This document shows, in pieces, positions 1-62,559 of a DNA stretch of 62,559 bases; position 1 is the stretch's first letter; every line of letters starts with the position of its first letter. The stretch spans positions 1 to 62,559 of IMG/VR virus record IMGVR_UViG_3300020045_018361, one strand, 5' to 3'. The DNA comes from a virus. Taxonomy: Duplodnaviria; Caudoviricetes. Under the pieces are notes generated by a model that was not told where the DNA came from, searched no databases, and saw only the letters and a program-made list of their open reading frames with translations. A program made the translations under genes and the position numbers.

Positions 1-121
1 GGCCCAGGATTGCGATGGAACGACTTGATTTTTGAGGGCGCGGACGCCTCGACCCAGCCCGTATGCCCCCGCAACCCCGGCGCCAAGTCCACCTCCAATC
101 ATTCCACCAACCAGGGCTGAC
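1..121. repeat. Terminal overlap identical to 62439-62559 (circular contig closure)
   Basis: Exact 121-nt match of both window ends; reading frame continues across it. Confidence 0.97.
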
Positions 122-810
122 TCACCCACCGGACCTTCTTGGTTGATAGCCGCGGTCAAAGCCCCAGCACCGGCACCTTCACCCACGCCGCGCCCAACAT
201 GCCCAAGAGCACGTCCAGGAGCGGATGCCTGAAGAGCCTGCCCACCTCTCTGGGTTAGAGCCGCAATGGTGCTGGGAATGGCTCCTGCGCCGAGGGCGTT
301 CAATCCCCGGCCCGCGTATCCCGCCAGCTTACCCACCCCCTGAAGAACTCCAGGACCCGCTGCTATCGACAGGCCAATTCCAGCCGCATCCGCGGGCCAG
401 CCGTAAGCTTCACGCGTCGCGCGTTCACCCGCGCGGAGGTCGTTGAGAGTTGAGCGATAGACCCCTCCAAAGGGAGTTTTGCTCCCAGTTAGTCGGTTCA
501 CCAGTTCTGCTGGACCGGAGGTCAAAGCAGCAATTACTGGGGATGCCGCGCCAAAGGTTGCACTATTTACCATGTAGTTGGCTAGGTCGGGTTGTCTGCG
601 GACGCGGCTTGCATACTGCGAGCTACTCTCCCCGGGCTTTGGGCTAGGAAACGATATACGCTCAAGAAAAGACGGCGCACGTTCTGCTGGAGCATTGGCC
701 AACTCATGGAAAGCCTTCTGCGGATCAAACTCCTCGGCCTGTTGAACTTGGTTCAGCTCAGCAAGAGCAGTCTGCGAGTCAAAAGTCTCGGGCGGTTTAC
801 GTTCAGCCAT
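1..810 (-). CDS. 5' part of junction-spanning putative internal virion/ejection protein (~731 aa; continues 62438->61053)
   Basis: Manual translation from ATG at 810 (MAERKPPETF...) is open to base 1 and joins MIGGGLGAGV... of the 61053-62540 ORF; starts directly after the stop of 811-2658. Confidence 0.85.
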   Translation of the reverse strand, partial: MAERKPPETFDSQTALAELNQVQQAEEFDPQKAFHELANAPAERAPSFLERISFPSPKPGESSSQYASRVRRQPDLANYMVNSATFGAASPVIAALTSGPAELVNRLTGSKTPFGGVYRSTLNDLRAGERATREAYGWPADAAGIGLSIAAGPGVLQGVGKLAGYAGRGLNALGAGAIPSTIAALTQRGGQALQASAPGRALGHVGRGVGEGAGAGALTAAINQEGPVGESALVGGMIGGGLGAGVAGAYGLGRGVRALKNQVVPSQSWA

Positions 811-2658
811 CTACTCCTCCCCTGATTGCAAACGGCGAATGCGCTCGCGCAGAGCAACCTCGGCCGGAGAGAGAATATGATTTGGGTCACTGCGCTTTCC
901 AGCGCCGTCTCGAAGAAGTTTTTGTTCCGCAGGAGTGAGGCGCTGAAACCACGCGTTGGGATCTACCGCTGGCCGTCCTAGATTGCCAGGAACAGATACT
1001 GGTTGATCTGCTGGTTTCTGCGGCGGCTGGCGTTGGGGAATAACCTGATCCCTAGGGGCGTCACCCGGCAAAATAGCAGAAGGACGTGGTTTAGCTTGTT
1101 CATAGGCCTCGTCCCATTTATCAAAACTAGGCGGAGCCTTGCCGTGTGCGATATAGCTGGAAGCTACTTCATTCCAAGCCATGCGCTTACGCGCAAGCCA
1201 TTCAGCCTGCGCGAAGAGATTCTCGCGTTGTTGTGGAGGCATAGAAACAGAACCGTTCATTTCCTTGATCAATAGAAGATCGCGATCTGATAGTTGGCCG
1301 CCCAATAATGGCTTCGCTAAAGACAGAGTCAACCGTTGCAAATTAGAGGATAGACGAGAAGTAGCGACGACCCCCGGATCGTTGGGGGCAAAAAATCCCC
1401 GCACCTGTGCTGAAGTTTCAGGAGCTATTGAGGCTCCTGGACGAGCCAATCCAGGCATACCCCTATAGTAAGCTTGTGGGCTGATAGCTCGAGAATCAGC
1501 CAAGATTGTTGCTGCCTCGCTCATGGCTCGCGAATCTTCACCATATTTCTTCACGTCGTCAATAACGCCTGGGCGTATGGCCCCTTGACGCGGGGGTAGC
1601 GGGGTAAGAATTGAAGGCACCTCTTCCGCTGGAGGAGTCACTTCAACCGCACTTGGAACGACGCCCGGAGCAACTGGTGTAGCAGGCCGCGTGCCGCGAA
1701 TGCTGGGGAAATACTCCTGGGACGGATCAGTCCCTGGAGGTGCAGCCAAAGCATTCGTAGCTATCCAACGCCTGAGCCAATCGCCACGTTGTCCATCGTG
1801 GCCGATGTCAACCTCGCCGTTCTTGATCGCGCCTTCAAGAGCTTGATTGGCGCGCCCGAGCAGATTCGCGTAGGTCTTGTCATCAACCACCCGCACCCCG
1901 TCTGGGGTTGTGGGGAAATTTTGCGTGGCGTTCGCCGAACGAGGCGGAGGCGCTCCATGGATTGTGCTCAAGTGCTCCCCAGTCGGAGTCGTAATAACCT
2001 TTGACCATCCAGTGTGAGAATTAGCGTCTTGAACAATCGTCTGAGTATTCGCTGAACGAGGTGGCGGCGCCCCTTGGATCGTGCTCAAACGCTCCCCGGT
2101 CGGGGTCGTAATAACCTTTGACCACCCTGTCGGAGAACTATCGTCTTTAATGATTGCCTGATTTGTCGCATTGCCGGCTAGTTTGTTGAGCTGCCCGGCC
2201 AAGCTAAGGCGCTTCATCAAAGAATCAGCCGGTAGAGACGCCTGTTGAACACGGAGTTGATCAACTATATTTCCCTGTTCAAGACGAGTCTTATCGTAGG
2301 CATTAATCTGGGGAGCGGCTTGACTCATAGCACTCCCGAAGGACTCAGCGAAACTGCCGGCCCGCGTGGGGGCAAGAAAGCCTCCGGCCATCGCAGCAAG
2401 AATACCTGCTTTGTTAGTTCCTTGCATTTCAGTCAAACGCTTGATTGCTCGTTCAATAGCGTCTGACTTCGCTTGTTGCGCCGCATCAAGAGTTGCGCCG
2501 ATGCCTTCTTGTGGTATTAATTGACTGGCAGCTCCACGCAGTTGAGGAAAAGGCGCTCCTTGGCCCCCATACAAAGAACTCAGAGCAGCAAGTCCACCAG
2601 GTGATGCAACGGTTGCCGGATCCGGCGGGACAGGCAAGTCTTCATACGTGTCTGACAT
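811..2658 (-). CDS. Putative internal virion (DNA ejection) protein with a 39-aa tandem duplication
   Basis: 615 aa, Ala/Pro/Gln-rich, downstream of tail genes; repeat TGWSKVITTPTGExLSTIxGAPPPRSAN twice (117-nt period, ~1931-2164). Confidence 0.6.
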   Translation of the reverse strand: MSDTYEDLPVPPDPATVASPGGLAALSSLYGGQGAPFPQLRGAASQLIPQEGIGATLDAAQQAKSDAIERAIKRLTEMQGTNKAGILAAMAGGFLAPTRAGSFAESFGSAMSQAAPQINAYDKTRLEQGNIVDQLRVQQASLPADSLMKRLSLAGQLNKLAGNATNQAIIKDDSSPTGWSKVITTPTGERLSTIQGAPPPRSANTQTIVQDANSHTGWSKVITTPTGEHLSTIHGAPPPRSANATQNFPTTPDGVRVVDDKTYANLLGRANQALEGAIKNGEVDIGHDGQRGDWLRRWIATNALAAPPGTDPSQEYFPSIRGTRPATPVAPGVVPSAVEVTPPAEEVPSILTPLPPRQGAIRPGVIDDVKKYGEDSRAMSEAATILADSRAISPQAYYRGMPGLARPGASIAPETSAQVRGFFAPNDPGVVATSRLSSNLQRLTLSLAKPLLGGQLSDRDLLLIKEMNGSVSMPPQQRENLFAQAEWLARKRMAWNEVASSYIAHGKAPPSFDKWDEAYEQAKPRPSAILPGDAPRDQVIPQRQPPQKPADQPVSVPGNLGRPAVDPNAWFQRLTPAEQKLLRDGAGKRSDPNHILSPAEVALRERIRRLQSGEE

Positions 2659-2664
2659 GAGCTA

Positions 2665-3879
2665 TTATCCGAACAATTTACTCAGCGCCCCGACACCGGA
2701 AGCGGCACCTGCGAGCTGAGCAAGGGGAGAGGGCTGAAAAGATTGGCCGGGTCCCACAGTTGTTTGGGTAGACGTTAACGGAATTTGTTGTCCTGTAAGA
2801 ATTGAATTCATATACTGCGTTTGTTTTTGCGGAAAATATGCTTGATCTTGAAACTGATTGTACAACCAATCCAAGTTCTGTTGGTTGAGCCCGCGGGTCA
2901 AATCAGCCTGAGTCTGCAGACCGGCTGCCCCGGTAAGACCCATGGATTGAGAAAGTTGACCAAGCGCGCCAGTAGCGTTTGCAAGCCCTTGGCCTTGATT
3001 TGTCAGCTGTTGCCCGAGAGCCCCCATTTGAGAGCCGCCCTGCATTTGGGCTCCAGTGAGATTGCTGCCAATTGCGCCAGTAAGTTGCCCAGCGTTGAGC
3101 TGCTGTCCGGATAGCTGATTCCCCAAAGTCCCCAAAGCTTGTCCCGCGGCGAGTTCTCGTCCTTGACCCGTCTGATAGGCACCCATGCTTTGGCCGAAAC
3201 CTTGCTGCAAAGCTTGAGCCTGCTGGCCCATAATTGATTCGTTGGCGTCACGAATAGCTCTGTTCGTGAAGTCTGCGTGACGACCACTACCAAACATGCC
3301 CGCACCAGTAAAGGTGCTGTTGACATTGGGCAGTAAATTTTCTTGTAAATTTCTTCCCCCAAGTTGCGCAATTCTATCAACGACCCCCTCTGTATAGGGG
3401 GACATGAATTGATTGAAATCACCTTGGTTGAAGAGCTGACCGGAATCTGCCGCCAGCCCCATTCCAGTGTAGGTCGCGGGTTGACCAATAGAACCCACGT
3501 TTTGCGCATAAGGGAGACCCATCTGAGCAAATTGACCCGCGGTATTTACCGATTGATTGGTGAGTTCTTGTCCTTGCAAATTAGGTTGTTGATAAGAACC
3601 TGAGAGCTGGTTCAAATCGCCAAGAGCCCCGGCTACTTGGTCTTGACCGGTCGTGACGGCGGTTCCAAGAGCGCCCTGGGCTTGGGTGTCCCAGGGATTC
3701 CATCCGGCAAACCGGGCACCGGAATAGACCGGGTAGTCCATTCCGGCTTGCGCATTGGCCCGTTGTAGAATGGCCTTTTGGAACTCTTGAAAGTATAGAG
3801 GCAACGATTGAGTCTGTGTAACATTACTCGTTACACTTGGGGGCGGGGACCCGTTAAAGAGGAAATCCAACAAGGCCAT
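2665..3879 (-). CDS. Putative internal virion/ejection protein (Gln/Gly-rich)
   Basis: 404 aa; FMSPYTEGVVD and GAGMFGSGR motifs typical of podovirus ejection proteins; position. Confidence 0.65.
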   Translation of the reverse strand: MALLDFLFNGSPPPSVTSNVTQTQSLPLYFQEFQKAILQRANAQAGMDYPVYSGARFAGWNPWDTQAQGALGTAVTTGQDQVAGALGDLNQLSGSYQQPNLQGQELTNQSVNTAGQFAQMGLPYAQNVGSIGQPATYTGMGLAADSGQLFNQGDFNQFMSPYTEGVVDRIAQLGGRNLQENLLPNVNSTFTGAGMFGSGRHADFTNRAIRDANESIMGQQAQALQQGFGQSMGAYQTGQGRELAAGQALGTLGNQLSGQQLNAGQLTGAIGSNLTGAQMQGGSQMGALGQQLTNQGQGLANATGALGQLSQSMGLTGAAGLQTQADLTRGLNQQNLDWLYNQFQDQAYFPQKQTQYMNSILTGQQIPLTSTQTTVGPGQSFQPSPLAQLAGAASGVGALSKLFG

Positions 3880-5109
3880 TTAACGAGCCCCTTCGTCAAG
3901 GTAAGACGTCAAAGCCTTAGCCTTGGGCGGAACTACTCGAGAGCGTCCTTTATGTTTCGCAATCGCTCGACGCATACCGTCGAGCTTACGTGCCCCGGCG
4001 TTGTTGTTTCCGTCCCCTAGATCGGCGACCGTCGCTGCGTCCAGAACATACTCGCCATCGGACAGGCGGGCGGGGACCGTGTCGGATTGCCCTGGTTGCG
4101 GACCGGCAATGTATCGGGGATCACGCATCGCAGATAACCCGCCTTTCGCATACCCGACTGCCCCGCCGTTGGCCAAACCTGTGACTGGTCCAGGGATTGG
4201 AGTATATGTTCCTGCTGGGTTATCGAAGAACGTGATTGGACGGCCGCTATTCTGGTTATCAAGCGTATACCACTGAGTCGGATCCATGATCGTTGGAACC
4301 CGAGTCCGATTGAGAGCGTAATTCTGTGCGTGAGACCCGGTCAGAGCGGCGGAGTCTTTTTGTGCTTGGGTTTGCGCCGGCGGTTTAGCGCTGGACGAAC
4401 TTTTGCCTCCGGCCATACTGGCCAGCAGCAATCCTCCAGCCAAGAGCGGCCAGTTGCGGCCAAGCCAACTGGACCCCGAGGCTCCGGCTGAGCTAGAACC
4501 ACCACCGAGCAGACCGCCGGTTCCAGAAGATCTAGCGCCAGAAGTGAAGTCGGTATCACCCCCGCCTGTGTCCCAAGCGCCAGACCCGGCGCTAGTCCAC
4601 GGGTCAGCCGCAGACGAAGAGCTAAACAACGAGCTGAGAAGTCCCCCGGCATTTCCGCCTGTACCGAGGGCCCCGGAAATTTCCGGCGAGAAGTAGCTCG
4701 TCAACCCCCCTCCAAGCGCCCCCAAACCCGCATACATTAGGGGATTACTTCCACCGCCGATGAGACTACCCAGTCCACCCAACGCGCCGCCCAAGAGGCC
4801 TCCACCAACGCCTGCTGCCAAATCTGGACCGAGCAAGTCGGTCAGGCCAAGAAATTCTCCAACTCCTCCGCCAATCTCAGGCAAGAGCACTGGGAGAAGA
4901 GCTCCGCCTACAGAACCCAGAATTCCGCCCAAATCAAAAGCTTCGGGTAAACCCGTATCTGGGTTGCGAGGTAGTTCTCCTTCTGGGTGCAACGCTTCGA
5001 GTGCCCGAACCTCTCGAGGAGACATGTGAACAAGTTCAGTATCGCCGTGCCGACCACGTGAAGCCAAATGGTCTGCGTGATTACGTAATTGCATCAGGGC
5101 GCCAGCCAT
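3880..5109 (-). CDS. Putative internal virion protein with Gly-rich hydrophobic segments
   Basis: 409 aa; GRHGDTELVHM...NPDTGLPEAF at N-terminus and SDTVPARLSDGEYV near C-terminus. Confidence 0.65.
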   Translation of the reverse strand: MAGALMQLRNHADHLASRGRHGDTELVHMSPREVRALEALHPEGELPRNPDTGLPEAFDLGGILGSVGGALLPVLLPEIGGGVGEFLGLTDLLGPDLAAGVGGGLLGGALGGLGSLIGGGSNPLMYAGLGALGGGLTSYFSPEISGALGTGGNAGGLLSSLFSSSSAADPWTSAGSGAWDTGGGDTDFTSGARSSGTGGLLGGGSSSAGASGSSWLGRNWPLLAGGLLLASMAGGKSSSSAKPPAQTQAQKDSAALTGSHAQNYALNRTRVPTIMDPTQWYTLDNQNSGRPITFFDNPAGTYTPIPGPVTGLANGGAVGYAKGGLSAMRDPRYIAGPQPGQSDTVPARLSDGEYVLDAATVADLGDGNNNAGARKLDGMRRAIAKHKGRSRVVPPKAKALTSYLDEGAR

Positions 5110-5168
5110 TCGTCACTCCTATCGACGACGGACCAGCGCGCGGCAGAGCGTGCACTCGGATTCGTAGT

Positions 5169-5177
5169 AGTATATCA
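5169..5177 (-). promoter_or_regulatory. Possible extended -10 promoter (TGA-TATACT) for the ejection-protein genes
   Basis: TGnTATACT in a 73-nt intergenic gap; no clear -35. Confidence 0.3.
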
Positions 5178-5182
5178 CAAAC

Positions 5183-5431
5183 TCACGGAAAAATACCCTT
5201 CAGCCAAGTTCCCCATTCTCTCCAGTCGTCGAACAGAAGCGGGCTAGGGACATGCCAGCGCTCAAAGCTAGAGTCTTGATAAAGGCGTTCGGCCCATTCT
5301 TGCCAATCAACCTCGTTCTCGGGCGGTAATGGCGGACTGCCGGTGGAGTAAACCACTTCGACCAGCCGATCTGCCCAGACGCGAAAATCTGCCATTCTTG
5401 GGTCGAGTATGTCATGTAGAGGAACGACCAT
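5183..5431 (-). CDS. Small Trp-rich tail-module protein
   Basis: 82 aa, WQEWA...PSPLLFDDWREW; overlaps the upstream gene end. Confidence 0.7.
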   Translation of the reverse strand: MVVPLHDILDPRMADFRVWADRLVEVVYSTGSPPLPPENEVDWQEWAERLYQDSSFERWHVPSPLLFDDWREWGTWLKGIFP

Positions 5432-5798
5432 CAGAGTCTTTCATGTGAATAACGGGCGTCCCAGTCAAGTAGTTTCCGCCGGCCACGTTACTCTCGAACT
5501 TGAGTTGAAGATACCGTCGCGTATTTTTAGGGTGTATCAACTCAGTTGTCGGACCGAACGGGAGGGCTGGACCCACGAGTTGATCGGCTCTGGCGTTATT
5601 GCGTCCAGTAATACGAAGGGTCATCTCGCCAGACTGAACAAAATCGGGCTCAATCATGATAGTCTGTAGATTACGATTTTTCCCTTGGGGGATGAGCGAA
5701 AGATTTCCAGTCTCGAAAAACGAGTAGATGGCGTTGAAGGTGTTACCGTCAACCTCATCGACCCCGGTTTCATGTTGCCATAGCCCATAATCGCTCAT
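5412..5798 (-). CDS. C-terminal part of tail nozzle/DNA-stabilisation protein (split gene)
   Basis: LWQHETG...IEPDFVQSG...FESNVAGG motifs; GAGGT upstream of ATG. Confidence 0.65.
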   Translation of the reverse strand: MSDYGLWQHETGVDEVDGNTFNAIYSFFETGNLSLIPQGKNRNLQTIMIEPDFVQSGEMTLRITGRNNARADQLVGPALPFGPTTELIHPKNTRRYLQLKFESNVAGGNYLTGTPVIHMKDSDGRSST

Positions 5799-5805
5799 CT
5801 CGACC

Positions 5806-6966
5806 TCACGTGGAAGAGGTTGCTTGGGTCATATACGGGAAGCCCAGGACTTGCGCGGCAACCCCGGCCGAGCGACCATAGAGTGGGAGCTCGGTATCAT
5901 ACCAGCTCTGGTTGCGTACATTGTAGATGACCGCGTGATTACAGTAGGTTGATTCCCCAAATGGAAAACAAAACCAAATCTCACCTCGGCGGGGTATTTT
6001 CATCGCGAAGACTTTTTGAGCGTAGGTTCGGTTGAGATTATCGAAGAAATAGTCGAGGTTCATTTGGTTTGGAAGTTCTCGCACAACCCCGTTGTAAACA
6101 TAGAAGCGATCAGTTCCAACCCAAAAGAACATGCCATCATACTCAATGGGAGTTGAGCTTGACAAAATAGTTGTCTGGGCACTGACTGTATCGGCTTGAA
6201 AAATTGAAGCTCCCCCCACGAAAGATAATCTTACGAGAGAATTAAGTGACCAAAATAAACCGGTTGGAGAGTTGCCGGGTCCGCCGCGATAAGGAAGACC
6301 GCGCACCAGCTTACTGTCCGCAACACGCGCTCCGGCGGTCGTTCCACCACCGTCGGCCGAAGCCAGATTGGCGGGTTCGTTGGGGGCAGACCACGTGAGG
6401 TATCCATCATTGCCATAGTAGAACGCGTAGGGGTGAAGAATAACTAAACCGCCAGAAACTCCGGTCAGAGGAGTTACCCCATCCGTCGGGCTGAGTGCGG
6501 CGAAGTCAGACGAATCATTATCGAGGGCAAAATAAAGAGGAGCATTTGTCGTGTTGGCAATATCTTCGAGATTATACCCGGGATGACCCAGTACAACTGC
6601 GGCGCTGGAAGTAGCCGAGTAAAGCTGATCAAATTGCCAGAGAATTGTCGAAGCGGCAACGAAGCCGGAAGGAGAGCGATCGACTGGTGGGAACGGAGTG
6701 GTGCCTTGGAGACGCACATAATCAACGCCGCCCGTCCAGCCCATGTAAATACCTGGACCGGCATCTTTGTCTGAGGCGAATAACGTTTGCATCGGACCGT
6801 TTGTCAGAGCGGCAAGCTTCTGATATCCGCCCATTTTGCGCGGGCGACCGCGATCGAAGCGGACCCAACGGCCATCAGTACAGGTCAAGTCTCCTTCGAT
6901 ATAGGCGCCGTCTCGGCGTATACCTGGGGGTATTTTGAGCTGAACGGGTTGGGGTTCTTGGGCCAT
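5806..6966 (-). CDS. Tail nozzle/DNA-stabilisation protein (tubular protein B or P22 gp10-like), N-terminal part
   Basis: WVRFDRGRPRKMGGY, beta-propeller-like repeats, EIWFCFP...VIYNVRNQSWYD. Confidence 0.7.
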   Translation of the reverse strand: MAQEPQPVQLKIPPGIRRDGAYIEGDLTCTDGRWVRFDRGRPRKMGGYQKLAALTNGPMQTLFASDKDAGPGIYMGWTGGVDYVRLQGTTPFPPVDRSPSGFVAASTILWQFDQLYSATSSAAVVLGHPGYNLEDIANTTNAPLYFALDNDSSDFAALSPTDGVTPLTGVSGGLVILHPYAFYYGNDGYLTWSAPNEPANLASADGGGTTAGARVADSKLVRGLPYRGGPGNSPTGLFWSLNSLVRLSFVGGASIFQADTVSAQTTILSSSTPIEYDGMFFWVGTDRFYVYNGVVRELPNQMNLDYFFDNLNRTYAQKVFAMKIPRRGEIWFCFPFGESTYCNHAVIYNVRNQSWYDTELPLYGRSAGVAAQVLGFPYMTQATSST

Positions 6967-6968
6967 AA

Positions 6969-8960
6969 CTAGGCGGTTGGTCCTTGAGCCATCCACCAAA
7001 AGCCAACATCCTCGGATGACCCAACAGTACTAATACGGGTAAATGTAGCTGCGGTAGCGCTCAATGTAGAGTTATTGACAGTCATATAAGAATATTCAAA
7101 AGCGGTAGCCCAAGCCATCCCCATAACCGTTGGAATGGCCGAAAAAGCAGTGGCGAAAGTAATAGTCGCAACGCCAGATGTGGTTGTCCCAGTTCCGCTC
7201 TGAAATAGTACGTTCGATGAGCCGCTGTTCACTGGGAATTTTGACGAGTAGACCGGAGCAGTTACGTCCGCTACTGGGTTATATTGAGCAATAGCCGTAC
7301 CTCCGACCAACAGCACTCCGAACGCCCCTGTTCCAGCAGTCGCGTTGACGGCAAGTCCCGTCCCAGAAAACACCGCACTCGTGGCGTTCAAAACACCGAA
7401 AATACCTGTTCCAGAGATATTTGCTGAAGTTCCTACAAAGCTGGCCGCAGTCGAATTGCCGGACAGGACCGACGACGTTCCGCCATACACAGCAGAAGTA
7501 GTGGTACCCGAAACATTGGCCGAAGCTGCCGCCATGGCCCCAGAGAGAACCATCGACGTTCCAGTAGCCGCCCCGAAATTTACGAGCGGGGTGTTCACCG
7601 TTCCGAACGTCCCGAGTCCAGATACTACGGCTGAAGATGAGGTGAGACTATTGACCGTCAACGGCCCCACAAGAGCATAAGTCCCAGTCCCAGTCCCGCC
7701 TGTCGTGGGGAGGTATGGAAGAGATGGAAGAGCAACTCCGGTAGCCGACGAAATCAAACCTTTGGCGTCAACCACGAATTGGGGCCACTGGGCCGTGGAA
7801 CCGTAAGTTCCGGCAGACACACCGGAGTTTTGAAGACCAACTGTTCCCGTAGTCGTGATCGTTCCGCCAGTAAGCGGGGACGAAATAACAACGCTAGTGA
7901 CTGTTCCACTACCAGCCGTTGTCGTAAAAGCTATTGTGGCATTTGTTCCGTTGAGGGTAATGATTGCCCGCTGACCTTGGGTCACCTCTACCCCTGAGTC
8001 GGACCCGTTGACCCGGAAAGTCATCGTGAAGGCCCCGGTCGTGTTGTTGTAGACATACCAAACGCCGGTCAACGCCCCGTAGGTAACAGTTCGGTTCCCA
8101 GTTAAGAGACCTTGAAACTCTTGAATAGAGAAAGCCACCTGCGCAGCGCTCAGAGCTAGATCACCGGTTCCAGCTGCCGAGATTACCCCGGCAGTCACGC
8201 TCGCCGTCGAGGAGGATGACTGGCGCCCTATCGTCACCCATTCGCCTAGGGACGCATTGAGAATGACAAAACAAGACTGTCCTTGATTCAGGACAACCGT
8301 GGTTGCCCCATCAATAAGCTGCGATCCAGACGGATCTAGAGTCATGGTCCCAGACCCAGAGTTCCGGGCAATGAAGAAGAAATTATCTTGAAAGGCCGTG
8401 GTCAGATCTGCGAAGCTAACCGTCAAAGCTCCGCCGGTGTTGGTTACGGCCGAGGCCCGATCACCTTCGGTGATAGAGTAGGTCGGAGAACTGACGTCCT
8501 CGGATGGATATCCTGTATTCAAGAGCCCGTTGAAATAAACAAGACCGGCTCCAGCTTGGCTGGACAGGTCCGGAGAGACCGATCCAGCCCCCAGAACCAT
8601 ACTGCTCCAAGCGCCATTGGACGTCGTGTTGGTGCGAAGCCACACGTAGCGAGTCGTTCCTGCGGCCACTGTTGCCACGGAAGATGACCCGTCGTTCAGG
8701 CGAAGATCAAACGAATCGGCCCCCGAATTAACAACAACCGCCGCGGACCCGGGGCTTGCTTCATTGCCCGGCGGAAGGCGGAGCTGAAGTCCCGCGGTCG
8801 ACGGCGTGACGTCAAGAATAGCGGTCAAAAGATCACTATCGTCGTTTCCTTCCGAAGGCCACGCAAGAGTGGTCGTCGCACTGAGCGCAAGGGCGCTATA
8901 TGAGCGTGCAGAAGGAAGAACGACTTGCGAGCCGGTGAAGACATTTGTATAGCCGCTCAT
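6969..8960 (-). CDS. Tail fibre/spike protein
   Basis: 663 aa, Gly/Ser/Thr-rich; SGVSAGTYG...VVDAKGLIS fibre motif; C-terminal QSGTG...ITFATAFS domain. Confidence 0.75.
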   Translation of the reverse strand: MSGYTNVFTGSQVVLPSARSYSALALSATTTLAWPSEGNDDSDLLTAILDVTPSTAGLQLRLPPGNEASPGSAAVVVNSGADSFDLRLNDGSSSVATVAAGTTRYVWLRTNTTSNGAWSSMVLGAGSVSPDLSSQAGAGLVYFNGLLNTGYPSEDVSSPTYSITEGDRASAVTNTGGALTVSFADLTTAFQDNFFFIARNSGSGTMTLDPSGSQLIDGATTVVLNQGQSCFVILNASLGEWVTIGRQSSSSTASVTAGVISAAGTGDLALSAAQVAFSIQEFQGLLTGNRTVTYGALTGVWYVYNNTTGAFTMTFRVNGSDSGVEVTQGQRAIITLNGTNATIAFTTTAGSGTVTSVVISSPLTGGTITTTGTVGLQNSGVSAGTYGSTAQWPQFVVDAKGLISSATGVALPSLPYLPTTGGTGTGTYALVGPLTVNSLTSSSAVVSGLGTFGTVNTPLVNFGAATGTSMVLSGAMAAASANVSGTTTSAVYGGTSSVLSGNSTAASFVGTSANISGTGIFGVLNATSAVFSGTGLAVNATAGTGAFGVLLVGGTAIAQYNPVADVTAPVYSSKFPVNSGSSNVLFQSGTGTTTSGVATITFATAFSAIPTVMGMAWATAFEYSYMTVNNSTLSATAATFTRISTVGSSEDVGFWWMAQGPTA

Positions 8961-9625
8961 GCCCCTCTCCTCAATGCGCTTCCGTCACCGATCTTTCGCA
9001 CATCTTCGACGGTCAAAGCTTGGATGGTCTTATCGTATTGCCCCTGCCACACAGGGATACGCTCGTCATTCTTCAAGAATGTCGTCGACTGCAGAAGGCA
9101 CTGATAGAGTAATAGATTGGGAACGAACTCGGTCGCCCAATTCGTTTGTTGATCATCGCTCAAGAGTGGCGGGATGGCGTAAAAGGACCACTCAAACGGG
9201 TAAGCAGCATCCGGCGTCGGGGAAACAATGATGTTGCTCGCATTATATTCCGCGTAATATTTTGGTTGAGCTTGAATCGTCCGATCTGGCTCAAGCATCT
9301 GCAAATAAGTATAGTCTCGCTGGTTGAGCGGGGTGCGCTGGGTGAAGTCGTCGTCATCATCGAGGGCCGTGAAGTTGATCGAAATTGTTTCGCGCCAGCG
9401 ATCGGGCTTCGCATAGGTATAAGTACCAGCAGCCATTGTCCCAGTGACAACTTCTTTAAAGCCTTGGATCTTAAGATCTTGAATAATTTGCTTTTCAGCA
9501 AGCATTACGAGTTGAGGAATTTGGTCGTAAAAAGTCGGATCCGTGGTTCCATCTTCACCCCGTTCGTAGTACTTGGTAAGATCCTCTACCAAGGAAGCAT
9601 AGGTCATGATTGCAGGTCCAGTCAT
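8957..9625 (-). CDS. Head-tail adaptor-like protein
   Basis: MTYASLVEDL..YYER, QPKYYA, PTPDAAY, TNW..EFVPNLLLY motifs. Confidence 0.65.
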   Translation of the reverse strand: MTGPAIMTYASLVEDLTKYYERGEDGTTDPTFYDQIPQLVMLAEKQIIQDLKIQGFKEVVTGTMAAGTYTYAKPDRWRETISINFTALDDDDDFTQRTPLNQRDYTYLQMLEPDRTIQAQPKYYAEYNASNIIVSPTPDAAYPFEWSFYAIPPLLSDDQQTNWATEFVPNLLLYQCLLQSTTFLKNDERIPVWQGQYDKTIQALTVEDVRKIGDGSALRRGA

Positions 9626-9930
9626 AGCCCTACGTAGTCCCCATTCTCGGTAATGATCGCGATACCCGGATCAGCCCCAAGCACGTCTGCTTCAGCCTCA
9701 AAACCAGTCAAGTCAAGATCCGGACGCGGAAAACGCAAAGCAATCTTTTCCGGTACACGAGCAGGCAAACGCCACGGGTCGTAGTTGTCTCGGCACCCTT
9801 GATCACAAACTCGGATGCCTGGAAAATTTGGGTCCGGGCCCAACTGACTCAGAAAACGCTTCATCTTGCAGCGATCGCATATCGCAATCGCTATGCCAGT
9901 CGAAAACCCCCCAACGAGATAGCGGGGCAT
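9622..9930 (-). CDS. Small Cys-rich (zinc-binding) protein
   Basis: ICDRCKM...VCDQGCRD; coupled start/stop overlaps. Confidence 0.7.
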   Translation of the reverse strand: MPRYLVGGFSTGIAIAICDRCKMKRFLSQLGPDPNFPGIRVCDQGCRDNYDPWRLPARVPEKIALRFPRPDLDLTGFEAEADVLGADPGIAIITENGDYVGL

Positions 9931-11000
9931 TATCTGGTATACCGGCGAATACTCGGCTGAATCCGGAAGGGCGCATGATCCTCTTCCATGCCCATAGCTT
10001 TGTGAAGACCTGTTTGCGCGTCAGTCACAAGCAACTGGTATGAAACCGGATCAGTCAACCCATGTTGAACCCCCGACTTCGTCAGACGTAGAGCCAAATT
10101 ATCTACCACGGCTTCAAGCCAGCGCAGCGGGAAATCAAGGGTGTTCGTGAGAGCCCCTACGTCCATCAATCGACGACGAGCATTGAAGATGATCGACATG
10201 AAATTCAAGTTGGGAACGGGCCAGAGATGAATAACTGGGGCATCGCGCTGGCGATCCCACCAGTAGGACAAGGGCCTTCCCATGAAGGCTTTATTCGGTT
10301 GATTCAGATAGTCGTCTCTGTTCAAATCCCCCATCGGAAGATCTGAATTATTGAACCCGAACAGTAATTGATAGCAATTAATAGTTCCAACAGTAGCTCG
10401 CACACGCCAGTAGCGACGCGCGGTTACGTCGGTTACATCGCGTAAGCACCACTCGCCAGACACCGCGTCGATAACCTCATTTGGGACTACCGTCACCCAA
10501 GTAGAATTGTCGTCGCTGGCCTCCCAGATGAGAGCCAAAGTGGATGATGTGGCCGCAGGGAGATACCCGACCATTGAGAGCGAGAAGTCTGTTCCGAAGT
10601 CATAGACGACATTCCCCAGAGTAGACGTCTGCAGGAAGATGTTCGTCAGTTCTCCGTCAAAGGCGTAGGCGATTGTTCCACCAGCACTCGAAGTTGCAAG
10701 AGTTGAATCATCGGCCCGGGAAACAACGCGCAGAGATGGGTCGCCCAGTTTGTCAACAATACGCGACGGGAGTTCATACCGATATCGTCCCCAATAAATC
10801 GGAAGAATGATCTTTTCGACCGTCCAGAGAGGCAACCCAGAACGTGTAACCGTCTGCATGAACAACCAAAGATCATCCTTGGCTGTCTGGGCTAGTTCAG
10901 CTGTTATTGCCGCAGAGGGAATACGCAGACGCAAGCATGCACGTCGAATGATATCATCGACATTGAAGGTTGTTTGATCATAGGTGCCTGAAACGGTCAA
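9930..11000 (-). CDS. Head-tail adaptor/tubular protein A-like with an inserted discoidin-like domain
   Basis: MTVSGT...DDIIRRA, LNRDDYLNQPNK..GRP..YWWDRQ, WPVP; central AFDG...YDFG...EASDDNSTW...RRYWRV. Confidence 0.65.
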   Translation of the reverse strand: MTVSGTYDQTTFNVDDIIRRACLRLRIPSAAITAELAQTAKDDLWLFMQTVTRSGLPLWTVEKIILPIYWGRYRYELPSRIVDKLGDPSLRVVSRADDSTLATSSAGGTIAYAFDGELTNIFLQTSTLGNVVYDFGTDFSLSMVGYLPAATSSTLALIWEASDDNSTWVTVVPNEVIDAVSGEWCLRDVTDVTARRYWRVRATVGTINCYQLLFGFNNSDLPMGDLNRDDYLNQPNKAFMGRPLSYWWDRQRDAPVIHLWPVPNLNFMSIIFNARRRLMDVGALTNTLDFPLRWLEAVVDNLALRLTKSGVQHGLTDPVSYQLLVTDAQTGLHKAMGMEEDHAPFRIQPSIRRYTR

Positions 11001-11251
11001 CCCTCATTTATCCTTGTTGCCGCAAGATCGTGTACAAGAGAAGACGCCAACCCGAGCATCAGAACACGTGGGCCAGACCACCAATGAACATATTTTTGGC
11101 TAGGCCGGTGTATTGACATTACAAACGCATCTATCTCTCCCCGCTCTGCTTGCTCAAGGGCTTCGCGAAGAATTTCCACAATATCGGTTTTTCGAGTATC
11201 CCATGTTGGGATATCACCTCGAATAGAAACTATTTCGGCGCTCATCTTCAA
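10997..11251 (-). CDS. Hypothetical protein
   Basis: 84-aa ORF with 4-nt overlaps on both sides. Confidence 0.6.
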   Translation of the reverse strand: MKMSAEIVSIRGDIPTWDTRKTDIVEILREALEQAERGEIDAFVMSIHRPSQKYVHWWSGPRVLMLGLASSLVHDLAATRINEG

Positions 11252-11583
11252 TCTACCAAATTCTTCATGCCGCCGCTATTGCGGCGAGTTTGCGCAGCTT
11301 TGCGCGCGGCCATAGAGCGAAGAGGAGAAACATAACCATCACGAGAACCAACCGATGGGGTGTGGACAATTCCGCCCAAAGCTTTGTTTGTTGGTTTCAA
11401 TGCCTCGGCTTTAATCTCTTCGCGCAAAATTGTTTTGACAAGTCGCCGATCCTGCGGAGCATCATCATGTTTGACTTTGCCCCCGCGAACATAGCCCTTG
11501 ACAACAGTTTTACCTGCACTGGCAGAAAAACCTCGATCTTCCGGGAAACGGAAATCGCGAACACGACTTGGGCCTTTGGCCAT
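11248..11583 (-). CDS. Small basic protein with GGxV motifs
   Basis: 111 aa, Lys/Arg-rich, YVRGGKV and KALGGIV; GGAG RBS. Confidence 0.65.
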   Translation of the reverse strand: MAKGPSRVRDFRFPEDRGFSASAGKTVVKGYVRGGKVKHDDAPQDRRLVKTILREEIKAEALKPTNKALGGIVHTPSVGSRDGYVSPLRSMAARKAAQTRRNSGGMKNLVD

Positions 11584-11612
11584 GGCCGAGTCTCCTAGAC
11601 GATGGTTGATGT

Positions 11613-13052
11613 CTAATCTGCCGCGATATCTGGGGCTGACTCCGAATCCTGAGAAGTATTGTACACCAACTCGACCGGAGAATAAACCTTATCCAAGGCA
11701 CGCCCCACAGCATCAAGAACAGCGTCGACTGAGATGGCCGCGGCGCAAACACTGGCGCCGTCAGAGTTTGACGGGCATTCGTCTCCGGAAAAATGAAGCT
11801 TGTGACAAGGAAAAAGTTCGCAGTTCTGCGGTTCAAGAGCCTCGGTATTGACCCAGTGCTTGGTTAGATTTTCCTGAGTCGAGTGACTAAGAAGTACCAC
11901 CTTATGGTTGCGCTGATAGGCGATCGCCCAAAGAACCCCGGTTTCCGGGGCGACAACGACAGAACATTGCTGGGCCCGGGCGTAGGAGACCCGTAGATCC
12001 TCATCCAGGTCATGTTTTACCCGTTCCAAGGCAGATTTACCGGCGATATTAGAAACCTGCTCCAGCACCTTAGAAATCAGCTTCTTGTCGCGATCCCCGC
12101 CGCCCATCAAATGAATAGTGAGCTGCGGGTAACTCAGCAACAAGCGAGCGAGGGCAATTCCTTGATAGGGCCATATCTTATGGTCTGTAGAGCCTGCAAG
12201 AGCCCAGCCAAGATTAATTCCTGGGGGCATAATCACCAAGCTTTTCTCATGCTCCGTGGGAAAAAAACCGAGACATCCCGGCTCATGGCTCAATTCTGCA
12301 ATTGAGGATGTAAGTTCTTCGTAGTTGATGTTTGCTACTGAATGGCGCGCAGCCTTAGGCCAGTGAAACCACCCATTCTTCGAGCCAGAAAGCAACATCC
12401 CCTCGACAGATTCGTTGAGATAAATCAAGCGCTTAAAGCGAGGAACAAAAGTCGTCGTCATCAGCCCGAAAGCTTCATCGCCATAGCGGTGACGCTCAAA
12501 AACGAGTAAACGATCTATGCTCGGATTGTTTTGCAAAACCTTCCCCGCATTTTCGCTTACTAGATAAGTGATGTGACGTTCAGGATCAGCTTTTTTCAAA
12601 CGTCCGGCGGCATAAGAAGCGAGCAAACCATCGCCAAAACCACCCGTGCGAATGACCAAAACATCACGGGTTTGCTGCTCCAATGGTTCATAGACTTGCC
12701 CGTTGACTGGAATCTTCATCACCGCGGCAAACCAATGGGAGGGACGGTTCGGAATAGCCGGCACATCGTCCAAACAACGCCAGGCGGGGTGGCGTAAGAT
12801 GTATTGACCAAAGCGTTGCCGAGAAAAAACGTTGGAATCGGCTGATACGGCCAATACCCCGTTCATTGAAAGACGCGACCATATTTGATCAAGTAGATTT
12901 TCTGAATTTTGTTGCCGCGACCAAGCCTCTCCCACATAGGCATGGTCGAGCTGGCCAACTTGAAAATCATCTAAGGTATGCGGGGCGTAGAACCCTACGC
13001 CCCGCAGCCAAGGCAGCGCCAGCGTGAAGCCGGCGTCAATATGCGCAACCAA
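11613..13052 (-). CDS. Glycosyltransferase family 9 (RfaF/heptosyltransferase-like) with a possible degenerate methyltransferase-like N-terminus
   Basis: LVIRTGGFGDGLL, LQNNPSID, GSTDHKIWP, VVVAPETGVL, C-terminal CFPCH-like Cys cluster. Confidence 0.8.
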   Translation of the reverse strand: MVAHIDAGFTLALPWLRGVGFYAPHTLDDFQVGQLDHAYVGEAWSRQQNSENLLDQIWSRLSMNGVLAVSADSNVFSRQRFGQYILRHPAWRCLDDVPAIPNRPSHWFAAVMKIPVNGQVYEPLEQQTRDVLVIRTGGFGDGLLASYAAGRLKKADPERHITYLVSENAGKVLQNNPSIDRLLVFERHRYGDEAFGLMTTTFVPRFKRLIYLNESVEGMLLSGSKNGWFHWPKAARHSVANINYEELTSSIAELSHEPGCLGFFPTEHEKSLVIMPPGINLGWALAGSTDHKIWPYQGIALARLLLSYPQLTIHLMGGGDRDKKLISKVLEQVSNIAGKSALERVKHDLDEDLRVSYARAQQCSVVVAPETGVLWAIAYQRNHKVVLLSHSTQENLTKHWVNTEALEPQNCELFPCHKLHFSGDECPSNSDGASVCAAAISVDAVLDAVGRALDKVYSPVELVYNTSQDSESAPDIAAD

Positions 13053-13061
13053 GGGCCGCTC

Positions 13062-13808
13062 CTAAACCTGTGTTACCCCGTAGATAGAGGTAGCTGTGGC
13101 GTTGGGTCCAATTTGTGCTTCGCTCGCGAACATCTGGACAATAAGTTTGCGAGTGCCGTTAGCTGTTCCGGCAGTCCCCGGGGTCATCTTGCCCCGAACA
13201 CTTCCGGTAGATCCAGTCGCGGGAGATGTCTGGTCCGCGGTCGTAACGGTTTCAACTGTGGCGCCGTTGAAATAGGCCGAGGTCAAATAACCCCGATCAT
13301 TAAGCGCTAAGTTCAAGCCGAAGACGTCCGCGGTTTGTGCCGTGACTGGGTTAGCTGTTCCGCTGACTGAAATAGACTGGACAGCGCGCATGGTTTTGAG
13401 GAAGTTGCTCGTATTGCTTCCAGTACCGCCTGTAGCCCCCAAAGCTGTGGCGGTCAAAGCCCGACCGTAGTTATCATACCCAGTCGCCACGAAGGTGACC
13501 CCGGTAAGATCAGCCGTTGAGACAATGCTGAGAGCTCGTTCGCAATCGAGCAGATATATAGACGAACCGTTGGGGTGGGTCGTTCCAACCACGGACGAAC
13601 CGTTGGCTGCCAGGGTGATATTCCCAGCTGCCGCGATGTTCGCTGTGGTAGCAAGCGCAGCAATAGCCGCCGGAACAAGTTCTTGCAAGTAGCCACGTCC
13701 GAGCCCACTCACGCCGAAAGCGTTCTTGGGCCCGTTTTGGTTTTCATCCCAAACGCGGCGTTGCAGAGGAACAGAGCCCAACGCGAGGTAGTCAGAAAAC
13801 TGAGTCAT
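13062..13808 (-). CDS. Head decoration/minor structural protein
   Basis: 248 aa, Thr/Ala/Gly-rich, directly after the capsid gene; resembles 33371-34066. Confidence 0.6.
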   Translation of the reverse strand: MTQFSDYLALGSVPLQRRVWDENQNGPKNAFGVSGLGRGYLQELVPAAIAALATTANIAAAGNITLAANGSSVVGTTHPNGSSIYLLDCERALSIVSTADLTGVTFVATGYDNYGRALTATALGATGGTGSNTSNFLKTMRAVQSISVSGTANPVTAQTADVFGLNLALNDRGYLTSAYFNGATVETVTTADQTSPATGSTGSVRGKMTPGTAGTANGTRKLIVQMFASEAQIGPNATATSIYGVTQV

Positions 13809-13830
13809 GTCGATTCCTCGTGCTGTGAGG

Positions 13831-13858
13831 GTCGGGTTTGACTGTAGCCAAACCCGAC
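13831..13858. other. 10-bp stem-loop downstream of the capsid gene (stabiliser or attenuator)
   Basis: GTCGGGTTTG-N8-CAAACCCGAC; no U-tract on the coding strand. Confidence 0.5.
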
Positions 13859-13865
13859 GCCTCGA

Positions 13866-14783
13866 TCAGAGCCCTGCGGTGCCCCAAACGGTACGCGGGT
13901 CGGTCCAGCCGGGGACGTATCGCTCGGTGGATTTGTAACGCATGGAGTCGGTTTCGAAATCACCCTCCATGGACTTGTCCAGCTTGCGGCGCATCATCAG
14001 CTTGAGACCGTCCGTAACGTTTCCGTTCTGAACCCACCAGGCCGTTGAGCTAGTCAGGCGGGTCATGACCTTCGCGCCGTCAGCAAGCATATCCTTGCTC
14101 TTGACCGGGTTGATGTCATTGTTCGCCGTGCCCGTGCGCAACACCGACTTGATCAGCACCTCAGCCTGGAATACGTTGGCCGGGGACACGATCAAGTGGT
14201 TAGGGTTCAGCCGGATCTTCTTGCCGTTGTTGTCGACGGCAGAATAGATCTGGACTAGCATCGCCTCGAGACTCGTTTGCGACAGGGCGGCCGCCGTCGA
14301 CAGCTGATTCGAGAACGTGCCTGCGGCAATTGGGTGCGCAGTGCTCACCAAGGACACCCCGTCACCGCCCGTATACGACCCGTTGAAGGCTCGGTTCAGA
14401 ATATTGGCTGTGAGAGTTTCCTTGGTCTCGATCATCGACTGCGCGAGATGCCGCGAGTAGGTTTGCCCAATAGCGATATGATCGCCATCTTCGGCAAGTA
14501 CTCGGGTAATCGCGAAAGCCAGCCCGTAGACCTTATAGAGGTAGCGCTGAATGAACAGCGTTCCGCCACTCTGGTAGGTAACGGGCATGCCGTCGGGCAG
14601 CTCAGGAGCCGCGCCGAAGCCGTAGAGCACCGGTTCCTCGTGGTAATTGCGGGGAATGCCGGATTGCTCCTTGAAAATACCCTTCCACTCGTCGGCCCGC
14701 TGATCATAGATGCCATTGAAGGCTTCGTTCATGATCGGTTCAACGATAGCGCGGAAGTCAGTACTCCGCATCGGAATTGCCAT
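13866..14783 (-). CDS. Major capsid protein
   Basis: 305 aa; GFGAAP..PDG, YGLAFAIT, ANILNRAF...GGDGVSL..TAHP, EGDFETDSMRYK..ERY..GWTDPR; strongly biased codon use. Confidence 0.88.
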   Translation of the reverse strand: MAIPMRSTDFRAIVEPIMNEAFNGIYDQRADEWKGIFKEQSGIPRNYHEEPVLYGFGAAPELPDGMPVTYQSGGTLFIQRYLYKVYGLAFAITRVLAEDGDHIAIGQTYSRHLAQSMIETKETLTANILNRAFNGSYTGGDGVSLVSTAHPIAAGTFSNQLSTAAALSQTSLEAMLVQIYSAVDNNGKKIRLNPNHLIVSPANVFQAEVLIKSVLRTGTANNDINPVKSKDMLADGAKVMTRLTSSTAWWVQNGNVTDGLKLMMRRKLDKSMEGDFETDSMRYKSTERYVPGWTDPRTVWGTAGL

Positions 14784-14796
14784 TGCTCAGATCTCC

Positions 14797-15372
14797 TTAC
14801 AACGCCACTTTGTTGGCGACGTACTGGTGCTCGGCGATCTGAACCTGAACGACGGTAAAGGCGTCGCCCCAAGCGTTGTCGATGGCCATGTCGAGACCGA
14901 CGATGCGCAACTGCCCCTGATTACCCGAACCAGTGAGCGTTGCGTTGAGCTGCGCTCCACTGATACCGGTACTCGTGGAGCCCGCGGTAACCGTCGTGAA
15001 ATTGCCTTGGTCGCCGATCGCTGTTTGTGCGACTGCTCCCGAGGCTTGGATCCTGTAGACAATAGCGGGGTCATCCCAGATATAGGCTGTCATAGTACCA
15101 GTATATGTCTGTCCAGAACCCCAGTAGGGGGAGACAACAGGACGTTGGGTGACTGGATCGGTGTATTCCACGCCGGCCAGAGCACCCTGGATATTATCCG
15201 TGGCATTGGCAGCGAGGTTCAGGTACCCGGTCGTAAGCCAGAAAACCGGGGACCCTTTGTAGATGTTCGTCCCGTAGCCGGAGCTAATGCCGTTTGGGTA
15301 GGCACGGGGGTGCACTTGCCCAGACGGATGATAGCTGGCATCGAGACCGAACGGCGCGGTGGTCGCAACCAT
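14797..15372 (-). CDS. Capsid-associated (cement/decoration) protein
   Basis: APFGL...ISSGYGTNIYKG.PV...DDPAIVY.IQ; immediately upstream of the capsid gene. Confidence 0.65.
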   Translation of the reverse strand: MVATTAPFGLDASYHPSGQVHPRAYPNGISSGYGTNIYKGSPVFWLTTGYLNLAANATDNIQGALAGVEYTDPVTQRPVVSPYWGSGQTYTGTMTAYIWDDPAIVYRIQASGAVAQTAIGDQGNFTTVTAGSTSTGISGAQLNATLTGSGNQGQLRIVGLDMAIDNAWGDAFTVVQVQIAEHQYVANKVAL

Positions 15373-15383
15373 CTAAGGTCTCC

Positions 15384-15929
15384 TCATGTGGCGTTGAAGT
15401 TCGGTGGGCGAGCATATTGCCGGATCTGCGCAGAACCCTGCTCGACGACGATCTTGCCCTTATGATAGGCAGCGCCGGCCTGTAGCTGGTCCATCGTATC
15501 CTGCAGCTTTTGTTCCTCCTCGAGGGGAGAATCATGGTGAACGGCCATCATATACGCTTGGTAGAGCCGTTCTGGAATCTTGAAAGCGACCATCTCATTG
15601 ACGGAGATGAAACCAGCCATTTCGCCATCTTTGGAACGAATGTGTTCGAAACCGGGGATATCTTCCGGGGTAACGGGTTCGTACCCAACTTGACGGCGCT
15701 GCGCAAGATTGTCTCGTGGGTTTGTCGTTGTCAGCCAACAGACGTGATATCCGGGAATTGGTGGAAGATTCGGCAGAGAGGTGCGAAACAACGTATCTCT
15801 AAACATCTGCATGCGAATTTCATCACCCGGCTCTAAGCCACGCTCGCCGCCGCGTGCCTCGCGAGCCTCGGCGGCGCGATCTGCCCGGTCCAAATTATCG
15901 CGAGCACTCTTAATACGTTCGTCGACCAT
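15384..15929 (-). CDS. Head-module protein of unknown function
   Basis: LPPIPGYHVCWLTTTN...GYEPV...VNEMVAFKIP. Confidence 0.7.
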   Translation of the reverse strand: MVDERIKSARDNLDRADRAAEAREARGGERGLEPGDEIRMQMFRDTLFRTSLPNLPPIPGYHVCWLTTTNPRDNLAQRRQVGYEPVTPEDIPGFEHIRSKDGEMAGFISVNEMVAFKIPERLYQAYMMAVHHDSPLEEEQKLQDTMDQLQAGAAYHKGKIVVEQGSAQIRQYARPPNFNAT

Positions 15930-16927
15930 CAGCGTGCTCCTGCTTGTTGCGCGTCATATTCGCGATAGTGCTTAATCATGCGCGCACGCTGCTCCGGATC
16001 ATCCCAATACCCAGCTTGCTTCATAGCCTCAATGCGCGGGGCCGCGAGTGGATCTGGCGCACCCCCTCGAGGCGTCGCTCCGCCCGGCCCACTAACCGGC
16101 GGACCACGACGCCCAGTGGAGGTCGCTTTATCTGTGGCAAATCGATGTGGCAAAGATTCCTTGACTTGTTCGCGGAGTTCTTCCCAGTAATCCGGAGTAC
16201 GCGGATCATACCCCTGGGATGTAAGCCGGACATCGATCATACTGACAAGCTTTGAATCACGATCGCCGCCGTTAAGATCATACCACGGGTGATCTTTCAT
16301 AAAAGTTGTTCCGTGGTCAATAACTTCGGGCGGAATGTCTGGTTGAACGTGCTGAGGTTGGGGACGCGGTGCGGGTTGCCGCTGCATTTCTTGCGCAGCG
16401 GCAGCGACTTGATTGCGTCGGGCCTCGATCGCACGAGCTTCCTCTAGTGCCTGGTCTCGGTCGGCCATAGCCTGTGTCGCAGCTGGACCATCGGAATTAC
16501 TAATCGCTGCGGCGTAACGGCGTTCGGCCGCCTGGAAACGTCCACGAACTTGAGCAAATTGCGCATCAAGGCCTTCTGCCGCTGCGCCGATCGTGTGTGC
16601 GCGCCCCTGAGCCACGAGCCCTTCAGCGCGAGCAACGCGCGCCTCAAGTTCAGCAATACGTTGTTCAGAACGCTCGCGCGCTTGACGTTGGCGCTCGCGT
16701 CTTTGGCGATTTTGGCTTTGACTAAACCGAGGATCTTCGGAACCATCGTCTGCAACTCGAGTAGGCTCAATTCTTGGCTTGACGTCGACGGACGAGCTCC
16801 GATCCGATCCGCCACCGGAGGGGGGAGAACCTCCTTCAGCGGGCGTCTCAAAGAGCTTGACATCCTCGACCGTAACCGGGATGTCCCCGCCACCGACGTC
16901 AATCTGTTGGTCTGCAGAGCCACTCAT
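15929..16927 (-). CDS. Capsid scaffolding protein (putative)
   Basis: Coiled-coil core, HPWYD...GYDPRTPDYWEEL, C-terminal AMKQAGYWDDP; position. Confidence 0.65.
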   Translation of the reverse strand: MSGSADQQIDVGGGDIPVTVEDVKLFETPAEGGSPPSGGGSDRSSSVDVKPRIEPTRVADDGSEDPRFSQSQNRQRRERQRQARERSEQRIAELEARVARAEGLVAQGRAHTIGAAAEGLDAQFAQVRGRFQAAERRYAAAISNSDGPAATQAMADRDQALEEARAIEARRNQVAAAAQEMQRQPAPRPQPQHVQPDIPPEVIDHGTTFMKDHPWYDLNGGDRDSKLVSMIDVRLTSQGYDPRTPDYWEELREQVKESLPHRFATDKATSTGRRGPPVSGPGGATPRGGAPDPLAAPRIEAMKQAGYWDDPEQRARMIKHYREYDAQQAGAR

Positions 16928-17394
16928 GTCGGAGCCCTCCCAACCACATAGGCTTTGATCAAGCGTGGATCTACTCCGTGCTTCAATCGAGCCCGAATCT
17001 CATGATCTTTGAACAGCGCGAATAGGGCCTTTCCCTTCGCGTCGCGCCCAAGATCAACTTCCCAACGATCACCGCCATACAGCGGAATGCGCACATAATC
17101 CCCGACCTTGCACCAAGACCCCTCAGGCCAGGGCTCAAGAGTCGAGCGATTCATGAAAGCTACGGGGCCGACACCCACGACACAAGCGATTTGCTGATTC
17201 CAATACTCCGTATCTACCGAGTCGTCGGAAAGAAGAATACCCCCCTCGGTTTGATTGCGCGGGGATCTGATTTGAACAAGCACGTCGGAGCCAGTAGGCT
17301 CCATCAACGGATCAGCCTCCGGGAAAGGATCATAAACAACCCTCGGCGGAAAAATAATCCGCGAGATTCCAGTAATCACCTCAGCTTCACTCAA
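16924..17394 (-). CDS. groES: GroES-like co-chaperonin
   Basis: PTGSDVLVQ...TEGGILL...VVGVGP...CKVGDYV...LFKDHEIRA; TTG start after GAGGAG. Confidence 0.8.
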   Translation of the reverse strand: MSEAEVITGISRIIFPPRVVYDPFPEADPLMEPTGSDVLVQIRSPRNQTEGGILLSDDSVDTEYWNQQIACVVGVGPVAFMNRSTLEPWPEGSWCKVGDYVRIPLYGGDRWEVDLGRDAKGKALFALFKDHEIRARLKHGVDPRLIKAYVVGRAPT

Positions 17395-17398
17395 GTGC

Positions 17399-17572
17399 CT
17401 ACTCCTCGTTGCCGCGGACGAGTTTCTCAAACAAAGTCAACGCGGCCTTGAGTCCCTGATAATGACCAGATAATCTGATCATCATCTCCGGGGGCAACGT
17501 CTTGCTCAGAGTCTCGTGCGCAAGTTTATCCATATCGCGCTTCAGGTCTCTCAAGAAGAGCTCTTCGATCAT
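17399..17572 (-). CDS. Small head-module protein (57 aa, absent from the ORF track)
   Basis: Manual translation MIEELFLRDLK...GHYQGLKAAL...; GAGGT RBS. Confidence 0.7.
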   Translation of the reverse strand: MIEELFLRDLKRDMDKLAHETLSKTLPPEMMIRLSGHYQGLKAALTLFEKLVRGNEE

Positions 17573-17602
17573 ATTACCTCAAAGCATGAAGATAAGTAAA
17601 TA

Positions 17603-18171
17603 CGAAAGATTCGACAGTGGGTCAGTTTCGGCCGCCCCAGAAAAACTTCCTATCTTGAAGCGGAGCCGAGTCGTACCATACTGTCCCCAGGACAACCAAG
17701 CGTCTCCCCCCGCCCGCGCGATCCGATCCAACTTGAAAAGCTCCTGGTCGATATTGCGGCCGGTCAGGTTGAAAATGTGGCTGTATAAAGTGGCGCCAAG
17801 GGTCGTCTCGTCCACGCCTCTTCGAAGCGTAGAAATAGCAACGCCCAGGGCGCTAACCCTGGGTGTTGTCTCCATGAGGCCCGGAAGCTGAACTGGAAGC
17901 CTTGATCAGGGGCGCACAGCAGCCGATTTGTAATCGGTAGAGTGAAGGTTCGAATCCCTCCCGGGCCGTCACATACAAAATAGCTACCGATGCCCGGCAG
18001 GACTTTCGTAAGCCACTCTGTCGAAGAGAGTTTCTCAGAAATTTTATCCACTATAGCATATTTTCCTGCAACTAAGGAGCGCATCAAATTGATTTGAGCA
18101 TGGTTATCGTTTTGGAAGAATGGGAAAACGATCAGCCCAAGAATCGAAAGTGACCCACTACCAAAGATTCT
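17603..18171 (+). ncRNA. Candidate large structured RNA enclosing a tRNA-like domain
   Basis: Fills the ~600-nt gap between late genes; long-range pairings 17616-24/18151-59, 17742-46/17998-18002, 17777-84/17980-87 and several hairpins; G-U pairs fit the + strand. Confidence 0.5.
17878..17971 (+). tRNA. tRNA-Thr(UGU)-like cloverleaf with enlarged D-loop; no encoded CCA
   Basis: GGCCCGG/CCGGGCC acceptor, GCTG/CAGC D-stem, GCCGA-TTTGTAA-TCGGT anticodon arm, GAAGG-TTCGAAT-CCCTC T-arm. Confidence 0.8.
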
Positions 18172-18406
18172 AACAAACCTTGCCACCCTTTTTCATGCCA
18201 GAAACCCTCTCACCCATGGCCATACGTTTGTGCTGATTGACCGCACCACCCGCGGCCATCCCGATAGGACCCGGGTGAACAGACGGAGGCGGAATGGCTT
18301 TGGAACCACGCGAGGTAGCCTTGCCCGGAGGAGTTGCTCCAGAAGCTGCGGCGTGAGTCGGGCGCATTGTTCGAGCGCGAGACGGCCCAGAAGTAGGTTT
18401 CATCAT
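18170..18406 (-). CDS. Small basic protein with two GGxV motifs
   Basis: MAAGGAV and MKKGGKV; overlaps the portal stop. Confidence 0.65.
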   Translation of the reverse strand: MMKPTSGPSRARTMRPTHAAASGATPPGKATSRGSKAIPPPSVHPGPIGMAAGGAVNQHKRMAMGERVSGMKKGGKVC

Positions 18407-21183
18407 TCTTCAGTCTCCTTGTTTCGAGCCGCCTGATCACGGTTCCATTGGTTCATCCGAGCAATTTCGAGGCGGACTGCATTGTCACGGGCGTTAAGCT
18501 CATTAGTCTGAGTCAATTTCTCTTGTTCAAGAGCTATTTGACCTTGAGTCGTTTGTCCTTCAAGGGTCGCCTCTAGCTGAGTTTGTTGGCGCTCTGCTTC
18601 AGACTGTTGAGCCTGAAGAATGGATTCAAACGCCAGTTGACGATTAGACAAATCAGTCTTTGCGGCATCACGCGCAGCATTCTGGAAGAGCTGCGAATGT
18701 TCAAGGCTGGCTGCTTGACGAAGTTCATCTTCCTTGATTTTATTCTGGTGTACCTTGATTTGGGTGTCTGCCGCAAGTTGCTGCTGATTTGCTTGAGATT
18801 CAACTTGAACCGTCTGCAGTTTAACTTGAGCTTCTTGTTGTCTCCATTGATTCTCGGCCTGCAAACGAGCTTGACCAAGTTGCATTTCAAGTTGATTACG
18901 CTGCATCGCAACCGCAACTTGCGGACCACCCTGCATCTGCGCCATCATTTGCATCTGGGATTGTTGGAGCTGTTGAACAATTTGAGACGCCTGTTGTATG
19001 ACAACGGGCACATTGCCCAGTTCTGATCTAGCTTTTTGCAAGACAATCGGTTGAGCTGTTGCAAGCATCTTATCAAAACGCCGCAAGAGATGCGGGCTCT
19101 TGGTATCGATCAAGCGCTCGGCCGGACGGCCGGCTGACTCCGTAACAATATCGTAAGTTTCTGAAACATACCACAAAGCTAAGTGCTCTAGAAGATGCTT
19201 CAACATAGGAGGCATCAGCGTTGGTTGAATCGCTTGATTTGACCCAAATATCGGATCTTGCATGAAGGCGAGATGCGTGCTCAAATGAGCAAGATGATCT
19301 TGGTCGGGAAAAGCAGCTACTGGGCGTGAGATAACCATCATCATGTTCTCGTTGACGGCATTTTGGAATTCAGCTTGCTGTGGCTTGTTAAGCAGGGCTT
19401 CGTAGTTTGGAACCTTGAGAGTCTTGAGGGTATATTCCTCAACTTTGCGGTAGTCGTAGATACCGGCGGTGAGCGGGTTGGCTGAAGCCAGTTGAGCGCG
19501 CTGCGCCACGGCTTGAACCTGGGCAAAACGCTGCTGCTCGCTAAAGATAGCCGGATCAGACACGGGGGCTACGTCGAGAGGGCCTTCATAATCAGCTCGA
19601 CGAGCTAGCCGTTCGCCGGTCTCGAGCACTAGATCTTTTTCATCAAGATAAAGTTTGTTGAGACGATGAACAGTTTCAAGGAGCATTTCCATGGCGCGAT
19701 GATTGCGTCCGTGGATAGCCTTAAATACCTTCATCCCCTGTTCGACACGCGAGAGCTGTGTGCCAACAGGAGTGTTCGCTCCGCTGTCAACAGCCGAGTC
19801 GTCCAGCGTGATACGAACCATTTGCTCTGCTTGTTCGCTCAAGAAACCAAGGAGCTGAAACAAGGCGGGAGAAGGTTGGTTGAAGGGGATAGCCATAGCC
19901 AATTTCCGAATGTCATCGACATCCGGCGCGCCCTCAATCTTATTCACCTCGGTAAGCTGGATATTGTGGTTCTGGCCGCTCACATTGGCCCCCTCCAGGG
20001 CCAACAATGTCGGGGTAGTATTTACCAGGGCCGAGTCCAAAAGGGCTCGCAAAGCCCCTGTGGCCGCCGTATCGAGGGAGGATAGGACCGCGTAGAGACT
20101 CAAATCGTAAGCATCGCGCCAAGCAAGGAACGGAAATTTGATGAGCCAGTTGATGCGGCGGAACTTGCCATCGTCTTCATCCCAATTGCGATAGATGCAA
20201 CGCACATGACGAGTTGTGTGATCAATCTCCATCAAATACGGGCGAACGCCCTCGCCCGTAAGATCGTCAACGACGCTGAACCAGAGAGTGAGCTGAAGGT
20301 CATCTGGATTTGTGGAGGGTTCGCTACGGCCTGTCGTGCGGTTGATGGCCTGCTCGCTCTCAGTCTCTTCCGGCATAACTGTTGAGAGAAGATCCCCGGT
20401 GTCTAGATAATCCCCGTTGCGAATTTTTGCTTCAACATCGGCCCGAGTGTATGACATCTCAACACAGATACGCCGGGCTCCGTAAAACCAGGTCGTCTCG
20501 TATGGAACGAATACTTTCTCCGTCGGGATAAACTGGAAACAAGGCCTTTGCTCGAGACCGCTCCACCAAACCATCATGAATTGCGAGCCCCCAGCTGGAA
20601 CCTGGGACTGCATTTTCTCGAACTCGTCGAAGAATTCAGGGGCCTGTTTTGTGAGTTGCCAGTTCATGTGGCGAGCTTTGCGCTCTGCCTTTTCGAGTTT
20701 GTCTCCAGTTACTTCGCCGACGATGTGCGTGCGCACAGGGCCGTCCGGTGGAAGCAGCTCAGTCGTGATCTGGCTAGAGTACTGAATGGCCGCTTTCAAG
20801 AATCCCGGGTGAGAGACAATAGATCCGCCTTCAAGCCCATCACCCTCGCTTGCTGAGCCACGCTCGTTGCCCTGCAAGCCCATAGCCTCGATGGCGTTAC
20901 GCTGGCGTTTGTCGCGTTTGCTGCGTGTATCTTTATCGACTTCGTATAGATTGAAGTAACGCGTGCCGAGGGCTGTTAGCTCAGACGAGCTGAGTTTCTC
21001 GGCGAGGTTGTCGTAGAAACTGCCAAGTTCAGGAGAATCTTCGGCTTTAGACAATTCATCGCGGAGCTCTCGCTCCATCTCATCAATTTCCTCAGCCGAG
21101 GTTGCCGTATCCATCCCTTGATTTGGCTTGGCCGGGGTGTCGTCTTCTTCGTCAAGGGGGTCGATTTTGATTTGATCGCTCAT
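18403..21183 (-). CDS. Portal protein
   Basis: 926 aa; ELLPPDGPVRT...KAERKARHMNWQLT, ALRALLDSA, PVSDPAIFSEQQR, QDHLAHL; Gln-rich C-terminal coiled coil. Confidence 0.88.
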   Translation of the reverse strand: MSDQIKIDPLDEEDDTPAKPNQGMDTATSAEEIDEMERELRDELSKAEDSPELGSFYDNLAEKLSSSELTALGTRYFNLYEVDKDTRSKRDKRQRNAIEAMGLQGNERGSASEGDGLEGGSIVSHPGFLKAAIQYSSQITTELLPPDGPVRTHIVGEVTGDKLEKAERKARHMNWQLTKQAPEFFDEFEKMQSQVPAGGSQFMMVWWSGLEQRPCFQFIPTEKVFVPYETTWFYGARRICVEMSYTRADVEAKIRNGDYLDTGDLLSTVMPEETESEQAINRTTGRSEPSTNPDDLQLTLWFSVVDDLTGEGVRPYLMEIDHTTRHVRCIYRNWDEDDGKFRRINWLIKFPFLAWRDAYDLSLYAVLSSLDTAATGALRALLDSALVNTTPTLLALEGANVSGQNHNIQLTEVNKIEGAPDVDDIRKLAMAIPFNQPSPALFQLLGFLSEQAEQMVRITLDDSAVDSGANTPVGTQLSRVEQGMKVFKAIHGRNHRAMEMLLETVHRLNKLYLDEKDLVLETGERLARRADYEGPLDVAPVSDPAIFSEQQRFAQVQAVAQRAQLASANPLTAGIYDYRKVEEYTLKTLKVPNYEALLNKPQQAEFQNAVNENMMMVISRPVAAFPDQDHLAHLSTHLAFMQDPIFGSNQAIQPTLMPPMLKHLLEHLALWYVSETYDIVTESAGRPAERLIDTKSPHLLRRFDKMLATAQPIVLQKARSELGNVPVVIQQASQIVQQLQQSQMQMMAQMQGGPQVAVAMQRNQLEMQLGQARLQAENQWRQQEAQVKLQTVQVESQANQQQLAADTQIKVHQNKIKEDELRQAASLEHSQLFQNAARDAAKTDLSNRQLAFESILQAQQSEAERQQTQLEATLEGQTTQGQIALEQEKLTQTNELNARDNAVRLEIARMNQWNRDQAARNKETEE

Positions 21184-21686
21184 TGATACGACCTCAACAA
21201 ATCCCAGAGATTGCCCGAGATGTGGGGCTCAGCACGAATACCGCGGGGTTCGGGGTCTAGGCCGAAAAGAGTACCAAAATCTAGGCCGTCTCCCCTTTGT
21301 GTGGCCGAATCAAAAGTCTTCTGCCCAGGGCCATAATAGCCGTAATTTTTGGCCGGACCAAAGACACTCTCGTTGGAAGAATTATATGCTCTACGCAAGG
21401 CGCCTAGGCCTCCGGCGATACGACCTAGGGTCGCGGGGAACATGCTTGGGGAAGCAGCCCCGACCATGGTTGGTAATGCTTGCCCGAGATAGAAGTCTAC
21501 ATCAGAGCGTCTTACTTCAGGGCCGCCGGACCAAAGCTCGCGCCTTGGGTCGTATGAGTCACGCGCTCTTTGCTCGCGCTGTTGAAGCATTGCCAACAAA
21601 CGCGCGTGATTACCCGGCTGACGAAGCACGGCTTCCCAGTTAAAATCGTCGACGTCCTGCGGATTGGGTTCAAACTCCATCGTCAT
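21180..21686 (-). CDS. Hypothetical protein
   Basis: 168-aa ORF overlapping the portal start by 4 nt. Confidence 0.6.
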   Translation of the reverse strand: MTMEFEPNPQDVDDFNWEAVLRQPGNHARLLAMLQQREQRARDSYDPRRELWSGGPEVRRSDVDFYLGQALPTMVGAASPSMFPATLGRIAGGLGALRRAYNSSNESVFGPAKNYGYYGPGQKTFDSATQRGDGLDFGTLFGLDPEPRGIRAEPHISGNLWDLLRSYQ

Positions 21687-21715
21687 ACACTAAACATCTT
21701 GCGGGTTCACGTAAA
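21687..21715 (-). promoter_or_regulatory. Putative promoter TTTACG-N17-TAGTGT upstream of the portal region
   Basis: Matches the phage TTTACN-N17-TA pattern; predicted start falls at the ATG at 21680. Confidence 0.4.
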
Positions 21716-23389
21716 CTGCAAAACAAAATCTTCAAGAGTGACGGGCTTGTCTTCGGCTTGGACATGACCACCTTCGGCATAGAGAGGGACCCCGCGGCCT
21801 TCATTTTCATCGCGAAGACGTTTATAGATATCCCGCATGTTGGGGGAGATGCGCATGCCGGGGACGTCGGCACCGAGTTCTGCCGGCGATTGATGTCGGT
21901 CAGGAAATACAATTTCTCGACCAGACGGATCTCTATCTGTCCACCCGGCCCCCTCCAATCGAGTCGTCGTCAGCCCAGACTTCGGGTCCTCTCCATAGGC
22001 GCGTAGGAAACGCTTGGCCGCGTCTTCTACTGTTCCGTTGGGGCCATACATGTTGTGGTACATGAGGGAGTCGGGAGAAGTCCAATAGACGCCTTGGTCT
22101 ATGGGCATTTCGCGTAACGTGGAATCGCGCAGAAAATCTTGTAATTGTTTGATTTGCGGACCCCGATAATTTTTTATGAAATCTTCGAACGTCATGCCAC
22201 CAAAAAACCGGTCTCCGTGTTCATTCAGAGCATAAGGTGTATCTCCATGCCGAACAGCGGTTCCTGGATTTTTAGCGAAATCCACTATCCCGGGTTCCTT
22301 CCTCCGATACAATCTATCGTGCACCCAAGGCGGAGACCAGGTCACTAAGTCATCACCCCCCTCAAGAGCCTCACGGGCTACTTGGTTGAACGCTAAGCGG
22401 GGCCAGAGCTTTTCGAAGGGGCCGGGGGGACGGCCTATATCATAGTTAGGAATTGAAGCGCGCTCACGTACCAATGCTAATCGATAATTATAGTCTTCGA
22501 GGCTCATCCCCCTATGCAGAGGGCGGCGCGCCAGCTCTTGTTCTATTTCAGTCAAGCGAGCACGTTGACCGACCGGAACCGTGGGCATCGAATAAAAATC
22601 TGATTGCAATTCGTCAATGTGGGTGGAACGGAGACCAGGAGCACCTTGAACAATCCGGGGGAGGCCGGCTTGAAGCCCTGAAACAAGATCTCGATTGCTG
22701 TCTGGGTGGTTTATAACCTGACGCGCCAAACGATAAAGATCCTCGGCATCGCGCTCGGGGAGCGCCGCCATATTCCCCTCAAAAGTTGTCCATCCCGGGG
22801 CGCGTATCCTAGACAAACCTCCAGCTAATGCCGAAATATAGTCAAAAGGTTCGTCGCTTTCTCCAGTTATGTCGTCCAGAACGCCAGCCGTGCGTCCTAT
22901 CCCGTTCCCTGTTCGCTGACTCAACCTTGCATGCACAGGAGAATCCGCAAAATGATATTGATAGTCTCCGCTATCTGTCAGACCATCTGCGCCTTCCATT
23001 CCGCGCACCCGGTAGTTTGCGCGAGGCCCAGGAAGAGTGAAACTCTCGTGGCCTTTGCCCCGGGACGACCATTCTAGAGCGTTGACCGCGGGCCTTCTCC
23101 CGGCGCTCTCAGGCGAGCTCAAATACTGAACCATCTCATCGCGAGACGGAAGAGAGTTCTCCTTCGACCACTCTCTCAAATCTCGCGTAAGCGTGTCTCC
23201 TTGAAGAAGTCTCCACTCCTCTGGGTGAACAGTCATATTCACCCCGCCAACGTTCACCCGACGCTGAGAACCAGTCGTCGGATCGAGCAGTTGAGTCATA
23301 TCCTCGGCCGTCACCGGACGGCGCTTGGGGAGAACGGCTTTCGCTAGCTCGAGAAGAGGAGAAAGGGACTTGTCGTAAAGACCGGGCAT
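21707..23389 (-). CDS. Putative packaged cargo protein with a polyvalent-protein-like domain and C-terminal YAEGGHV
   Basis: HIDELQSDF...GPFEKLW..LAF....REALEGGDD.VTW pattern recalled from large phage polyvalent proteins. Confidence 0.55.
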   Translation of the reverse strand: MPGLYDKSLSPLLELAKAVLPKRRPVTAEDMTQLLDPTTGSQRRVNVGGVNMTVHPEEWRLLQGDTLTRDLREWSKENSLPSRDEMVQYLSSPESAGRRPAVNALEWSSRGKGHESFTLPGPRANYRVRGMEGADGLTDSGDYQYHFADSPVHARLSQRTGNGIGRTAGVLDDITGESDEPFDYISALAGGLSRIRAPGWTTFEGNMAALPERDAEDLYRLARQVINHPDSNRDLVSGLQAGLPRIVQGAPGLRSTHIDELQSDFYSMPTVPVGQRARLTEIEQELARRPLHRGMSLEDYNYRLALVRERASIPNYDIGRPPGPFEKLWPRLAFNQVAREALEGGDDLVTWSPPWVHDRLYRRKEPGIVDFAKNPGTAVRHGDTPYALNEHGDRFFGGMTFEDFIKNYRGPQIKQLQDFLRDSTLREMPIDQGVYWTSPDSLMYHNMYGPNGTVEDAAKRFLRAYGEDPKSGLTTTRLEGAGWTDRDPSGREIVFPDRHQSPAELGADVPGMRISPNMRDIYKRLRDENEGRGVPLYAEGGHVQAEDKPVTLEDFVLQFT

Positions 23390-23391
23390 GA

Positions 23392-24402
23392 CTATGGTTC
23401 CCTCAGTTGTTCAACAAGAATATCCCGTGGATTATATCGCCGAAAGTAGTCTTCAACCAAGCCGCCCTCAGAATATCCTTCGGGCGTCTCAGCTCGCTGG
23501 AGTTGTTCCAGCACACCAGTCCCACCGGCCGCAGCCGGCACGGCAAACCCGCTGCGGCGAAGTTGTTCAAGAATTTTAGAGTGCATGTCTAGCATATTTT
23601 TTGTCGTCGGTTCATCGGGCCATGTTTGAATGTCAGACAGGCGCAACAAAGGAAGTAGTTCGTTTGACAAATGATTGGTATCAAGACGTAATTTGCCTCG
23701 GTCAACGAGGTCCAGCGTTCGCAAATCTCCCATTGCGCGAGCCATACGCGGGTCTAACGCGGATCTTTCCCGGGCATATTCAGAGTGAACGGGAAGTCCG
23801 AGATGCTCCATAATTGGGGAGGATACTCTGGAGTGTCCGATGGGAAAACGTATCGCGCTGGAATAAAGATTTTGCAAATCACGTCCGCGGTCGCTGCGCG
23901 GAAGATCTAGATTAGTTAGCATAGAGGCCAAAGTCATTCCCCCGCGCCGCGTTGGAGACCCGACAATACCCATCATGCTGTCTGGCTGATTTTGGCTCAA
24001 GACTCCAAGATCCCCAGCTCCGCCCAAAAAGCCAGAAAGTCCTGGACGACTCGGTAAAGCCCCTCCCTCAGGGTGGTTATGAAAAGAAACGACCGGCATA
24101 CTACTTTGTGTATCTTCCCAAAAACTACTTTGGGGGCGCACAGAAAACTCGTCTCCAGAAATACTCTCTACTCGTGGGTCGTATGGATAACTTTCTTGGG
24201 GTAACCGGCGCAAAGGCCGGTAGGTGAAGTGCTCCACTTCGGGGGCGGTTTCTGCCACGTAGCGCGAAAAATCACTCGCCATTTGCCGAACAGCTTCCGG
24301 GTTCTCACGAACCACACGCTGCGGATTTGCTCGCGCAGCATCAGCGATCACTTGCATGGGATCGCGGACAAGATTCAGGAGACGAGAGAGTTGGCCGGCC
24401 AT
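23392..24402 (-). CDS. JAB/RadC-like metal-motif protein with C-terminal YSEGGLV
   Basis: SFHNHPEGGALPS...GDL. Confidence 0.55.
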   Translation of the reverse strand: MAGQLSRLLNLVRDPMQVIADAARANPQRVVRENPEAVRQMASDFSRYVAETAPEVEHFTYRPLRRLPQESYPYDPRVESISGDEFSVRPQSSFWEDTQSSMPVVSFHNHPEGGALPSRPGLSGFLGGAGDLGVLSQNQPDSMMGIVGSPTRRGGMTLASMLTNLDLPRSDRGRDLQNLYSSAIRFPIGHSRVSSPIMEHLGLPVHSEYARERSALDPRMARAMGDLRTLDLVDRGKLRLDTNHLSNELLPLLRLSDIQTWPDEPTTKNMLDMHSKILEQLRRSGFAVPAAAGGTGVLEQLQRAETPEGYSEGGLVEDYFRRYNPRDILVEQLREP

Positions 24403-24461
24403 CGAGGTCTACCCTTCCAATAGCTGCAAGAATAGATGTAATAGAATCAGAACATCTACCA

Positions 24462-25118
24462 TTACCCAATTCCTCTTGATACTCCGCGCAAAATACGCGT
24501 CAGATTGTCGTCTTGGGCATACGCATTCCAGAGACTTTCAACGGGGTCTACAAGGTCCTCTGGATCTGGGTAATAAGGAACACGGGTTTCGGTCGAAGAA
24601 CCGCCGCTGTGACCGGCTTCTAGACCAGAGGACACGGGCAATTCGTCGCCAAAACGTCCAGTCTGGGCAAATTGCCTAAAACGTTGACGCACAACCGCGT
24701 CCGCGGCCGCTCCGCGACCGGTTGAAAATGTCCCATAGCGCGCCAATGCTTGCTCCCAGTTTCCATGTTTTGAGGCCAGACTTGCGAGATAGCGCGCGGC
24801 GCCAGGAATAGCTGACTCTGGGTCGAAGGGATCAACCCCGTATTGTTTGGCCGTTGCCGGCATAAACTGCGCCATTCCTTGAGCCCGACCAGACGAGGTG
24901 TTGATGCCCACAGCTCTCGGGTTAAAGCCACTCTCCTGCTTCAACAGCCAAGCAAGATAGGCCGGGGGGACACTGTGGGCTTGCGCAGCCTTGATCACGA
25001 GTGGGGCATACTGCTCAGGCACCCGAATACCCCCGAACGGGTCTGCGTTGCCATTTCGGACAACCGCGGGCGGATCGCCGTGGCGAAGGGATAGGTGCAG
25101 ATCTGACGAGTCAGTCAT
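24462..25118 (-). CDS. Lytic transglycosylase (SLT domain)
   Basis: QESGFNPRAV, AQGMAQFMPATA, DPFDPESAIPGAARYL, ALARY. Confidence 0.9.
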   Translation of the reverse strand: MTDSSDLHLSLRHGDPPAVVRNGNADPFGGIRVPEQYAPLVIKAAQAHSVPPAYLAWLLKQESGFNPRAVGINTSSGRAQGMAQFMPATAKQYGVDPFDPESAIPGAARYLASLASKHGNWEQALARYGTFSTGRGAAADAVVRQRFRQFAQTGRFGDELPVSSGLEAGHSGGSSTETRVPYYPDPEDLVDPVESLWNAYAQDDNLTRILRGVSRGIG

Positions 25119-25504
25119 GAGTGAGTGCACAAAGTAGGAAACTCAAACGGCCCCACATTCGGAATCAAATCATTGAGACAACCCCAAGTCAATGGGTGTC
25201 CCGCCTTAAGCACCGGACGACGCGCCAGAGTTGACTTATTTATATCTTTCTGGACGTCGGTATTTTTGGCGAACATTTTTTGATGCGAACTAGTTTTCGG
25301 ATTAAACCACATTGTCATCCCATTACGGCGATGAAGATTAAGTACCTTGTAACGAACTTCGCTATTAGTTAGCTTCAAGCGGTGTGCTATATCCTCATAA
25401 CTGAGATGTTCTTCGTTACGAAGTTTTATCACTTGATCGACCCGGTCTTGAGTCCACTTCGTTTGAAACAAAGAGCGGCGGCTAAATTTTGCGGGTTGAG
25501 TCAT
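25115..25504 (-). CDS. GcrA-like N-terminal HTH protein
   Basis: WTQDRVDQVIKL...LSYEDIAHRL..TNSEVRYKV resembles the GcrA N-terminal domain. Confidence 0.55.
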   Translation of the reverse strand: MTQPAKFSRRSLFQTKWTQDRVDQVIKLRNEEHLSYEDIAHRLKLTNSEVRYKVLNLHRRNGMTMWFNPKTSSHQKMFAKNTDVQKDINKSTLARRPVLKAGHPLTWGCLNDLIPNVGPFEFPTLCTHS

Positions 25505-25509
25505 TTTGG

Positions 25510-26961
25510 TTAACCTCCAGCGTACTTGTTCCCCGGACGAATCACCTTGATCCGTTCAGTTTTGGTCTTCTCCTCCTCGGACACAACATCCGCCCAATCC
25601 ACCTGCAGCAGGCGCCGATCACGCAATAGAGCAAGAGCCTGGGTAAACGCGTCCACGTAATCATCATGCTCTGTTGTTCCTTCTCCATGGAACACGCACA
25701 CTTGATCTAGAAACGGCTGAACCCAATCACGTGGTCTACCACGATGAACCGCGGACTCAGGGAGGTATATTAAACCGTGGCGGACAAGATGTGAAACAGC
25801 ATGTAGTCGGGCCAGTTTATCCGTGGTGGGCTGGTAAGTTTGAACGCGAAGATCATTTTTACGCATGACCTGTTGAAGGCTCTTGCCGGAACCCGCGTCT
25901 TCAATGAGAATAATGTCCGCCGGCCGAGGCTTTTCACCATATTCCATACGACCTTCTTCCCGAGCTCGTTCCAAAAGCTCGGTGAAATCCAACCAATCAT
26001 GCCAACAATCGAGAAGAATGGCTTTTCGAGGCGCAGTCAAACTATCTTTCCAAACACCCAATACAACACAGGCCGTTGGATCAGGTTCCTTAGTGCGTTT
26101 ATCCGTCGGAGAAGGAGACATCGCTCGCTTCGTGAAAGCAGTATCGAGGCTCATGATCACGTATTCAAAACGCGGCAGCTTTTGCTCTGCGGGCCAGAGC
26201 GGGAACCAACTACGCTGAAGAATACCAGATTCTTCCGGGTCAAGCAGCTCTCCATAAATCTCCTGGCGGCCAAGTCTGGTGCCCTCGTACTGAAGAACTT
26301 GCTGCTTAAAGTTATCGCTCAAATTGTCGATATTTTCGTAGGTAGAGCCACGAATAACTCGAACATCGCGCCTCATGATTAAATTACGCACGAGCGGGAT
26401 AGGCTTCGGAGTAGTGGTCAATACAGCTCGGGCCCTACGGCCGAGACGTAGACCAAAGATGGACATATCGAACGCCCTTTGCGCGTTACCGGCAGGCTGA
26501 TCCCAGGCGGCCACTTCGTCACCCCAGAGTCTATGACATTGGGGACCGCGCAAGCGCTCGGGATTCTCGGCGGAATATCCGAGGATTTTGCTGCCATTAG
26601 TCAGGATGATTGTTGCGGGAGACTTTGTCGAGTGCCGAATAAGTTCGGCCGGGATAATGGACAAGAGGCCTGACTCTCCCTCGAAACAAACCCTCTCAAC
26701 GTCGTTATGCGTTGGAGCAACAACATGTGTTATTGTTTCCGGGTTATTCCAAGCCCAATTGAAGGTGTCTTCCGCGGCAAGGCGAGTTTTTCCAAAACCG
26801 CGACCGGCGAGCAGAAGCCAGATATTCCAAGTTAGATCGTCTTCGTCGATGATCTGAGACGGGCGAGATTCATCAAGCCAATTGAGTCTATGACGAAGAG
26901 CAACAAGTTCATTGAAGGGGAGAGTGGCAAGATCTGCCCTGTTGCGGAGTTCATCCAGCAT
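25510..26961 (-). CDS. terL: Terminase large subunit
   Basis: AGRGFGKTR Walker A, LRGPQ...WGDE Walker B, TTTPKP, nuclease DTAF...IED...HDDYVDA. Confidence 0.95.
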   Translation of the reverse strand: MLDELRNRADLATLPFNELVALRHRLNWLDESRPSQIIDEDDLTWNIWLLLAGRGFGKTRLAAEDTFNWAWNNPETITHVVAPTHNDVERVCFEGESGLLSIIPAELIRHSTKSPATIILTNGSKILGYSAENPERLRGPQCHRLWGDEVAAWDQPAGNAQRAFDMSIFGLRLGRRARAVLTTTPKPIPLVRNLIMRRDVRVIRGSTYENIDNLSDNFKQQVLQYEGTRLGRQEIYGELLDPEESGILQRSWFPLWPAEQKLPRFEYVIMSLDTAFTKRAMSPSPTDKRTKEPDPTACVVLGVWKDSLTAPRKAILLDCWHDWLDFTELLERAREEGRMEYGEKPRPADIILIEDAGSGKSLQQVMRKNDLRVQTYQPTTDKLARLHAVSHLVRHGLIYLPESAVHRGRPRDWVQPFLDQVCVFHGEGTTEHDDYVDAFTQALALLRDRRLLQVDWADVVSEEEKTKTERIKVIRPGNKYAGG

Positions 26962-26966
26962 GCAAC

Positions 26967-27233
26967 TTATTTTTCCGGCGTCATCAGATCTACCAAATCA
27001 TCGATTGCCTCCTCCGCGGTCATCTTACCTTCGGCTACACGTTTCTTGTTACGAATAGCTCGACGCTTCAAGCTCCCCAAACCAGTCTCATACCCAGCCT
27101 GCCGCAGAGCGCTGGCACAGACAGATTTTTGCTCTGCGCGTGTCAGAGGCTTGGTCATACCACGACCGGCAATCTCTGCGACTTCGCTGTGGGTATATTC
27201 AGGCATCAGGAAGTCAACTCCTTTATCGCCCAC
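26967..27233 (-). CDS. Hypothetical protein
   Basis: 88-aa ORF in operon context. Confidence 0.55.
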   Translation of the reverse strand: MGDKGVDFLMPEYTHSEVAEIAGRGMTKPLTRAEQKSVCASALRQAGYETGLGSLKRRAIRNKKRVAEGKMTAEEAIDDLVDLMTPEK

Positions 27234-27447
27234 ATGACGGGCTCTTCCATTCTTTTGGCAGATAGTTATTCACGAACTCTTTCTCCGGGATCACATAGAA
27301 AAACTTCCCCGCCGAGCAATTAGCTGTCCGATAGGACGGGTCAGCTTTCATTCGCCACATCCTCGCTTCCGCCCGCTTACCGAGATGGAACATGAACAGA
27401 GCCACGCCCCACCCGGAAACAGCGAACACTTCAAACCAGAGCGGCAC
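27223..27447 (-). CDS. Small membrane-anchored hypothetical protein
   Basis: N-terminal hydrophobic helix. Confidence 0.5.
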   Translation of the reverse strand: MPLWFEVFAVSGWGVALFMFHLGKRAEARMWRMKADPSYRTANCSAGKFFYVIPEKEFVNNYLPKEWKSPSCGR

Positions 27448-27451
27448 GGGC

Positions 27452-27739
27452 TTAGCTCAGCGGCCCATTCGGCGCGCCCTTGACTGCGCAGCGCCGATCG
27501 CCCGTCGCATTCAGCTCCGGGTCAATATACTGTCCGGCACGGAGATGATTGCCGGGGATAAAGTTTGGTAGCACCCAAGCGGAGAAATCTCCTCGAAAGG
27601 CGTGGGCTATGGCACTTCCGGTGCAACCCATGGATTCCAGCGCCTTGGGAAAGCCGTAGGGCATAGGAGCGTATGTGTCCTGCGCGAGTGCCGGCGTGGC
27701 CAGCAGGAAGATGGTGGAAGCGAGAAGAAGATGTTTCAT
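27452..27739 (-). CDS. Small exported protein
   Basis: MKHLLLASTIFLLATPALA-Q signal peptide, two Cys; AAGGA RBS. Confidence 0.65.
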   Translation of the reverse strand: MKHLLLASTIFLLATPALAQDTYAPMPYGFPKALESMGCTGSAIAHAFRGDFSAWVLPNFIPGNHLRAGQYIDPELNATGDRRCAVKGAPNGPLS

Positions 27740-27758
27740 GCACGGTTTCCTTGATGGA

Positions 27759-27878
27759 TCAGATACGCCGTTTGCCAAAGCCCAGCCAGAACCGAAGATA
27801 GATTGCCAACGCTATACAACCCACTCCGACTGCCCCGCTGACCACCATCAACACGATGAGAAGGGGCTCCGGGATCAT
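27759..27878 (-). CDS. 39-aa single-TM peptide (absent from the ORF track)
   Basis: Manual translation MIPEPLLIVLMVVSGAVGVGCIALAIYLRFWLGFGKRRI; ATGA overlap. Confidence 0.5.
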   Translation of the reverse strand: MIPEPLLIVLMVVSGAVGVGCIALAIYLRFWLGFGKRRI

Positions 27879-28111
27879 GTGATGACTTCCTTCGCAGCTT
27901 CCGAGGCTAACCGCTGTAGCTCGTCTCCAGCCGCAGCGTGCGCGGCGTTCAGTCGCGTATATTCTTCCGGCGTCAAATCACGATTTTCGGCGAGAGCATC
28001 CTGCACTGTATCTATCGCGTCTCTGATTGCTGCCACAATGCCCGGTAGTTCCTTGAGTAGCGGGCCGACAGTCCCGAGGATTTGTACCAAAATCAGAACA
28101 AATGCGGGCAT
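27875..28111 (-). CDS. Hypothetical protein (lysis region)
   Basis: Hydrophobic N-terminus plus helical tail. Confidence 0.6.
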   Translation of the reverse strand: MPAFVLILVQILGTVGPLLKELPGIVAAIRDAIDTVQDALAENRDLTPEEYTRLNAAHAAAGDELQRLASEAAKEVIT

Positions 28112-28112
28112 T

Positions 28113-28469
28113 TCACTTTACTCCATGACTGGCGGCAGTTTCCTTGAATGCGTCCACCGCATCGGCCAGCGCTGTAAGCGCTGCCTCCTGTGCAGGTTTA
28201 GCCGCGGTGTCTTGACCTTGCGCGAACCGTAATGCCTCGTTCGCCGCCTTGTCCGCCTGTCCCAGCGTGATCACCGTGCGAGCCTCGGAGCACTTGGGAT
28301 GAACCGCCGGGTTACTCGGTCCGCAACGGGGCTGGCGGGCATACGCGGTTGCCAACCCCGCAGTGAGTGCATATTCAGCACCCGAGGCTACGACCCGTTG
28401 CCGATATGTCTCCGACACAGGATTGCATGCCGCAATGGCCAAAACAGAACAGAGAAGAAAGGCTTTCAT
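28113..28469 (-). CDS. Lipoprotein (possible spanin component)
   Basis: MKAFLLCSVLAIAA-C lipobox. Confidence 0.65.
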   Translation of the reverse strand: MKAFLLCSVLAIAACNPVSETYRQRVVASGAEYALTAGLATAYARQPRCGPSNPAVHPKCSEARTVITLGQADKAANEALRFAQGQDTAAKPAQEAALTALADAVDAFKETAASHGVK

Positions 28470-28472
28470 TAT

Positions 28473-28658
28473 TTACTCCGCGTTTTTTGCGTGGCCATAA
28501 TTCCCCGCCACGAGACTGACAGCACGATGGATCATGGCATAAAACCCGAACGGCGTGTCAGGCGGCTTCATACACGGCGCCACAACCATCGTCACGATGT
28601 AACCACCCACTGGGATAGCAGCAACCCAATTATCTACTATTGTTTGGAGCATGTACAT
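28473..28658 (-). CDS. Small membrane protein (holin-like)
   Basis: 61 aa, hydrophobic, C-terminal LVAGNYGHAKN. Confidence 0.5.
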   Translation of the reverse strand: MYMLQTIVDNWVAAIPVGGYIVTMVVAPCMKPPDTPFGFYAMIHRAVSLVAGNYGHAKNAE

Positions 28659-28666
28659 ATTAATTT

Positions 28667-28828
28667 TTACCCCAGCAACCGGCTATTCCCCGGCAATGGG
28701 GGTGGTGGGGCGACCATAGTAGTGCATCCAATAATCGTCAGTAAGGATGTAGCCAAAGCCAAGGCTACGGCTCCCGCAGCAATCTTGCTGCTGGTAGTCC
28801 ACGGTCGAGGGCGATGCGCGTTACTCAT
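28667..28828 (-). CDS. Pro-rich small lipoprotein (o-spanin-like; absent from the ORF track)
   Basis: Manual translation ...LALATSLLTIIG-CTTMVAPPPPLPG...; AAGGAG RBS. Confidence 0.5.
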   Translation of the reverse strand: MSNAHRPRPWTTSSKIAAGAVALALATSLLTIIGCTTMVAPPPPLPGNSRLLG

Positions 28829-28921
28829 TTACTTTTCTCCTTCAAAAGAACTCCGGTCAACGTCAACGCGTCGAAGAGTTATCGTATTTCGACGTGTCTT
28901 TCATAGACCGGCTTAGACGTA

Positions 28922-29209
28922 TCACGCTCCGATCCTCCGAACAATCCTCGCTACGATCACTGAAATTACTCGTGGGCCAAGATATGCCGCAACGATGGAG
29001 GCAGAGAATAGGGCAAACCCCTGCAACCCGCAATATTCCCCGACGCCCCGTCCGATCAGGCCCATGCCAACGGCGGTTGGCAACTCCCAGATTAGAGATG
29101 CAGTAAACGCCGCGCGCTGTTCCTGGGCCAGGGACATGAGCCTGCCGATCAAGCCGAGCCCGGACGCGATGCCCGCGCCGATCCAGTCGAAGTCACCGAG
29201 ATTGGCCAC
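28922..29209 (-). CDS. Holin (3 TM)
   Basis: GTG start; GLIGRLM...WELPTAVGMGLIG.GVGEY...AAYLGPR; basic C-terminus. Confidence 0.7.
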   Translation of the reverse strand: MANLGDFDWIGAGIASGLGLIGRLMSLAQEQRAAFTASLIWELPTAVGMGLIGRGVGEYCGLQGFALFSASIVAAYLGPRVISVIVARIVRRIGA

Positions 29210-29690
29210 AGGTCGTGCCCTTCGCCCAATACAACGCAGCGACGACGCCGACACGCCACCCGAGAAAGGCGAACAACACTCCCGCGATGGAGTGGACCGA
29301 GACCGATAGATGTGCGGCGGCAAGGAACGCGAAGATGGCGCTGATCGCACCGAGGCCGGCCGCACGCACGCGCCAGCCGGCCCCATGCCCGGTCCATGAC
29401 ATGAACAGCCCAACCAGGACCATCACGGCCGCGACCGCACACGTGGCCATGACAGCGGTTTCTGCATCCGCATCGTCGATCACACGCCAGAGCCAAAAGT
29501 CATGCGGGTAGCGCGCGCGAAGCCCGCCGATATGCCGGATGCTCTCACCGATCCACAGCACAACCCCGGCCAGCCCCATTTCCCATGTCACGGGGGCGGC
29601 CGTCACCCACGTGGGCAGGAAGTCCCCACGCGGGACGCTTACCGGACGCTTGCCCAGGCCTTGCATGATCTGTGGGATATGATCGCTCAT
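29193..29690 (-). CDS. Multi-pass membrane protein
   Basis: About four hydrophobic segments. Confidence 0.6.
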   Translation of the reverse strand: MSDHIPQIMQGLGKRPVSVPRGDFLPTWVTAAPVTWEMGLAGVVLWIGESIRHIGGLRARYPHDFWLWRVIDDADAETAVMATCAVAAVMVLVGLFMSWTGHGAGWRVRAAGLGAISAIFAFLAAAHLSVSVHSIAGVLFAFLGWRVGVVAALYWAKGTTCGQSR

Positions 29691-30982
29691 TGAACGATCT
29701 GCGTGCGGAAGCTCGGTCCGCCGCTATCCTGTGTATTGAACCCAGATGGAATGGTGTTGGTGAACGCTGTTGCGCCGAAATTCACCGTGATGTCTGTATT
29801 CCCGGTAATATCGATAAGTCCTATCGCCCAACTCCACGTCCCGCCCATGGTGGATATATCCACGCCCCCTGTGCCGGTCGCTGGGTTTGATGAACCGATA
29901 ACCACGCCGTTCCACAGCCCAGTGGTGTAATTGTAGTGCCAGAACAGCTTGGCGGTGGTATCGACACAGGCCATGTTGGTGGTGCCGGCAACATAGGCGC
30001 CGGCCGTATCTTGCGCTATATCGTTGAAATATGCCCGCCCGGTAATCGATATGTCCACGCCAACAGAATTTGTGGTCTCTCCGACATATTTTCCGTTGAT
30101 AACCTCGGAAGCGTTCACGAGCCCGATTTGGAGACTTGGCTGAAACCCGCCAGAGTAGAACGAATTCAACGTGAACTCTATGCACTTTTTCCCTGATACT
30201 GTGGCTACGGTTCGGATGTTCCTCTTGTAATCTGTCGCCGTCGGGGCACACGGATTAGACGTAGTGCCACTGACATAGTAATTGGTGAACCCGGGATACC
30301 CATAGCACGATATTCCGTTGTTGTCATTCCCGACGAAGTTGGATAATGACGCAGTAGAATTCGCGACGCCTATGGTGAATTCACCAGACGCGCCGCTTAC
30401 AGGGTTCAATGTGGAATAGCATATCTTGTCGCTTCCTGACAGCGCGGAGGATGTAGTGCCTCGAACGACTTTCCACGCGGTAGATGCCGATGTCGCCAGG
30501 AGGTCGCCTTCTGACAGCGTGATATTCGCGGCTTTGTCCGATGGGTTCCATGTCGTAGCACCCGCAATCGCATTCCACGAACTGTAACCAGAAGGGATAC
30601 CCGGAGTGCTTGGAAATGATGTTGCGCCGAAATTGGCCTTCATATTTATTGCGTTGGTGTAGAGAGCAACCGCCGGGAAATAGCTTCCCGCAGCTAGGCC
30701 GCCAAGCGTCTGGCCTCCGACACCGCCGACTGGATTCTGGTTCCCGATTACATCGTCATTCCATTTACCAGTGCGGGCGTTCCATGTCCATATCTTGTCC
30801 GCGCCCATGTCCAGGCACAGCATATAGAACGACCCCCGCGAAGTAACGCGAAGATCGGAAACCACGTTGAAGCTGCCGTCCGAACCAACGTAATCCAATA
30901 CTGTCGCTGCTCCCCACGCGCGCATCGGCGCGCAGACGACCAGGGCGGCAAGTGTAGCGCGGAGGATTAATATTCTGGCCAC
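29687..30982 (-). CDS. SPRY/ConA-like domain protein with signal peptide
   Basis: TTWNPSDK..ITLS, IGVAN/IGLVN, two NFGATxF...PSG ends; MARILILRATLAALVVCAPMRAWG. Confidence 0.7.
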   Translation of the reverse strand: MARILILRATLAALVVCAPMRAWGAATVLDYVGSDGSFNVVSDLRVTSRGSFYMLCLDMGADKIWTWNARTGKWNDDVIGNQNPVGGVGGQTLGGLAAGSYFPAVALYTNAINMKANFGATSFPSTPGIPSGYSSWNAIAGATTWNPSDKAANITLSEGDLLATSASTAWKVVRGTTSSALSGSDKICYSTLNPVSGASGEFTIGVANSTASLSNFVGNDNNGISCYGYPGFTNYYVSGTTSNPCAPTATDYKRNIRTVATVSGKKCIEFTLNSFYSGGFQPSLQIGLVNASEVINGKYVGETTNSVGVDISITGRAYFNDIAQDTAGAYVAGTTNMACVDTTAKLFWHYNYTTGLWNGVVIGSSNPATGTGGVDISTMGGTWSWAIGLIDITGNTDITVNFGATAFTNTIPSGFNTQDSGGPSFRTQIVQ

Positions 30983-31146
30983 GGTATTGTAGCTCCCATC
31001 CGGAAGGGAATCAAGTCAGAGGCGACAAAAGTTAGGCTCGAGTTTTCCTCGGCAACTATATCGAACCCACCGGTATCGCAATCACCAGGATCATCATACG
31101 GGATATTGTTCCAGCCTAATCCGATAGATGACATATCTTTCAACAT
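30967..31146 (-). CDS. Small hypothetical protein
   Basis: 59-aa ORF from ATG 31146 with GAGG upstream. Confidence 0.45.
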   Translation of the reverse strand: MLKDMSSIGLGWNNIPYDDPGDCDTGGFDIVAEENSSLTFVASDLIPFRMGATIPWPEY

Positions 31147-31156
31147 AAAACTGCCC

Positions 31157-32029
31157 TCAAGTTCTGACGCATGTGATGGCCCCAGTAACCCGAGTGATGG
31201 ATGTAATGCTGTCCACATTGACGCGGATAATGCGCCCGGCCGTGATGCCCGGGGTCCAACCGGTAAGTGTAGTGTCTTCGGATTTCGTTGCGGAAGAAAT
31301 CGTTGGCGGGGCAGAAGCAGTGATACTGTCTGCGTCAGTTGGTGGAAAATTAGCGTAGGAGTCTACCCACAAATCCACCACGATGGACCCGGACTGGTCT
31401 GCCAACAGGCGCACCGCAGTAATTGTGCAATTGTATGGGACTTGTAGATCACCTTTAATGCCGGTGGTAATTGCACTCCCGCCGCCGTCAATTACAAATT
31501 GTAACGACGTGGTAAGACTGTTGCTCGTCATACTGATGACGCGATTGTTCGTCCCGCCCATCTCCAGCCCGGTACCCGGGCGAACCGCACCGTTATTGCC
31601 AGTAGAGGCAATAGGCAACGTGTCTGGATCAACGAGCCCCGAAGTGCTCAGCGCGGGAAAAATACCCGACGAGATATAATTTGTTCCGTTGGAAGTAATA
31701 ACAAGGCCACCACCCTGCTGTAGAACAATAGATGCTCGACCATCAATAGTGCTAGTCGTAGGAGTGATCGTCGCATTGCCCGCACCAACATTGACGAGCG
31801 TTGTTGACCAGCTAGCTCCAAAATTCCCGCTGCTCCCCGCCTGGGGTAAGGTAACTGCAATAGCAGAGCCATTGCTTAGACTGATCTTTTTGCAGTTATC
31901 ACTATTGAGCACTGTATAAGTAGTGCCGGTCTGAGCATTGATACTCTGCTGCGGGCACGACTGCGCCTGAGCCCTAAGCGAGGCAAAACCTAGTAGTCCA
32001 AAAAAGATTAACCCGAGAAGCTTTGCCAT
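31157..32029 (-). CDS. Fibre/decoration-type beta protein with signal peptide
   Basis: MAKLLGLIFFGLLGFASLRAQA; INAQTGTTYTV..SD and IDGGGSAITTGIKG...SGSIVVDLW domains. Confidence 0.65.
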   Translation of the reverse strand: MAKLLGLIFFGLLGFASLRAQAQSCPQQSINAQTGTTYTVLNSDNCKKISLSNGSAIAVTLPQAGSSGNFGASWSTTLVNVGAGNATITPTTSTIDGRASIVLQQGGGLVITSNGTNYISSGIFPALSTSGLVDPDTLPIASTGNNGAVRPGTGLEMGGTNNRVISMTSNSLTTSLQFVIDGGGSAITTGIKGDLQVPYNCTITAVRLLADQSGSIVVDLWVDSYANFPPTDADSITASAPPTISSATKSEDTTLTGWTPGITAGRIIRVNVDSITSITRVTGAITCVRT

Positions 32030-32889
32030 GTCGACGTTCCTGTGCGATACATCGTGATATCCTGGCCAGGGAACAAGGAATAGGCCGCGCTGGTGCCGAG
32101 AGAATTGATAGACGATGTTCCGTCCGGATAGATGTTCTGTGTGTCCCCTAACCCGTTCTTAACCCGTCTCATCGTTCCAATAGGGTCTGATCCAACAGCC
32201 CGAAACACGACGCCATTATTGACCGTCCCAGAAACAATGAGATTGACCTGAGACGTCAATTCTGTCGCTCCGGCCTGACTCGTCCCGGCAGACGTTACGC
32301 TGGCACTGACGCTTGCTAAACTGTTCGTTCCGCCCGTAACAGTGATAACTCCCGTCGCGGTATCTAGGGTTGCATCGCCAGACATCGCCGGCATAGCCCC
32401 GAAAGCGCTTGAAGCGTTGATCTGCAGCTGCCCATTAGTGCCCGCTGCAAAGGCAGTGCCGGTCGGTATGCTCCACTGACCGGCCCCATTCAAAAATGTC
32501 GTACCAGCCGCGGACGTACCGCCGTTGAACCGAGCGGTTGATACCGTTCCACTCAGATTCGCGGCGTCAGTCCCGATAAAGAATGGGCCTGGTGTCGTGC
32601 CCCCGAATATGCCCGCATTGTTGTACTGCACTTGCCCATTAGTGCCCCCAATGAAGCCTGAACCAGTGACATTTAGACTTGTGCCGGAAATGGCCAATCC
32701 AGTGCCTGGCCCCGTGAAAGCATTCAGCCCAAAGATTCCGGTTCCACTGCTCGCGGCCTGAATCATCTCCGCAGCGGTAGACTGGCTCAGAACATTGTCA
32801 ACGCCGACAAGAACAATGGTATCAGGGCCTAGATCTGCTGTTCCCGCAGTAGGCAAGTCTCTCCACGGTACAACAATGGGGACAACCAC
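32008..32889 (-). CDS. Fibre-like structural protein
   Basis: GGTNGQVQYNNAG repeats; C-terminal AGTSQAGAT...IYP domain. Confidence 0.65.
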   Translation of the reverse strand: MVVPIVVPWRDLPTAGTADLGPDTIVLVGVDNVLSQSTAAEMIQAASSGTGIFGLNAFTGPGTGLAISGTSLNVTGSGFIGGTNGQVQYNNAGIFGGTTPGPFFIGTDAANLSGTVSTARFNGGTSAAGTTFLNGAGQWSIPTGTAFAAGTNGQLQINASSAFGAMPAMSGDATLDTATGVITVTGGTNSLASVSASVTSAGTSQAGATELTSQVNLIVSGTVNNGVVFRAVGSDPIGTMRRVKNGLGDTQNIYPDGTSSINSLGTSAAYSLFPGQDITMYRTGTSTWQSFSG

Positions 32890-32893
32890 TAGA

Positions 32894-33370
32894 TTATGAT
32901 CCCGCGAACCAGGTCGTTGCTCCAGTCTTCACGAAAGTAATCGCCATGTTGGCTCCAAGAGTAAACGGAGCATCGGTTGCCAATGCTCCGCTTGAAGTCG
33001 TGATTGTCGATCCCGAAGGAGGGTAGATCTTCAAATCGTTCGCGCCGAAATTAGTAACCGATTGAGGACCACCACCGGAAAGAATAACACCAGTCCCTGA
33101 CGCCACGGTTGTTACAATGTTGTAGTTGGAACTAATAACAGTGGCGTCGCCCTGAATCGTTCCCGCCGCAGTAATCCCACCAGTCTGCGTAATTCCTCCC
33201 GCAACGGAGTCGTCTACATATTCTTTCGTTGCAGCTTCCAAAGCGACAGCTGGGTCGTTCGCCAAAATCAAATCGCCGGTCATTGTTCCACCAGCAATTG
33301 GGAGGAAGGTACCAACGCCAGGAACACCTCCAACTGGAATAATAGCCGCCACAGAGCTTACTCCTGCCAC
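32894..33370 (-). CDS. Fibre-like structural protein
   Basis: LPIAGGTMTGDL...AATKEYVD fibre motif; C-terminal domain shared with 32008-32889. Confidence 0.7.
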   Translation of the reverse strand: MAGVSSVAAIIPVGGVPGVGTFLPIAGGTMTGDLILANDPAVALEAATKEYVDDSVAGGITQTGGITAAGTIQGDATVISSNYNIVTTVASGTGVILSGGGPQSVTNFGANDLKIYPPSGSTITTSSGALATDAPFTLGANMAITFVKTGATTWFAGS

Positions 33371-34066
33371 CTATCGAAGTCCTTGCTGCGCCACGAGGAA
33401 TGTCACCCCTGGCGCGGTTGTAGCGCCTGAATTGATCAGTAGTCTTACCCCATGCATTACAACGTTGGATGCATACACGGCATTGGTTGCGGTCAATGCC
33501 GACGTCTCAAGATCATAGGGTGTCGGTGGTGCAAAAGTATCCGTGGGCTGCCCTAGCCATTGACCGACTTCTCCCGGCGCCAAACAATCCAAGGTGCCCT
33601 GTGGCATTACATCGGCGGTCACCCCGGTCGGTATCACTACTCCCAAGGTCCACTGCGCCCCTACGCGGTCAGTATCCAAAGGAACCCAGCCAGTACCTCC
33701 TATCCCGTTGGTCCCAGCCGTCACAGCCCCGGTAAAGGCCGCAGAAACGGCGATACGGGTGACGGTGACAAAGTCCAGCGCGGTATAGCCTGTAGTAGCA
33801 TTCGGACCGGTCATGGTCTCAGAAACCGTGTTACCGGTGATATCCGTTCCGTAAATGGTCAAAGTCTTGGCGGACTCGTTGCTCACAGTCGTAATTAGCA
33901 CACGACGACCGACATTCTGACCAGCGGTCGCGAGGATAGCAACACCACCTGTGGCCAAAGCACCTGTGATAGTAAGATCCCCAGCTCCGGCTGGAGTTTG
34001 TGACGTAGAAATTCCATCCGCATCTGCCGTGGCCAATAACACAGTTATACGCATACCTCGGCTCAT
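33371..34066 (-). CDS. Structural protein resembling 13062-13808
   Basis: RRVLIT...TIYGTDITGNTVSE...F.TVTRI. Confidence 0.65.
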   Translation of the reverse strand: MSRGMRITVLLATADADGISTSQTPAGAGDLTITGALATGGVAILATAGQNVGRRVLITTVSNESAKTLTIYGTDITGNTVSETMTGPNATTGYTALDFVTVTRIAVSAAFTGAVTAGTNGIGGTGWVPLDTDRVGAQWTLGVVIPTGVTADVMPQGTLDCLAPGEVGQWLGQPTDTFAPPTPYDLETSALTATNAVYASNVVMHGVRLLINSGATTAPGVTFLVAQQGLR

Positions 34067-34443
34067 GCGGTGGGTTCCTTGGGCTCAGGCTTAGGACCTG
34101 TGAGTTTTAGCCGGGTAGCAGCGCTGATGATATCGTCAACAATTGCGTGACGAAGGGGCTCTTCGCCGCCTTGAATTGTCATGTCCACGGCTTTAAGCTT
34201 CGGATACATAAAGCCTGCAAGCTCGCGCGCGGCCGTAAGCCGAAGCTCGATATCTGGGTTAACCACGAGATAAGTCTCATAGCCCTGAGCATCGGCGGTA
34301 GTCAATGGCGCACCGAGCGCAATTTCCATCAGCGTGTGCAAAGGATCCCATTGAGAATCTGGGCCAAGTACACGGTCACGATGAGCCAGGAGCTTGGCTT
34401 TCGCGGTGAGATGCTGGATCACGCGATGCTGGACGGTGTTCAT
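34063..34443 (-). CDS. Terminase small subunit (putative)
   Basis: PLHTLMEIA...RLTAARELAGFMYPKLKAVD; first gene of the late arm. Confidence 0.6.
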   Translation of the reverse strand: MNTVQHRVIQHLTAKAKLLAHRDRVLGPDSQWDPLHTLMEIALGAPLTTADAQGYETYLVVNPDIELRLTAARELAGFMYPKLKAVDMTIQGGEEPLRHAIVDDIISAATRLKLTGPKPEPKEPTA

Positions 34444-34452
34444 CGTAGGAGA

Positions 34453-34481
34453 ATCATACACACTTTTCAGTATCTAGGAAA
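34453..34481 (-). promoter_or_regulatory. Putative late-arm promoter TTTCCT-N17-TATGAT
   Basis: Sigma70-like spacing at the head of the minus-strand arm. Confidence 0.5.
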
Positions 34482-34544
34482 CGGGAAATATGCTAGGCTA
34501 CTTTGAGCTCAATGAGCCTCGGGCGCCGTTCAATGAACACAGCC

Positions 34545-34949
34545 CGTGTATCAGTTGTATCAAACTGATCAACCCTTTCCAAGTCCCACCATTTCATGCA
34601 CATGTCCTACATGACATAGGCGTAACGATTATTTTTTAGCTGGCGGGTTATGGTTTATATTCTATTGATCTATTTGATACACTTGATACAAACCGTATAA
34701 AAATCAAGAGTTTAGACCCCAATTTCGTGTATCAAACTCCTGTATCAACCGTATCAAACTCCGAAATCCTTCCCTGTATCAAGTGTATCAATTGTATCAA
34801 AACGGGCTTGTTTGATACAACTGATACACGAATATTCGATATAAAAAATAATTCAATAGTCGTCTTTAGGCTGTTTACAGGCGTCAAAAACCATGATAGC
34901 CTGTATCAAACGCCTAGCCCTTTGATCAAACCCCAATTGACTTTGATAC
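34545..34949. repeat. Iteron array, probable replication origin (14 GTATCA/TGATAC copies)
   Basis: AT-rich; 9-bp spacing within clusters; perfect 21-bp inverted repeat 34545-65/34810-30 and 17-bp 34674-90/34775-91; upstream of primase-helicase. Confidence 0.7.
34874..34902 (+). promoter_or_regulatory. Putative promoter TTTACA-N17-TAGCCT for the primase operon
   Basis: Fits the phage consensus; an iteron follows at 34903. Confidence 0.5.
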
Positions 34950-34964
34950 AGGACACCCCTCAAA

Positions 34965-35180
34965 ATGACCCAAATCGCCCCCATTCTTCTGTCCCAACGC
35001 CAGCGGTCCTGGACCCACAATCGTCTGCTAATCGCGGACGGCGCGGGGCAACAAGGAGCACGTCTAAAACTACTCGCCGGGCTCGCGGGAGATGTGCTGA
35101 GTGCGGACAGATTGAAAGAACTTTCCGATATTCTCAGCCAAGAAATTCGAAGCGGGCTTCAAGGTTCTCGGGAGATTTAG
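34965..35180 (+). CDS. Hypothetical protein
   Basis: 71 aa, ends 3 nt before the primase ATG. Confidence 0.45.
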   Translation: MTQIAPILLSQRQRSWTHNRLLIADGAGQQGARLKLLAGLAGDVLSADRLKELSDILSQEIRSGLQGSREI

Positions 35181-35183
35181 CCC

Positions 35184-37721
35184 ATGGCCCGGACCGTCGA
35201 TCTAGGCGACGCGGGCGAAGTGGAGCGGGCTCTTCGCGCATCTTTTGACGCCGCGCTAGACGGACAATTGCCTCGTCTGCTCGAAATTTTGATGGACATC
35301 CCTCGCCGCGATGGTCCGGACTATATTGCGACACGCAGCGACGGCAGCTCTGTGCGCATCAATGCTTCTTATGGCCGCTGGACCCTATCCCGACCGCGCC
35401 TGGCAGATCGTGCGGGAACTGGCCTAGCGACCCTGGCTTTAGCTCTAGCTACCCTCCAGCCCGGACATGCCCGCGCGAAGCCCTTGGAGCTCTATCATCT
35501 CGTTAATCGCATGCTGGGTCTGGATCTTTCCGTAGACCAGCTTCTCAGCGATGCCCAATCCCGACGCCTCGTGCACGCTATTTTACCTGCCCCGGCGCAT
35601 TACCTGCCGATTCCTACGCCCGAACAAATAAAAGCCGAAGCCGATCGCGGCAGCAAGGATCTTCTGGTCTCCCTATTCAACCAAGCGACGGCAATTTATC
35701 GCTATGAAAATACACGAGAAGAATTCTGTTATTACAAGCTTCGGCTCGAGGATAAAGTAAACGACGAGAAACGATTCATACGCGCGGCGTATACTGCGCA
35801 TGACGGACTACGCGTTGAGGGCGCCCGACTGTCCCTTTTGCTGGGCAATCGTCTCCCTATCTACAATGTAGCGGAGTTGGCTCGACGCCCCGAGGCTACT
35901 GTCCTTTGGGTAGAGGGTGAAAAGACCCAAGCAGCAGCCGCAGCGCGTTTTCCGGACTACGTGGTTGTTTCTATCGATTCTCCGACGAAACCAGAGGACA
36001 CCGACTGGTCGCCTCTCATTGATCGCGATATCCTATTGTTTCCCGACGCGGATGAACCCGGAGTAAGCTGTGTTCAGAGATGTCTTGCGGCAATCCGTCT
36101 CGCGGCGTCGGTTCGCACCACTAGGACCAAAAGAGATACCCCACCACTTCGTCTGATCATTCCCCTGCCAGAAGGCCTGAGTCTGGGTCATGACCTGGCT
36201 GACCCAGATCCACCAGGTATGGCTGGTTGGGCGGAACAAGCCATCAAAGACGCCTTTCTCCCTGATGCCGATACGGCGCGCTTGAACGAACAATTCATTT
36301 TTGTCAACGATCTTTCTGACGGTGAAGCCTATGTCTTAGTAAAAACTCCCTTCGATGCGACTGGGACGGGTCGTCCGGTTGCTCGGCTTTCTCAGCGGGA
36401 ATTACACTCGCACTATGTCAACGACCTTCGCGTCATAGCTCGCGGCCGAAATTCGATAGAAGTACCGGCTTCTCAAATCTGGATCGAATCTCCGTATCGC
36501 GAAACGGTCAACGCCGTGATATGCGACCCGAGTCCGCATTATATTCCCCGGCCGGGAATTTACAATTACTGGCAGGGTTTCGCGACACAGCCAGAACAGG
36601 GCGAATTTCCTACTATTCAAACGCTGCTTAATGCCTTACATACGGACCAAGAGGTTATTCTCTACATAAAAAGATTTCTTGCCTCTATTTTCCAACGGCC
36701 GCATCGTGTTCCTCTTGCCTCTCTCGTAATTCGTGGCCGTCAAGGTGTTGGCAAATCTTTATTTGCTCAGATACTGGAGCTAATGGTTGGTTATCGCCAT
36801 GCGCTTCGCTCAACAAACCCGGAGATTGAGGTTTTAGGCGATTTCAACGAACTTGTCGAGGGTCGCATTCTTCTTATTCTCGAGGAATTTTCGCCCAAGA
36901 CCCAGAGCAAGGGAAATGGGCAAGGGAAGCTCAAAAATCTAATTACGTCAGACACCCTGTTGATCAATGGCAAAGGACTCCGCCATCGACAAGTTCGCAA
37001 TTATTCTCATGTTATCATAACATCGAACGAGGAAACAACAGCCCCATCCGGCCCAGATAGCCGTCGTTTTGTTTATGTTACGATGGAGCCCAATCTTCCG
37101 GCAGCCAGACTACAGGCTTTCGCCGAAGAAACTGTCAATGCGCGCAATGCCCAGCATCCAGAACTTCGGGCGTTTTTGTATCACCTTCTCTACGAAATAG
37201 ACTTGGTTGGCTGGAATTCCGCAGCTACCCCGGACACAACAGATCAGCGTTTGAACCGCGCTGCGGCAATAGATGAAGATTCCCTTCTCAGCTGGTGGGT
37301 GTCTACACTAGAGGCCCAGCACATGTTCGGTATCCCGTTTGCGGGCTGGACACGTCCGCGTGAACTATATCTAAAAAGTTACGAGCACTTCTGCACGAAT
37401 AATCACATCACTCGCCGCGTTGGACCGCAAGCTTTTCATCAGCGTCTCAGTATTTATTTATACGGGCGTAATGGAGACAACATGAAACTGCCCAGACAAC
37501 GCGCCGTTTCGTCTTCGGTGGGTTTGACTGAAGAGCAGTGTGGGATGTTGGGTATTTCGCGCGATCTTGTGAATGTCTATCGGGCACTTTCGCTTCCGCG
37601 TTTGCTTCAAATATTACAACATGAAACTGGGCACCAGATGTCCGCCCAATCGGATCCCGAGAGAGGGTTATCGCCCGGGGATCAATCTTCTCTGCTCGAT
37701 CCCCCGGAAGAATATTTCTAG
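35184..37721 (+). CDS. TOPRIM primase fused to an SF3-type (DUF5906/NrS-1-like) helicase
   Basis: VEGEK, DWSPL..R.ILLFPDADEPG, HDLAD; YNYWQGF, GRQGVGKS, LEE, LKNLITS, ITSN, SRRF. Confidence 0.85.
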   Translation: MARTVDLGDAGEVERALRASFDAALDGQLPRLLEILMDIPRRDGPDYIATRSDGSSVRINASYGRWTLSRPRLADRAGTGLATLALALATLQPGHARAKPLELYHLVNRMLGLDLSVDQLLSDAQSRRLVHAILPAPAHYLPIPTPEQIKAEADRGSKDLLVSLFNQATAIYRYENTREEFCYYKLRLEDKVNDEKRFIRAAYTAHDGLRVEGARLSLLLGNRLPIYNVAELARRPEATVLWVEGEKTQAAAAARFPDYVVVSIDSPTKPEDTDWSPLIDRDILLFPDADEPGVSCVQRCLAAIRLAASVRTTRTKRDTPPLRLIIPLPEGLSLGHDLADPDPPGMAGWAEQAIKDAFLPDADTARLNEQFIFVNDLSDGEAYVLVKTPFDATGTGRPVARLSQRELHSHYVNDLRVIARGRNSIEVPASQIWIESPYRETVNAVICDPSPHYIPRPGIYNYWQGFATQPEQGEFPTIQTLLNALHTDQEVILYIKRFLASIFQRPHRVPLASLVIRGRQGVGKSLFAQILELMVGYRHALRSTNPEIEVLGDFNELVEGRILLILEEFSPKTQSKGNGQGKLKNLITSDTLLINGKGLRHRQVRNYSHVIITSNEETTAPSGPDSRRFVYVTMEPNLPAARLQAFAEETVNARNAQHPELRAFLYHLLYEIDLVGWNSAATPDTTDQRLNRAAAIDEDSLLSWWVSTLEAQHMFGIPFAGWTRPRELYLKSYEHFCTNNHITRRVGPQAFHQRLSIYLYGRNGDNMKLPRQRAVSSSVGLTEEQCGMLGISRDLVNVYRALSLPRLLQILQHETGHQMSAQSDPERGLSPGDQSSLLDPPEEYF

Positions 37722-37729
37722 TCTACCCA

Positions 37730-37801
37730 AATTTTTGAAATAAAATTACCCTGTTTTCCTGTTTACAAGGAAGGCAAAACTTATTAAATTACCTTATCGG
37801 C
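37730..37801 (+). promoter_or_regulatory. Early promoter block A, copy 1 (TTTACA-N17-TAAATT)
   Basis: 72 bp identical to 39459-39530; AT-rich upstream element. Confidence 0.75.
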
Positions 37802-37831
37802 GCAAGGAGCCGGCAGACACAGGAGACGAAA

Positions 37832-38026
37832 ATGGCGATGTGGATGGTGAGCTACGACTGTGACGGCGTGAGATCGACAATCCTGATCCACGCGGCCGAT
37901 GCCAAGAGCATGAAGCGGGCAGACCTGAATGCCAGCGTGCGGAACGCCGCGGACCGAGCCAAGGCCAGGCTGGTCAAGCGCGGCCTGAAAAACGTCAAAA
38001 TCTACGACGCGCGTTGCGTCGGTTAA
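37832..38026 (+). CDS. Small early protein
   Basis: AGGAG RBS, directly after promoter. Confidence 0.65.
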   Translation: MAMWMVSYDCDGVRSTILIHAADAKSMKRADLNASVRNAADRAKARLVKRGLKNVKIYDARCVG

Positions 38027-38060
38027 CCCGTGGCGATGGTGCAACGAATAGGAGACTGAC

Positions 38061-38345
38061 ATGGATTACACTGGAAAATACGTGATCGTTCGATGCGATC
38101 GTGCAGGGGTGCATATTGGGACACTTGTCGAGCGAAATGGACGCGAGGTCACACTGACGGACGCACGTCGCATCTGGTCCTGGGAAGGGGCATTTACTCT
38201 CTCTGCGATTGCACAAAAGGGTATCAAAAAGGGGCGACTGTCCACGTCTGTCCCGTCTATCTTATTGTTGGACACTATCGAGATCATACCCACCACTGAA
38301 ATTGCACGGGAAAATTTGTCCACCGTAAAGGATTACACACCGTGA
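38061..38345 (+). CDS. Small conserved phage protein (DUF6948-like)
   Basis: GKYVIVR...AGV..G.L...EVTL.DARRIW.W.GAFTLS...IEIIP; AGGAG RBS. Confidence 0.7.
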   Translation: MDYTGKYVIVRCDRAGVHIGTLVERNGREVTLTDARRIWSWEGAFTLSAIAQKGIKKGRLSTSVPSILLLDTIEIIPTTEIARENLSTVKDYTP

Positions 38346-38593
38346 TTAAAAAAATCACCCAAGACGGGTCCGGAGAAGGATCCGGGTTCGGGTATGGGTC
38401 CGGAGAAGGATTCGGAGAAGGATTCGGGGACAGGTATGGATATGGGTTCGGATCCGGGGGCGGGTCCGAGTCTGGGTCCGGGGAAGGATCTGGATCCGGA
38501 TCCGGGGACGGGTATGGAGACGGGTTCGGGGGCGGATCCGGGTGTGGGTATGGGTATGGGTCCGGGACCAAGTCCCGGACCGGGTATGGATGA
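38342..38593 (+). CDS. Gly-Ser/Gly-aromatic dipeptide-repeat protein 1
   Basis: MIKKITQD then (GX)n; AAGGA RBS. Confidence 0.6.
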   Translation: MIKKITQDGSGEGSGFGYGSGEGFGEGFGDRYGYGFGSGGGSESGSGEGSGSGSGDGYGDGFGGGSGCGYGYGSGTKSRTGYG

Positions 38594-38662
38594 TACATCT
38601 GTCCCACCCACCCTATTGTTGAATACTATCGAAATCATACCCACCGTAAAGGATTACACACC

Positions 38663-39004
38663 ATGACCAAAAAAATCACTCAATACGGATCCGGGGATAG
38701 GAATGAGTCCGGGTTCAGGGACGGGTTTGCGTCCGGAGACGGGTCCGAGTCCGGATTCGGGTTCGGATCTGGGTTCGGGTTCGGGTTCGGATCTGGGTCT
38801 GAATTCGGGTTCGGATCTGGGTCTGGGTCTGGATTTGGGTCTGGATTTGGGTCTGGGTCTGGATTCGGGGATGGGTCCGGATTCGGGGATGGGTCCGGGT
38901 TCAAAGATGGGTCCGGATTCGGGGATGGGTCCGAGGATAGATTCGGGGATGGGTCCGGGTTCAAAGATGGGTCCGGAACCGCGGACAGGACCGGACATGG
39001 GTGA
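38663..39004 (+). CDS. Gly-Ser/Gly-aromatic repeat protein 2
   Basis: MTKKITQY then (GX)n; same RBS context. Confidence 0.6.
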   Translation: MTKKITQYGSGDRNESGFRDGFASGDGSESGFGFGSGFGFGFGSGSEFGFGSGSGSGFGSGFGSGSGFGDGSGFGDGSGFKDGSGFGDGSEDRFGDGSGFKDGSGTADRTGHG

Positions 39005-39083
39005 TACGTCTGTCCATGTCTGTCCCGCTCGTTCTGTTGTTAAATACTATCGAACTCATACTTGCCATAAAGGATCACACCGT

Positions 39084-39263
39084 ATGACCAAAATAATCAC
39101 TCAATACGGGTCCGGGTCCGGGTCCGGGTCCGGCTTCGGGTCCGGGTCCGGCTTCGGGTCCGGCTTCGGGTCCGGGTCCGGGTCCGGGTCCGGCTTCGGG
39201 TTCATGGACGGGTTCGGGTTCGTGGCCGGGTCCGGCTTCGGGTTCGTGGCCGGGTCCGGATAA
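39084..39263 (+). CDS. Gly-Ser/Gly-Phe repeat protein 3
   Basis: MTKIITQY then (GS/GF)n; same RBS context. Confidence 0.55.
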   Translation: MTKIITQYGSGSGSGSGFGSGSGFGSGFGSGSGSGSGFGFMDGFGFVAGSGFGFVAGSG

Positions 39264-39340
39264 TACGCCTGACGATACGATAGCCGGTCCCACGGGCCGG
39301 CCTTCGCCTGGACAGGCCAGGGAAACAACAAGGGACCGAC

Positions 39341-39472
39341 ATGAAATTCAAATGTGAAATCGACATAGACAACGCGGCGTTCGATGGGTGGACCGGCGGG
39401 GAAGTTTGGCGCACCCTCTCCTATGACATACTCCAAGCACTGGAATCCGGTTTGCCCGAATTTTTGAAATAA
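39341..39472 (+). pseudogene. 43-aa ORF apparently truncated by promoter block A
   Basis: MKFKCEIDIDNAAFD...; the stop lies inside the duplicated 72-bp block. Confidence 0.45.
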
Positions 39473-39530
39473 AATTACCCTGTTTTCCTGTTTACAAGGA
39501 AGGCAAAACTTATTAAATTACCTTATCGGC
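39459..39530 (+). promoter_or_regulatory. Early promoter block A, copy 2
   Basis: Exact 72-bp duplicate of 37730-37801. Confidence 0.75.
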
Positions 39531-39552
39531 ACAAACAAGTGGGATAACTACC

Positions 39553-40155
39553 ATGAACTTCTCAATCTTCAACACCGCGACTCTCTCCCGGGGATGCCAC
39601 AAATCTGGCGAGGGCACGTGTGCCCTGGAGCTACTCAATTTGGCTGTGACAGGCCAGCACACAGACGCGCCTCCAGAGTGCCTCACGCTCATGCTGTCCT
39701 GTCTTCCCCCCCTTAATGACGGACCCTGGCGGAATGATGAGCATCGAACGACGGTGATCCTGCCATACCTCCTACGGCTGGCCCTGTGCCGGCGCAATCC
39801 GGAAATTGACCAGAAATTGACGTACGCCCTCGCGGACTACGCCATGAGGGCAATAGTGCCGAAAGCGCGTGCCGTCTGTGGGCCGATCCATTGCGCTGTA
39901 TACGCCGCGATGGCGAAGGACGCGATGGCGAAGGACGCGATGGCGAAGGAGGCAGTGGCGGAGGCGGCGGAAACGGCGGCAAAGGCGGTGGCGGCGAGGG
40001 CGGTGGCGGCGAAGGTGAGAGCGGTAAAGGCAGCAGTGGCGCCGTGGGCGGCCGCGAAGATGAGGGCGGCGCGGGCATCGCGGGCAGAGGTAGATTCAAT
40101 TGAGCGCCACACTCGTGCTATCTTGGAAATAATCTGCGTCGAGCACGGCGTATAG
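39553..40155 (+). CDS. Ala-rich paralog 1
   Basis: LSRG.H..GEGTCA.ELL...PECL...LNDGPWR head plus Ala-rich tail. Confidence 0.75.
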   Translation: MNFSIFNTATLSRGCHKSGEGTCALELLNLAVTGQHTDAPPECLTLMLSCLPPLNDGPWRNDEHRTTVILPYLLRLALCRRNPEIDQKLTYALADYAMRAIVPKARAVCGPIHCAVYAAMAKDAMAKDAMAKEAVAEAAETAAKAVAARAVAAKVRAVKAAVAPWAAAKMRAARASRAEVDSIERHTRAILEIICVEHGV

Positions 40156-40236
40156 AAGATGGAAAGCCGGCTTCTAACCCCCCTCACCGACCTATGGGCG
40201 GCTAACTCCAGCACAGGTTCCAAAAGGAAAGCCAAC

Positions 40237-41268
40237 ATGGACCTTTCAATCCTCACCTCCCCTGGAGTGACACTCTCTCGGGGAGCCCACAAACCGGGCG
40301 AGGGCACGTGTGCCAGGGAGCTACTCCATCTAGCCGTTACAGGGCAGCATGCAGACGAGACCCCAGAGTGCCTCACGCTCGCGCTGTCCTGCCTCCCCCC
40401 GCTGAATGACGGACCCTGGCGGGACGACGTCCACAGGACGACGGTGATCCGGCCATACCTCCTACGGCTGGCCTTGTGCCCGCGCAATTCGGAGATTGAC
40501 CGGAAATTGGCGTATGACCTAACGGATTACGCCGTGCGAGTAGTAGTGCCTGAGGCTCTGGACGAGGTCAAGTTGACTGATCACGCGGAGACGCTACGGG
40601 GCCTAGACCCGGTGGTAGATGTTGATACAGCGAAAGTGGCGGTGACTGCGACGTCGACGTCGACGTTGTACGCGGCCTCAGCGGCTGCAGCGGCGGCGCG
40701 GCTGGTAGAGACGGTGGAGACGGAGATAGTGGCGGCGGTGGGGATGGCGGGGATGGTGGCGAGGGCGGTGAGGGCGGCGGCTGAGACAACGGGGGCGACG
40801 GCGGTGAGGGCGACGAGGGCGGAGGAGGCGGCAATGGCTGAGGCGGTGAGGGTGGCGAGGGCGGAGGAGGCGACGGCGGTGAGGGCGGCGAGGATGGTGG
40901 CGACGGCGGCGGCGAGGATGGTGGCTGAGGCTGAGGCTGAGGCTGAGGCTGAGGCTGAGGCTGAGGCTGAGGCTGAGACTGAGACTGAGGCTGAGGCTGA
41001 GACTGAGGCTGAGGCTGAGGCGTTGGCGGCGAAGGCAGCGAAGGCCGCGAAGGCAGCGGCTGTGGCGAAGGTGGTAGCGGCGAAGGCGTTGGCAGCAGCG
41101 AAGGCAGCAGCGAAGGCAGCAGCGGCGGCAGCGGCGGCAGCGGCGAAGGCAGCGGCAGCGGCAGCGGCAGTGGCAGCAGTGGCAGTGGCAGCGAAAGCGG
41201 CGGCAGCGGCGATTGAGCGCCACACTCGCGCTATCTTGGAAATAATCTGCGTCGAGCACGGCGTATAG
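40237..41268 (+). CDS. Ala-rich paralog 2 (expanded AE/AK tract)
   Basis: Same head and C-terminus IERHTRAILEIICVEHGV. Confidence 0.75.
   Translation: MDLSILTSPGVTLSRGAHKPGEGTCARELLHLAVTGQHADETPECLTLALSCLPPLNDGPWRDDVHRTTVIRPYLLRLALCPRNSEIDRKLAYDLTDYAVRVVVPEALDEVKLTDHAETLRGLDPVVDVDTAKVAVTATSTSTLYAASAAAAAARLVETVETEIVAAVGMAGMVARAVRAAAETTGATAVRATRAEEAAMAEAVRVARAEEATAVRAARMVATAAARMVAEAEAEAEAEAEAEAEAETETEAEAETEAEAEALAAKAAKAAKAAAVAKVVAAKALAAAKAAAKAAAAAAAAAAKAAAAAAAVAAVAVAAKAAAAAIERHTRAILEIICVEHGV
40924..41019 (+). repeat. (RCTGAG)16 in-frame microsatellite
   Basis: GCTGAG/ACTGAG tandem array encoding (A/T)E. Confidence 0.9.
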
Positions 41269-41284
41269 AAGATGGAAAGCCAAC

Positions 41285-41875
41285 ATGGACCTTTCAATCC
41301 TCACCTCCCCTGGAGTGATTCTCTCGCACGGGTTACACCGTCCGGGTCAGGGCACGTGTGCCCGGGAGTTACTCCATTTGGCTGTGACAGGCCGGCACGC
41401 AGACGAGACTCCAGAGTGCCTCACGCTCATGCTGTCCTGCCTTCCCCTTCTCAATGACGGACCCTGGCGGGATGACGCACATCGGACAACGGCAATCTTG
41501 CCGTATCTACTAAGATTGGCCCTGTGCCGGCGCGACCCGGAGATTGATCAGCGTCTAGCGTATGACCTAACGGATTACGCTGTGCGAGTGGTAGCGCCTG
41601 AGGCTTTGGACGAGGTTGAGTTGACTGATCACGTGGAGACGCTACGGGGCCTATATCCGATGGTAAATGCTGATACAGCAAAGGTGGCGGTGGCGGTGGC
41701 GATGGCGGCAAGGGCGAAGGCAGCGAGGGCCGCAGCGAAGGCAGCGAAGGCCGCGAAGGCAGCGAAGGCAGCGAGGGCAGCAGCGGCGAATGCGGCAGTG
41801 GCCGCGAAGGCGGCGGCGATTGAGCGCTATACCAAGGACCTTCTTGCAATCATCTGCACCGCCCATAGTGTATAA
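41285..41875 (+). CDS. Ala-rich paralog 3
   Basis: Same head; AAKAAKAAK tract. Confidence 0.75.
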   Translation: MDLSILTSPGVILSHGLHRPGQGTCARELLHLAVTGRHADETPECLTLMLSCLPLLNDGPWRDDAHRTTAILPYLLRLALCRRDPEIDQRLAYDLTDYAVRVVAPEALDEVELTDHVETLRGLYPMVNADTAKVAVAVAMAARAKAARAAAKAAKAAKAAKAARAAAANAAVAAKAAAIERYTKDLLAIICTAHSV

Positions 41876-41971
41876 GATCACGCCAAATAAGCGAACATCC
41901 GTCGTTTTCGCCGAAAAGTTTCGTCACGTCAACCCAGGCATAAAGTAGCCTAGCAGCAAATCGAGATTATC

Positions 41972-42316
41972 ATGATCAAACCCGGCCAGCACCCTGCGAT
42001 GATGAAGGCCATGGTAGACGCAATGATCGGAGATTGGTTCTCCGTAGATCTAGTCCAGCACAAAAGCCAAAGAGAAATTATGACGGCCGCCCTCGCCGCA
42101 GCCCTTCGTGTTGCGGCAGAATGGGAAGTGCCACACAAGTTAGTCGGTATAGAGGCGGAACCAACTATGGTTGAGGCCGGGGCTAAACGACTGGCTGGCT
42201 TTGAAGATGACAGCATCTGGCCTGACTCATGGGAGCATTTTCAGGTCTCCGCGATGTATAATCAGGCTGATCGGTTGTGGCGTGCCATGTTCGATGCGGC
42301 AGGAAAAATACCATGA
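41972..42316 (+). CDS. Hypothetical protein
   Basis: 114 aa; ATGA overlap with the next gene. Confidence 0.6.
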   Translation: MIKPGQHPAMMKAMVDAMIGDWFSVDLVQHKSQREIMTAALAAALRVAAEWEVPHKLVGIEAEPTMVEAGAKRLAGFEDDSIWPDSWEHFQVSAMYNQADRLWRAMFDAAGKIP

Positions 42317-43119
42317 GTTCTCCCTGGATACTCGCAACAACATATTATGGGCCCATGATCATCAATCGTTTTGACCGAATGGTTGCGGCTAATGGCATTA
42401 CTTACGGCGTGGGCGCTCAGCTTCTTGACTCCGGCGTTTATGACGTCGCGGACTTGGAGACCACTCTTAGAATTTTTGATTTGCTACGTCACTATCGCTC
42501 GCCCAACAATGAACGACATCTCGTGTTTCTTGACGGAGGCGCGAATATAGGTGCTTTTACGATACCCTGGGCAAAACACGTAAAAGATTGGGGACAAATC
42601 GTAGCAATTGAACCACAAGACCAAATTTTTTACGCGTTGTGCGGGAATGTGGTTCTGAATAATCTGGACAACGTGAAGTGCATCAATTCTCTACTCCATG
42701 TTGCCTACAATCATTCGGTGAAAATACCGCGCCTTGATTACACAAAATCGGCTAGCTTTGGCAGCTTGTCCATGCAGCGTCGATTCGACAACGACACGGG
42801 ACAAGATATTTCGTGGGAAGAGACTCACTCGTCGACAAGCGTTCCGCTTGAAATTTGTGGCGAGCATCTGGATTTTGTAAAATTAGATCTGGAGGGAATG
42901 GAGATTCAAGTACTTTCTTCGGCTGCGGCGTATATAGAAAAAACGAAGCCAGTACTTTGTGTTGAGCATCTGAAAACAAGTGTTGAAGGACTTCAATCAT
43001 TATTCGCGGCTTGGGACTATATCCCGTTTGTGACAGATAAAGACATTTGGGCTGTTCATCAAGATGATCCGGTACTTGCCCATTTGGAGACGCGAACTAA
43101 TCAGGAGAACGTGAAATGA
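42313..43119 (+). CDS. FkbM-family SAM-dependent methyltransferase
   Basis: FLDGGANIGAFT, VAIEPQ, DFVKLDLEGME, KPVLCVE. Confidence 0.9.
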   Translation: MSSPWILATTYYGPMIINRFDRMVAANGITYGVGAQLLDSGVYDVADLETTLRIFDLLRHYRSPNNERHLVFLDGGANIGAFTIPWAKHVKDWGQIVAIEPQDQIFYALCGNVVLNNLDNVKCINSLLHVAYNHSVKIPRLDYTKSASFGSLSMQRRFDNDTGQDISWEETHSSTSVPLEICGEHLDFVKLDLEGMEIQVLSSAAAYIEKTKPVLCVEHLKTSVEGLQSLFAAWDYIPFVTDKDIWAVHQDDPVLAHLETRTNQENVK

Positions 43120-43430
43120 GACTCATTGCGTTCTTTGGGTTGGTGCGGTGGTTTGGCCTATATGCCTATCACTACGGGGGCCGTGTCGAGTCGGCCATGC
43201 CGGACCATACTCGCCCGTGGCTGGAGCATTGCTCTGATCCATTAGACATTCTGTTAAACATAGTCGACGGCAGGAGTGCTTCTGGCGCAGCTTGTGATTC
43301 GAGAGGTCTTCCACTGATGCTCGCTGATCGTCCTTATTTGACCCGTTTCCCGCAAGGGGAAGCCTCGCCGGCAGGCGGCGCAAGATCGTCGGCCGGCGCG
43401 TCGTCAACTGTTGCGGAGGAACGGCGATGA
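43116..43430 (+). CDS. Hypothetical, chimeric (first ~48 aa shared with 44700-44939)
   Basis: GGAG RBS; 157-bp duplicated 5' block. Confidence 0.45.
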   Translation: MRLIAFFGLVRWFGLYAYHYGGRVESAMPDHTRPWLEHCSDPLDILLNIVDGRSASGAACDSRGLPLMLADRPYLTRFPQGEASPAGGARSSAGASSTVAEERR

Positions 43431-43636
43431 ACCTTGAAGCCCGCATCGTCTTTGTGAACGGGCAAATCGCGCGGTTCAATGCTGAAATAGCGATGATGTG
43501 CGCGGCGAATTCCGAGCGACAACACCGGGGCGAGGTGCTGGCTTATCCTGAAAGCGCCTTCAAGAAATGCATCGACCGCTATGAGTGCGTGGTCGGGCAC
43601 AACGCGGTGGTTAGCTATCTGGTGCATGAGCTATGA
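43427..43636 (+). CDS. Hypothetical protein
   Basis: GGAGG RBS, coupled overlaps. Confidence 0.6.
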   Translation: MNLEARIVFVNGQIARFNAEIAMMCAANSERQHRGEVLAYPESAFKKCIDRYECVVGHNAVVSYLVHEL

Positions 43637-43836
43637 GCACGATCAAGGCAGCGGACGATTACGCGGCCATCGCGGCGCGGATGCGGGAGATCGCAGACGG
43701 ACGCGAGGAAGTGGCCGAGTGCCACGAATGCGATGGTCGTGGTTGGGTGACGTACGCAAACCCAGTGGCAAACCAGCCCAACTTTGTGCAATGCCCACGG
43801 TGCGAAAACCCGAAAGGATTGCTGTGCCCGTCATAA
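43633..43836 (+). CDS. Small zinc-ribbon protein
   Basis: CHECDGRG...CPRC. Confidence 0.6.
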   Translation: MSTIKAADDYAAIAARMREIADGREEVAECHECDGRGWVTYANPVANQPNFVQCPRCENPKGLLCPS

Positions 43837-43902
43837 CCATCACCAGTTTCCCGCAAGGGGAAATTTCGCAGGCGGACTGGTAGGGAATACTTGTGGATAT
43901 CG

Positions 43903-43976
43903 AAGTTTTCTGTTTACAAACTTAAAAAGATGTGCTACAAGATATCTCGTTGATTGACACCAAGGAGAACCCGAGA
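43903..43976 (+). promoter_or_regulatory. Promoter+RBS block B, copy 1 (TTTACA-N17-TACAAG)
   Basis: 74 bp, 5 mismatches to 49537-49610. Confidence 0.7.
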
Positions 43977-43977
43977 G

Positions 43978-44220
43978 ATGGTCAAAATTGACAAGGGCGT
44001 GCCCATTCCGGTCTGGCGCCGAGGCCACGGTTTTCCTTCGCAATATCCAATTTTAGATATGAAAGTAGGGGATTCTATTTTTGTCCCGGGGAAGAGAACG
44101 GGAACTCTGCGCGGGGCCGCGCAAGCGCAGACTAAACGGATGTCCCCGAAATGGACTTTTACGACACGAAAGGTGACCGAAAACGGTATCGAGGGCAGGC
44201 GTCTTTGGCGAACATCGTAA
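43978..44220 (+). CDS. Small basic putative DNA-binding protein
   Basis: KIDKGVPIP...YP...MKVGDSIFVP...RLWR. Confidence 0.7.
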   Translation: MVKIDKGVPIPVWRRGHGFPSQYPILDMKVGDSIFVPGKRTGTLRGAAQAQTKRMSPKWTFTTRKVTENGIEGRRLWRTS

Positions 44221-44353
44221 TGAAGATTGCTCGGCCCACGTTCATCACTTGTGCCCATGAGACGACGAGGGACGTTACCGAGCAGGGCAGCGCATCGCTG
44301 AACGGCGTGTCGCTGACCGATAGGAAGAGACTGGCCGAAGGGAGAGTCTGGTC

Positions 44354-44671
44354 ATGAGCGAAACCACTCAGCTTTATGAGATCAAATCCTGGGCAACGGG
44401 CGCCGTGCTGTTCAGCGGCGAATATCAGTCGTTCCGAGCGTGCGTCGCCAACTTTTTCGACGGCTGCGGATTACCGCAGCAACTCAACCGACCGGGGCGG
44501 TGCGCCGTCGGACCCCGGAATTTTGCGAAGGGCAGTCATGATATGAGGGTCCGGAGGAATGACCCAGTGACAAAAACTGAGGCGCCCCTGCTGGCCTGGC
44601 TGATCATAGTGGCCGCCTTGACGGCAGGAGCGCTTCTGGTGCGGCTTATGATTCGAGAGGTCTTTCTGTGA
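44354..44671 (+). CDS. Hypothetical, possibly chimeric or degraded
   Basis: YEIKSWATGAVLFSGE start; ends in a block duplicated at 43266-43310. Confidence 0.35.
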   Translation: MSETTQLYEIKSWATGAVLFSGEYQSFRACVANFFDGCGLPQQLNRPGRCAVGPRNFAKGSHDMRVRRNDPVTKTEAPLLAWLIIVAALTAGALLVRLMIREVFL

Positions 44672-44699
44672 TGCTCCCCGCGCCATCGGAGAACGTGAA

Positions 44700-44939
44700 A
44701 TGAGACTCGTTTTGTTACTGGGGTTGATGTGGTGGTTTGGCCTGTATGCCCATCACTACGGGTTCCGTGCCGAGTCGGCCATGCCGGACTTTACCCATCC
44801 GTGGTTAGAGCATTGCTCTGGTCCATTGCACATTCTGTTAAACACGGGGGAGCCGGGGCGCTCCTTGCTAAAATGTCAAAGCCACAGGCCTGGAAGCGAG
44901 TTTCACTACATCCTGGAGCCGATAGGAGAACCGCTTTGA
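44700..44939 (+). CDS. Hypothetical (paralog of the 43116 N-terminus)
   Basis: Duplicated 5' block with RBS. Confidence 0.45.
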   Translation: MRLVLLLGLMWWFGLYAHHYGFRAESAMPDFTHPWLEHCSGPLHILLNTGEPGRSLLKCQSHRPGSEFHYILEPIGEPL

Positions 44940-45158
44940 CCATTCGCCAAATCGTCGTCCTCCAGCTAGTCACGCTCATCACCATGCCCACGCCCACGCC
45001 CGGGAGCCCGATGAGGGACATCACCGAGCAAGGCGGCGCGTCGTTGAACTCCGGAATTCTTCCCAGTTTCCCGCAAGGGGAAGCCTCGCCGGCAGGCTCC
45101 GCCGGTAACGTCTCGTCTCCTATCTCCTACCTGCACCCCGGCCGCCTGCCGGGGCAAC

Positions 45159-45210
45159 TCCCGCCGCCGGCCTGGACGTAACAAACCCTCGGCCGGCGGT
45201 GGGGATTTTT
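45159..45210 (+). terminator. Putative intrinsic terminator
   Basis: 14-bp GC-rich stem 45159-72/45191-204 followed by ATTTTT. Confidence 0.5.
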
Positions 45211-45275
45211 GGGGAATGTAGCGGCTGAGTGGCAACTTAAACGCGAGACACAGTTAATCGAACAGGCGATGTGAA

Positions 45276-45473
45276 ATGAACGACAAAAGCATCAAAAAAG
45301 CATACGATCTAGCGAAGCTATTCATCGACAAAGTGGGCGAGGAAAAGCTCTCCAGAGTGGAATACGAGAGCGCCGGCCACACCTTCACTACCATCAGCGC
45401 CAAAGCTTCTGGAGCTCTGCGTCGCGCCAGCATGGATTTAACCCGAGCACTCGCGGAGATGCGCAAGCCATGA
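45276..45473 (+). CDS. Small phage protein
   Basis: KASGALRRASMDLTRALAEMRK. Confidence 0.6.
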   Translation: MNDKSIKKAYDLAKLFIDKVGEEKLSRVEYESAGHTFTTISAKASGALRRASMDLTRALAEMRKP

Positions 45474-45550
45474 AAATTCTCGTTACAGGCTTCACAGACT
45501 TTCTACGCGCGCAGGCTCCAATATTTTTATCCCAGGGTCAAACTTTTTAA

Positions 45551-45579
45551 TTTACATTTAGGGGAAACTGGGATATAAA
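45551..45579 (+). promoter_or_regulatory. Promoter TTTACA-N17-TATAAA
   Basis: Upstream 22 bp nearly identical to 50150-50171. Confidence 0.65.
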
Positions 45580-45609
45580 AATTTTATTGACAAGAGCAGG
45601 AGAACGGCG

Positions 45610-46278
45610 GTGTCCCAGATTAAATATACGACGGAGACCGACCTCCAGAGTGGTTTTCTTCGCATTAGGGCTGCGAGAGATATCCCCGCGATAAATGTTA
45701 AAAAGGGGGATTACGGCGGATTAATCGAAAAAGAAGCCAATTTATCGCACGAAGATAATGCCTGGGTCTACGGCAACGCCCGGGTCTGCGACAACGCCCG
45801 GGTCTGCGACAACGCCCGGGTCTACGGCAACGCCCGGGTCTACGACAACGTCTGGGTCTTCGGAAACGCCTGGGTCTACGGCGACGCCTGGGTCTGCGAC
45901 AACGCCCGGGCTTTCGGAGACGCCCGGGTCTACGGCAACACCCGGGTTTACGGCAACGCCCGGGTCTACGGCAACGCCCGGGTCTGCGACAACGCCTGGG
46001 TCTTCGGAGACGCCCGGGTCTACGGCGACGCCTGGGTCTCCGGCGACGCCCGGGTCATAGATGTTGTAATCACAGCAGTTCGCTCTGACGGCCACACCTT
46101 CACTCTGTTCCAGTGTTCGGACAATATTTGGAGATTGACGGCCGGATGCTGGTATTTCACGTTGGATGAAGCAGAAAAACATTGGACAGCGACTCGCGGG
46201 GGCACCCGTCGGGGTGAAGAAAGTCTCGCCATTGTCCGCCTGTTTAGAATTACTGCTAATGCAGGAACGAAACAATGA
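45610..46278 (+). CDS. Hexapeptide-repeat (left-handed beta-helix) protein
   Basis: ~17 x (N/D)A(R/W)V(Y/C/F)(G/D); KKGDYGGLIEKE.NLS head; LTAGC tail. Confidence 0.85.
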   Translation: MSQIKYTTETDLQSGFLRIRAARDIPAINVKKGDYGGLIEKEANLSHEDNAWVYGNARVCDNARVCDNARVYGNARVYDNVWVFGNAWVYGDAWVCDNARAFGDARVYGNTRVYGNARVYGNARVCDNAWVFGDARVYGDAWVSGDARVIDVVITAVRSDGHTFTLFQCSDNIWRLTAGCWYFTLDEAEKHWTATRGGTRRGEESLAIVRLFRITANAGTKQ

Positions 46279-46781
46279 CCTCAGTCCTATACCTCCAAAC
46301 CCGCGAGCATGGGAAATGGGTGCTCGTTGCAAATTCCCCCGTATCTGATGACGTGTCCGAAGTTACGGAGACACTGCGACAAAAGTCTAATATGCTAGAC
46401 CGCAACTGGGGCCGCCGCCGTCCGTGGCGTATTGTCTCTTTGGCCCCCTCGCCGATAGAGTATATCGTTCACTGGCGTAGTGATGTGGCCATCATGTGGG
46501 AAGAGGCTGAAGCCAAGCTTGAGAAAAAGAGATTAGACTGGCGGCCCAAGGCTATCGACGCCTGGGAAATGAAGATTTGTCAGAATGCTATCTATTTCAC
46601 CTTGTGTTCACCAGATGGACGCCTGGTTGCGGTACCACGAGTCGACTCCTATGCTGAAGCCTTGCGCCTGCGAGAAGACTCGAATAAGCCTGGAGGGCTT
46701 ATTTATGCCGTAGCGCCCAACGGACGCTCGGCTCTTGTGACTGACTGGATCGGAGAACAACTACTGAGATCTACAACCTGA
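46275..46781 (+). CDS. Hypothetical protein
   Basis: 168 aa, coupled start. Confidence 0.6.
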   Translation: MTSVLYLQTREHGKWVLVANSPVSDDVSEVTETLRQKSNMLDRNWGRRRPWRIVSLAPSPIEYIVHWRSDVAIMWEEAEAKLEKKRLDWRPKAIDAWEMKICQNAIYFTLCSPDGRLVAVPRVDSYAEALRLREDSNKPGGLIYAVAPNGRSALVTDWIGEQLLRSTT

Positions 46782-46797
46782 GAACTGGAGAACGACG

Positions 46798-47373
46798 ATG
46801 CCCGTGATGATCAAAGTCAACAGAGATATGAAGCTTACGGCTGGGGAGTACCTCCTAGTTGGACCTGGGTCTTCTCTTCGAGTGGTCTCGCTAGAAGCTT
46901 TGCCCCAAGATCTGAACACGCGTCCAGAAGAGACGGGCCCTGTTTCGTCGCAGCCTTCGAATAACATTATTGTTGACAGCTGGAAAGATACTTGCACCCC
47001 CGCTGTTAGCCCAACAACACAAGATAACCAGGCGAAAGATAATCCAGCCTCTTTGAGCGGAGAAACACGAGAATCAAGGCCCCGTGCCACAAGGGTCTTG
47101 TGGCACACGCTGGAAGAAGACGCGGCGCTAGATAGCCTTATCTGCGACTCTATTTTATCAGGAGACTTTCGACCAATCCTGATTGCCCATAAGCTTGGCA
47201 TCAACGTGGATCGAGTTCCTGGCGGGGATTATTCATGGCTGACAGTGCGACTTCGCGACGGTTTTCACAATCACCCACTTGTGGAAAGGCGAAATGTCGG
47301 AAAAGGGGCCCTTCGCGCGCTGTGGCATTATTTTCCGCGTAGAGACACAACGATGTCGGAGTCGTCAAAATGA
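46798..47373 (+). CDS. Hypothetical protein
   Basis: 191 aa, GGAG RBS. Confidence 0.6.
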   Translation: MPVMIKVNRDMKLTAGEYLLVGPGSSLRVVSLEALPQDLNTRPEETGPVSSQPSNNIIVDSWKDTCTPAVSPTTQDNQAKDNPASLSGETRESRPRATRVLWHTLEEDAALDSLICDSILSGDFRPILIAHKLGINVDRVPGGDYSWLTVRLRDGFHNHPLVERRNVGKGALRALWHYFPRRDTTMSESSK

Positions 47374-47413
47374 CGGCGTATGCGTACGACTATGAACCAC
47401 TGGAGATAAAGCT

Positions 47414-47998
47414 ATGACTGATGATATCACCAAACTTTTGGCTGAGGGCTCTAACGACGCCCTCGCACAAATATCGCGCTCCAATACTCTCGGGCGCGTG
47501 GCCGAGCTTGCTCGCCAATTGAAAGTTCAGCTTGATGGGTTGGCTGAGCTTGAGGGTCAAGTCTCTGTGCACAAGAATGTCATCAATCGACTCAAGACCG
47601 TTGAGCTACCAGAAGCTATGGCGGCCATGGGGGCCAAGTCCTTCACGACCGAAGAAGGCTTTACGTTGGAAGTGCGAGAGGTGGTTCAAGCATCGTTGCC
47701 AAAGGACTCTCGTCGGGAGCTTGCCCTTGAATGGCTTGAGGAGCATGATTTGGGCGACGTAATCAAGCATGCCGTGAATGTAACAATCAACAAGGGTGAC
47801 GCAGATACGCAAGCCAAGGTCCTCGAAGTTTTAGGCGCAGTAAAAGCTCCGGGAATGACCGTGGGCGTGAAGGATGACGTTCACCCACAAACACTCAATG
47901 CAACAATTCGCAGTTTGCTCGAGAAAGGGGCAGCGGTTCCGCTCGACCTGTTCAACGTGTTTACCGGCAAGACTATCACCATCAAAAGTTCAACCTAA
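47414..47998 (+). CDS. Replication-module protein of unknown function
   Basis: LPEAM...WLEEHDLGDVIK...VHPQTL...PLDLFNVF. Confidence 0.7.
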   Translation: MTDDITKLLAEGSNDALAQISRSNTLGRVAELARQLKVQLDGLAELEGQVSVHKNVINRLKTVELPEAMAAMGAKSFTTEEGFTLEVREVVQASLPKDSRRELALEWLEEHDLGDVIKHAVNVTINKGDADTQAKVLEVLGAVKAPGMTVGVKDDVHPQTLNATIRSLLEKGAAVPLDLFNVFTGKTITIKSST

Positions 47999-48013
47999 AG
48001 GAGACTTTGCGCG

Positions 48014-48352
48014 ATGAGTAAATCCATTCGATTGGGCGGCAACGACAACGTGACCGTGGTGCTAGAGAATGACTCTTGGAACGATCGCTGGAAAGAGCAA
48101 ACCAAACTTTCCCAAATGCCGGATCAGCGAATGCTCCTCCTGACGGCTTTATTGGAGAAGCATGCGATGGTGGCCGCGGCCCCGGACGGGGAAGATTCCT
48201 CCGGTCGTCAACGATTGCGCCTGTCCACTCCGGCAGAGCTCGTCGCCCGCTGCGCTGAACTCGTGGAACTCAGCTATTCCACGGCTCGCGAGAAAGGTTG
48301 GCTCGTAGAAATTATTCGACCCAGTGAAACAGATGAAGAGAAGGATAATTGA
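48014..48352 (+). CDS. Hypothetical protein
   Basis: PDGEDSSGRQRLRL.TPAELV.RC; AGGAG RBS. Confidence 0.65.
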   Translation: MSKSIRLGGNDNVTVVLENDSWNDRWKEQTKLSQMPDQRMLLLTALLEKHAMVAAAPDGEDSSGRQRLRLSTPAELVARCAELVELSYSTAREKGWLVEIIRPSETDEEKDN

Positions 48353-48382
48353 GCCATGAACCTTGTATCAGTTAAAAATCAT

Positions 48383-48445
48383 CTGAAGTGAAGCTAAAAG
48401 GCCTCCAGGTCCGCTTCAGGGTAGAGGACACGGGCATCACTGGAG
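48383..48445 (+). promoter_or_regulatory. Candidate H-type pseudoknot in the 5' UTR of the SSB-like gene
   Basis: 48383-90/48412-19 crosses 48403-08/48440-45. Confidence 0.4.
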
Positions 48446-48480
48446 ATGACGAAATCCCCTTCTAATAGGAAACAGAGATC

Positions 48481-49362
48481 ATGACTAAATCCCCTACAGC
48501 TACTAATACAGCACTGGTTGAAAAAACCAACACAGCTTTGGTCGCCCCTTCTGACGAAGACGTTTCGCTATTCGCCACTCTATCTGGTGAAGGCAACGAA
48601 AACATCACTTCTGCCGATGTGGCCATTCCACGACTGCTCCTGCTCCAATCAATGTCACCCCAGGTCAAGCGCACTGAAGCAGCCTACGTTGAAGGGGCTC
48701 AGGAGGGGATGTTCATTAACACTCTCACCAACGAGCTGTTAGGAGAGAGTGCGACTATCATCGATTGTCACTATTTGGCCGTCGAGGCCGAGTGGATTCC
48801 CCGCGCGAAGGGTGGGGGTTTTCGCGGGGCCCACGCGGTGGGATCCCCAATTACAATTTCTGCAAAAGAAGACCCGGAACGTCGTGGCCGAATGGTGCTA
48901 CCTAACGGGAATGATCTAGTGCGCACTGCTCAGCACTTCGTGCTGGTTCAATCGCCCGTCACTGGGTCCTGGACTCAGTGTCTTTTGGCTCTTACTGGAA
49001 CGCAATTGAAACATGGACGACGGTTGAACGCGTTACTCTCCAACATCATTCTTCGGGACAGCGCGGGTAATGTGCTCAAAGGAACTGGCGGTAACGCCCT
49101 GACAGCTCCGCGCTTTGCCGTGGTCATTAAACTTAGCACACGCACCGAGCGAAATGATCAAGGATCTTGGTTTGTTATCTCGCCTGAAGTGGCGCGCTGG
49201 GTGACGCGAGATGAACTTATAGAGGCCAAAATCTTCCGCGATAGCATCGCCCGAGGCGAGGTAAAAGTCGATCTGGGAGCCGATGTCGGGGAAAACGCAG
49301 TCGGGTCCACCATTGATGGCACGGCGGAGCGTCCGGTTGACAGCGACGAAATACCGTTCTAA
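48481..49362 (+). CDS. ssDNA-binding protein (putative)
   Basis: IPRLLLLQSMSPQV, NDQGSWF, acidic tail DSDEIPF. Confidence 0.65.
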   Translation: MTKSPTATNTALVEKTNTALVAPSDEDVSLFATLSGEGNENITSADVAIPRLLLLQSMSPQVKRTEAAYVEGAQEGMFINTLTNELLGESATIIDCHYLAVEAEWIPRAKGGGFRGAHAVGSPITISAKEDPERRGRMVLPNGNDLVRTAQHFVLVQSPVTGSWTQCLLALTGTQLKHGRRLNALLSNIILRDSAGNVLKGTGGNALTAPRFAVVIKLSTRTERNDQGSWFVISPEVARWVTRDELIEAKIFRDSIARGEVKVDLGADVGENAVGSTIDGTAERPVDSDEIPF

Positions 49363-49365
49363 CTA

Positions 49366-49516
49366 CTTCGGGGCTGACATCCAACACCGGTCCCGAACGT
49401 CGCCGGTGCGAGCGCCTACCTCCCTAACCGAGGGTCCCCGGAGAAAGGACATAACCCTCGGCCTGGGCAAACCTGGTCAGCATAATAGTAAAACAGGAAA
49501 GGTAGGCGGGACGTTC
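49366..49516 (+). ncRNA. Candidate multi-pseudoknot RNA
   Basis: Six 6-9-bp complementary pairs in 150 nt of intergenic DNA. Confidence 0.45.
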
Positions 49517-49536
49517 AACTATTTGTGGCAGGATCA

Positions 49537-49610
49537 AAGTTTTCTGTTTACAAACTTAAAAAGTTGTGCTATAAGGTATCTCATTGATTGACACCAAGGA
49601 GAACCTGAGA
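49537..49610 (+). promoter_or_regulatory. Promoter+RBS block B, copy 2 (TTTACA-N17-TATAAG)
   Basis: Near-duplicate of 43903-43976. Confidence 0.7.
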
Positions 49611-50144
49611 ATGGATGAGAACCTCGAGACCCGGATGAAGACCCCGCTTTCAAAACTTCGGCCCGACGCCCGCGCGGCAACCCCGAGCGGACCATGGTGC
49701 GGACCAACGGTGGTTGCCCGCTTGACAGGGGAAAGCTACGCCAACATCGAGAAAGGCTACAACCAGATCAACCCGAAGTACACGATCGGAAAAATCACAA
49801 CAACGTGGGCGGCAGACACCTTCGCCCTTCTTCATCGTTACCACGTTACGTCCGTGGTTTTGGATCCGTGGGAGGTCCTTTGCCGAAACCCAAACCCCCG
49901 GGCGACGAGACGGACAGTACCGACCTTAACCCGAATTCTCAATAATCTTGAGCCCGGCTGGTTTATCGTGACAGTCCCTGGTCACATAATGCTCGTAGAA
50001 CGCCGCCCCGGAAAAGTCTACGATACCAAGAAGCCCTGCTGCTTCTATTATGACAACGTAAGCGATGCGGGTGTTGTTGGATCCAGACGCGGCGCTCGTT
50101 GGGGCTCAGCTAGAGTCATTAATCTCCATCGCGTAGAAATATGA
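49611..50144 (+). CDS. Possible papain-fold (C39-like) protein
   Basis: WCGPTVVARLTG ... FIVTVPGHIMLV Cys-His arrangement. Confidence 0.45.
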   Translation: MDENLETRMKTPLSKLRPDARAATPSGPWCGPTVVARLTGESYANIEKGYNQINPKYTIGKITTTWAADTFALLHRYHVTSVVLDPWEVLCRNPNPRATRRTVPTLTRILNNLEPGWFIVTVPGHIMLVERRPGKVYDTKKPCCFYYDNVSDAGVVGSRRGARWGSARVINLHRVEI

Positions 50145-50164
50145 CGTTTGGTCAAATTTTTTAA

Positions 50165-50193
50165 TTTACATCCTTGAAAAAACCTGCTATACA
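50165..50193 (+). promoter_or_regulatory. Promoter TTTACA-N17-TATACA
   Basis: Fits the phage consensus. Confidence 0.65.
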
Positions 50194-50245
50194 GTTTTTA
50201 CCGGATCGGGATCACCCCGGGATGGGGAAAACAGGAGAACCTCTA

Positions 50246-51211
50246 ATGTCTCACGAACTCACCGAAACCGACCAAATGGCCTACGTCGGTGCCACCCCGT
50301 GGCATGGCCTAGGTGTCAATCTTCCCGAAGGATCAGATCTTGAGACAATGGCCCAGGCCGCCGGTCTCAACTGGCGGGTCGACAAGCGCAAGCTGCGGGT
50401 CGTCGACGGTCGCATCATCAACGACCACTTCGGCCTGGTCCGCTCCGACAGCGGCGAAACCCTCGACGTCGTGGGCAAGCAGTATGTCCCAACGCAGCCG
50501 CGTGAAGCTCTGGAGTTCTTCGAGAAGTTCTCCGTCGCGGGCGAGATGAGCATGGAAACGGCCGGTAGCCTCTGCGGCGGCCGTTGGGTGTGGGGACTGG
50601 CAAAGATCAACGGCTCTCGGTTCGTCACTCCCGGAGACGAGATACGCAACTACGTGCTGCTGGTTTCGCCGAACGTCCACGGCAAGTCCCTCGTGATCAA
50701 GCAGACTTCCATTCGCGTGGTGTGCTGGAACACGATGACTGCGGCAATTAACCACGGCGAAGCGTCTTTCCGTATGCGTCATACCAAGGAGTTCGATGCC
50801 AACGTCCGCGAGGAAGCTGCCCTGATCGTGGCCAACGCCACAGGGCTGTTCAACCGATTTGTTGACGGGGCGGCTCGCATGGCCGAGGTCACCATGCCCC
50901 GAGACGCATCGATGGACTACCTGAAGAAAGTATTCCGTCTGGACGACGATTCGCTCAAGGTGGTTGCTGACGATGAAAAGAAGGCCCGTCGGTCGCCCAT
51001 GCTGACTCGCTTCGAAACGGCCCTGGCCACAGCGCCGGGCGCGCAAATCGACGGTGCAAAGGATACCCTATGGGGTGCATTCAACGCGGTGACTTATCTG
51101 TGTGATCACACCCTGGGTCGCGACGTTGACACTCGGCTGCGGGAGTCGTGGCTTGGCTATCGCGAGAACGTGAAGCAGCGGGCGCTGAAGCTGGCTGAGG
51201 AGCTGGTGTAA
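50246..51211 (+). CDS. DUF932/DUF945-family phage/plasmid protein
   Basis: MAYVGATPWHGLG, METAGSL.GGR.VW, IRVVCWNT, TLWGAFNAVT. Confidence 0.85.
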   Translation: MSHELTETDQMAYVGATPWHGLGVNLPEGSDLETMAQAAGLNWRVDKRKLRVVDGRIINDHFGLVRSDSGETLDVVGKQYVPTQPREALEFFEKFSVAGEMSMETAGSLCGGRWVWGLAKINGSRFVTPGDEIRNYVLLVSPNVHGKSLVIKQTSIRVVCWNTMTAAINHGEASFRMRHTKEFDANVREEAALIVANATGLFNRFVDGAARMAEVTMPRDASMDYLKKVFRLDDDSLKVVADDEKKARRSPMLTRFETALATAPGAQIDGAKDTLWGAFNAVTYLCDHTLGRDVDTRLRESWLGYRENVKQRALKLAEELV

Positions 51212-51222
51212 CTGCGAAAAAA

Positions 51223-51250
51223 TAAACGGGAAAGGTGACTTTCCCGTTTA
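51223..51250. terminator. Perfect 12-bp hairpin with GTGA loop (possibly bidirectional terminator)
   Basis: TAAACGGGAAAG-GTGA-CTTTCCCGTTTA preceded by an A-run. Confidence 0.65.
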
Positions 51251-51275
51251 CCTCGACTGGAGAACATATTAAGAT
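51247..51275 (+). promoter_or_regulatory. Promoter TTTACC-N17-TAAGAT
   Basis: Fits the phage consensus; -35 overlaps the hairpin. Confidence 0.55.
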
Positions 51276-51280
51276 GTTAA

Positions 51281-51514
51281 TTCGACAGCAGCGTTGCCTG
51301 GTAGTGTCGCAGGGACACTTTCAGCTTACGACTTTTGAGGAGGGCTTGCGAATAGCTGACCCACAAAGCAGTTTGTTGCCAGAAAACCACTTCCTCGACT
51401 ACGGCCCCGGATGTAAGCGTTCTCTAAACGCGATGCTCAAAATAGCCGGACTAAATATTGAGCTTACCGGTTCACGTGCTCAAAGACAAGAGATTTGGAG
51501 CGTATTTTGCGCTC
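51281..51514 (+). ncRNA. Candidate structured leader or ncRNA
   Basis: Four-way junction, pseudoknot and three-way junction found by eye. Confidence 0.4.
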
Positions 51515-51537
51515 ATGTTCAGGAGATACAAACGACA

Positions 51538-51843
51538 ATGCCAAAAAACAAAAAGCTGAATGACGCTGAAAAAACCCTCCCAGAAACTCCGGAAATTCAT
51601 CGTCGGAAAAATACCCGCACCCCGCTTGAGTGCACCATTCATCTGACCGAGATTAAACCACGCCGCAAGAGAGGTGCAGCCCTAAAGCGTTTCAATCTTT
51701 ACGCCGAGGGCATGACGGTTCAAGCCTACGTTGATGCAGGAGGAATTCCATGGGATGTCTGGTATGACTCGCTCTATGGCTACGTGACTTTGCGCAATCC
51801 AGACGGATCGCCATTCGAGCGGCCGAGTCACGTGGCCGCTTAG
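51538..51843 (+). CDS. Small phage protein
   Basis: AGGAG RBS; KRGAALKRFNLY.EGMTVQAYVDAGG...D..YD...GYV. Confidence 0.65.
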   Translation: MPKNKKLNDAEKTLPETPEIHRRKNTRTPLECTIHLTEIKPRRKRGAALKRFNLYAEGMTVQAYVDAGGIPWDVWYDSLYGYVTLRNPDGSPFERPSHVAA

Positions 51844-51853
51844 GAGAGAACTG

Positions 51854-52339
51854 ATGAGAGACGAATTCTCCTTCACCGCGCTCGTAGCTCAGTTCGCGGA
51901 CAAATTTGATTTGGCTTACGACGGTCCTCCACGCCAACTAGACGAAGATTTGTTCGCGTTTCGCCGAAGATTTCTGCTCGAGGAACTTGATGAATATCTA
52001 ACGGCACATCTCACTGGGAACATGGAAGGCATGCTGGATGGCCTGGTAGATCTGATCTATGTGGCCGTAGGTACTGCCCTCCTACACGGATTTGACCTCG
52101 ACGAGGCCTTTCGACGGGTCCATGCGGCCAACATGCGTAAAGCTAGGGCTGAAAGCGTAAATCAATCGTCGCGCGGGCATCGTCTAGATGTAGTCAAGCC
52201 GCCCGGCTGGACGCCTCCGTGGTTGAAAGATTTGGTGATGATAGAACTCTGCGAGTCGACGGGATGTACCCACGGACGACGAGGGCCAAACACCCATGCC
52301 TGTATTCGTATCAACTGCCCAGCAAGAGCCCGGCGATGA
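51854..52339 (+). CDS. MazG-like/PRA-PH-family NTP pyrophosphohydrolase (dUTPase/dCTPase-like)
   Basis: LEELDEY...DGLVDLIYV...VHAANMRK...KPPGW. Confidence 0.85.
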   Translation: MRDEFSFTALVAQFADKFDLAYDGPPRQLDEDLFAFRRRFLLEELDEYLTAHLTGNMEGMLDGLVDLIYVAVGTALLHGFDLDEAFRRVHAANMRKARAESVNQSSRGHRLDVVKPPGWTPPWLKDLVMIELCESTGCTHGRRGPNTHACIRINCPARARR

Positions 52340-52491
52340 ACCCCTTCCTGCGTCTGGCATTGTTCTCCTTGGCCATGTGGGTTGTGATCCTAGGGGCCAT
52401 CTGGGCTTTTACCGGCCGAAGTAGCTTTGGAAGTATTGCCCAAGAGTGGATCCGGCTCGTGTTCAAAATCAGGGGGTTTTTAGGCGCATGA
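52336..52491 (+). CDS. Small membrane protein
   Basis: 51 aa, N-terminal TM, ATGA overlaps on both sides. Confidence 0.55.
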   Translation: MNPFLRLALFSLAMWVVILGAIWAFTGRSSFGSIAQEWIRLVFKIRGFLGA

Positions 52492-53540
52492 CCCGAGGCA
52501 TCATCATTCTCGAGGGCCCCGATGGCGCAGGCAAGACAACCCTAGCTAGACAGGTCATGGAGCGATACGAGAAGGAGACCGGGGTAACCCCTTGCTATAT
52601 GCACGGAAGACCCCGCCGAAATGTCTGGCCTTGGTACGTGGCTTCTCTGCGACGCGCGGCTAGAGAAAGCTTACGCAGGCTGGTAGTTGTTGACCGGCAT
52701 TGGGTAAGCGAGTGTATTTACGGGACCGTCCTGCGTAACGGCCCAGCCTTCGGCGCGAATGCTCGAGCCCTTCACCGCCACTGGCTACATCTAGGGGCGT
52801 TTTATGTTCTTTGCGCTCCTGACGCCGAGTTTATTGTTGGAGAGCATGTCGGCCTTATGCGCGGTCGTGAAGAGCTGGTGAAAAAACTTGATCACGTGCG
52901 GGATATCGCTACGCGATACGTGGATTTGGTTAAGGGCTCAGTTGTTCGTGACCCGCAGGGTGATTATGTTGAGCAACTTTCCAACCAAGGTGGGGTCAAG
53001 GGGCACGCCAATTGGTATCATTACGATCGAGAGCGCGAGCGTGAAATGTCGCCGCGGCTGCCGAAAACCCTGCTGGAGTTGGCTCGGGTAAGATTTGAGC
53101 GCACTCGGGAAAATACTCTCCCTTGGGGCCAAGTGACAGGGTCGCCCACGGCTACCGTGGCGCTCGTTGGAGATGCCTCAAAGTCTGGCGGCATATCCCC
53201 ACCTTTTTTATCTTCGGGCCCGAGTCCGAGTTACTTGAATGAAACGCTTCACAGCCGAGTAATTCCAGAAGGACTTATATCCCTGGTCAATGCCAATGAC
53301 TTTGTGACAGACGAGTATCTGTTTAATACCCTTAAACCTTTCAAACGGGTCGTAGCCTTGGGGGGAAAGGCTGCAGATCGTCTAATAGTTGTAGGGCGAC
53401 GCCCAGATGTGGCGGTTCGGCACCCCAAATTTGCCCGACGTTTTCAACAATATGGAGACTACTCCCATGAACTCGAAGCCGCAATCTTCGGCCGAAGCCA
53501 CCCAAGTATGGCGCACATTGCTAGCCAAGGTGCTGGATGA
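52488..53540 (+). CDS. dNMP-kinase-like P-loop domain fused to a UDG-like domain
   Basis: ILEGPDGAGKTT, VDRHWVSE.IYG; C-terminal VALVGD...PPF...VNA...VVALGGKA...HP. Confidence 0.75.
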   Translation: MTRGIIILEGPDGAGKTTLARQVMERYEKETGVTPCYMHGRPRRNVWPWYVASLRRAARESLRRLVVVDRHWVSECIYGTVLRNGPAFGANARALHRHWLHLGAFYVLCAPDAEFIVGEHVGLMRGREELVKKLDHVRDIATRYVDLVKGSVVRDPQGDYVEQLSNQGGVKGHANWYHYDREREREMSPRLPKTLLELARVRFERTRENTLPWGQVTGSPTATVALVGDASKSGGISPPFLSSGPSPSYLNETLHSRVIPEGLISLVNANDFVTDEYLFNTLKPFKRVVALGGKAADRLIVVGRRPDVAVRHPKFARRFQQYGDYSHELEAAIFGRSHPSMAHIASQGAG

Positions 53541-54330
53541 GGGTAAAATCGTATCCCCTCGCGGGCAAAAAACGTTCGAGCTGTCTTCACCGTACACGTC
53601 TCGAATAGATGCATGCCGCGCAATTGTGCTTGAGCCTCAGCGTAAAGTAGGTTATCGGTTGCTTTGTGCCGAAGCGGCGTATATTTTGGAGGGCTCTAAT
53701 CGCGTGGCAATTTTAGCGCCGTATGGTAAGCACATTGCACGTTATTCAGATGACGGCGTGACTTTTTTCGGGGCATACGGGCCTAAACTCCACGATCAAT
53801 GGGATTATTGTATAAACAAATTGAAGCAGGATCAGGATACCCGACAAGCGGTCATTAATATTTGGCGTGAAAATCCGCCAAAAACGCGTAACGTTCCATG
53901 CACCCTTTCTTGGCAATTTTTGCTACGGAACAATGAATTAAATCTAAACGTAACTATGCGATCATCTGACAGTTGGATGGGTTGGGTGTATGACGTTTTC
54001 GCCCAAGCCATGGTTATCGCCGCAACATGTCTTCAGCTGCGGCACTTATATCCCGGCATACAACCCGGCTCCGTATATCTCACAGCTGGAAGCCAACATT
54101 TATATGAAAGCAACTGGGCGCAGGCCCGTGAAATTATTCAAGCCCCCGATATCGAATTAACAAATAAAAGTTATACGTTGGATATAGATGAATTCGATGA
54201 TGTAGATCACCTGGTCAGGCATTTATGGACAATTGCTCGACGAGATACAACGGTATCGTTGCTCACGGCCAATTATCTTTCTGTCTTAAAAGAGCGTCTA
54301 AACCCCACTGTCCCGAAACTGGAGGCTTAA
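53467..54330 (+). CDS. Thymidylate synthase superfamily, dCMP-type (Asp at the Asn177 position)
   Basis: GAYGP, TRQAVINIW, VPCT, MRSSDSWMGWVYD, SQHLYE. Confidence 0.85.
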   Translation: MNSKPQSSAEATQVWRTLLAKVLDEGKIVSPRGQKTFELSSPYTSRIDACRAIVLEPQRKVGYRLLCAEAAYILEGSNRVAILAPYGKHIARYSDDGVTFFGAYGPKLHDQWDYCINKLKQDQDTRQAVINIWRENPPKTRNVPCTLSWQFLLRNNELNLNVTMRSSDSWMGWVYDVFAQAMVIAATCLQLRHLYPGIQPGSVYLTAGSQHLYESNWAQAREIIQAPDIELTNKSYTLDIDEFDDVDHLVRHLWTIARRDTTVSLLTANYLSVLKERLNPTVPKLEA

Positions 54331-54333
54331 ACC

Positions 54334-54516
54334 ATGACAAAAAACAAACTAGCTGCCGTGCAAGATTTGTTAGCCAAAACCAAAGCTGCTACAATAACGG
54401 AGGAGGAGCGTCAATTCCTTGATAACCTGGAAGCAAAAGTTTTGAAGTGGGGCACTAAAATGCACATGACCCCGAAGCAATATGCACGTCTTGAAGAATA
54501 TGCGGGAGAGCTTTAA
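54334..54516 (+). CDS. Small helical protein
   Basis: ITEEERQFLD...MTPKQ...L; GGAGG RBS. Confidence 0.6.
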   Translation: MTKNKLAAVQDLLAKTKAATITEEERQFLDNLEAKVLKWGTKMHMTPKQYARLEEYAGEL

Positions 54517-54716
54517 TGGCCCTTACCGACGAGCAATTCAGCGAGGTCTCTGAATTGTTGACAGATGCCCTCAACCACAGAAACCTGAGCGAATGGGAAA
54601 AAGGTTTTGTTGCCGACTTCAATGAGCGACTCCACGCCAATGGCGAGCGCATGCTAATCAGCGCTCGCCAATGGGATGTTCTGGAAAGACTCAAAGGGAA
54701 GGTTTATGGGACATGA
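54516..54716 (+). CDS. Small helical protein resembling 54334-54516
   Basis: LSEWEKGFVAD...ISARQ...L. Confidence 0.6.
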   Translation: MALTDEQFSEVSELLTDALNHRNLSEWEKGFVADFNERLHANGERMLISARQWDVLERLKGKVYGT

Positions 54717-55123
54717 GCCGATCAGGATACAGTGACGATTGCTCTGAATGGGACCTTATTCGTTGGCGTGGGGCAGTCAAGAGTGCTATGCACGGAAAAC
54801 GCGGACAAAGGGCCTTGAAAGAACTCTTATCTGCGTTGGATGCGCTCGAAACCAAGGAACTCATTGAGGGAGAATTAAGTGAAAACGGCGCTGTGTGCGC
54901 GCTCGGGGCTCTTGCCCTGTACAAAAATATACCGATTGACGGCCTAGATTCCTATGACCGAGATGCGGTCGCCAGGGCGTTTAACATTGCTCCAGCTTTG
55001 GCCGCAGAAATTATGTTTTTGAACGACGGGGGTCTTGCTTATCAAACAACTCCTGAGCGCCGTTTCAATCTCATGCGCGTGTGGGTAGAGCAGCATATTA
55101 AGAGCGAGGAGTCTTCGGCATAA
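54713..55123 (+). CDS. Phage protein of unknown function
   Basis: MSRSGYSDD...WRGAV.SA..GKRGQ..L.EL..ALDA...VCALG. Confidence 0.7.
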   Translation: MSRSGYSDDCSEWDLIRWRGAVKSAMHGKRGQRALKELLSALDALETKELIEGELSENGAVCALGALALYKNIPIDGLDSYDRDAVARAFNIAPALAAEIMFLNDGGLAYQTTPERRFNLMRVWVEQHIKSEESSA

Positions 55124-55644
55124 TGCGCCCGACTCGAGATGAAACAATGATGGAGCTGGCGCGAGTGATCGCCCGGCGCTCTACGTGCCAACGAAGACAG
55201 GTTGGGGCAGTTGCCACTGATGTTCATGGGAGAGTACTTTCTATAGCCTACAACGGCGTCCCTATGGGACATCGGCATTGTGGATCTCATTTTGGAGATA
55301 AGCCCTGCCCCGGGGCGTATGAACGAAGTGGCTCCGGGCTTGATTTATGCGAAGCGATTCATGCGGAACAAAACATTTTACTATTTTGCAATGATATCAT
55401 GCGCCTGAACACAATCTATGTGACCGTTTCCCCGTGCGTCCACTGTGTTAAAATGTTGCTCAACACCGCGGCCAAGCGGGTCGTATATCTCGAGGAGTAT
55501 TCTCACGATGCCGCAGCAAGTCGTCTCTGGACGTCGAACGGGTCTAGGACGTGGGAGCGTCTCGGACCCGCGGCAAACGCCATTGTTCATGCCAATATCG
55601 GACTGGTCTCCGCCCCGGGTGGCGGACCTGCCGGACTTCTCTAG
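55123..55644 (+). CDS. dCMP deaminase (ComEB-like)
   Basis: RSTC.RRQVGAV, YNG.P, HAEQN, SPCVHC. Confidence 0.92.
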   Translation: MRPTRDETMMELARVIARRSTCQRRQVGAVATDVHGRVLSIAYNGVPMGHRHCGSHFGDKPCPGAYERSGSGLDLCEAIHAEQNILLFCNDIMRLNTIYVTVSPCVHCVKMLLNTAAKRVVYLEEYSHDAAASRLWTSNGSRTWERLGPAANAIVHANIGLVSAPGGGPAGLL

Positions 55645-57523
55645 GTTCTCAATTCTTGGCCTAGATACAGAAACCCACGATCCGGAGCTCAAGGAAAAAG
55701 GGCCCGGTTGGGCGACTCGCAATGGCCGCATCGTCGGAATTTGTTTGGCAGCTGAAGATCAAAAATGGTATCTGCCTATCTCGCATCCAGAGGATAATAT
55801 AGATGATCCCGCTAGGTTACTCGAAAAATTGCGATTCGAGCTTAAACAATTTCAAGGGACTCTTGTCGGACACAATCTTCTATACGACCTTGGGTGGTTG
55901 ACCACTCTCCAGATACACGCGCCTCGAGCTTCTTTCTATGATACGGGCTTCGCTGCGGCGCTGTTAGATGAAGATCGGCTTTCATACTCCTTGGCAGCGC
56001 TTGCTCGCGATGCGGGACTTGCGCCGAAAGATGAAACTCTTCTCAAAGAAGCAGCCTCGGCGGCGGGTGTTGATCCGAAGTCCGGACTTCACCTATTACC
56101 GGCGCGTTTTGTTGCTGACTACGGGTCACATGACGCATGGCTTCCCCTTGAAATTAGGAAAGCACAATTTCCGCAGATATCTGAATGGAAACTAGGTCCT
56201 TGGTTGGAGAAAGAACATGCCCTCATTCCCGCCTTGCTTGATATGCGTGCTCGTGGCGTCCGGGTTGACCTCGACGGGGCCGAGCGGCTTCAACGTTCTT
56301 TCGCAGCTAAGCGTGACGAACGACTCAAATTGCTACAAGCTGAAGGTGGACGCTCAGTTGACATCTGGTCTCCCGGAGACCTCGCGTCTCTTTTTCAGGA
56401 ATTGGACGTCTTGGCTCCACGCACTCGATTGGGTCGCCCGTCAATAACTGCCTCATGGTTGGAGTCTCTTCAACATCCGGTAGGACGTTGGGTAGTCGAG
56501 GCACGGCGTTATGACAAGGCCCAACGCGACTTTTGCGGGTCTATGATCTTGGGGCATCAAGTCAATGGACGCATCCATACGCAGTTCCATCCGTTGCGCT
56601 CCGATGACGGGGGAACGATTACCGGCCGATTTTCATCGAATGGGCCTAATCTGCAACAAGTACCTGCGCGAGACCCAGAAATTGGGCCGGCTATTCGCAG
56701 TCTATTCCTGCCTGAAGACGGGGAGTCCTGGTATTCCGTAGACTACGCGGCCCAGGAGCCACGCTTGACAGTTCACTTCGCAAACCTGATGAACTACCCC
56801 GGCGCAGCGGAGATGGTTCAGCGGTTCAGGGAAAACCCTAATACAGACTTGCACCAAGAGACGGCAGATTTGATGGGTATCAAGCGCAAGCCCGCCAAAA
56901 CAATTAATCTCGGCATTGCCTATGGGATGCGGGCATTGAAGCTTTGCCGAGAATTGGGATTACCCACCGAGTTCATCGAAATAACCGATCGAGCAACGGG
57001 ACAACTCATAACAATTGAAGTGGCCGGGAGTGAGGGAAAAACTTTGATGGCCTCTCACCACGAAAAAGTTCCATTCATCTCGAAATTATTTGACAGTGCT
57101 CAAGCGAAGGCCGAAGAGCGCGGGTGGGTGCGCACTCTGGGCGGTCGTTTGTCCCGATTCAATCTTTGGGAACCAACGGGAAAAGTTCGTCGGGCCTTCA
57201 CACCACCTCTGCGCTATGATGACGCAGTTCAACGCTATGGAAGCGTTCAACGGGCATACACCTATAAGGCGATGAACAAACTGATTCAAGGCTCTGCAGC
57301 GGATATGATCAAGCTAGCAATGCTGGACCTCCATCGCGAGGGGATTGTCCCTTTGCTTACGATCCACGATGAGTTGGGTTTCAGCTTCGCGAGTGAAGTT
57401 GAAGCGAAACAGGCGGGAGAAATCATGTGCGCGGCGGTCAAGCTGGCAGTGCCCATAATGGTCGACATTGAGAGTGGCCCCACTTGGGGGGCCGCGAAAC
57501 CATTGGTGAACGACGATGCCTGA
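55508..57523 (+). CDS. polA: DNA polymerase family A with 3'-5' exonuclease
   Basis: LDTET, HNLLYD, TGRFSS..PNLQQ, DYAAQEPR, KTINLGIAYGM, LIQGSAAD, IHDE; GAGGAG before ATG 55508 (start uncertain). Confidence 0.95.
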   Translation: MPQQVVSGRRTGLGRGSVSDPRQTPLFMPISDWSPPRVADLPDFSRFSILGLDTETHDPELKEKGPGWATRNGRIVGICLAAEDQKWYLPISHPEDNIDDPARLLEKLRFELKQFQGTLVGHNLLYDLGWLTTLQIHAPRASFYDTGFAAALLDEDRLSYSLAALARDAGLAPKDETLLKEAASAAGVDPKSGLHLLPARFVADYGSHDAWLPLEIRKAQFPQISEWKLGPWLEKEHALIPALLDMRARGVRVDLDGAERLQRSFAAKRDERLKLLQAEGGRSVDIWSPGDLASLFQELDVLAPRTRLGRPSITASWLESLQHPVGRWVVEARRYDKAQRDFCGSMILGHQVNGRIHTQFHPLRSDDGGTITGRFSSNGPNLQQVPARDPEIGPAIRSLFLPEDGESWYSVDYAAQEPRLTVHFANLMNYPGAAEMVQRFRENPNTDLHQETADLMGIKRKPAKTINLGIAYGMRALKLCRELGLPTEFIEITDRATGQLITIEVAGSEGKTLMASHHEKVPFISKLFDSAQAKAEERGWVRTLGGRLSRFNLWEPTGKVRRAFTPPLRYDDAVQRYGSVQRAYTYKAMNKLIQGSAADMIKLAMLDLHREGIVPLLTIHDELGFSFASEVEAKQAGEIMCAAVKLAVPIMVDIESGPTWGAAKPLVNDDA

Positions 57524-57938
57524 AATAGACGCCTATAAAACTCTCCATCGAACAGTTAAGCGTGGTCGTTGGATCCGGCTAGAGAATCCTATTACTCCGG
57601 GTCTTCCAGATTGTTTGGTGGTTATCAAAGATCCAAGCGATGAAGATAATACACGCTATACGTGGCTTGAAGCCAAAGAGCTTAAATTCCTTCGACGCGA
57701 TAAAGTGTTCCGAATCAACAACTTACGTCCGGAACAATTGTCTGAAATGACCCGCCTCCGACTCAACGGCGCGCGGGTATTTATACTGCTTCATCGGCCG
57801 CGTTGTCGGTGGATAATTCCATCGTCAATTGATAATCTTTTAGCTTTACAGCTGGGCGTGGATGAAGAATGGTTGGCGGCTAAAAATGTTCCGTGGCAAA
57901 CAGCCTTGCTTCCGGAAGCCCAGGGAGAATTTTGGTGA
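57516..57938 (+). CDS. PD-(D/E)xK nuclease (VRR-NUC/resolvase-like)
   Basis: RLEN...GLPD...WLEAK...LRPEQ. Confidence 0.7.
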   Translation: MPEIDAYKTLHRTVKRGRWIRLENPITPGLPDCLVVIKDPSDEDNTRYTWLEAKELKFLRRDKVFRINNLRPEQLSEMTRLRLNGARVFILLHRPRCRWIIPSSIDNLLALQLGVDEEWLAAKNVPWQTALLPEAQGEFW

Positions 57939-59416
57939 CCTACGTTCCCCGCCAAGATCTCCCTATGTTCGCCCATCAACGCGAAACATGGGAAAGTACT
58001 CGGCATCTTAAGGCCTGGGGTTTATTGTTTGAACAGCGCTGCGGGAAATCCCGTGTGTTGCTGGACACGGCTGGGTGGCTGTATGATCAGGGATTTATCA
58101 AAGGGCTGCTGATTATTGCCCCCAAAGAAGTATGTCGAACCTGGGAGCAAGAGCAACTACCTAAGTTTTTAACACTCAATTCAGAAGTGCTACGCTGGCG
58201 TGGACTCGGAACACGCGATCGTCGAAGACGCGTTGAGGATATTTGCTCCCCAGGAACACGCCTCAAAGTGTTCATCATCAATGTCGAGGCCTTCTCTGGC
58301 GCTGGTGGAGGCGCCATTGTTAAGATCTGCCGACACTTTATGAAGTCCCATCAAACATTATTGACAGTTGATGAGTCGTCTACCATCAAAGAACGCACAA
58401 GCAAGAGGACCGAGCGAGTTTTGGCTTTAGCCAGTTTAGCGCCGTTTAGGCGCATCCTTACTGGGACGCCAGTGACTCAAACTCCGTTGGATTGTTTTAC
58501 CCAGATTGGTTTTCTAGACACCAAGGTATTCGGCACGAATTGGTTTGCCTTCCGAGCCCGCTACGCTGTTATAGAAGATGTCTACACGCAAATACGGGGC
58601 GAAAGGAAGACGGTCAAAGTTGTTAAGGGGTATAGAAATCTCGAGGAATTGACGGAGAAACTTGTATCTATAAGCACCAGGGTGCTGCGCAAGGACTGTT
58701 TCGATCTGCCCCCGAAGCTTTTCCAAAAAATAGACGTGGAGATACCCGACGATTTGCGACGCATCTACGACATGATGGCTAAGCGTGAGGTTCTGGCCTT
58801 GGAGGCTGAAGGAATTGTGACACCAGCGCTAGCTCTTGCCCGTTCTATGTCTCTTAGACAACTTACCAGCGAATTCCTACTACAAAAAGACGAGGTTAGC
58901 GGGGACACAAACAAGCTTGAGTTTGGGCGTTCTCGTCTAGATGCTCTGATTCATGCGGTCAAAGAGTGCTCGGGCAAAGTTGTTGTCTGGACAGTTTTTC
59001 AGCATAGCCAAGGGAGAATTATTGATACTTTGATGGACTCCGGTGTACCAGTGGTTTCTCTTGTGGGCGGTGACTCTGACGCGCAACGGGAAGAAGCACT
59101 TCGTTTATTTAGGTCCGATGAAGTCAATGTCATCGTGGTGAACCAGCGCATTGGGCAGTTCGGCCTAGACCTATCCGCCGCTGACTGGTCTATCTGTTAT
59201 GAGCATGACTGGAGCGTTGAAAGGCGGGTTCAGCTCGAGGATCGTACTCAGCACCCAAGTCGTACGAAATCGGTCGGATATTTAGATCTAGTAATGCCCG
59301 GGACCATTGACGATGTGATACTCACCGCTGTGAAAAATGGACGAAACTTAGCTGACGTTGTGGCCGGTTTTGGCTGGAAAACAATCTTCAAGGAAATTGA
59401 CAATGATCAACTATGA
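57935..59416 (+). CDS. SNF2-family helicase
   Basis: EQRCGKS, DESS.IK, LTGTP, KVVVW, GLDL, QLEDR. Confidence 0.9.
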   Translation: MTYVPRQDLPMFAHQRETWESTRHLKAWGLLFEQRCGKSRVLLDTAGWLYDQGFIKGLLIIAPKEVCRTWEQEQLPKFLTLNSEVLRWRGLGTRDRRRRVEDICSPGTRLKVFIINVEAFSGAGGGAIVKICRHFMKSHQTLLTVDESSTIKERTSKRTERVLALASLAPFRRILTGTPVTQTPLDCFTQIGFLDTKVFGTNWFAFRARYAVIEDVYTQIRGERKTVKVVKGYRNLEELTEKLVSISTRVLRKDCFDLPPKLFQKIDVEIPDDLRRIYDMMAKREVLALEAEGIVTPALALARSMSLRQLTSEFLLQKDEVSGDTNKLEFGRSRLDALIHAVKECSGKVVVWTVFQHSQGRIIDTLMDSGVPVVSLVGGDSDAQREEALRLFRSDEVNVIVVNQRIGQFGLDLSAADWSICYEHDWSVERRVQLEDRTQHPSRTKSVGYLDLVMPGTIDDVILTAVKNGRNLADVVAGFGWKTIFKEIDNDQL

Positions 59417-59771
59417 CCAGATTCCGGCTATCTACCGTCACAGAATGAAGGGATATTTGACTCGAGGAATATCTCCGGGCCCGTTTTTGACAGCAGTTCT
59501 TGGGGGAGAACTCTTCGAGGCAACCCGTCAAGCAAGTAGCTTCGATTCGCACTGCCTAGGAAGTCTCGTCAAGTGGCTTATGACCGAGCCAGAGATACCC
59601 GCGGCATCATTTGGATCCCCAGATGTTGTGGGCGCTTGGATCAGAGCAGCGGACCAACCCCAGCAAGCGCGTGTCGTATCGCCGCGAGCTGACGAAGTTG
59701 GGCCAACCCCGCAGACGGCTGATGTGTCAGAAGTTGCTCCAACAGCGACTCAATTTCCTCGCGGGAATTAA
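59403..59771 (+). CDS. Phage protein of unknown function
   Basis: GI.PGPFLTAVL...L..A...FGS...V..W; overlaps the convergent gene by 131 nt. Confidence 0.6.
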   Translation: MINYDQIPAIYRHRMKGYLTRGISPGPFLTAVLGGELFEATRQASSFDSHCLGSLVKWLMTEPEIPAASFGSPDVVGAWIRAADQPQQARVVSPRADEVGPTPQTADVSEVAPTATQFPRGN

Positions 59772-61050
59772 CTGGTCCGCCCCGACGATAGAATTTCACG
59801 TGACCGCCATGAGAGCCGCCCATATCGCCGACACCGGCGTAATCTCCAGAATTTCCACCGACGCCTCCGCCGCCGCTACCGGCATCATTTCCGCCTGCAT
59901 CGCTTCCGCCCGCACCACCGTCGCCACCTCCAACTTCTGGCCCGCCCCCCTTTTCTCCGCTCTTATCCCCGCCCGGATCTGTCGATCCAGCATAGGACCC
60001 ATAATATGATTGAGTATCATTCGGGTCGATATCGGGTAGGCTAATCGTATCGTCGGGATTTAGAGTCACGTCGATCGTTCCAGGTACCGAGATAGCTGCT
60101 GCCGCTATATCGGCCAAATTATCCGCGGCTCGATCTTGACTTTGCGACGCATTTGGACCAGCAGGAGTATCAGACATACCGACGGGGGCAGTACCGGTCA
60201 TTCCGGCCGCTGGAGTACCACCCGCCGGGTCAGTTCCGTCATAAGGAGATCCGGAGATATCGGGACTACCAGAAGGGTCAGATGGACCCGTCTGCCCAGG
60301 TGCGCCTCCCCCAAAACTAGACGCCCCAGATGGACTGCTCCCGCCGGGGCTAGCTGAAGCTGGGTCAGTTCCGCCCATACTTTCACCCGGGCTAGCTGAA
60401 GCGGGGTCAGTTCTACCCATACTTCCAGCAAGAGCTGAAGATATTGACCCAGTATCCTGCGGAGAATGCGGGTCTAGCAACCCAACATCCCCGCGCCTGT
60501 TTGGCCCGATAAGACCCTGATGCTGTAGCATATTGAGCAATGTTCCCAGCGCGCCTACGGGTGCGGCGAAGCCGCCCATCCCAAGAAGTCCGGGGATACC
60601 CGCGGCCAGAGAAGCCGCGACTTTACCTGCACTCGGCTGTTTACCTGAAGCCAAGCTAGAAATCAAACCAGCAAGGCCAGGAGGCCCCTGCAATCCAGCA
60701 AGACCCAATTTTGATTGCATCCGGCCTAGCATGTCTTGGTTTTTTGGGGATACTCCGGGGGGAAGTGGACGTTCTCCAATAGCTCCCATATAACTCCCAT
60801 CATAAGCATTTTGCCCCGGAGGAGACGTGGGTGCGGATGCATTGCCACCATCTGGATATAAGAAATTGTAGAAAGAGTTGAAAGTCCCGGGTTGGTCGGG
60901 ACTTGTTATTGGCTGTGTTTGTAGCTGCGTTTGTAGCTGTGCGGGAGTTCCTTGCTGACCAGGTACTCCAGAACCAAGTGCCCGGGGATTAAAAGCAGCA
61001 AGTCGCATCTGATTCATGTAGTCTTGCGGGGTGATATACGGTAGAGGCAT
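59641..61050 (-). CDS. Low-complexity putative internal virion protein with C-terminal YRRGGPV
   Basis: 469 aa, Gly/Pro/Ser/Asp-rich, TDPASASPG repeats; last gene of the late arm. Confidence 0.6.
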   Translation of the reverse strand: MPLPYITPQDYMNQMRLAAFNPRALGSGVPGQQGTPAQLQTQLQTQPITSPDQPGTFNSFYNFLYPDGGNASAPTSPPGQNAYDGSYMGAIGERPLPPGVSPKNQDMLGRMQSKLGLAGLQGPPGLAGLISSLASGKQPSAGKVAASLAAGIPGLLGMGGFAAPVGALGTLLNMLQHQGLIGPNRRGDVGLLDPHSPQDTGSISSALAGSMGRTDPASASPGESMGGTDPASASPGGSSPSGASSFGGGAPGQTGPSDPSGSPDISGSPYDGTDPAGGTPAAGMTGTAPVGMSDTPAGPNASQSQDRAADNLADIAAAAISVPGTIDVTLNPDDTISLPDIDPNDTQSYYGSYAGSTDPGGDKSGEKGGGPEVGGGDGGAGGSDAGGNDAGSGGGGVGGNSGDYAGVGDMGGSHGGHVKFYRRGGPVNSREEIESLLEQLLTHQPSAGLAQLRQLAAIRHALAGVGPLL

Positions 61051-61052
61051 GA

Positions 61053-62559
61053 TTATTGGGCCCCTTCAAGTTGAAGTTGTTCTTCGGGAGGCACGAGCTG
61101 GTTCTGGGTTGCAAAGCCACGGGCAGGCCCGACAATTGCGTCTCCAACAGGTACCGCGGTTCCAGGTCGTTGACCGGCGCGGAGCTGACGGATTTCGTTG
61201 AGGATGCGTTGGTTGTCTACTGGGTTTGGGTTGAAAAGAATGCGTTGGAGTTCCGCAGCCGTTTTTCGATCCATCGTGGGGCTGCTGATATGCCGGCTTA
61301 GGGTTGACAGCATTGAACGGATAAGAGGCCCCGGGTGTCCCTGCAAAGCAGATCCCATGGCGGGTCCCCAATGGCTCAATGCTTCAGCGCCTATTACTGA
61401 GTTTTCAGCTTGGAGTTGAGCGGTGCGTGATCCGCCCATAATCCGAGTTGATGTTCGGCCCATCAAGGCTTCATGCTGAAGACCGGACATAAAATCATTA
61501 AAAGCAGCCCGATTGGGAAACACACCTTGCAGGCGGCGCATCATGCGCGGAGTCAACAGAGTTTTAGCCGCGTCTGCAGTTCCTTGAACTTTGCTCATTC
61601 GGTCAATAATATCTGTGGCTAATCCGACGCGGAAATAATCTTGATCCCCGGGACGAAGTCTATTATACTCGCGCATGATATTTTCAAAAGATTCTTCTCC
61701 ACCGTTAAGTAGTTTACGGCCGAGTTGAACGGCATCTTGGGAAGCAGAAGAGTCGAACCAAACAGCTCGCGCTTTCTTGAATGAAGGATTCAAATCGTCG
61801 ATCACCTCAAGAAATTCATTACGCAAGTTCCCAATAGATCGAGACTGCGCCGTGGCACCACCGACGCTGGTTTGCGCGGCTTCTTCACTTGCGCGAAGAG
61901 CGCGCTGAATCATATCAACATCGCGCATGTCGATGGTTGGAATTGTCTTAGTAGCTCCAACGCGATCAAACCCGCTGAAATCACGCCCTTCAACTCCAGC
62001 AAACCAACGAGCTTTGTCCATAGCGCCCGCGGCTTCCAGGCGAGATATAAATGGGTCAAGATCAGAACTCGCCACCCGACCAAAGCTATAGGCTTGATCA
62101 TATAGTGGCCGCGCGAGCGCTTGCTTCATTCTATTCAACGCTTCGAGTGTAGGTGCTACCCCGCGATCTGCACTTGGGACGAGAGTAGTGCTAAGCTCAG
62201 CGGCTACTCGATGCAGCTGATCTTGCATTCTCTCGACCATCAAGCGTGCCACATCGTCGCGCCCTTCGCCGGGCTGTTTATATGCTGCTTCGGCTCGAGC
62301 ACGCACATTTTCCCCGCCAAGATCTGCAATAGTAAGCGGGCGCCCGCGGGTACTTCCCGGCAATACTGCCGTCTCGAGCTCAGCTAAACGTGCTTCGGAG
62401 CCAATTGAATGAGAAAGGAGTTGACGGGCATTCATTTCGGCCCAGGATTGCGATGGAACGACTTGATTTTTGAGGGCGCGGACGCCTCGACCCAGCCCGT
62501 ATGCCCCCGCAACCCCGGCGCCAAGTCCACCTCCAATCATTCCACCAACCAGGGCTGAC
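61053..62559 (-). CDS. 3' part of the junction-spanning internal virion protein
   Basis: In frame with 1-810. Confidence 0.85.
   Translation of the reverse strand, partial: SALVGGMIGGGLGAGVAGAYGLGRGVRALKNQVVPSQSWAEMNARQLLSHSIGSEARLAELETAVLPGSTRGRPLTIADLGGENVRARAEAAYKQPGEGRDDVARLMVERMQDQLHRVAAELSTTLVPSADRGVAPTLEALNRMKQALARPLYDQAYSFGRVASSDLDPFISRLEAAGAMDKARWFAGVEGRDFSGFDRVGATKTIPTIDMRDVDMIQRALRASEEAAQTSVGGATAQSRSIGNLRNEFLEVIDDLNPSFKKARAVWFDSSASQDAVQLGRKLLNGGEESFENIMREYNRLRPGDQDYFRVGLATDIIDRMSKVQGTADAAKTLLTPRMMRRLQGVFPNRAAFNDFMSGLQHEALMGRTSTRIMGGSRTAQLQAENSVIGAEALSHWGPAMGSALQGHPGPLIRSMLSTLSRHISSPTMDRKTAAELQRILFNPNPVDNQRILNEIRQLRAGQRPGTAVPVGDAIVGPARGFATQNQLVPPEEQLQLEGAQ
62439..62559. repeat. Terminal overlap identical to 1-121
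   Basis: Exact match. Confidence 0.97.

What the first reader, a model, noticed from the sequence alone, without database searches (positions are those of the whole stretch)
17878..17971. Non-canonical tRNA-Thr(UGU): 26-nt D-loop with an extra hairpin and an atypical acceptor stem
Seen: all four arms pair well, but the D-loop (17891-17916) carries GCCTTGATCAGGGGC after the GG. Position 8 is A, the T-stem has one A-C mismatch, and the 3' end reads G-TCA. Knowledge: bacterial ThrRS uses G35/U36 and C2-G71, whereas this has G2-C71 and G73. Inference: possibilities are a nuclease-resistant or decoy tRNA, a mischarged tRNA, a processing signal for the surrounding RNA, or a D-loop intervening sequence.
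Basis: partly seen in the sequence, partly recalled or inferred. Interest (0 to 1): 0.7.

Follow-up and report, generated by a model that had tools for sequence, protein, structure and literature searches.

The report
Five-armed phage threonine tRNA gene
This is a real phage tRNA gene for the threonine codon ACA that carries an extra small hairpin inside its D-loop, a design that recurs in other phages and may help the tRNA escape bacterial enzymes that cut tRNAs.

Summary
Window 17878-17968 (+) is a full cloverleaf with anticodon TGT, a canonical T-loop and a 26-nt D-loop holding a 15-nt hairpin (17899-17913).

ARAGORN and Rfam at gathering score miss it. A model built only from other phages' tRNAs, run without filters, scores it 64.1 bits, E 3e-17, full length. 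The next best hit in the 62.5-kb genome scores 12.4 bits.

It is not a lone decayed tRNA. Two unrelated viral contigs carry homologues with a Thr anticodon (CGT), the same D-arm and hairpin, and G73. L033 is intact; L095 lacks a pairing 5' acceptor strand. Seven stem pairs show changes on both sides.

A generic pattern scan found 46 of 120 viral loci with complete cloverleaves and a long D-loop, nearly all holding a hairpin. These are dominated by Lys(UUU).

[quoted passage not shown] My best reading is a replacement tRNA-Thr whose fifth arm hinders such nucleases. This is inferred, not shown.

The window copy has A8 and one A-C mismatch, so decay of this copy is not excluded.

This scan has noted five-armed D-loop tRNAs before on other DNA (UUC type and others).

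The parts
17878..17968 (+). Five-armed tRNA-Thr(UGU) gene, 91 nt, no encoded CCA (17969-17971 reads TCA)
   Evidence: Sequence. R2 gives 64.1 bits, E 2.9e-17, full length with filters off. R1 gives 103.6 bits. ARAGORN calls Thr(tgt) after a D-loop deletion.
17878..17884 (+). Acceptor stem 5' strand; pairs with 17961-17967 (7 Watson-Crick pairs; G1-C72, G2-C71, C3-G70)
   Evidence: Pair probabilities 0.97-1.0. Three of these pairs change on both sides in L033.
17887..17920 (+). D-arm: stem 17887-17890 / 17917-17920 around a 26-nt loop (17891-17916) with G18 G19 at 17895-17896. Identical in L033 and L095 outside the hairpin loop.
   Evidence: RNAalifold prefers an alternative 3-bp stem, 17893-17895 with 17917-17919. 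No covariation decides between the two.
17899..17913 (+). Fifth arm: hairpin of 5 pairs (3 G-C, 2 G-T) with a 5-nt loop, placed 2 nt after G19 and 3 nt before the D-stem 3' strand
   Evidence: exact position. Pair probabilities 0.89-0.98. Same placement in L033, L095 and in the wider class.
17922..17938 (+). Anticodon arm; loop TTTGTAA; anticodon TGT at 17929-17931 (reads ACA, by wobble ACG)
   Evidence: Three stem pairs change on both sides among the three homologues.
17944..17960 (+). T arm with canonical loop TTCGAAT; one A-C mismatch at 17946/17958 (pair 51-63)
   Evidence: The homologues have T-A at this pair.
17839..17868 (.). 12-bp hairpin (one G-T) 9 nt upstream of the tRNA; lies inside the first codons of the opposite-strand ORF
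   Evidence: Inverted repeat I5. Flagged as terminator-like on the - strand.
17984..18000 (.). Hairpin 15 nt downstream of the tRNA; on the - strand it is followed by a T-rich tail (terminator-like)
17579..17875 (-). 98-aa ORFan whose start codon lies 2 nt from the tRNA 5' end on the other strand
   Evidence: Codon-usage score 0.104, reached by 1 of 56 nested spurious ORFs. Only itself found in 5.8 billion proteins.
17626..18169 (.). Lineage-specific stretch (approximate bounds) that holds the tRNA. The closest relative has a different insert here and a more distant one has none.
   Evidence: Alignment with L002. L002 and L005 loci.

Best explanation
Window 17878-17968 is a genuine phage-encoded tRNA gene with the threonine anticodon UGU. 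It is built on a five-armed plan: an ordinary cloverleaf plus a short hairpin inserted in the variable part of the D-loop, just after G18 G19.

It belongs to a small family of Thr-anticodon tRNAs that share an invariant D-arm, the hairpin and G73; the two copies with an intact acceptor stem (window and L033) also share G2-C71. The members are the window, L033 and a 5'-damaged copy in L095. This family sits within a much larger class of phage tRNAs with D-loop hairpins, dominated by Lys(UUU).

Most likely mechanism:
1. The RNA is transcribed from the + strand, against the flow of the head genes.
2. It is trimmed by host RNase P and 3' nucleases and given CCA by the host enzyme.
3. It is charged through its G35 U36 anticodon by ThrRS.
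4. It supplies ACA decoding when the host's single tRNA-Thr(UGU) is destroyed by a tRNA-cutting defence nuclease of the OLD/PARIS (Toprim) type.
5. The extra arm acts as a steric or recognition block for a nuclease that reads the D-loop.

Shown: tRNA homology, family conservation with compensatory changes, and recurrence of the design. Inferred: expression, processing, charging and nuclease evasion.
For: **It is a tRNA.**
- R2, trained without this family, gives 64.1 bits, E 2.9e-17, full length. It is the only hit in the genome above 12.4 bits.
- BLAST of the region against GenBank phages hits only tRNA genes or attP tRNA parts, over the 3' half.

**Family.**
- L033 and L095 came from a generic pattern that did not fix the D-loop letters. 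Yet their D-arm is identical to the window's outside the hairpin loop.
- Their anticodon is CGT, also Thr.
- On the 3-sequence alignment, 91.9% of 74 cells pair and 7 of 25 pairs change on both sides. 0 of 500 shuffles reach this, and slid controls pair at 26-49%. RNAalifold finds the same acceptor, hairpin, anticodon and T helices.
- The three phages share nothing else: no tblastx hit at 1e-4, and L033 and L095 share only 103 nt.
- Rfam scores L033 at 61.5 bits, full length.

**Class.**
Of the 34 distinct ones kept after two artefacts were dropped, 33 fold a hairpin (L083 does not) that starts 0-7 nt (mostly 2-3) after G19 and ends 1-8 nt (mostly 3) before the D-stem 3' strand; 25 have GNRA-type tetraloops.
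- Among those 34, 21 are Lys(UUU), against 6 of 62 ordinary tRNAs with the same D-arm motif in the same loci (Fisher 1e-7; the sequences are related, so this overstates the case).
- In 19 of 28 loci the five-armed UUU tRNA is the only UUU tRNA in the held stretch.

**Published targets.**
- AriB of PARIS cleaves tRNA-Lys(UUU), Thr(UGU) and Asn(GUU), and weakly Thr(CGU). Its second subunit is modelled on D-loop U16/U17, and U16>C impairs cleavage. T5 carries C16 (10.1101/2025.02.04.636281, passages). The window family has C16.
- P2 OLD kills by cutting tRNA-Thr(UGU), and phage tRNA-Thr(UGU) genes rescue (PMC12445682, passages).
- T5 tRNAs differ from E. coli's mostly in or around the D-loop (PMC12475279, passage).

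**Need.** ACA is 141 of 703 Thr codons in 22 long genes. This is the only tRNA in the genome.
Against: - **No expression evidence.** No sequencing run was listed.
- **No promoter.** No sigma-70-like promoter was found upstream on the + strand.
- **Awkward setting.** The gene is antisense to the head operon, abuts the start codon of an opposite-strand ORF and has a hairpin 9 nt upstream.
- **Window copy deviates from its two homologues.** It has A8 where they have T8, and an A-C mismatch at 51-63 where they have T-A. The T arm has a low predicted pairing probability (0.10-0.15). The cloverleaf lies 4.8 kcal/mol above the minimum free energy structure.
- **Acceptor end is unlike Thr tRNAs.** G2-C71 and G73 differ from what ThrRS is known to prefer (recalled knowledge). 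They also differ from 7 of 7 ordinary viral tRNA-Thr(UGU) genes, all G1 C2 C3 with A or T at position 73.
- **Anticodon stem looks cleavable.** It keeps CNG on both strands (CCG / CGG) and the TAATC motif before position 41. These are the very features the two papers tie to cleavage; only position 41 differs.
- **Closest relatives lack it.** L002 (72% portal identity) and L005 (39%) do not have the tRNA at this place.
- **Small family.** Only 2 other members were found, one of them without a pairing 5' acceptor strand.
- **Host unknown.** It is not known whether the host has such nucleases.
- **Post hoc link.** The tie to PARIS/OLD was noticed after seeing the anticodon tally.
Confidence: 0.55

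Rival explanations
1. The family is functional, but the window's copy is a decaying or already dead member (a young pseudo-tRNA), carried along in a lineage-specific insert.
For: - A8 instead of T8, and an A-C mismatch at 51-63, both only in the window copy.
- Weak predicted T arm.
- No promoter-like site upstream on the + strand.
- Antisense orientation.
- Absent from the two nearest relatives at this locus.
- L095 shows that damaged copies of this family exist.
Against: - 24 of 25 pairs still form.
- All other invariant tRNA positions are intact: A14, G18 G19, A21, T33, purine 37, the T-loop, G53-C61.
- It scores 64.1 bits on an independent model.
- Position 8 is not T in 5 of the 34 other distinct five-armed tRNAs (G in 4, A in 1).
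- It is the phage's only tRNA, and ACA is 20% of Thr codons.
Confidence: 0.2
2. It is a tRNA mimic that does not decode. It could be a decoy that soaks up a tRNA-targeting nuclease or another tRNA-binding host factor, or a tRNA-shaped processing or regulatory module of a longer + strand RNA.
For: - The acceptor end (G2-C71, G73) is unlike ordinary Thr tRNAs (ThrRS rules recalled).
- The invariant D-arm suggests recognition by a specific partner.
- The anticodon stem keeps the published cleavage motifs, as a bait would.
- Earlier notes of this scan describe non-decoding five-armed mimics in giant phages (AI notes, untested here).
Against: - All three family members keep a Thr anticodon (TGT or CGT) in a standard 7-nt loop with T33 and A37.
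- In the wider class the five-armed tRNA is usually the only one with its anticodon in the held stretch (19 of 28 for UUU).
- In the OLD study, rescue needed decoding: changing the anticodon abolished it (PMC12445682).
Confidence: 0.15
3. The 13-18 extra nucleotides are an intervening sequence, removed or cut out after transcription to give a normal or split tRNA.
For: Removing 13-19 nt restores an ARAGORN-standard tRNA. Archaeal pre-tRNAs are known to carry introns in the D-loop (recalled).
Against: - Phage of a bacterium, as far as the genes tell.
- No bulge-helix-bulge by inspection.
- The hairpins of the class are 2-7 bp, too short for RNase III.
- 25 of the 34 other class members carry GNRA-type tetraloops, typical of built-in structural elements.
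- The stem is conserved while the loop varies.
Confidence: 0.05
4. It is not a gene: a chance cloverleaf, an attP-type tRNA fragment, or merely the antisense of the 5' leader of the 98-aa ORF.
For: It abuts that ORF's start codon. The terminator-like and promoter-like sites found lie on the - strand. tRNA 3' halves do occur at provirus ends (L022, L023, L026).
Against: - E 2.9e-17 on an independent model.
- Both acceptor strands are present.
- Homologues in two unrelated phages.
- No integrase family among the 40 ORF products scanned against Pfam (the structural-module ORFs 5806-14783 and 29687-30982 were not scanned).
- The reverse strand scores 7.3 bits.
Confidence: 0.03

Closest known systems
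[quoted passage not shown] Sources: 10.1101/2025.02.04.636281 = PMC12409363, passages read; PMC11464382, seen in a search listing only.
   Same: A phage-borne copy of an isoacceptor that a defence nuclease destroys. C16 in the D-loop, as reported for T5. The anticodon set of the five-armed class (Lys UUU, Thr UGU/CGU, Asn GUU) overlaps AriB's target list.
   Different: The T5 tRNAs are ordinary four-armed tRNAs that escape by point changes at positions 16, 39 and 41. Here the change is a whole extra hairpin, and the TAATC motif is kept. Nothing has been tested experimentally for this element.
Phage tRNA-Thr(UGU) genes that rescue P2 OLD toxicity, including the single tRNA-Thr of phage 21 (PMC12445682, passages read)
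   Same: Same anticodon. A phage may carry it as an isolated tRNA gene. The proposed role is replacing the cleaved host tRNA-Thr(UGU) to restore ACA decoding.
   Different: Those tRNAs resist through an altered CNG motif and a shortened anticodon stem. The window tRNA keeps CNG on both strands (27-43 is a G-T pair) and instead has the D-loop arm.
Canonical bacterial and phage tRNA-Thr(UGU) (Rfam RF00005)
   Same: Cloverleaf, T-loop, 7-nt anticodon loop with T33 and A37, 5-nt variable loop, G18 G19, A14, A21, G53-C61.
   Different: A 26-nt D-loop with a hairpin; G2-C71 and G73 instead of C2-G71 and A/T73; A8; below Rfam gathering score with default filters; missed by ARAGORN.
Five-armed tRNAs with a D-loop hairpin noted earlier in this scan (UUC-anticodon type in soil actinobacteria and phages; Tyr and Phe look-alikes). 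These are AI notes, not publications.
   Same: A hairpin inserted in the D-loop of an otherwise complete tRNA. Phage-borne copies. Missed or miscalled by standard finders.
   Different: Different anticodon (Thr) and an unrelated sequence family. Hairpin loop of 4-5 nt that is not GNRA or UUCG. I saw two UUC examples myself (L100, L136) but did not test the claims made in those notes.
Archaeal pre-tRNAs with introns at non-canonical positions, including the D-loop (recalled knowledge, no call)
   Same: Extra nucleotides inside the D-loop of a tRNA gene.
   Different: Those are flanked by a bulge-helix-bulge motif and spliced by the archaeal endonuclease. Here there is no such motif by inspection, and the genes around it are those of a tailed bacteriophage.

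Membership tests
tRNA (Rfam RF00005 / ARAGORN standard tRNA) | Four-arm cloverleaf with conserved T-loop and anticodon loop, significant on a covariance model | tested here: met
   R2 (61 other phage tRNAs) gives 64.1 bits, E 2.9e-17, full length with filters off. All four arms pair.
tRNA (Rfam RF00005 / ARAGORN standard tRNA) | Reaches Rfam's gathering score (29 bits) and is called by ARAGORN at default | tested here: not met
   0 matches at gathering. A 24.4-bit local match only. ARAGORN finds 0 genes. The homologue L033 does reach 61.5 bits.
tRNA (Rfam RF00005 / ARAGORN standard tRNA) | D-loop of about 7-11 nt and U at position 8 | tested here: not met
   D-loop of 26 nt and A8. L033 and L095 have T8.
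tRNA-Thr as a ThrRS substrate | G35 and U36 in the anticodon | tested here: met
   Anticodon TGT at 17929-17931; CGT in L033 and L095. The identity rule itself is recalled, not from a call.
tRNA-Thr as a ThrRS substrate | G1-C72 and C2-G71 in the acceptor stem | tested here: not met
   G1-C72 is present, but the second pair is G2-C71 in the window and in L033. 7 of 7 ordinary viral tRNA-Thr(UGU) genes (3 distinct sequences) start G1 C2 C3.
tRNA-Thr as a ThrRS substrate | Aminoacylation with threonine | not testable with these tools
   Needs an in vitro charging assay.
   Window: lead 2 nt, 5 bp, tail 3 nt. The same layout appears in 33 of the 34 other distinct sequences; L083 folds no hairpin.
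Five-armed Thr family (window, L033, L095) | Sequence homology with compensatory stem changes | tested here: met
   R1 gives 114.8, 103.6 and 94.3 bits against 65.8 or less for all other tRNAs in 100 sources (the three built the model). 7 pairs change on both sides, 0 of 500 shuffles reach this.
Nuclease-evading replacement tRNAs of phages (T5 against PARIS; tRNA-Thr against P2 OLD) | Same anticodon as a host tRNA targeted by a defence nuclease | tested here: met
   UGU. Targets are as reported in passages read.
Nuclease-evading replacement tRNAs of phages (T5 against PARIS; tRNA-Thr against P2 OLD) | Changes at the published recognition or cleavage sites (positions 16, 39, 41; CNG motif; shortened anticodon stem) | tested here: inconclusive
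   By inspection against the passages: C16 and G41 differ from the E. coli state, and 27-43 is a G-T pair. However T39, C40 and CNG on both strands are kept.
Nuclease-evading replacement tRNAs of phages (T5 against PARIS; tRNA-Thr against P2 OLD) | Resists cleavage and rescues infection or growth | not testable with these tools
   Needs cleavage and rescue assays.
Pseudo-tRNA (decaying relic) | Homologues differ by random, structure-breaking changes | tested here: not met
   91.9% of cells pair and 7 pairs are compensated. The window copy alone has A8 and one mismatch. L095 has lost its 5' acceptor strand.
attP or tRNA-fragment integration site | Only the 3' part of a tRNA is present, with an integrase in the genome | tested here: not met
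   Both acceptor strands are present. No integrase family among the 40 ORF products scanned against Pfam. Not all ORFs were scanned.
Archaeal-type D-loop intron | Bulge-helix-bulge motif at the exon-intron junctions | not tested
   By inspection only: a plain 4-5-bp stem with a 4-5-nt loop and no paired 3-nt bulges. No program was run.

The most novel reading that the evidence does not exclude
A hairpin built into the D-loop is a general, structural counter-defence of phage tRNAs. It would block Toprim-type tRNA nucleases (PARIS AriB, OLD and kin) that dock on the D-loop, which is why it is concentrated in Lys(UUU), Thr(UGU/CGU) and Asn(GUU) tRNAs. The Thr family, with its invariant D-arm, G2-C71 and G73, may in addition follow its own charging rule.
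Probability: 0.3. Interest if true: 0.85.

Novelty: new variant of a known kind. Interest (0 to 1): 0.7.

Why it matters
- **A structural exception.** tRNAs are taken to have four arms, or a long variable arm in class II. A natural, conserved fifth arm inside the D-loop departs from that rule.
- **A blind spot in standard tools.** ARAGORN gave no call for 23 of 46 such tRNAs. Most of its 14 calls of 80 nt or more had a different anticodon. Phage tRNA repertoires are therefore under-counted and mis-annotated.
- **A testable link to defence.** The class concentrates on the isoacceptors that recently described defence nucleases destroy. If the arm blocks those nucleases, it would be a new escape route, an added structure rather than point mutations. 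It can be tested with existing PARIS and OLD assays.
- **For this phage.** It would explain why a genome with no other tRNA carries just this one.

Tried and rejected
**Direct searches for copies of the element.**
- Viral contigs patterns gave nothing, or one unrelated tRNA-Arg (L001).
- Genome contigs patterns found no bacterial tRNA with this acceptor plus anticodon among 185,579 species' genomes.
- The last viral scan, with the D-arm pattern, gave L033 and L095 again plus two chance matches in coding DNA (L147, L148).

**Synteny.**
- The portal protein found L002/L004 (72% identity), L005 (39%) and more distant loci.
- None has the tRNA at this place. The 22-kb record of L002 has no tRNA match.
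- The protein search found two close portals (P0003 72%, P0004 70%).

**Expression.** The look-up of sequencing runs listed no run and no RNA holder.

**Rejected readings.**
- Chance and attP: see the rival explanations.
- Host-derived tRNA captured by the phage: no bacterial match.
- Insert as a repeated or mobile motif: 3 matches at up to 3 mismatches in the window against 2.2 expected.
- Origin by tandem duplication: the short repeat CCGGAAGC / CTGGAAGC at 17881 / 17893, seen by eye, was dropped once homologues showed the same D-arm.
- The 140-aa ORF over the tRNA on the - strand: codon score -0.003, judged spurious.

**Literature.**
- Five searches found no paper describing a hairpin in the D-loop of a tRNA. 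One more served to find the nuclease papers.
- These are word searches of open-access text, so I cannot say that none exists.
- Supplementary files were not opened. The supplementary tRNA alignments of the AriB and OLD papers could show whether any tested phage tRNA has a D-loop insertion.

**Unused tools.** Structure prediction, complex prediction and the protein atlas were not used.
Full report
**Setting.** The window is a whole 62,559-base virus record.
- It encodes a portal (18403-21183, -), a GroES-like protein, a large terminase, an SLT lysin and a holin.
- It also encodes DNA polymerase A, an SNF2 helicase, a DUF5906 primase-like protein, a thymidylate-synthase homologue, dCMP deaminase, and Pam3 gp33- and gp34-like proteins.
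- No integrase family appeared among the 40 ORF products scanned against Pfam.
- ARAGORN finds no tRNA. Rfam finds nothing at gathering score.

**The observation.**
- A 7-bp acceptor stem, then A8 and A9.
- A 4-bp D-stem around a 26-nt loop.
- An anticodon arm with one G-T pair and the loop TTTGTAA.
- A 5-nt variable loop.
- A T arm with one A-C mismatch and the loop TTCGAAT.
- G73, followed by TCA.
- The string GCCTTGATCAGGGGC at 17899-17913, which folds as a 5-bp hairpin with pair probabilities of 0.89-0.98.

**Is it more than chance?** I tested this in three ways.
1. *Local deletions.* Deleting 13-19 nt from the D-loop makes ARAGORN call tRNA-Thr(tgt) starting at 17878. This happened in 179 of 561 deletions tried (the total of 561 is my count of the loops).
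2. *Genome-wide control.* The same deletions at every third position of the genome, for six lengths, gave this locus as the only cluster and one singleton elsewhere.
3. *Independent model.* R2 was built from 61 ordinary and five-armed tRNAs of 32 other viral loci, none from this family. Run without filters, it scores 17878-17968 at 64.1 bits, E 2.9e-17, over its full length, with the insert placed in the D-loop. The next hit is 12.4 bits and the reverse strand 7.3 bits.

Rfam's 24.4-bit local hit is therefore probably an artefact of its filters. The homologue L033 scores 61.5 bits, full length, on the Rfam model.

**Local context.**
- All neighbouring genes run on the - strand: portal, a 78-aa gene (18170-18406), then a gap, then a 57-aa gene (17399-17572) and the GroES-like gene.
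- In the closest relative (L002 = L004, portal 72% identical) the same place holds a different insert, a 79-aa ORF on the opposite strand. In L005 (39%) there is no gap. The tRNA therefore sits in a variable slot.
- Part of the gap is probably coding. A 98-aa ORF (17579-17875, -) has a codon-usage score of 0.104, which 1 of 56 nested spurious ORFs reaches. It has no relative in 5.8 billion proteins.
- The 140-aa ORF that overlaps the tRNA scores -0.003.
- I found no sigma-70-like promoter upstream on the + strand.
- A 12-bp hairpin lies 9 nt upstream and another lies 15 nt downstream.

**First reading, and why it changed.** After direct searches for copies failed, I leaned towards a lone pseudo-tRNA. 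Notes from earlier work in this scan mention five-armed tRNAs with D-loop hairpins in other genomes. I took this as a lead only and ran a generic pattern over viral contigs. The pattern fixed a common D-stem start, G18 G19, then 12-32 free bases before the D-stem 3' strand, a 7-nt anticodon loop with T33 and purine 37, and a T-loop.

**The wider class.**
- My filter required acceptor at least 6 of 7 pairs, D-stem at least 3 of 4, anticodon stem at least 4 of 5 and T-stem at least 4 of 5. It passed 46 of 120.
- Two of the 46 (L037, L046) are a 5' tRNA fragment in front of a normal tRNA, and I dropped them.
- The rest, 34 distinct sequences, have D-loops of 18-34 nt. In 33 of them (all but L083) a hairpin of 2-7 bp folds, starting 0-7 nt (mostly 2-3) after G19 and ending 1-8 nt (mostly 3) before the D-stem 3' strand. 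25 of the 34 have GNRA-type tetraloops. The window's element has the same layout.
- ARAGORN gives no call for 23 of the 46. It gives a call of 80 nt or more for 14 of the 46, mostly with a different anticodon.

**The Thr family.** Two of those loci are true homologues of the window's element.
- *L033 (1899-1987, -)* is intact. It has a 7-bp acceptor stem, T8, the anticodon loop TTCGTAA (CGT, Thr), a fully paired T stem and G73.
- *L095 (3795-3882, -)* is the same from position 8 onwards, but its 5' acceptor strand does not pair.
- *Shared D-arm.* All three have an identical D-stem, an identical start of the D-loop (AACTGGAA), the hairpin stem and the tail GCA. The hairpin loops differ.
- *Other arms differ.* The acceptor, anticodon and T stems differ, and they do so in a compensated way. 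91.9% of 74 cells pair and 7 of 25 pairs change on both sides. 0 of 500 shuffles reach this, and slid controls pair at 26-49%.
- *Independent fold.* RNAalifold independently recovers the acceptor, hairpin, anticodon and T helices. In the D region it prefers a 3-bp alternative that would make one long D-arm. The region is invariant, so covariation cannot decide.
- *No ascertainment bias.* The pattern that found L033 and L095 did not fix the shared D-loop letters, so their identity is not an effect of the search.
- *Unrelated phages.* No tblastx hit to the window at 1e-4, and L033 and L095 share only 103 nt. L033 carries a terminase, a portal of another family, a scaffold protein and a major head protein.
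- *Not in GenBank phages.* No GenBank phage record covers 80% or more of either tRNA.

**Which tRNAs carry the arm.**
- Among the 34 distinct long-D-loop tRNAs, 21 have anticodon TTT (Lys). The others are Thr CGT 1, Asn GTT 1, Arg TCT 2, Phe 2, His 2, Glu TTC 2, TAT 1, CAT 1 and Gln 1.
- Among 62 ordinary tRNAs with the same D-arm motif in the same loci, 6 are TTT (Fisher 1e-7).
- For the set Lys UUU, Thr UGU/CGU and Asn GUU, the count is 23 of 34 against 13 of 62 (9e-6).
- Many of these sequences are related, the scan was cut at 120 rows, and the target set was chosen after I saw the tally. The numbers therefore show a strong skew, not a clean probability.
- In 19 of 28 loci the five-armed UUU tRNA is the only UUU tRNA ARAGORN or my filter sees in the held stretch, amid a median of 7 other tRNAs. 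That fits a decoder better than an accessory.

**Link to known biology** (passages read by term search; supplements not seen).
[quoted passage not shown] The T5 versions of the Lys, Thr and Asn tRNAs together neutralise PARIS. The second AriB subunit is modelled on D-loop U16/U17, U16>C impairs cleavage, and T5 has C16 (10.1101/2025.02.04.636281).
- *P2 OLD.* It kills by cutting tRNA-Thr(UGU) at paired CNG motifs in the anticodon stem. Phage tRNA-Thr(UGU) genes, including the lone one of phage 21, rescue by resisting cleavage and decoding ACA (PMC12445682).
- *T5 tRNAs.* They differ from E. coli's mostly in or near the D-loop (PMC12475279).

The window tRNA has C16, G41 instead of A41, and a G-T pair at 27-43. 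It keeps T39, C40 and CNG on both strands. If it resists such nucleases, the anticodon stem is not the obvious reason, which leaves the extra arm. This step is inference.

**Weak points.**
- Expression is untested; no run was listed.
- The host is unknown.
- The window copy has A8 and an A-C mismatch that its two homologues lack. Position 8 is not T in 5 of the 34 other five-armed tRNAs.
- G2-C71 and G73 depart from what ThrRS prefers (recalled knowledge). They also depart from 7 of 7 ordinary viral tRNA-Thr(UGU) genes, which comprise 3 distinct sequences. Window and L033 share these features, so they are a family trait.
- The cloverleaf with the hairpin is 4.8 kcal/mol above the minimum free energy fold, and the T arm is weak in silico. 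This is common for unmodified tRNA sequences.
- The family has only three members so far, and one of them is damaged.

**Verdict.**
- The element is a real tRNA-Thr(UGU) gene of a conserved five-armed design. I hold this with about 0.9 confidence.
- That this copy is active, and that the arm serves nuclease evasion, is my best mechanistic reading. It carries an overall confidence of 0.55 for the whole statement.
- Decay of this copy (0.2) and a non-decoding mimic (0.15) are the main rivals.
- I found no paper describing a D-loop hairpin in a tRNA in five word searches of open-access text.
- This scan has noted the architecture before on other DNA, for other anticodons.

Noticed in passing
L028, L040, L063, L090, L096 and about 20 more loci (for example L063:3694-3780 +): A large set of phage tRNA-Lys(UUU) genes of 85-92 nt with a short D-loop hairpin, mostly with GNRA-type loops, usually sitting in tRNA arrays. 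21 of 34 distinct long-D-loop tRNAs are of this kind. The top-listed GenBank phage matches to one of them are ordinary 72-74-nt tRNA-Lys genes.
   Followed up: partly
L064:1010-1106 (-): A 97-nt tRNA with anticodon TCT (Arg), a 7-bp D-loop arm and G73 then CCA. Its D-loop begins and ends like the Thr family's (AACTGGA ... GCGCA). It is the best non-family hit of model R1, at 65.8 bits. It may be a distant relative of the Thr family.
   Followed up: partly
window 17601-17630 and 18145-18170: The lineage-specific stretch is bracketed by a 15-nt inverted repeat (17616-17630 / 18145-18159, 14 of 15 complementary) and a 12-nt direct repeat (17601-17612 / 18159-18170, 11 of 12). This could be an insertion scar or a long-range RNA helix. 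Another first-stage note on this window (e1-6282591) reads it as an RNA domain.
   Followed up: partly
window 17579-17875 (-): A 98-aa ORFan with gene-like codon usage. Its start codon is 2 nt from the tRNA, and its first codons form a 12-bp hairpin. It has no relative in the protein database.
   Followed up: partly
L002:6228-6467 (- strand of the locus): At the place where the window has the tRNA, the closest relative carries a 79-aa ORF on the strand opposite to the head genes. This intergenic slot therefore takes up different cargo in different phages.
   Followed up: no
L022:4-37, L026 (- strand, around 3241-3274), L023:1373-1407: 3' halves of tRNA-Thr(UGU) without a matching 5' acceptor strand, one of them at the very end of a viral contig. 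They look like attachment-site remnants at provirus borders.
   Followed up: no
L037:3710-3790, L046:2261-2331: A 5' fragment of a tRNA (acceptor strand, D-stem and GG) directly in front of a complete tRNA of similar sequence. This mimics a long D-loop in pattern searches.
   Followed up: partly
L100:8633-8728 and L136 (- strand, 1851-1942): 96- and 92-nt tRNAs with anticodon TTC and a 6-7-bp D-loop arm. They match the description of the five-armed GAA tRNA in earlier notes of this scan.
   Followed up: no
window 47414-49362: Two neighbouring genes match Pfam families named after cyanophage Pam3 gp33 and gp34 (E 1.5e-26 and 1.2e-53). This is a weak hint about the kind of phage, not about the host.
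   Followed up: no
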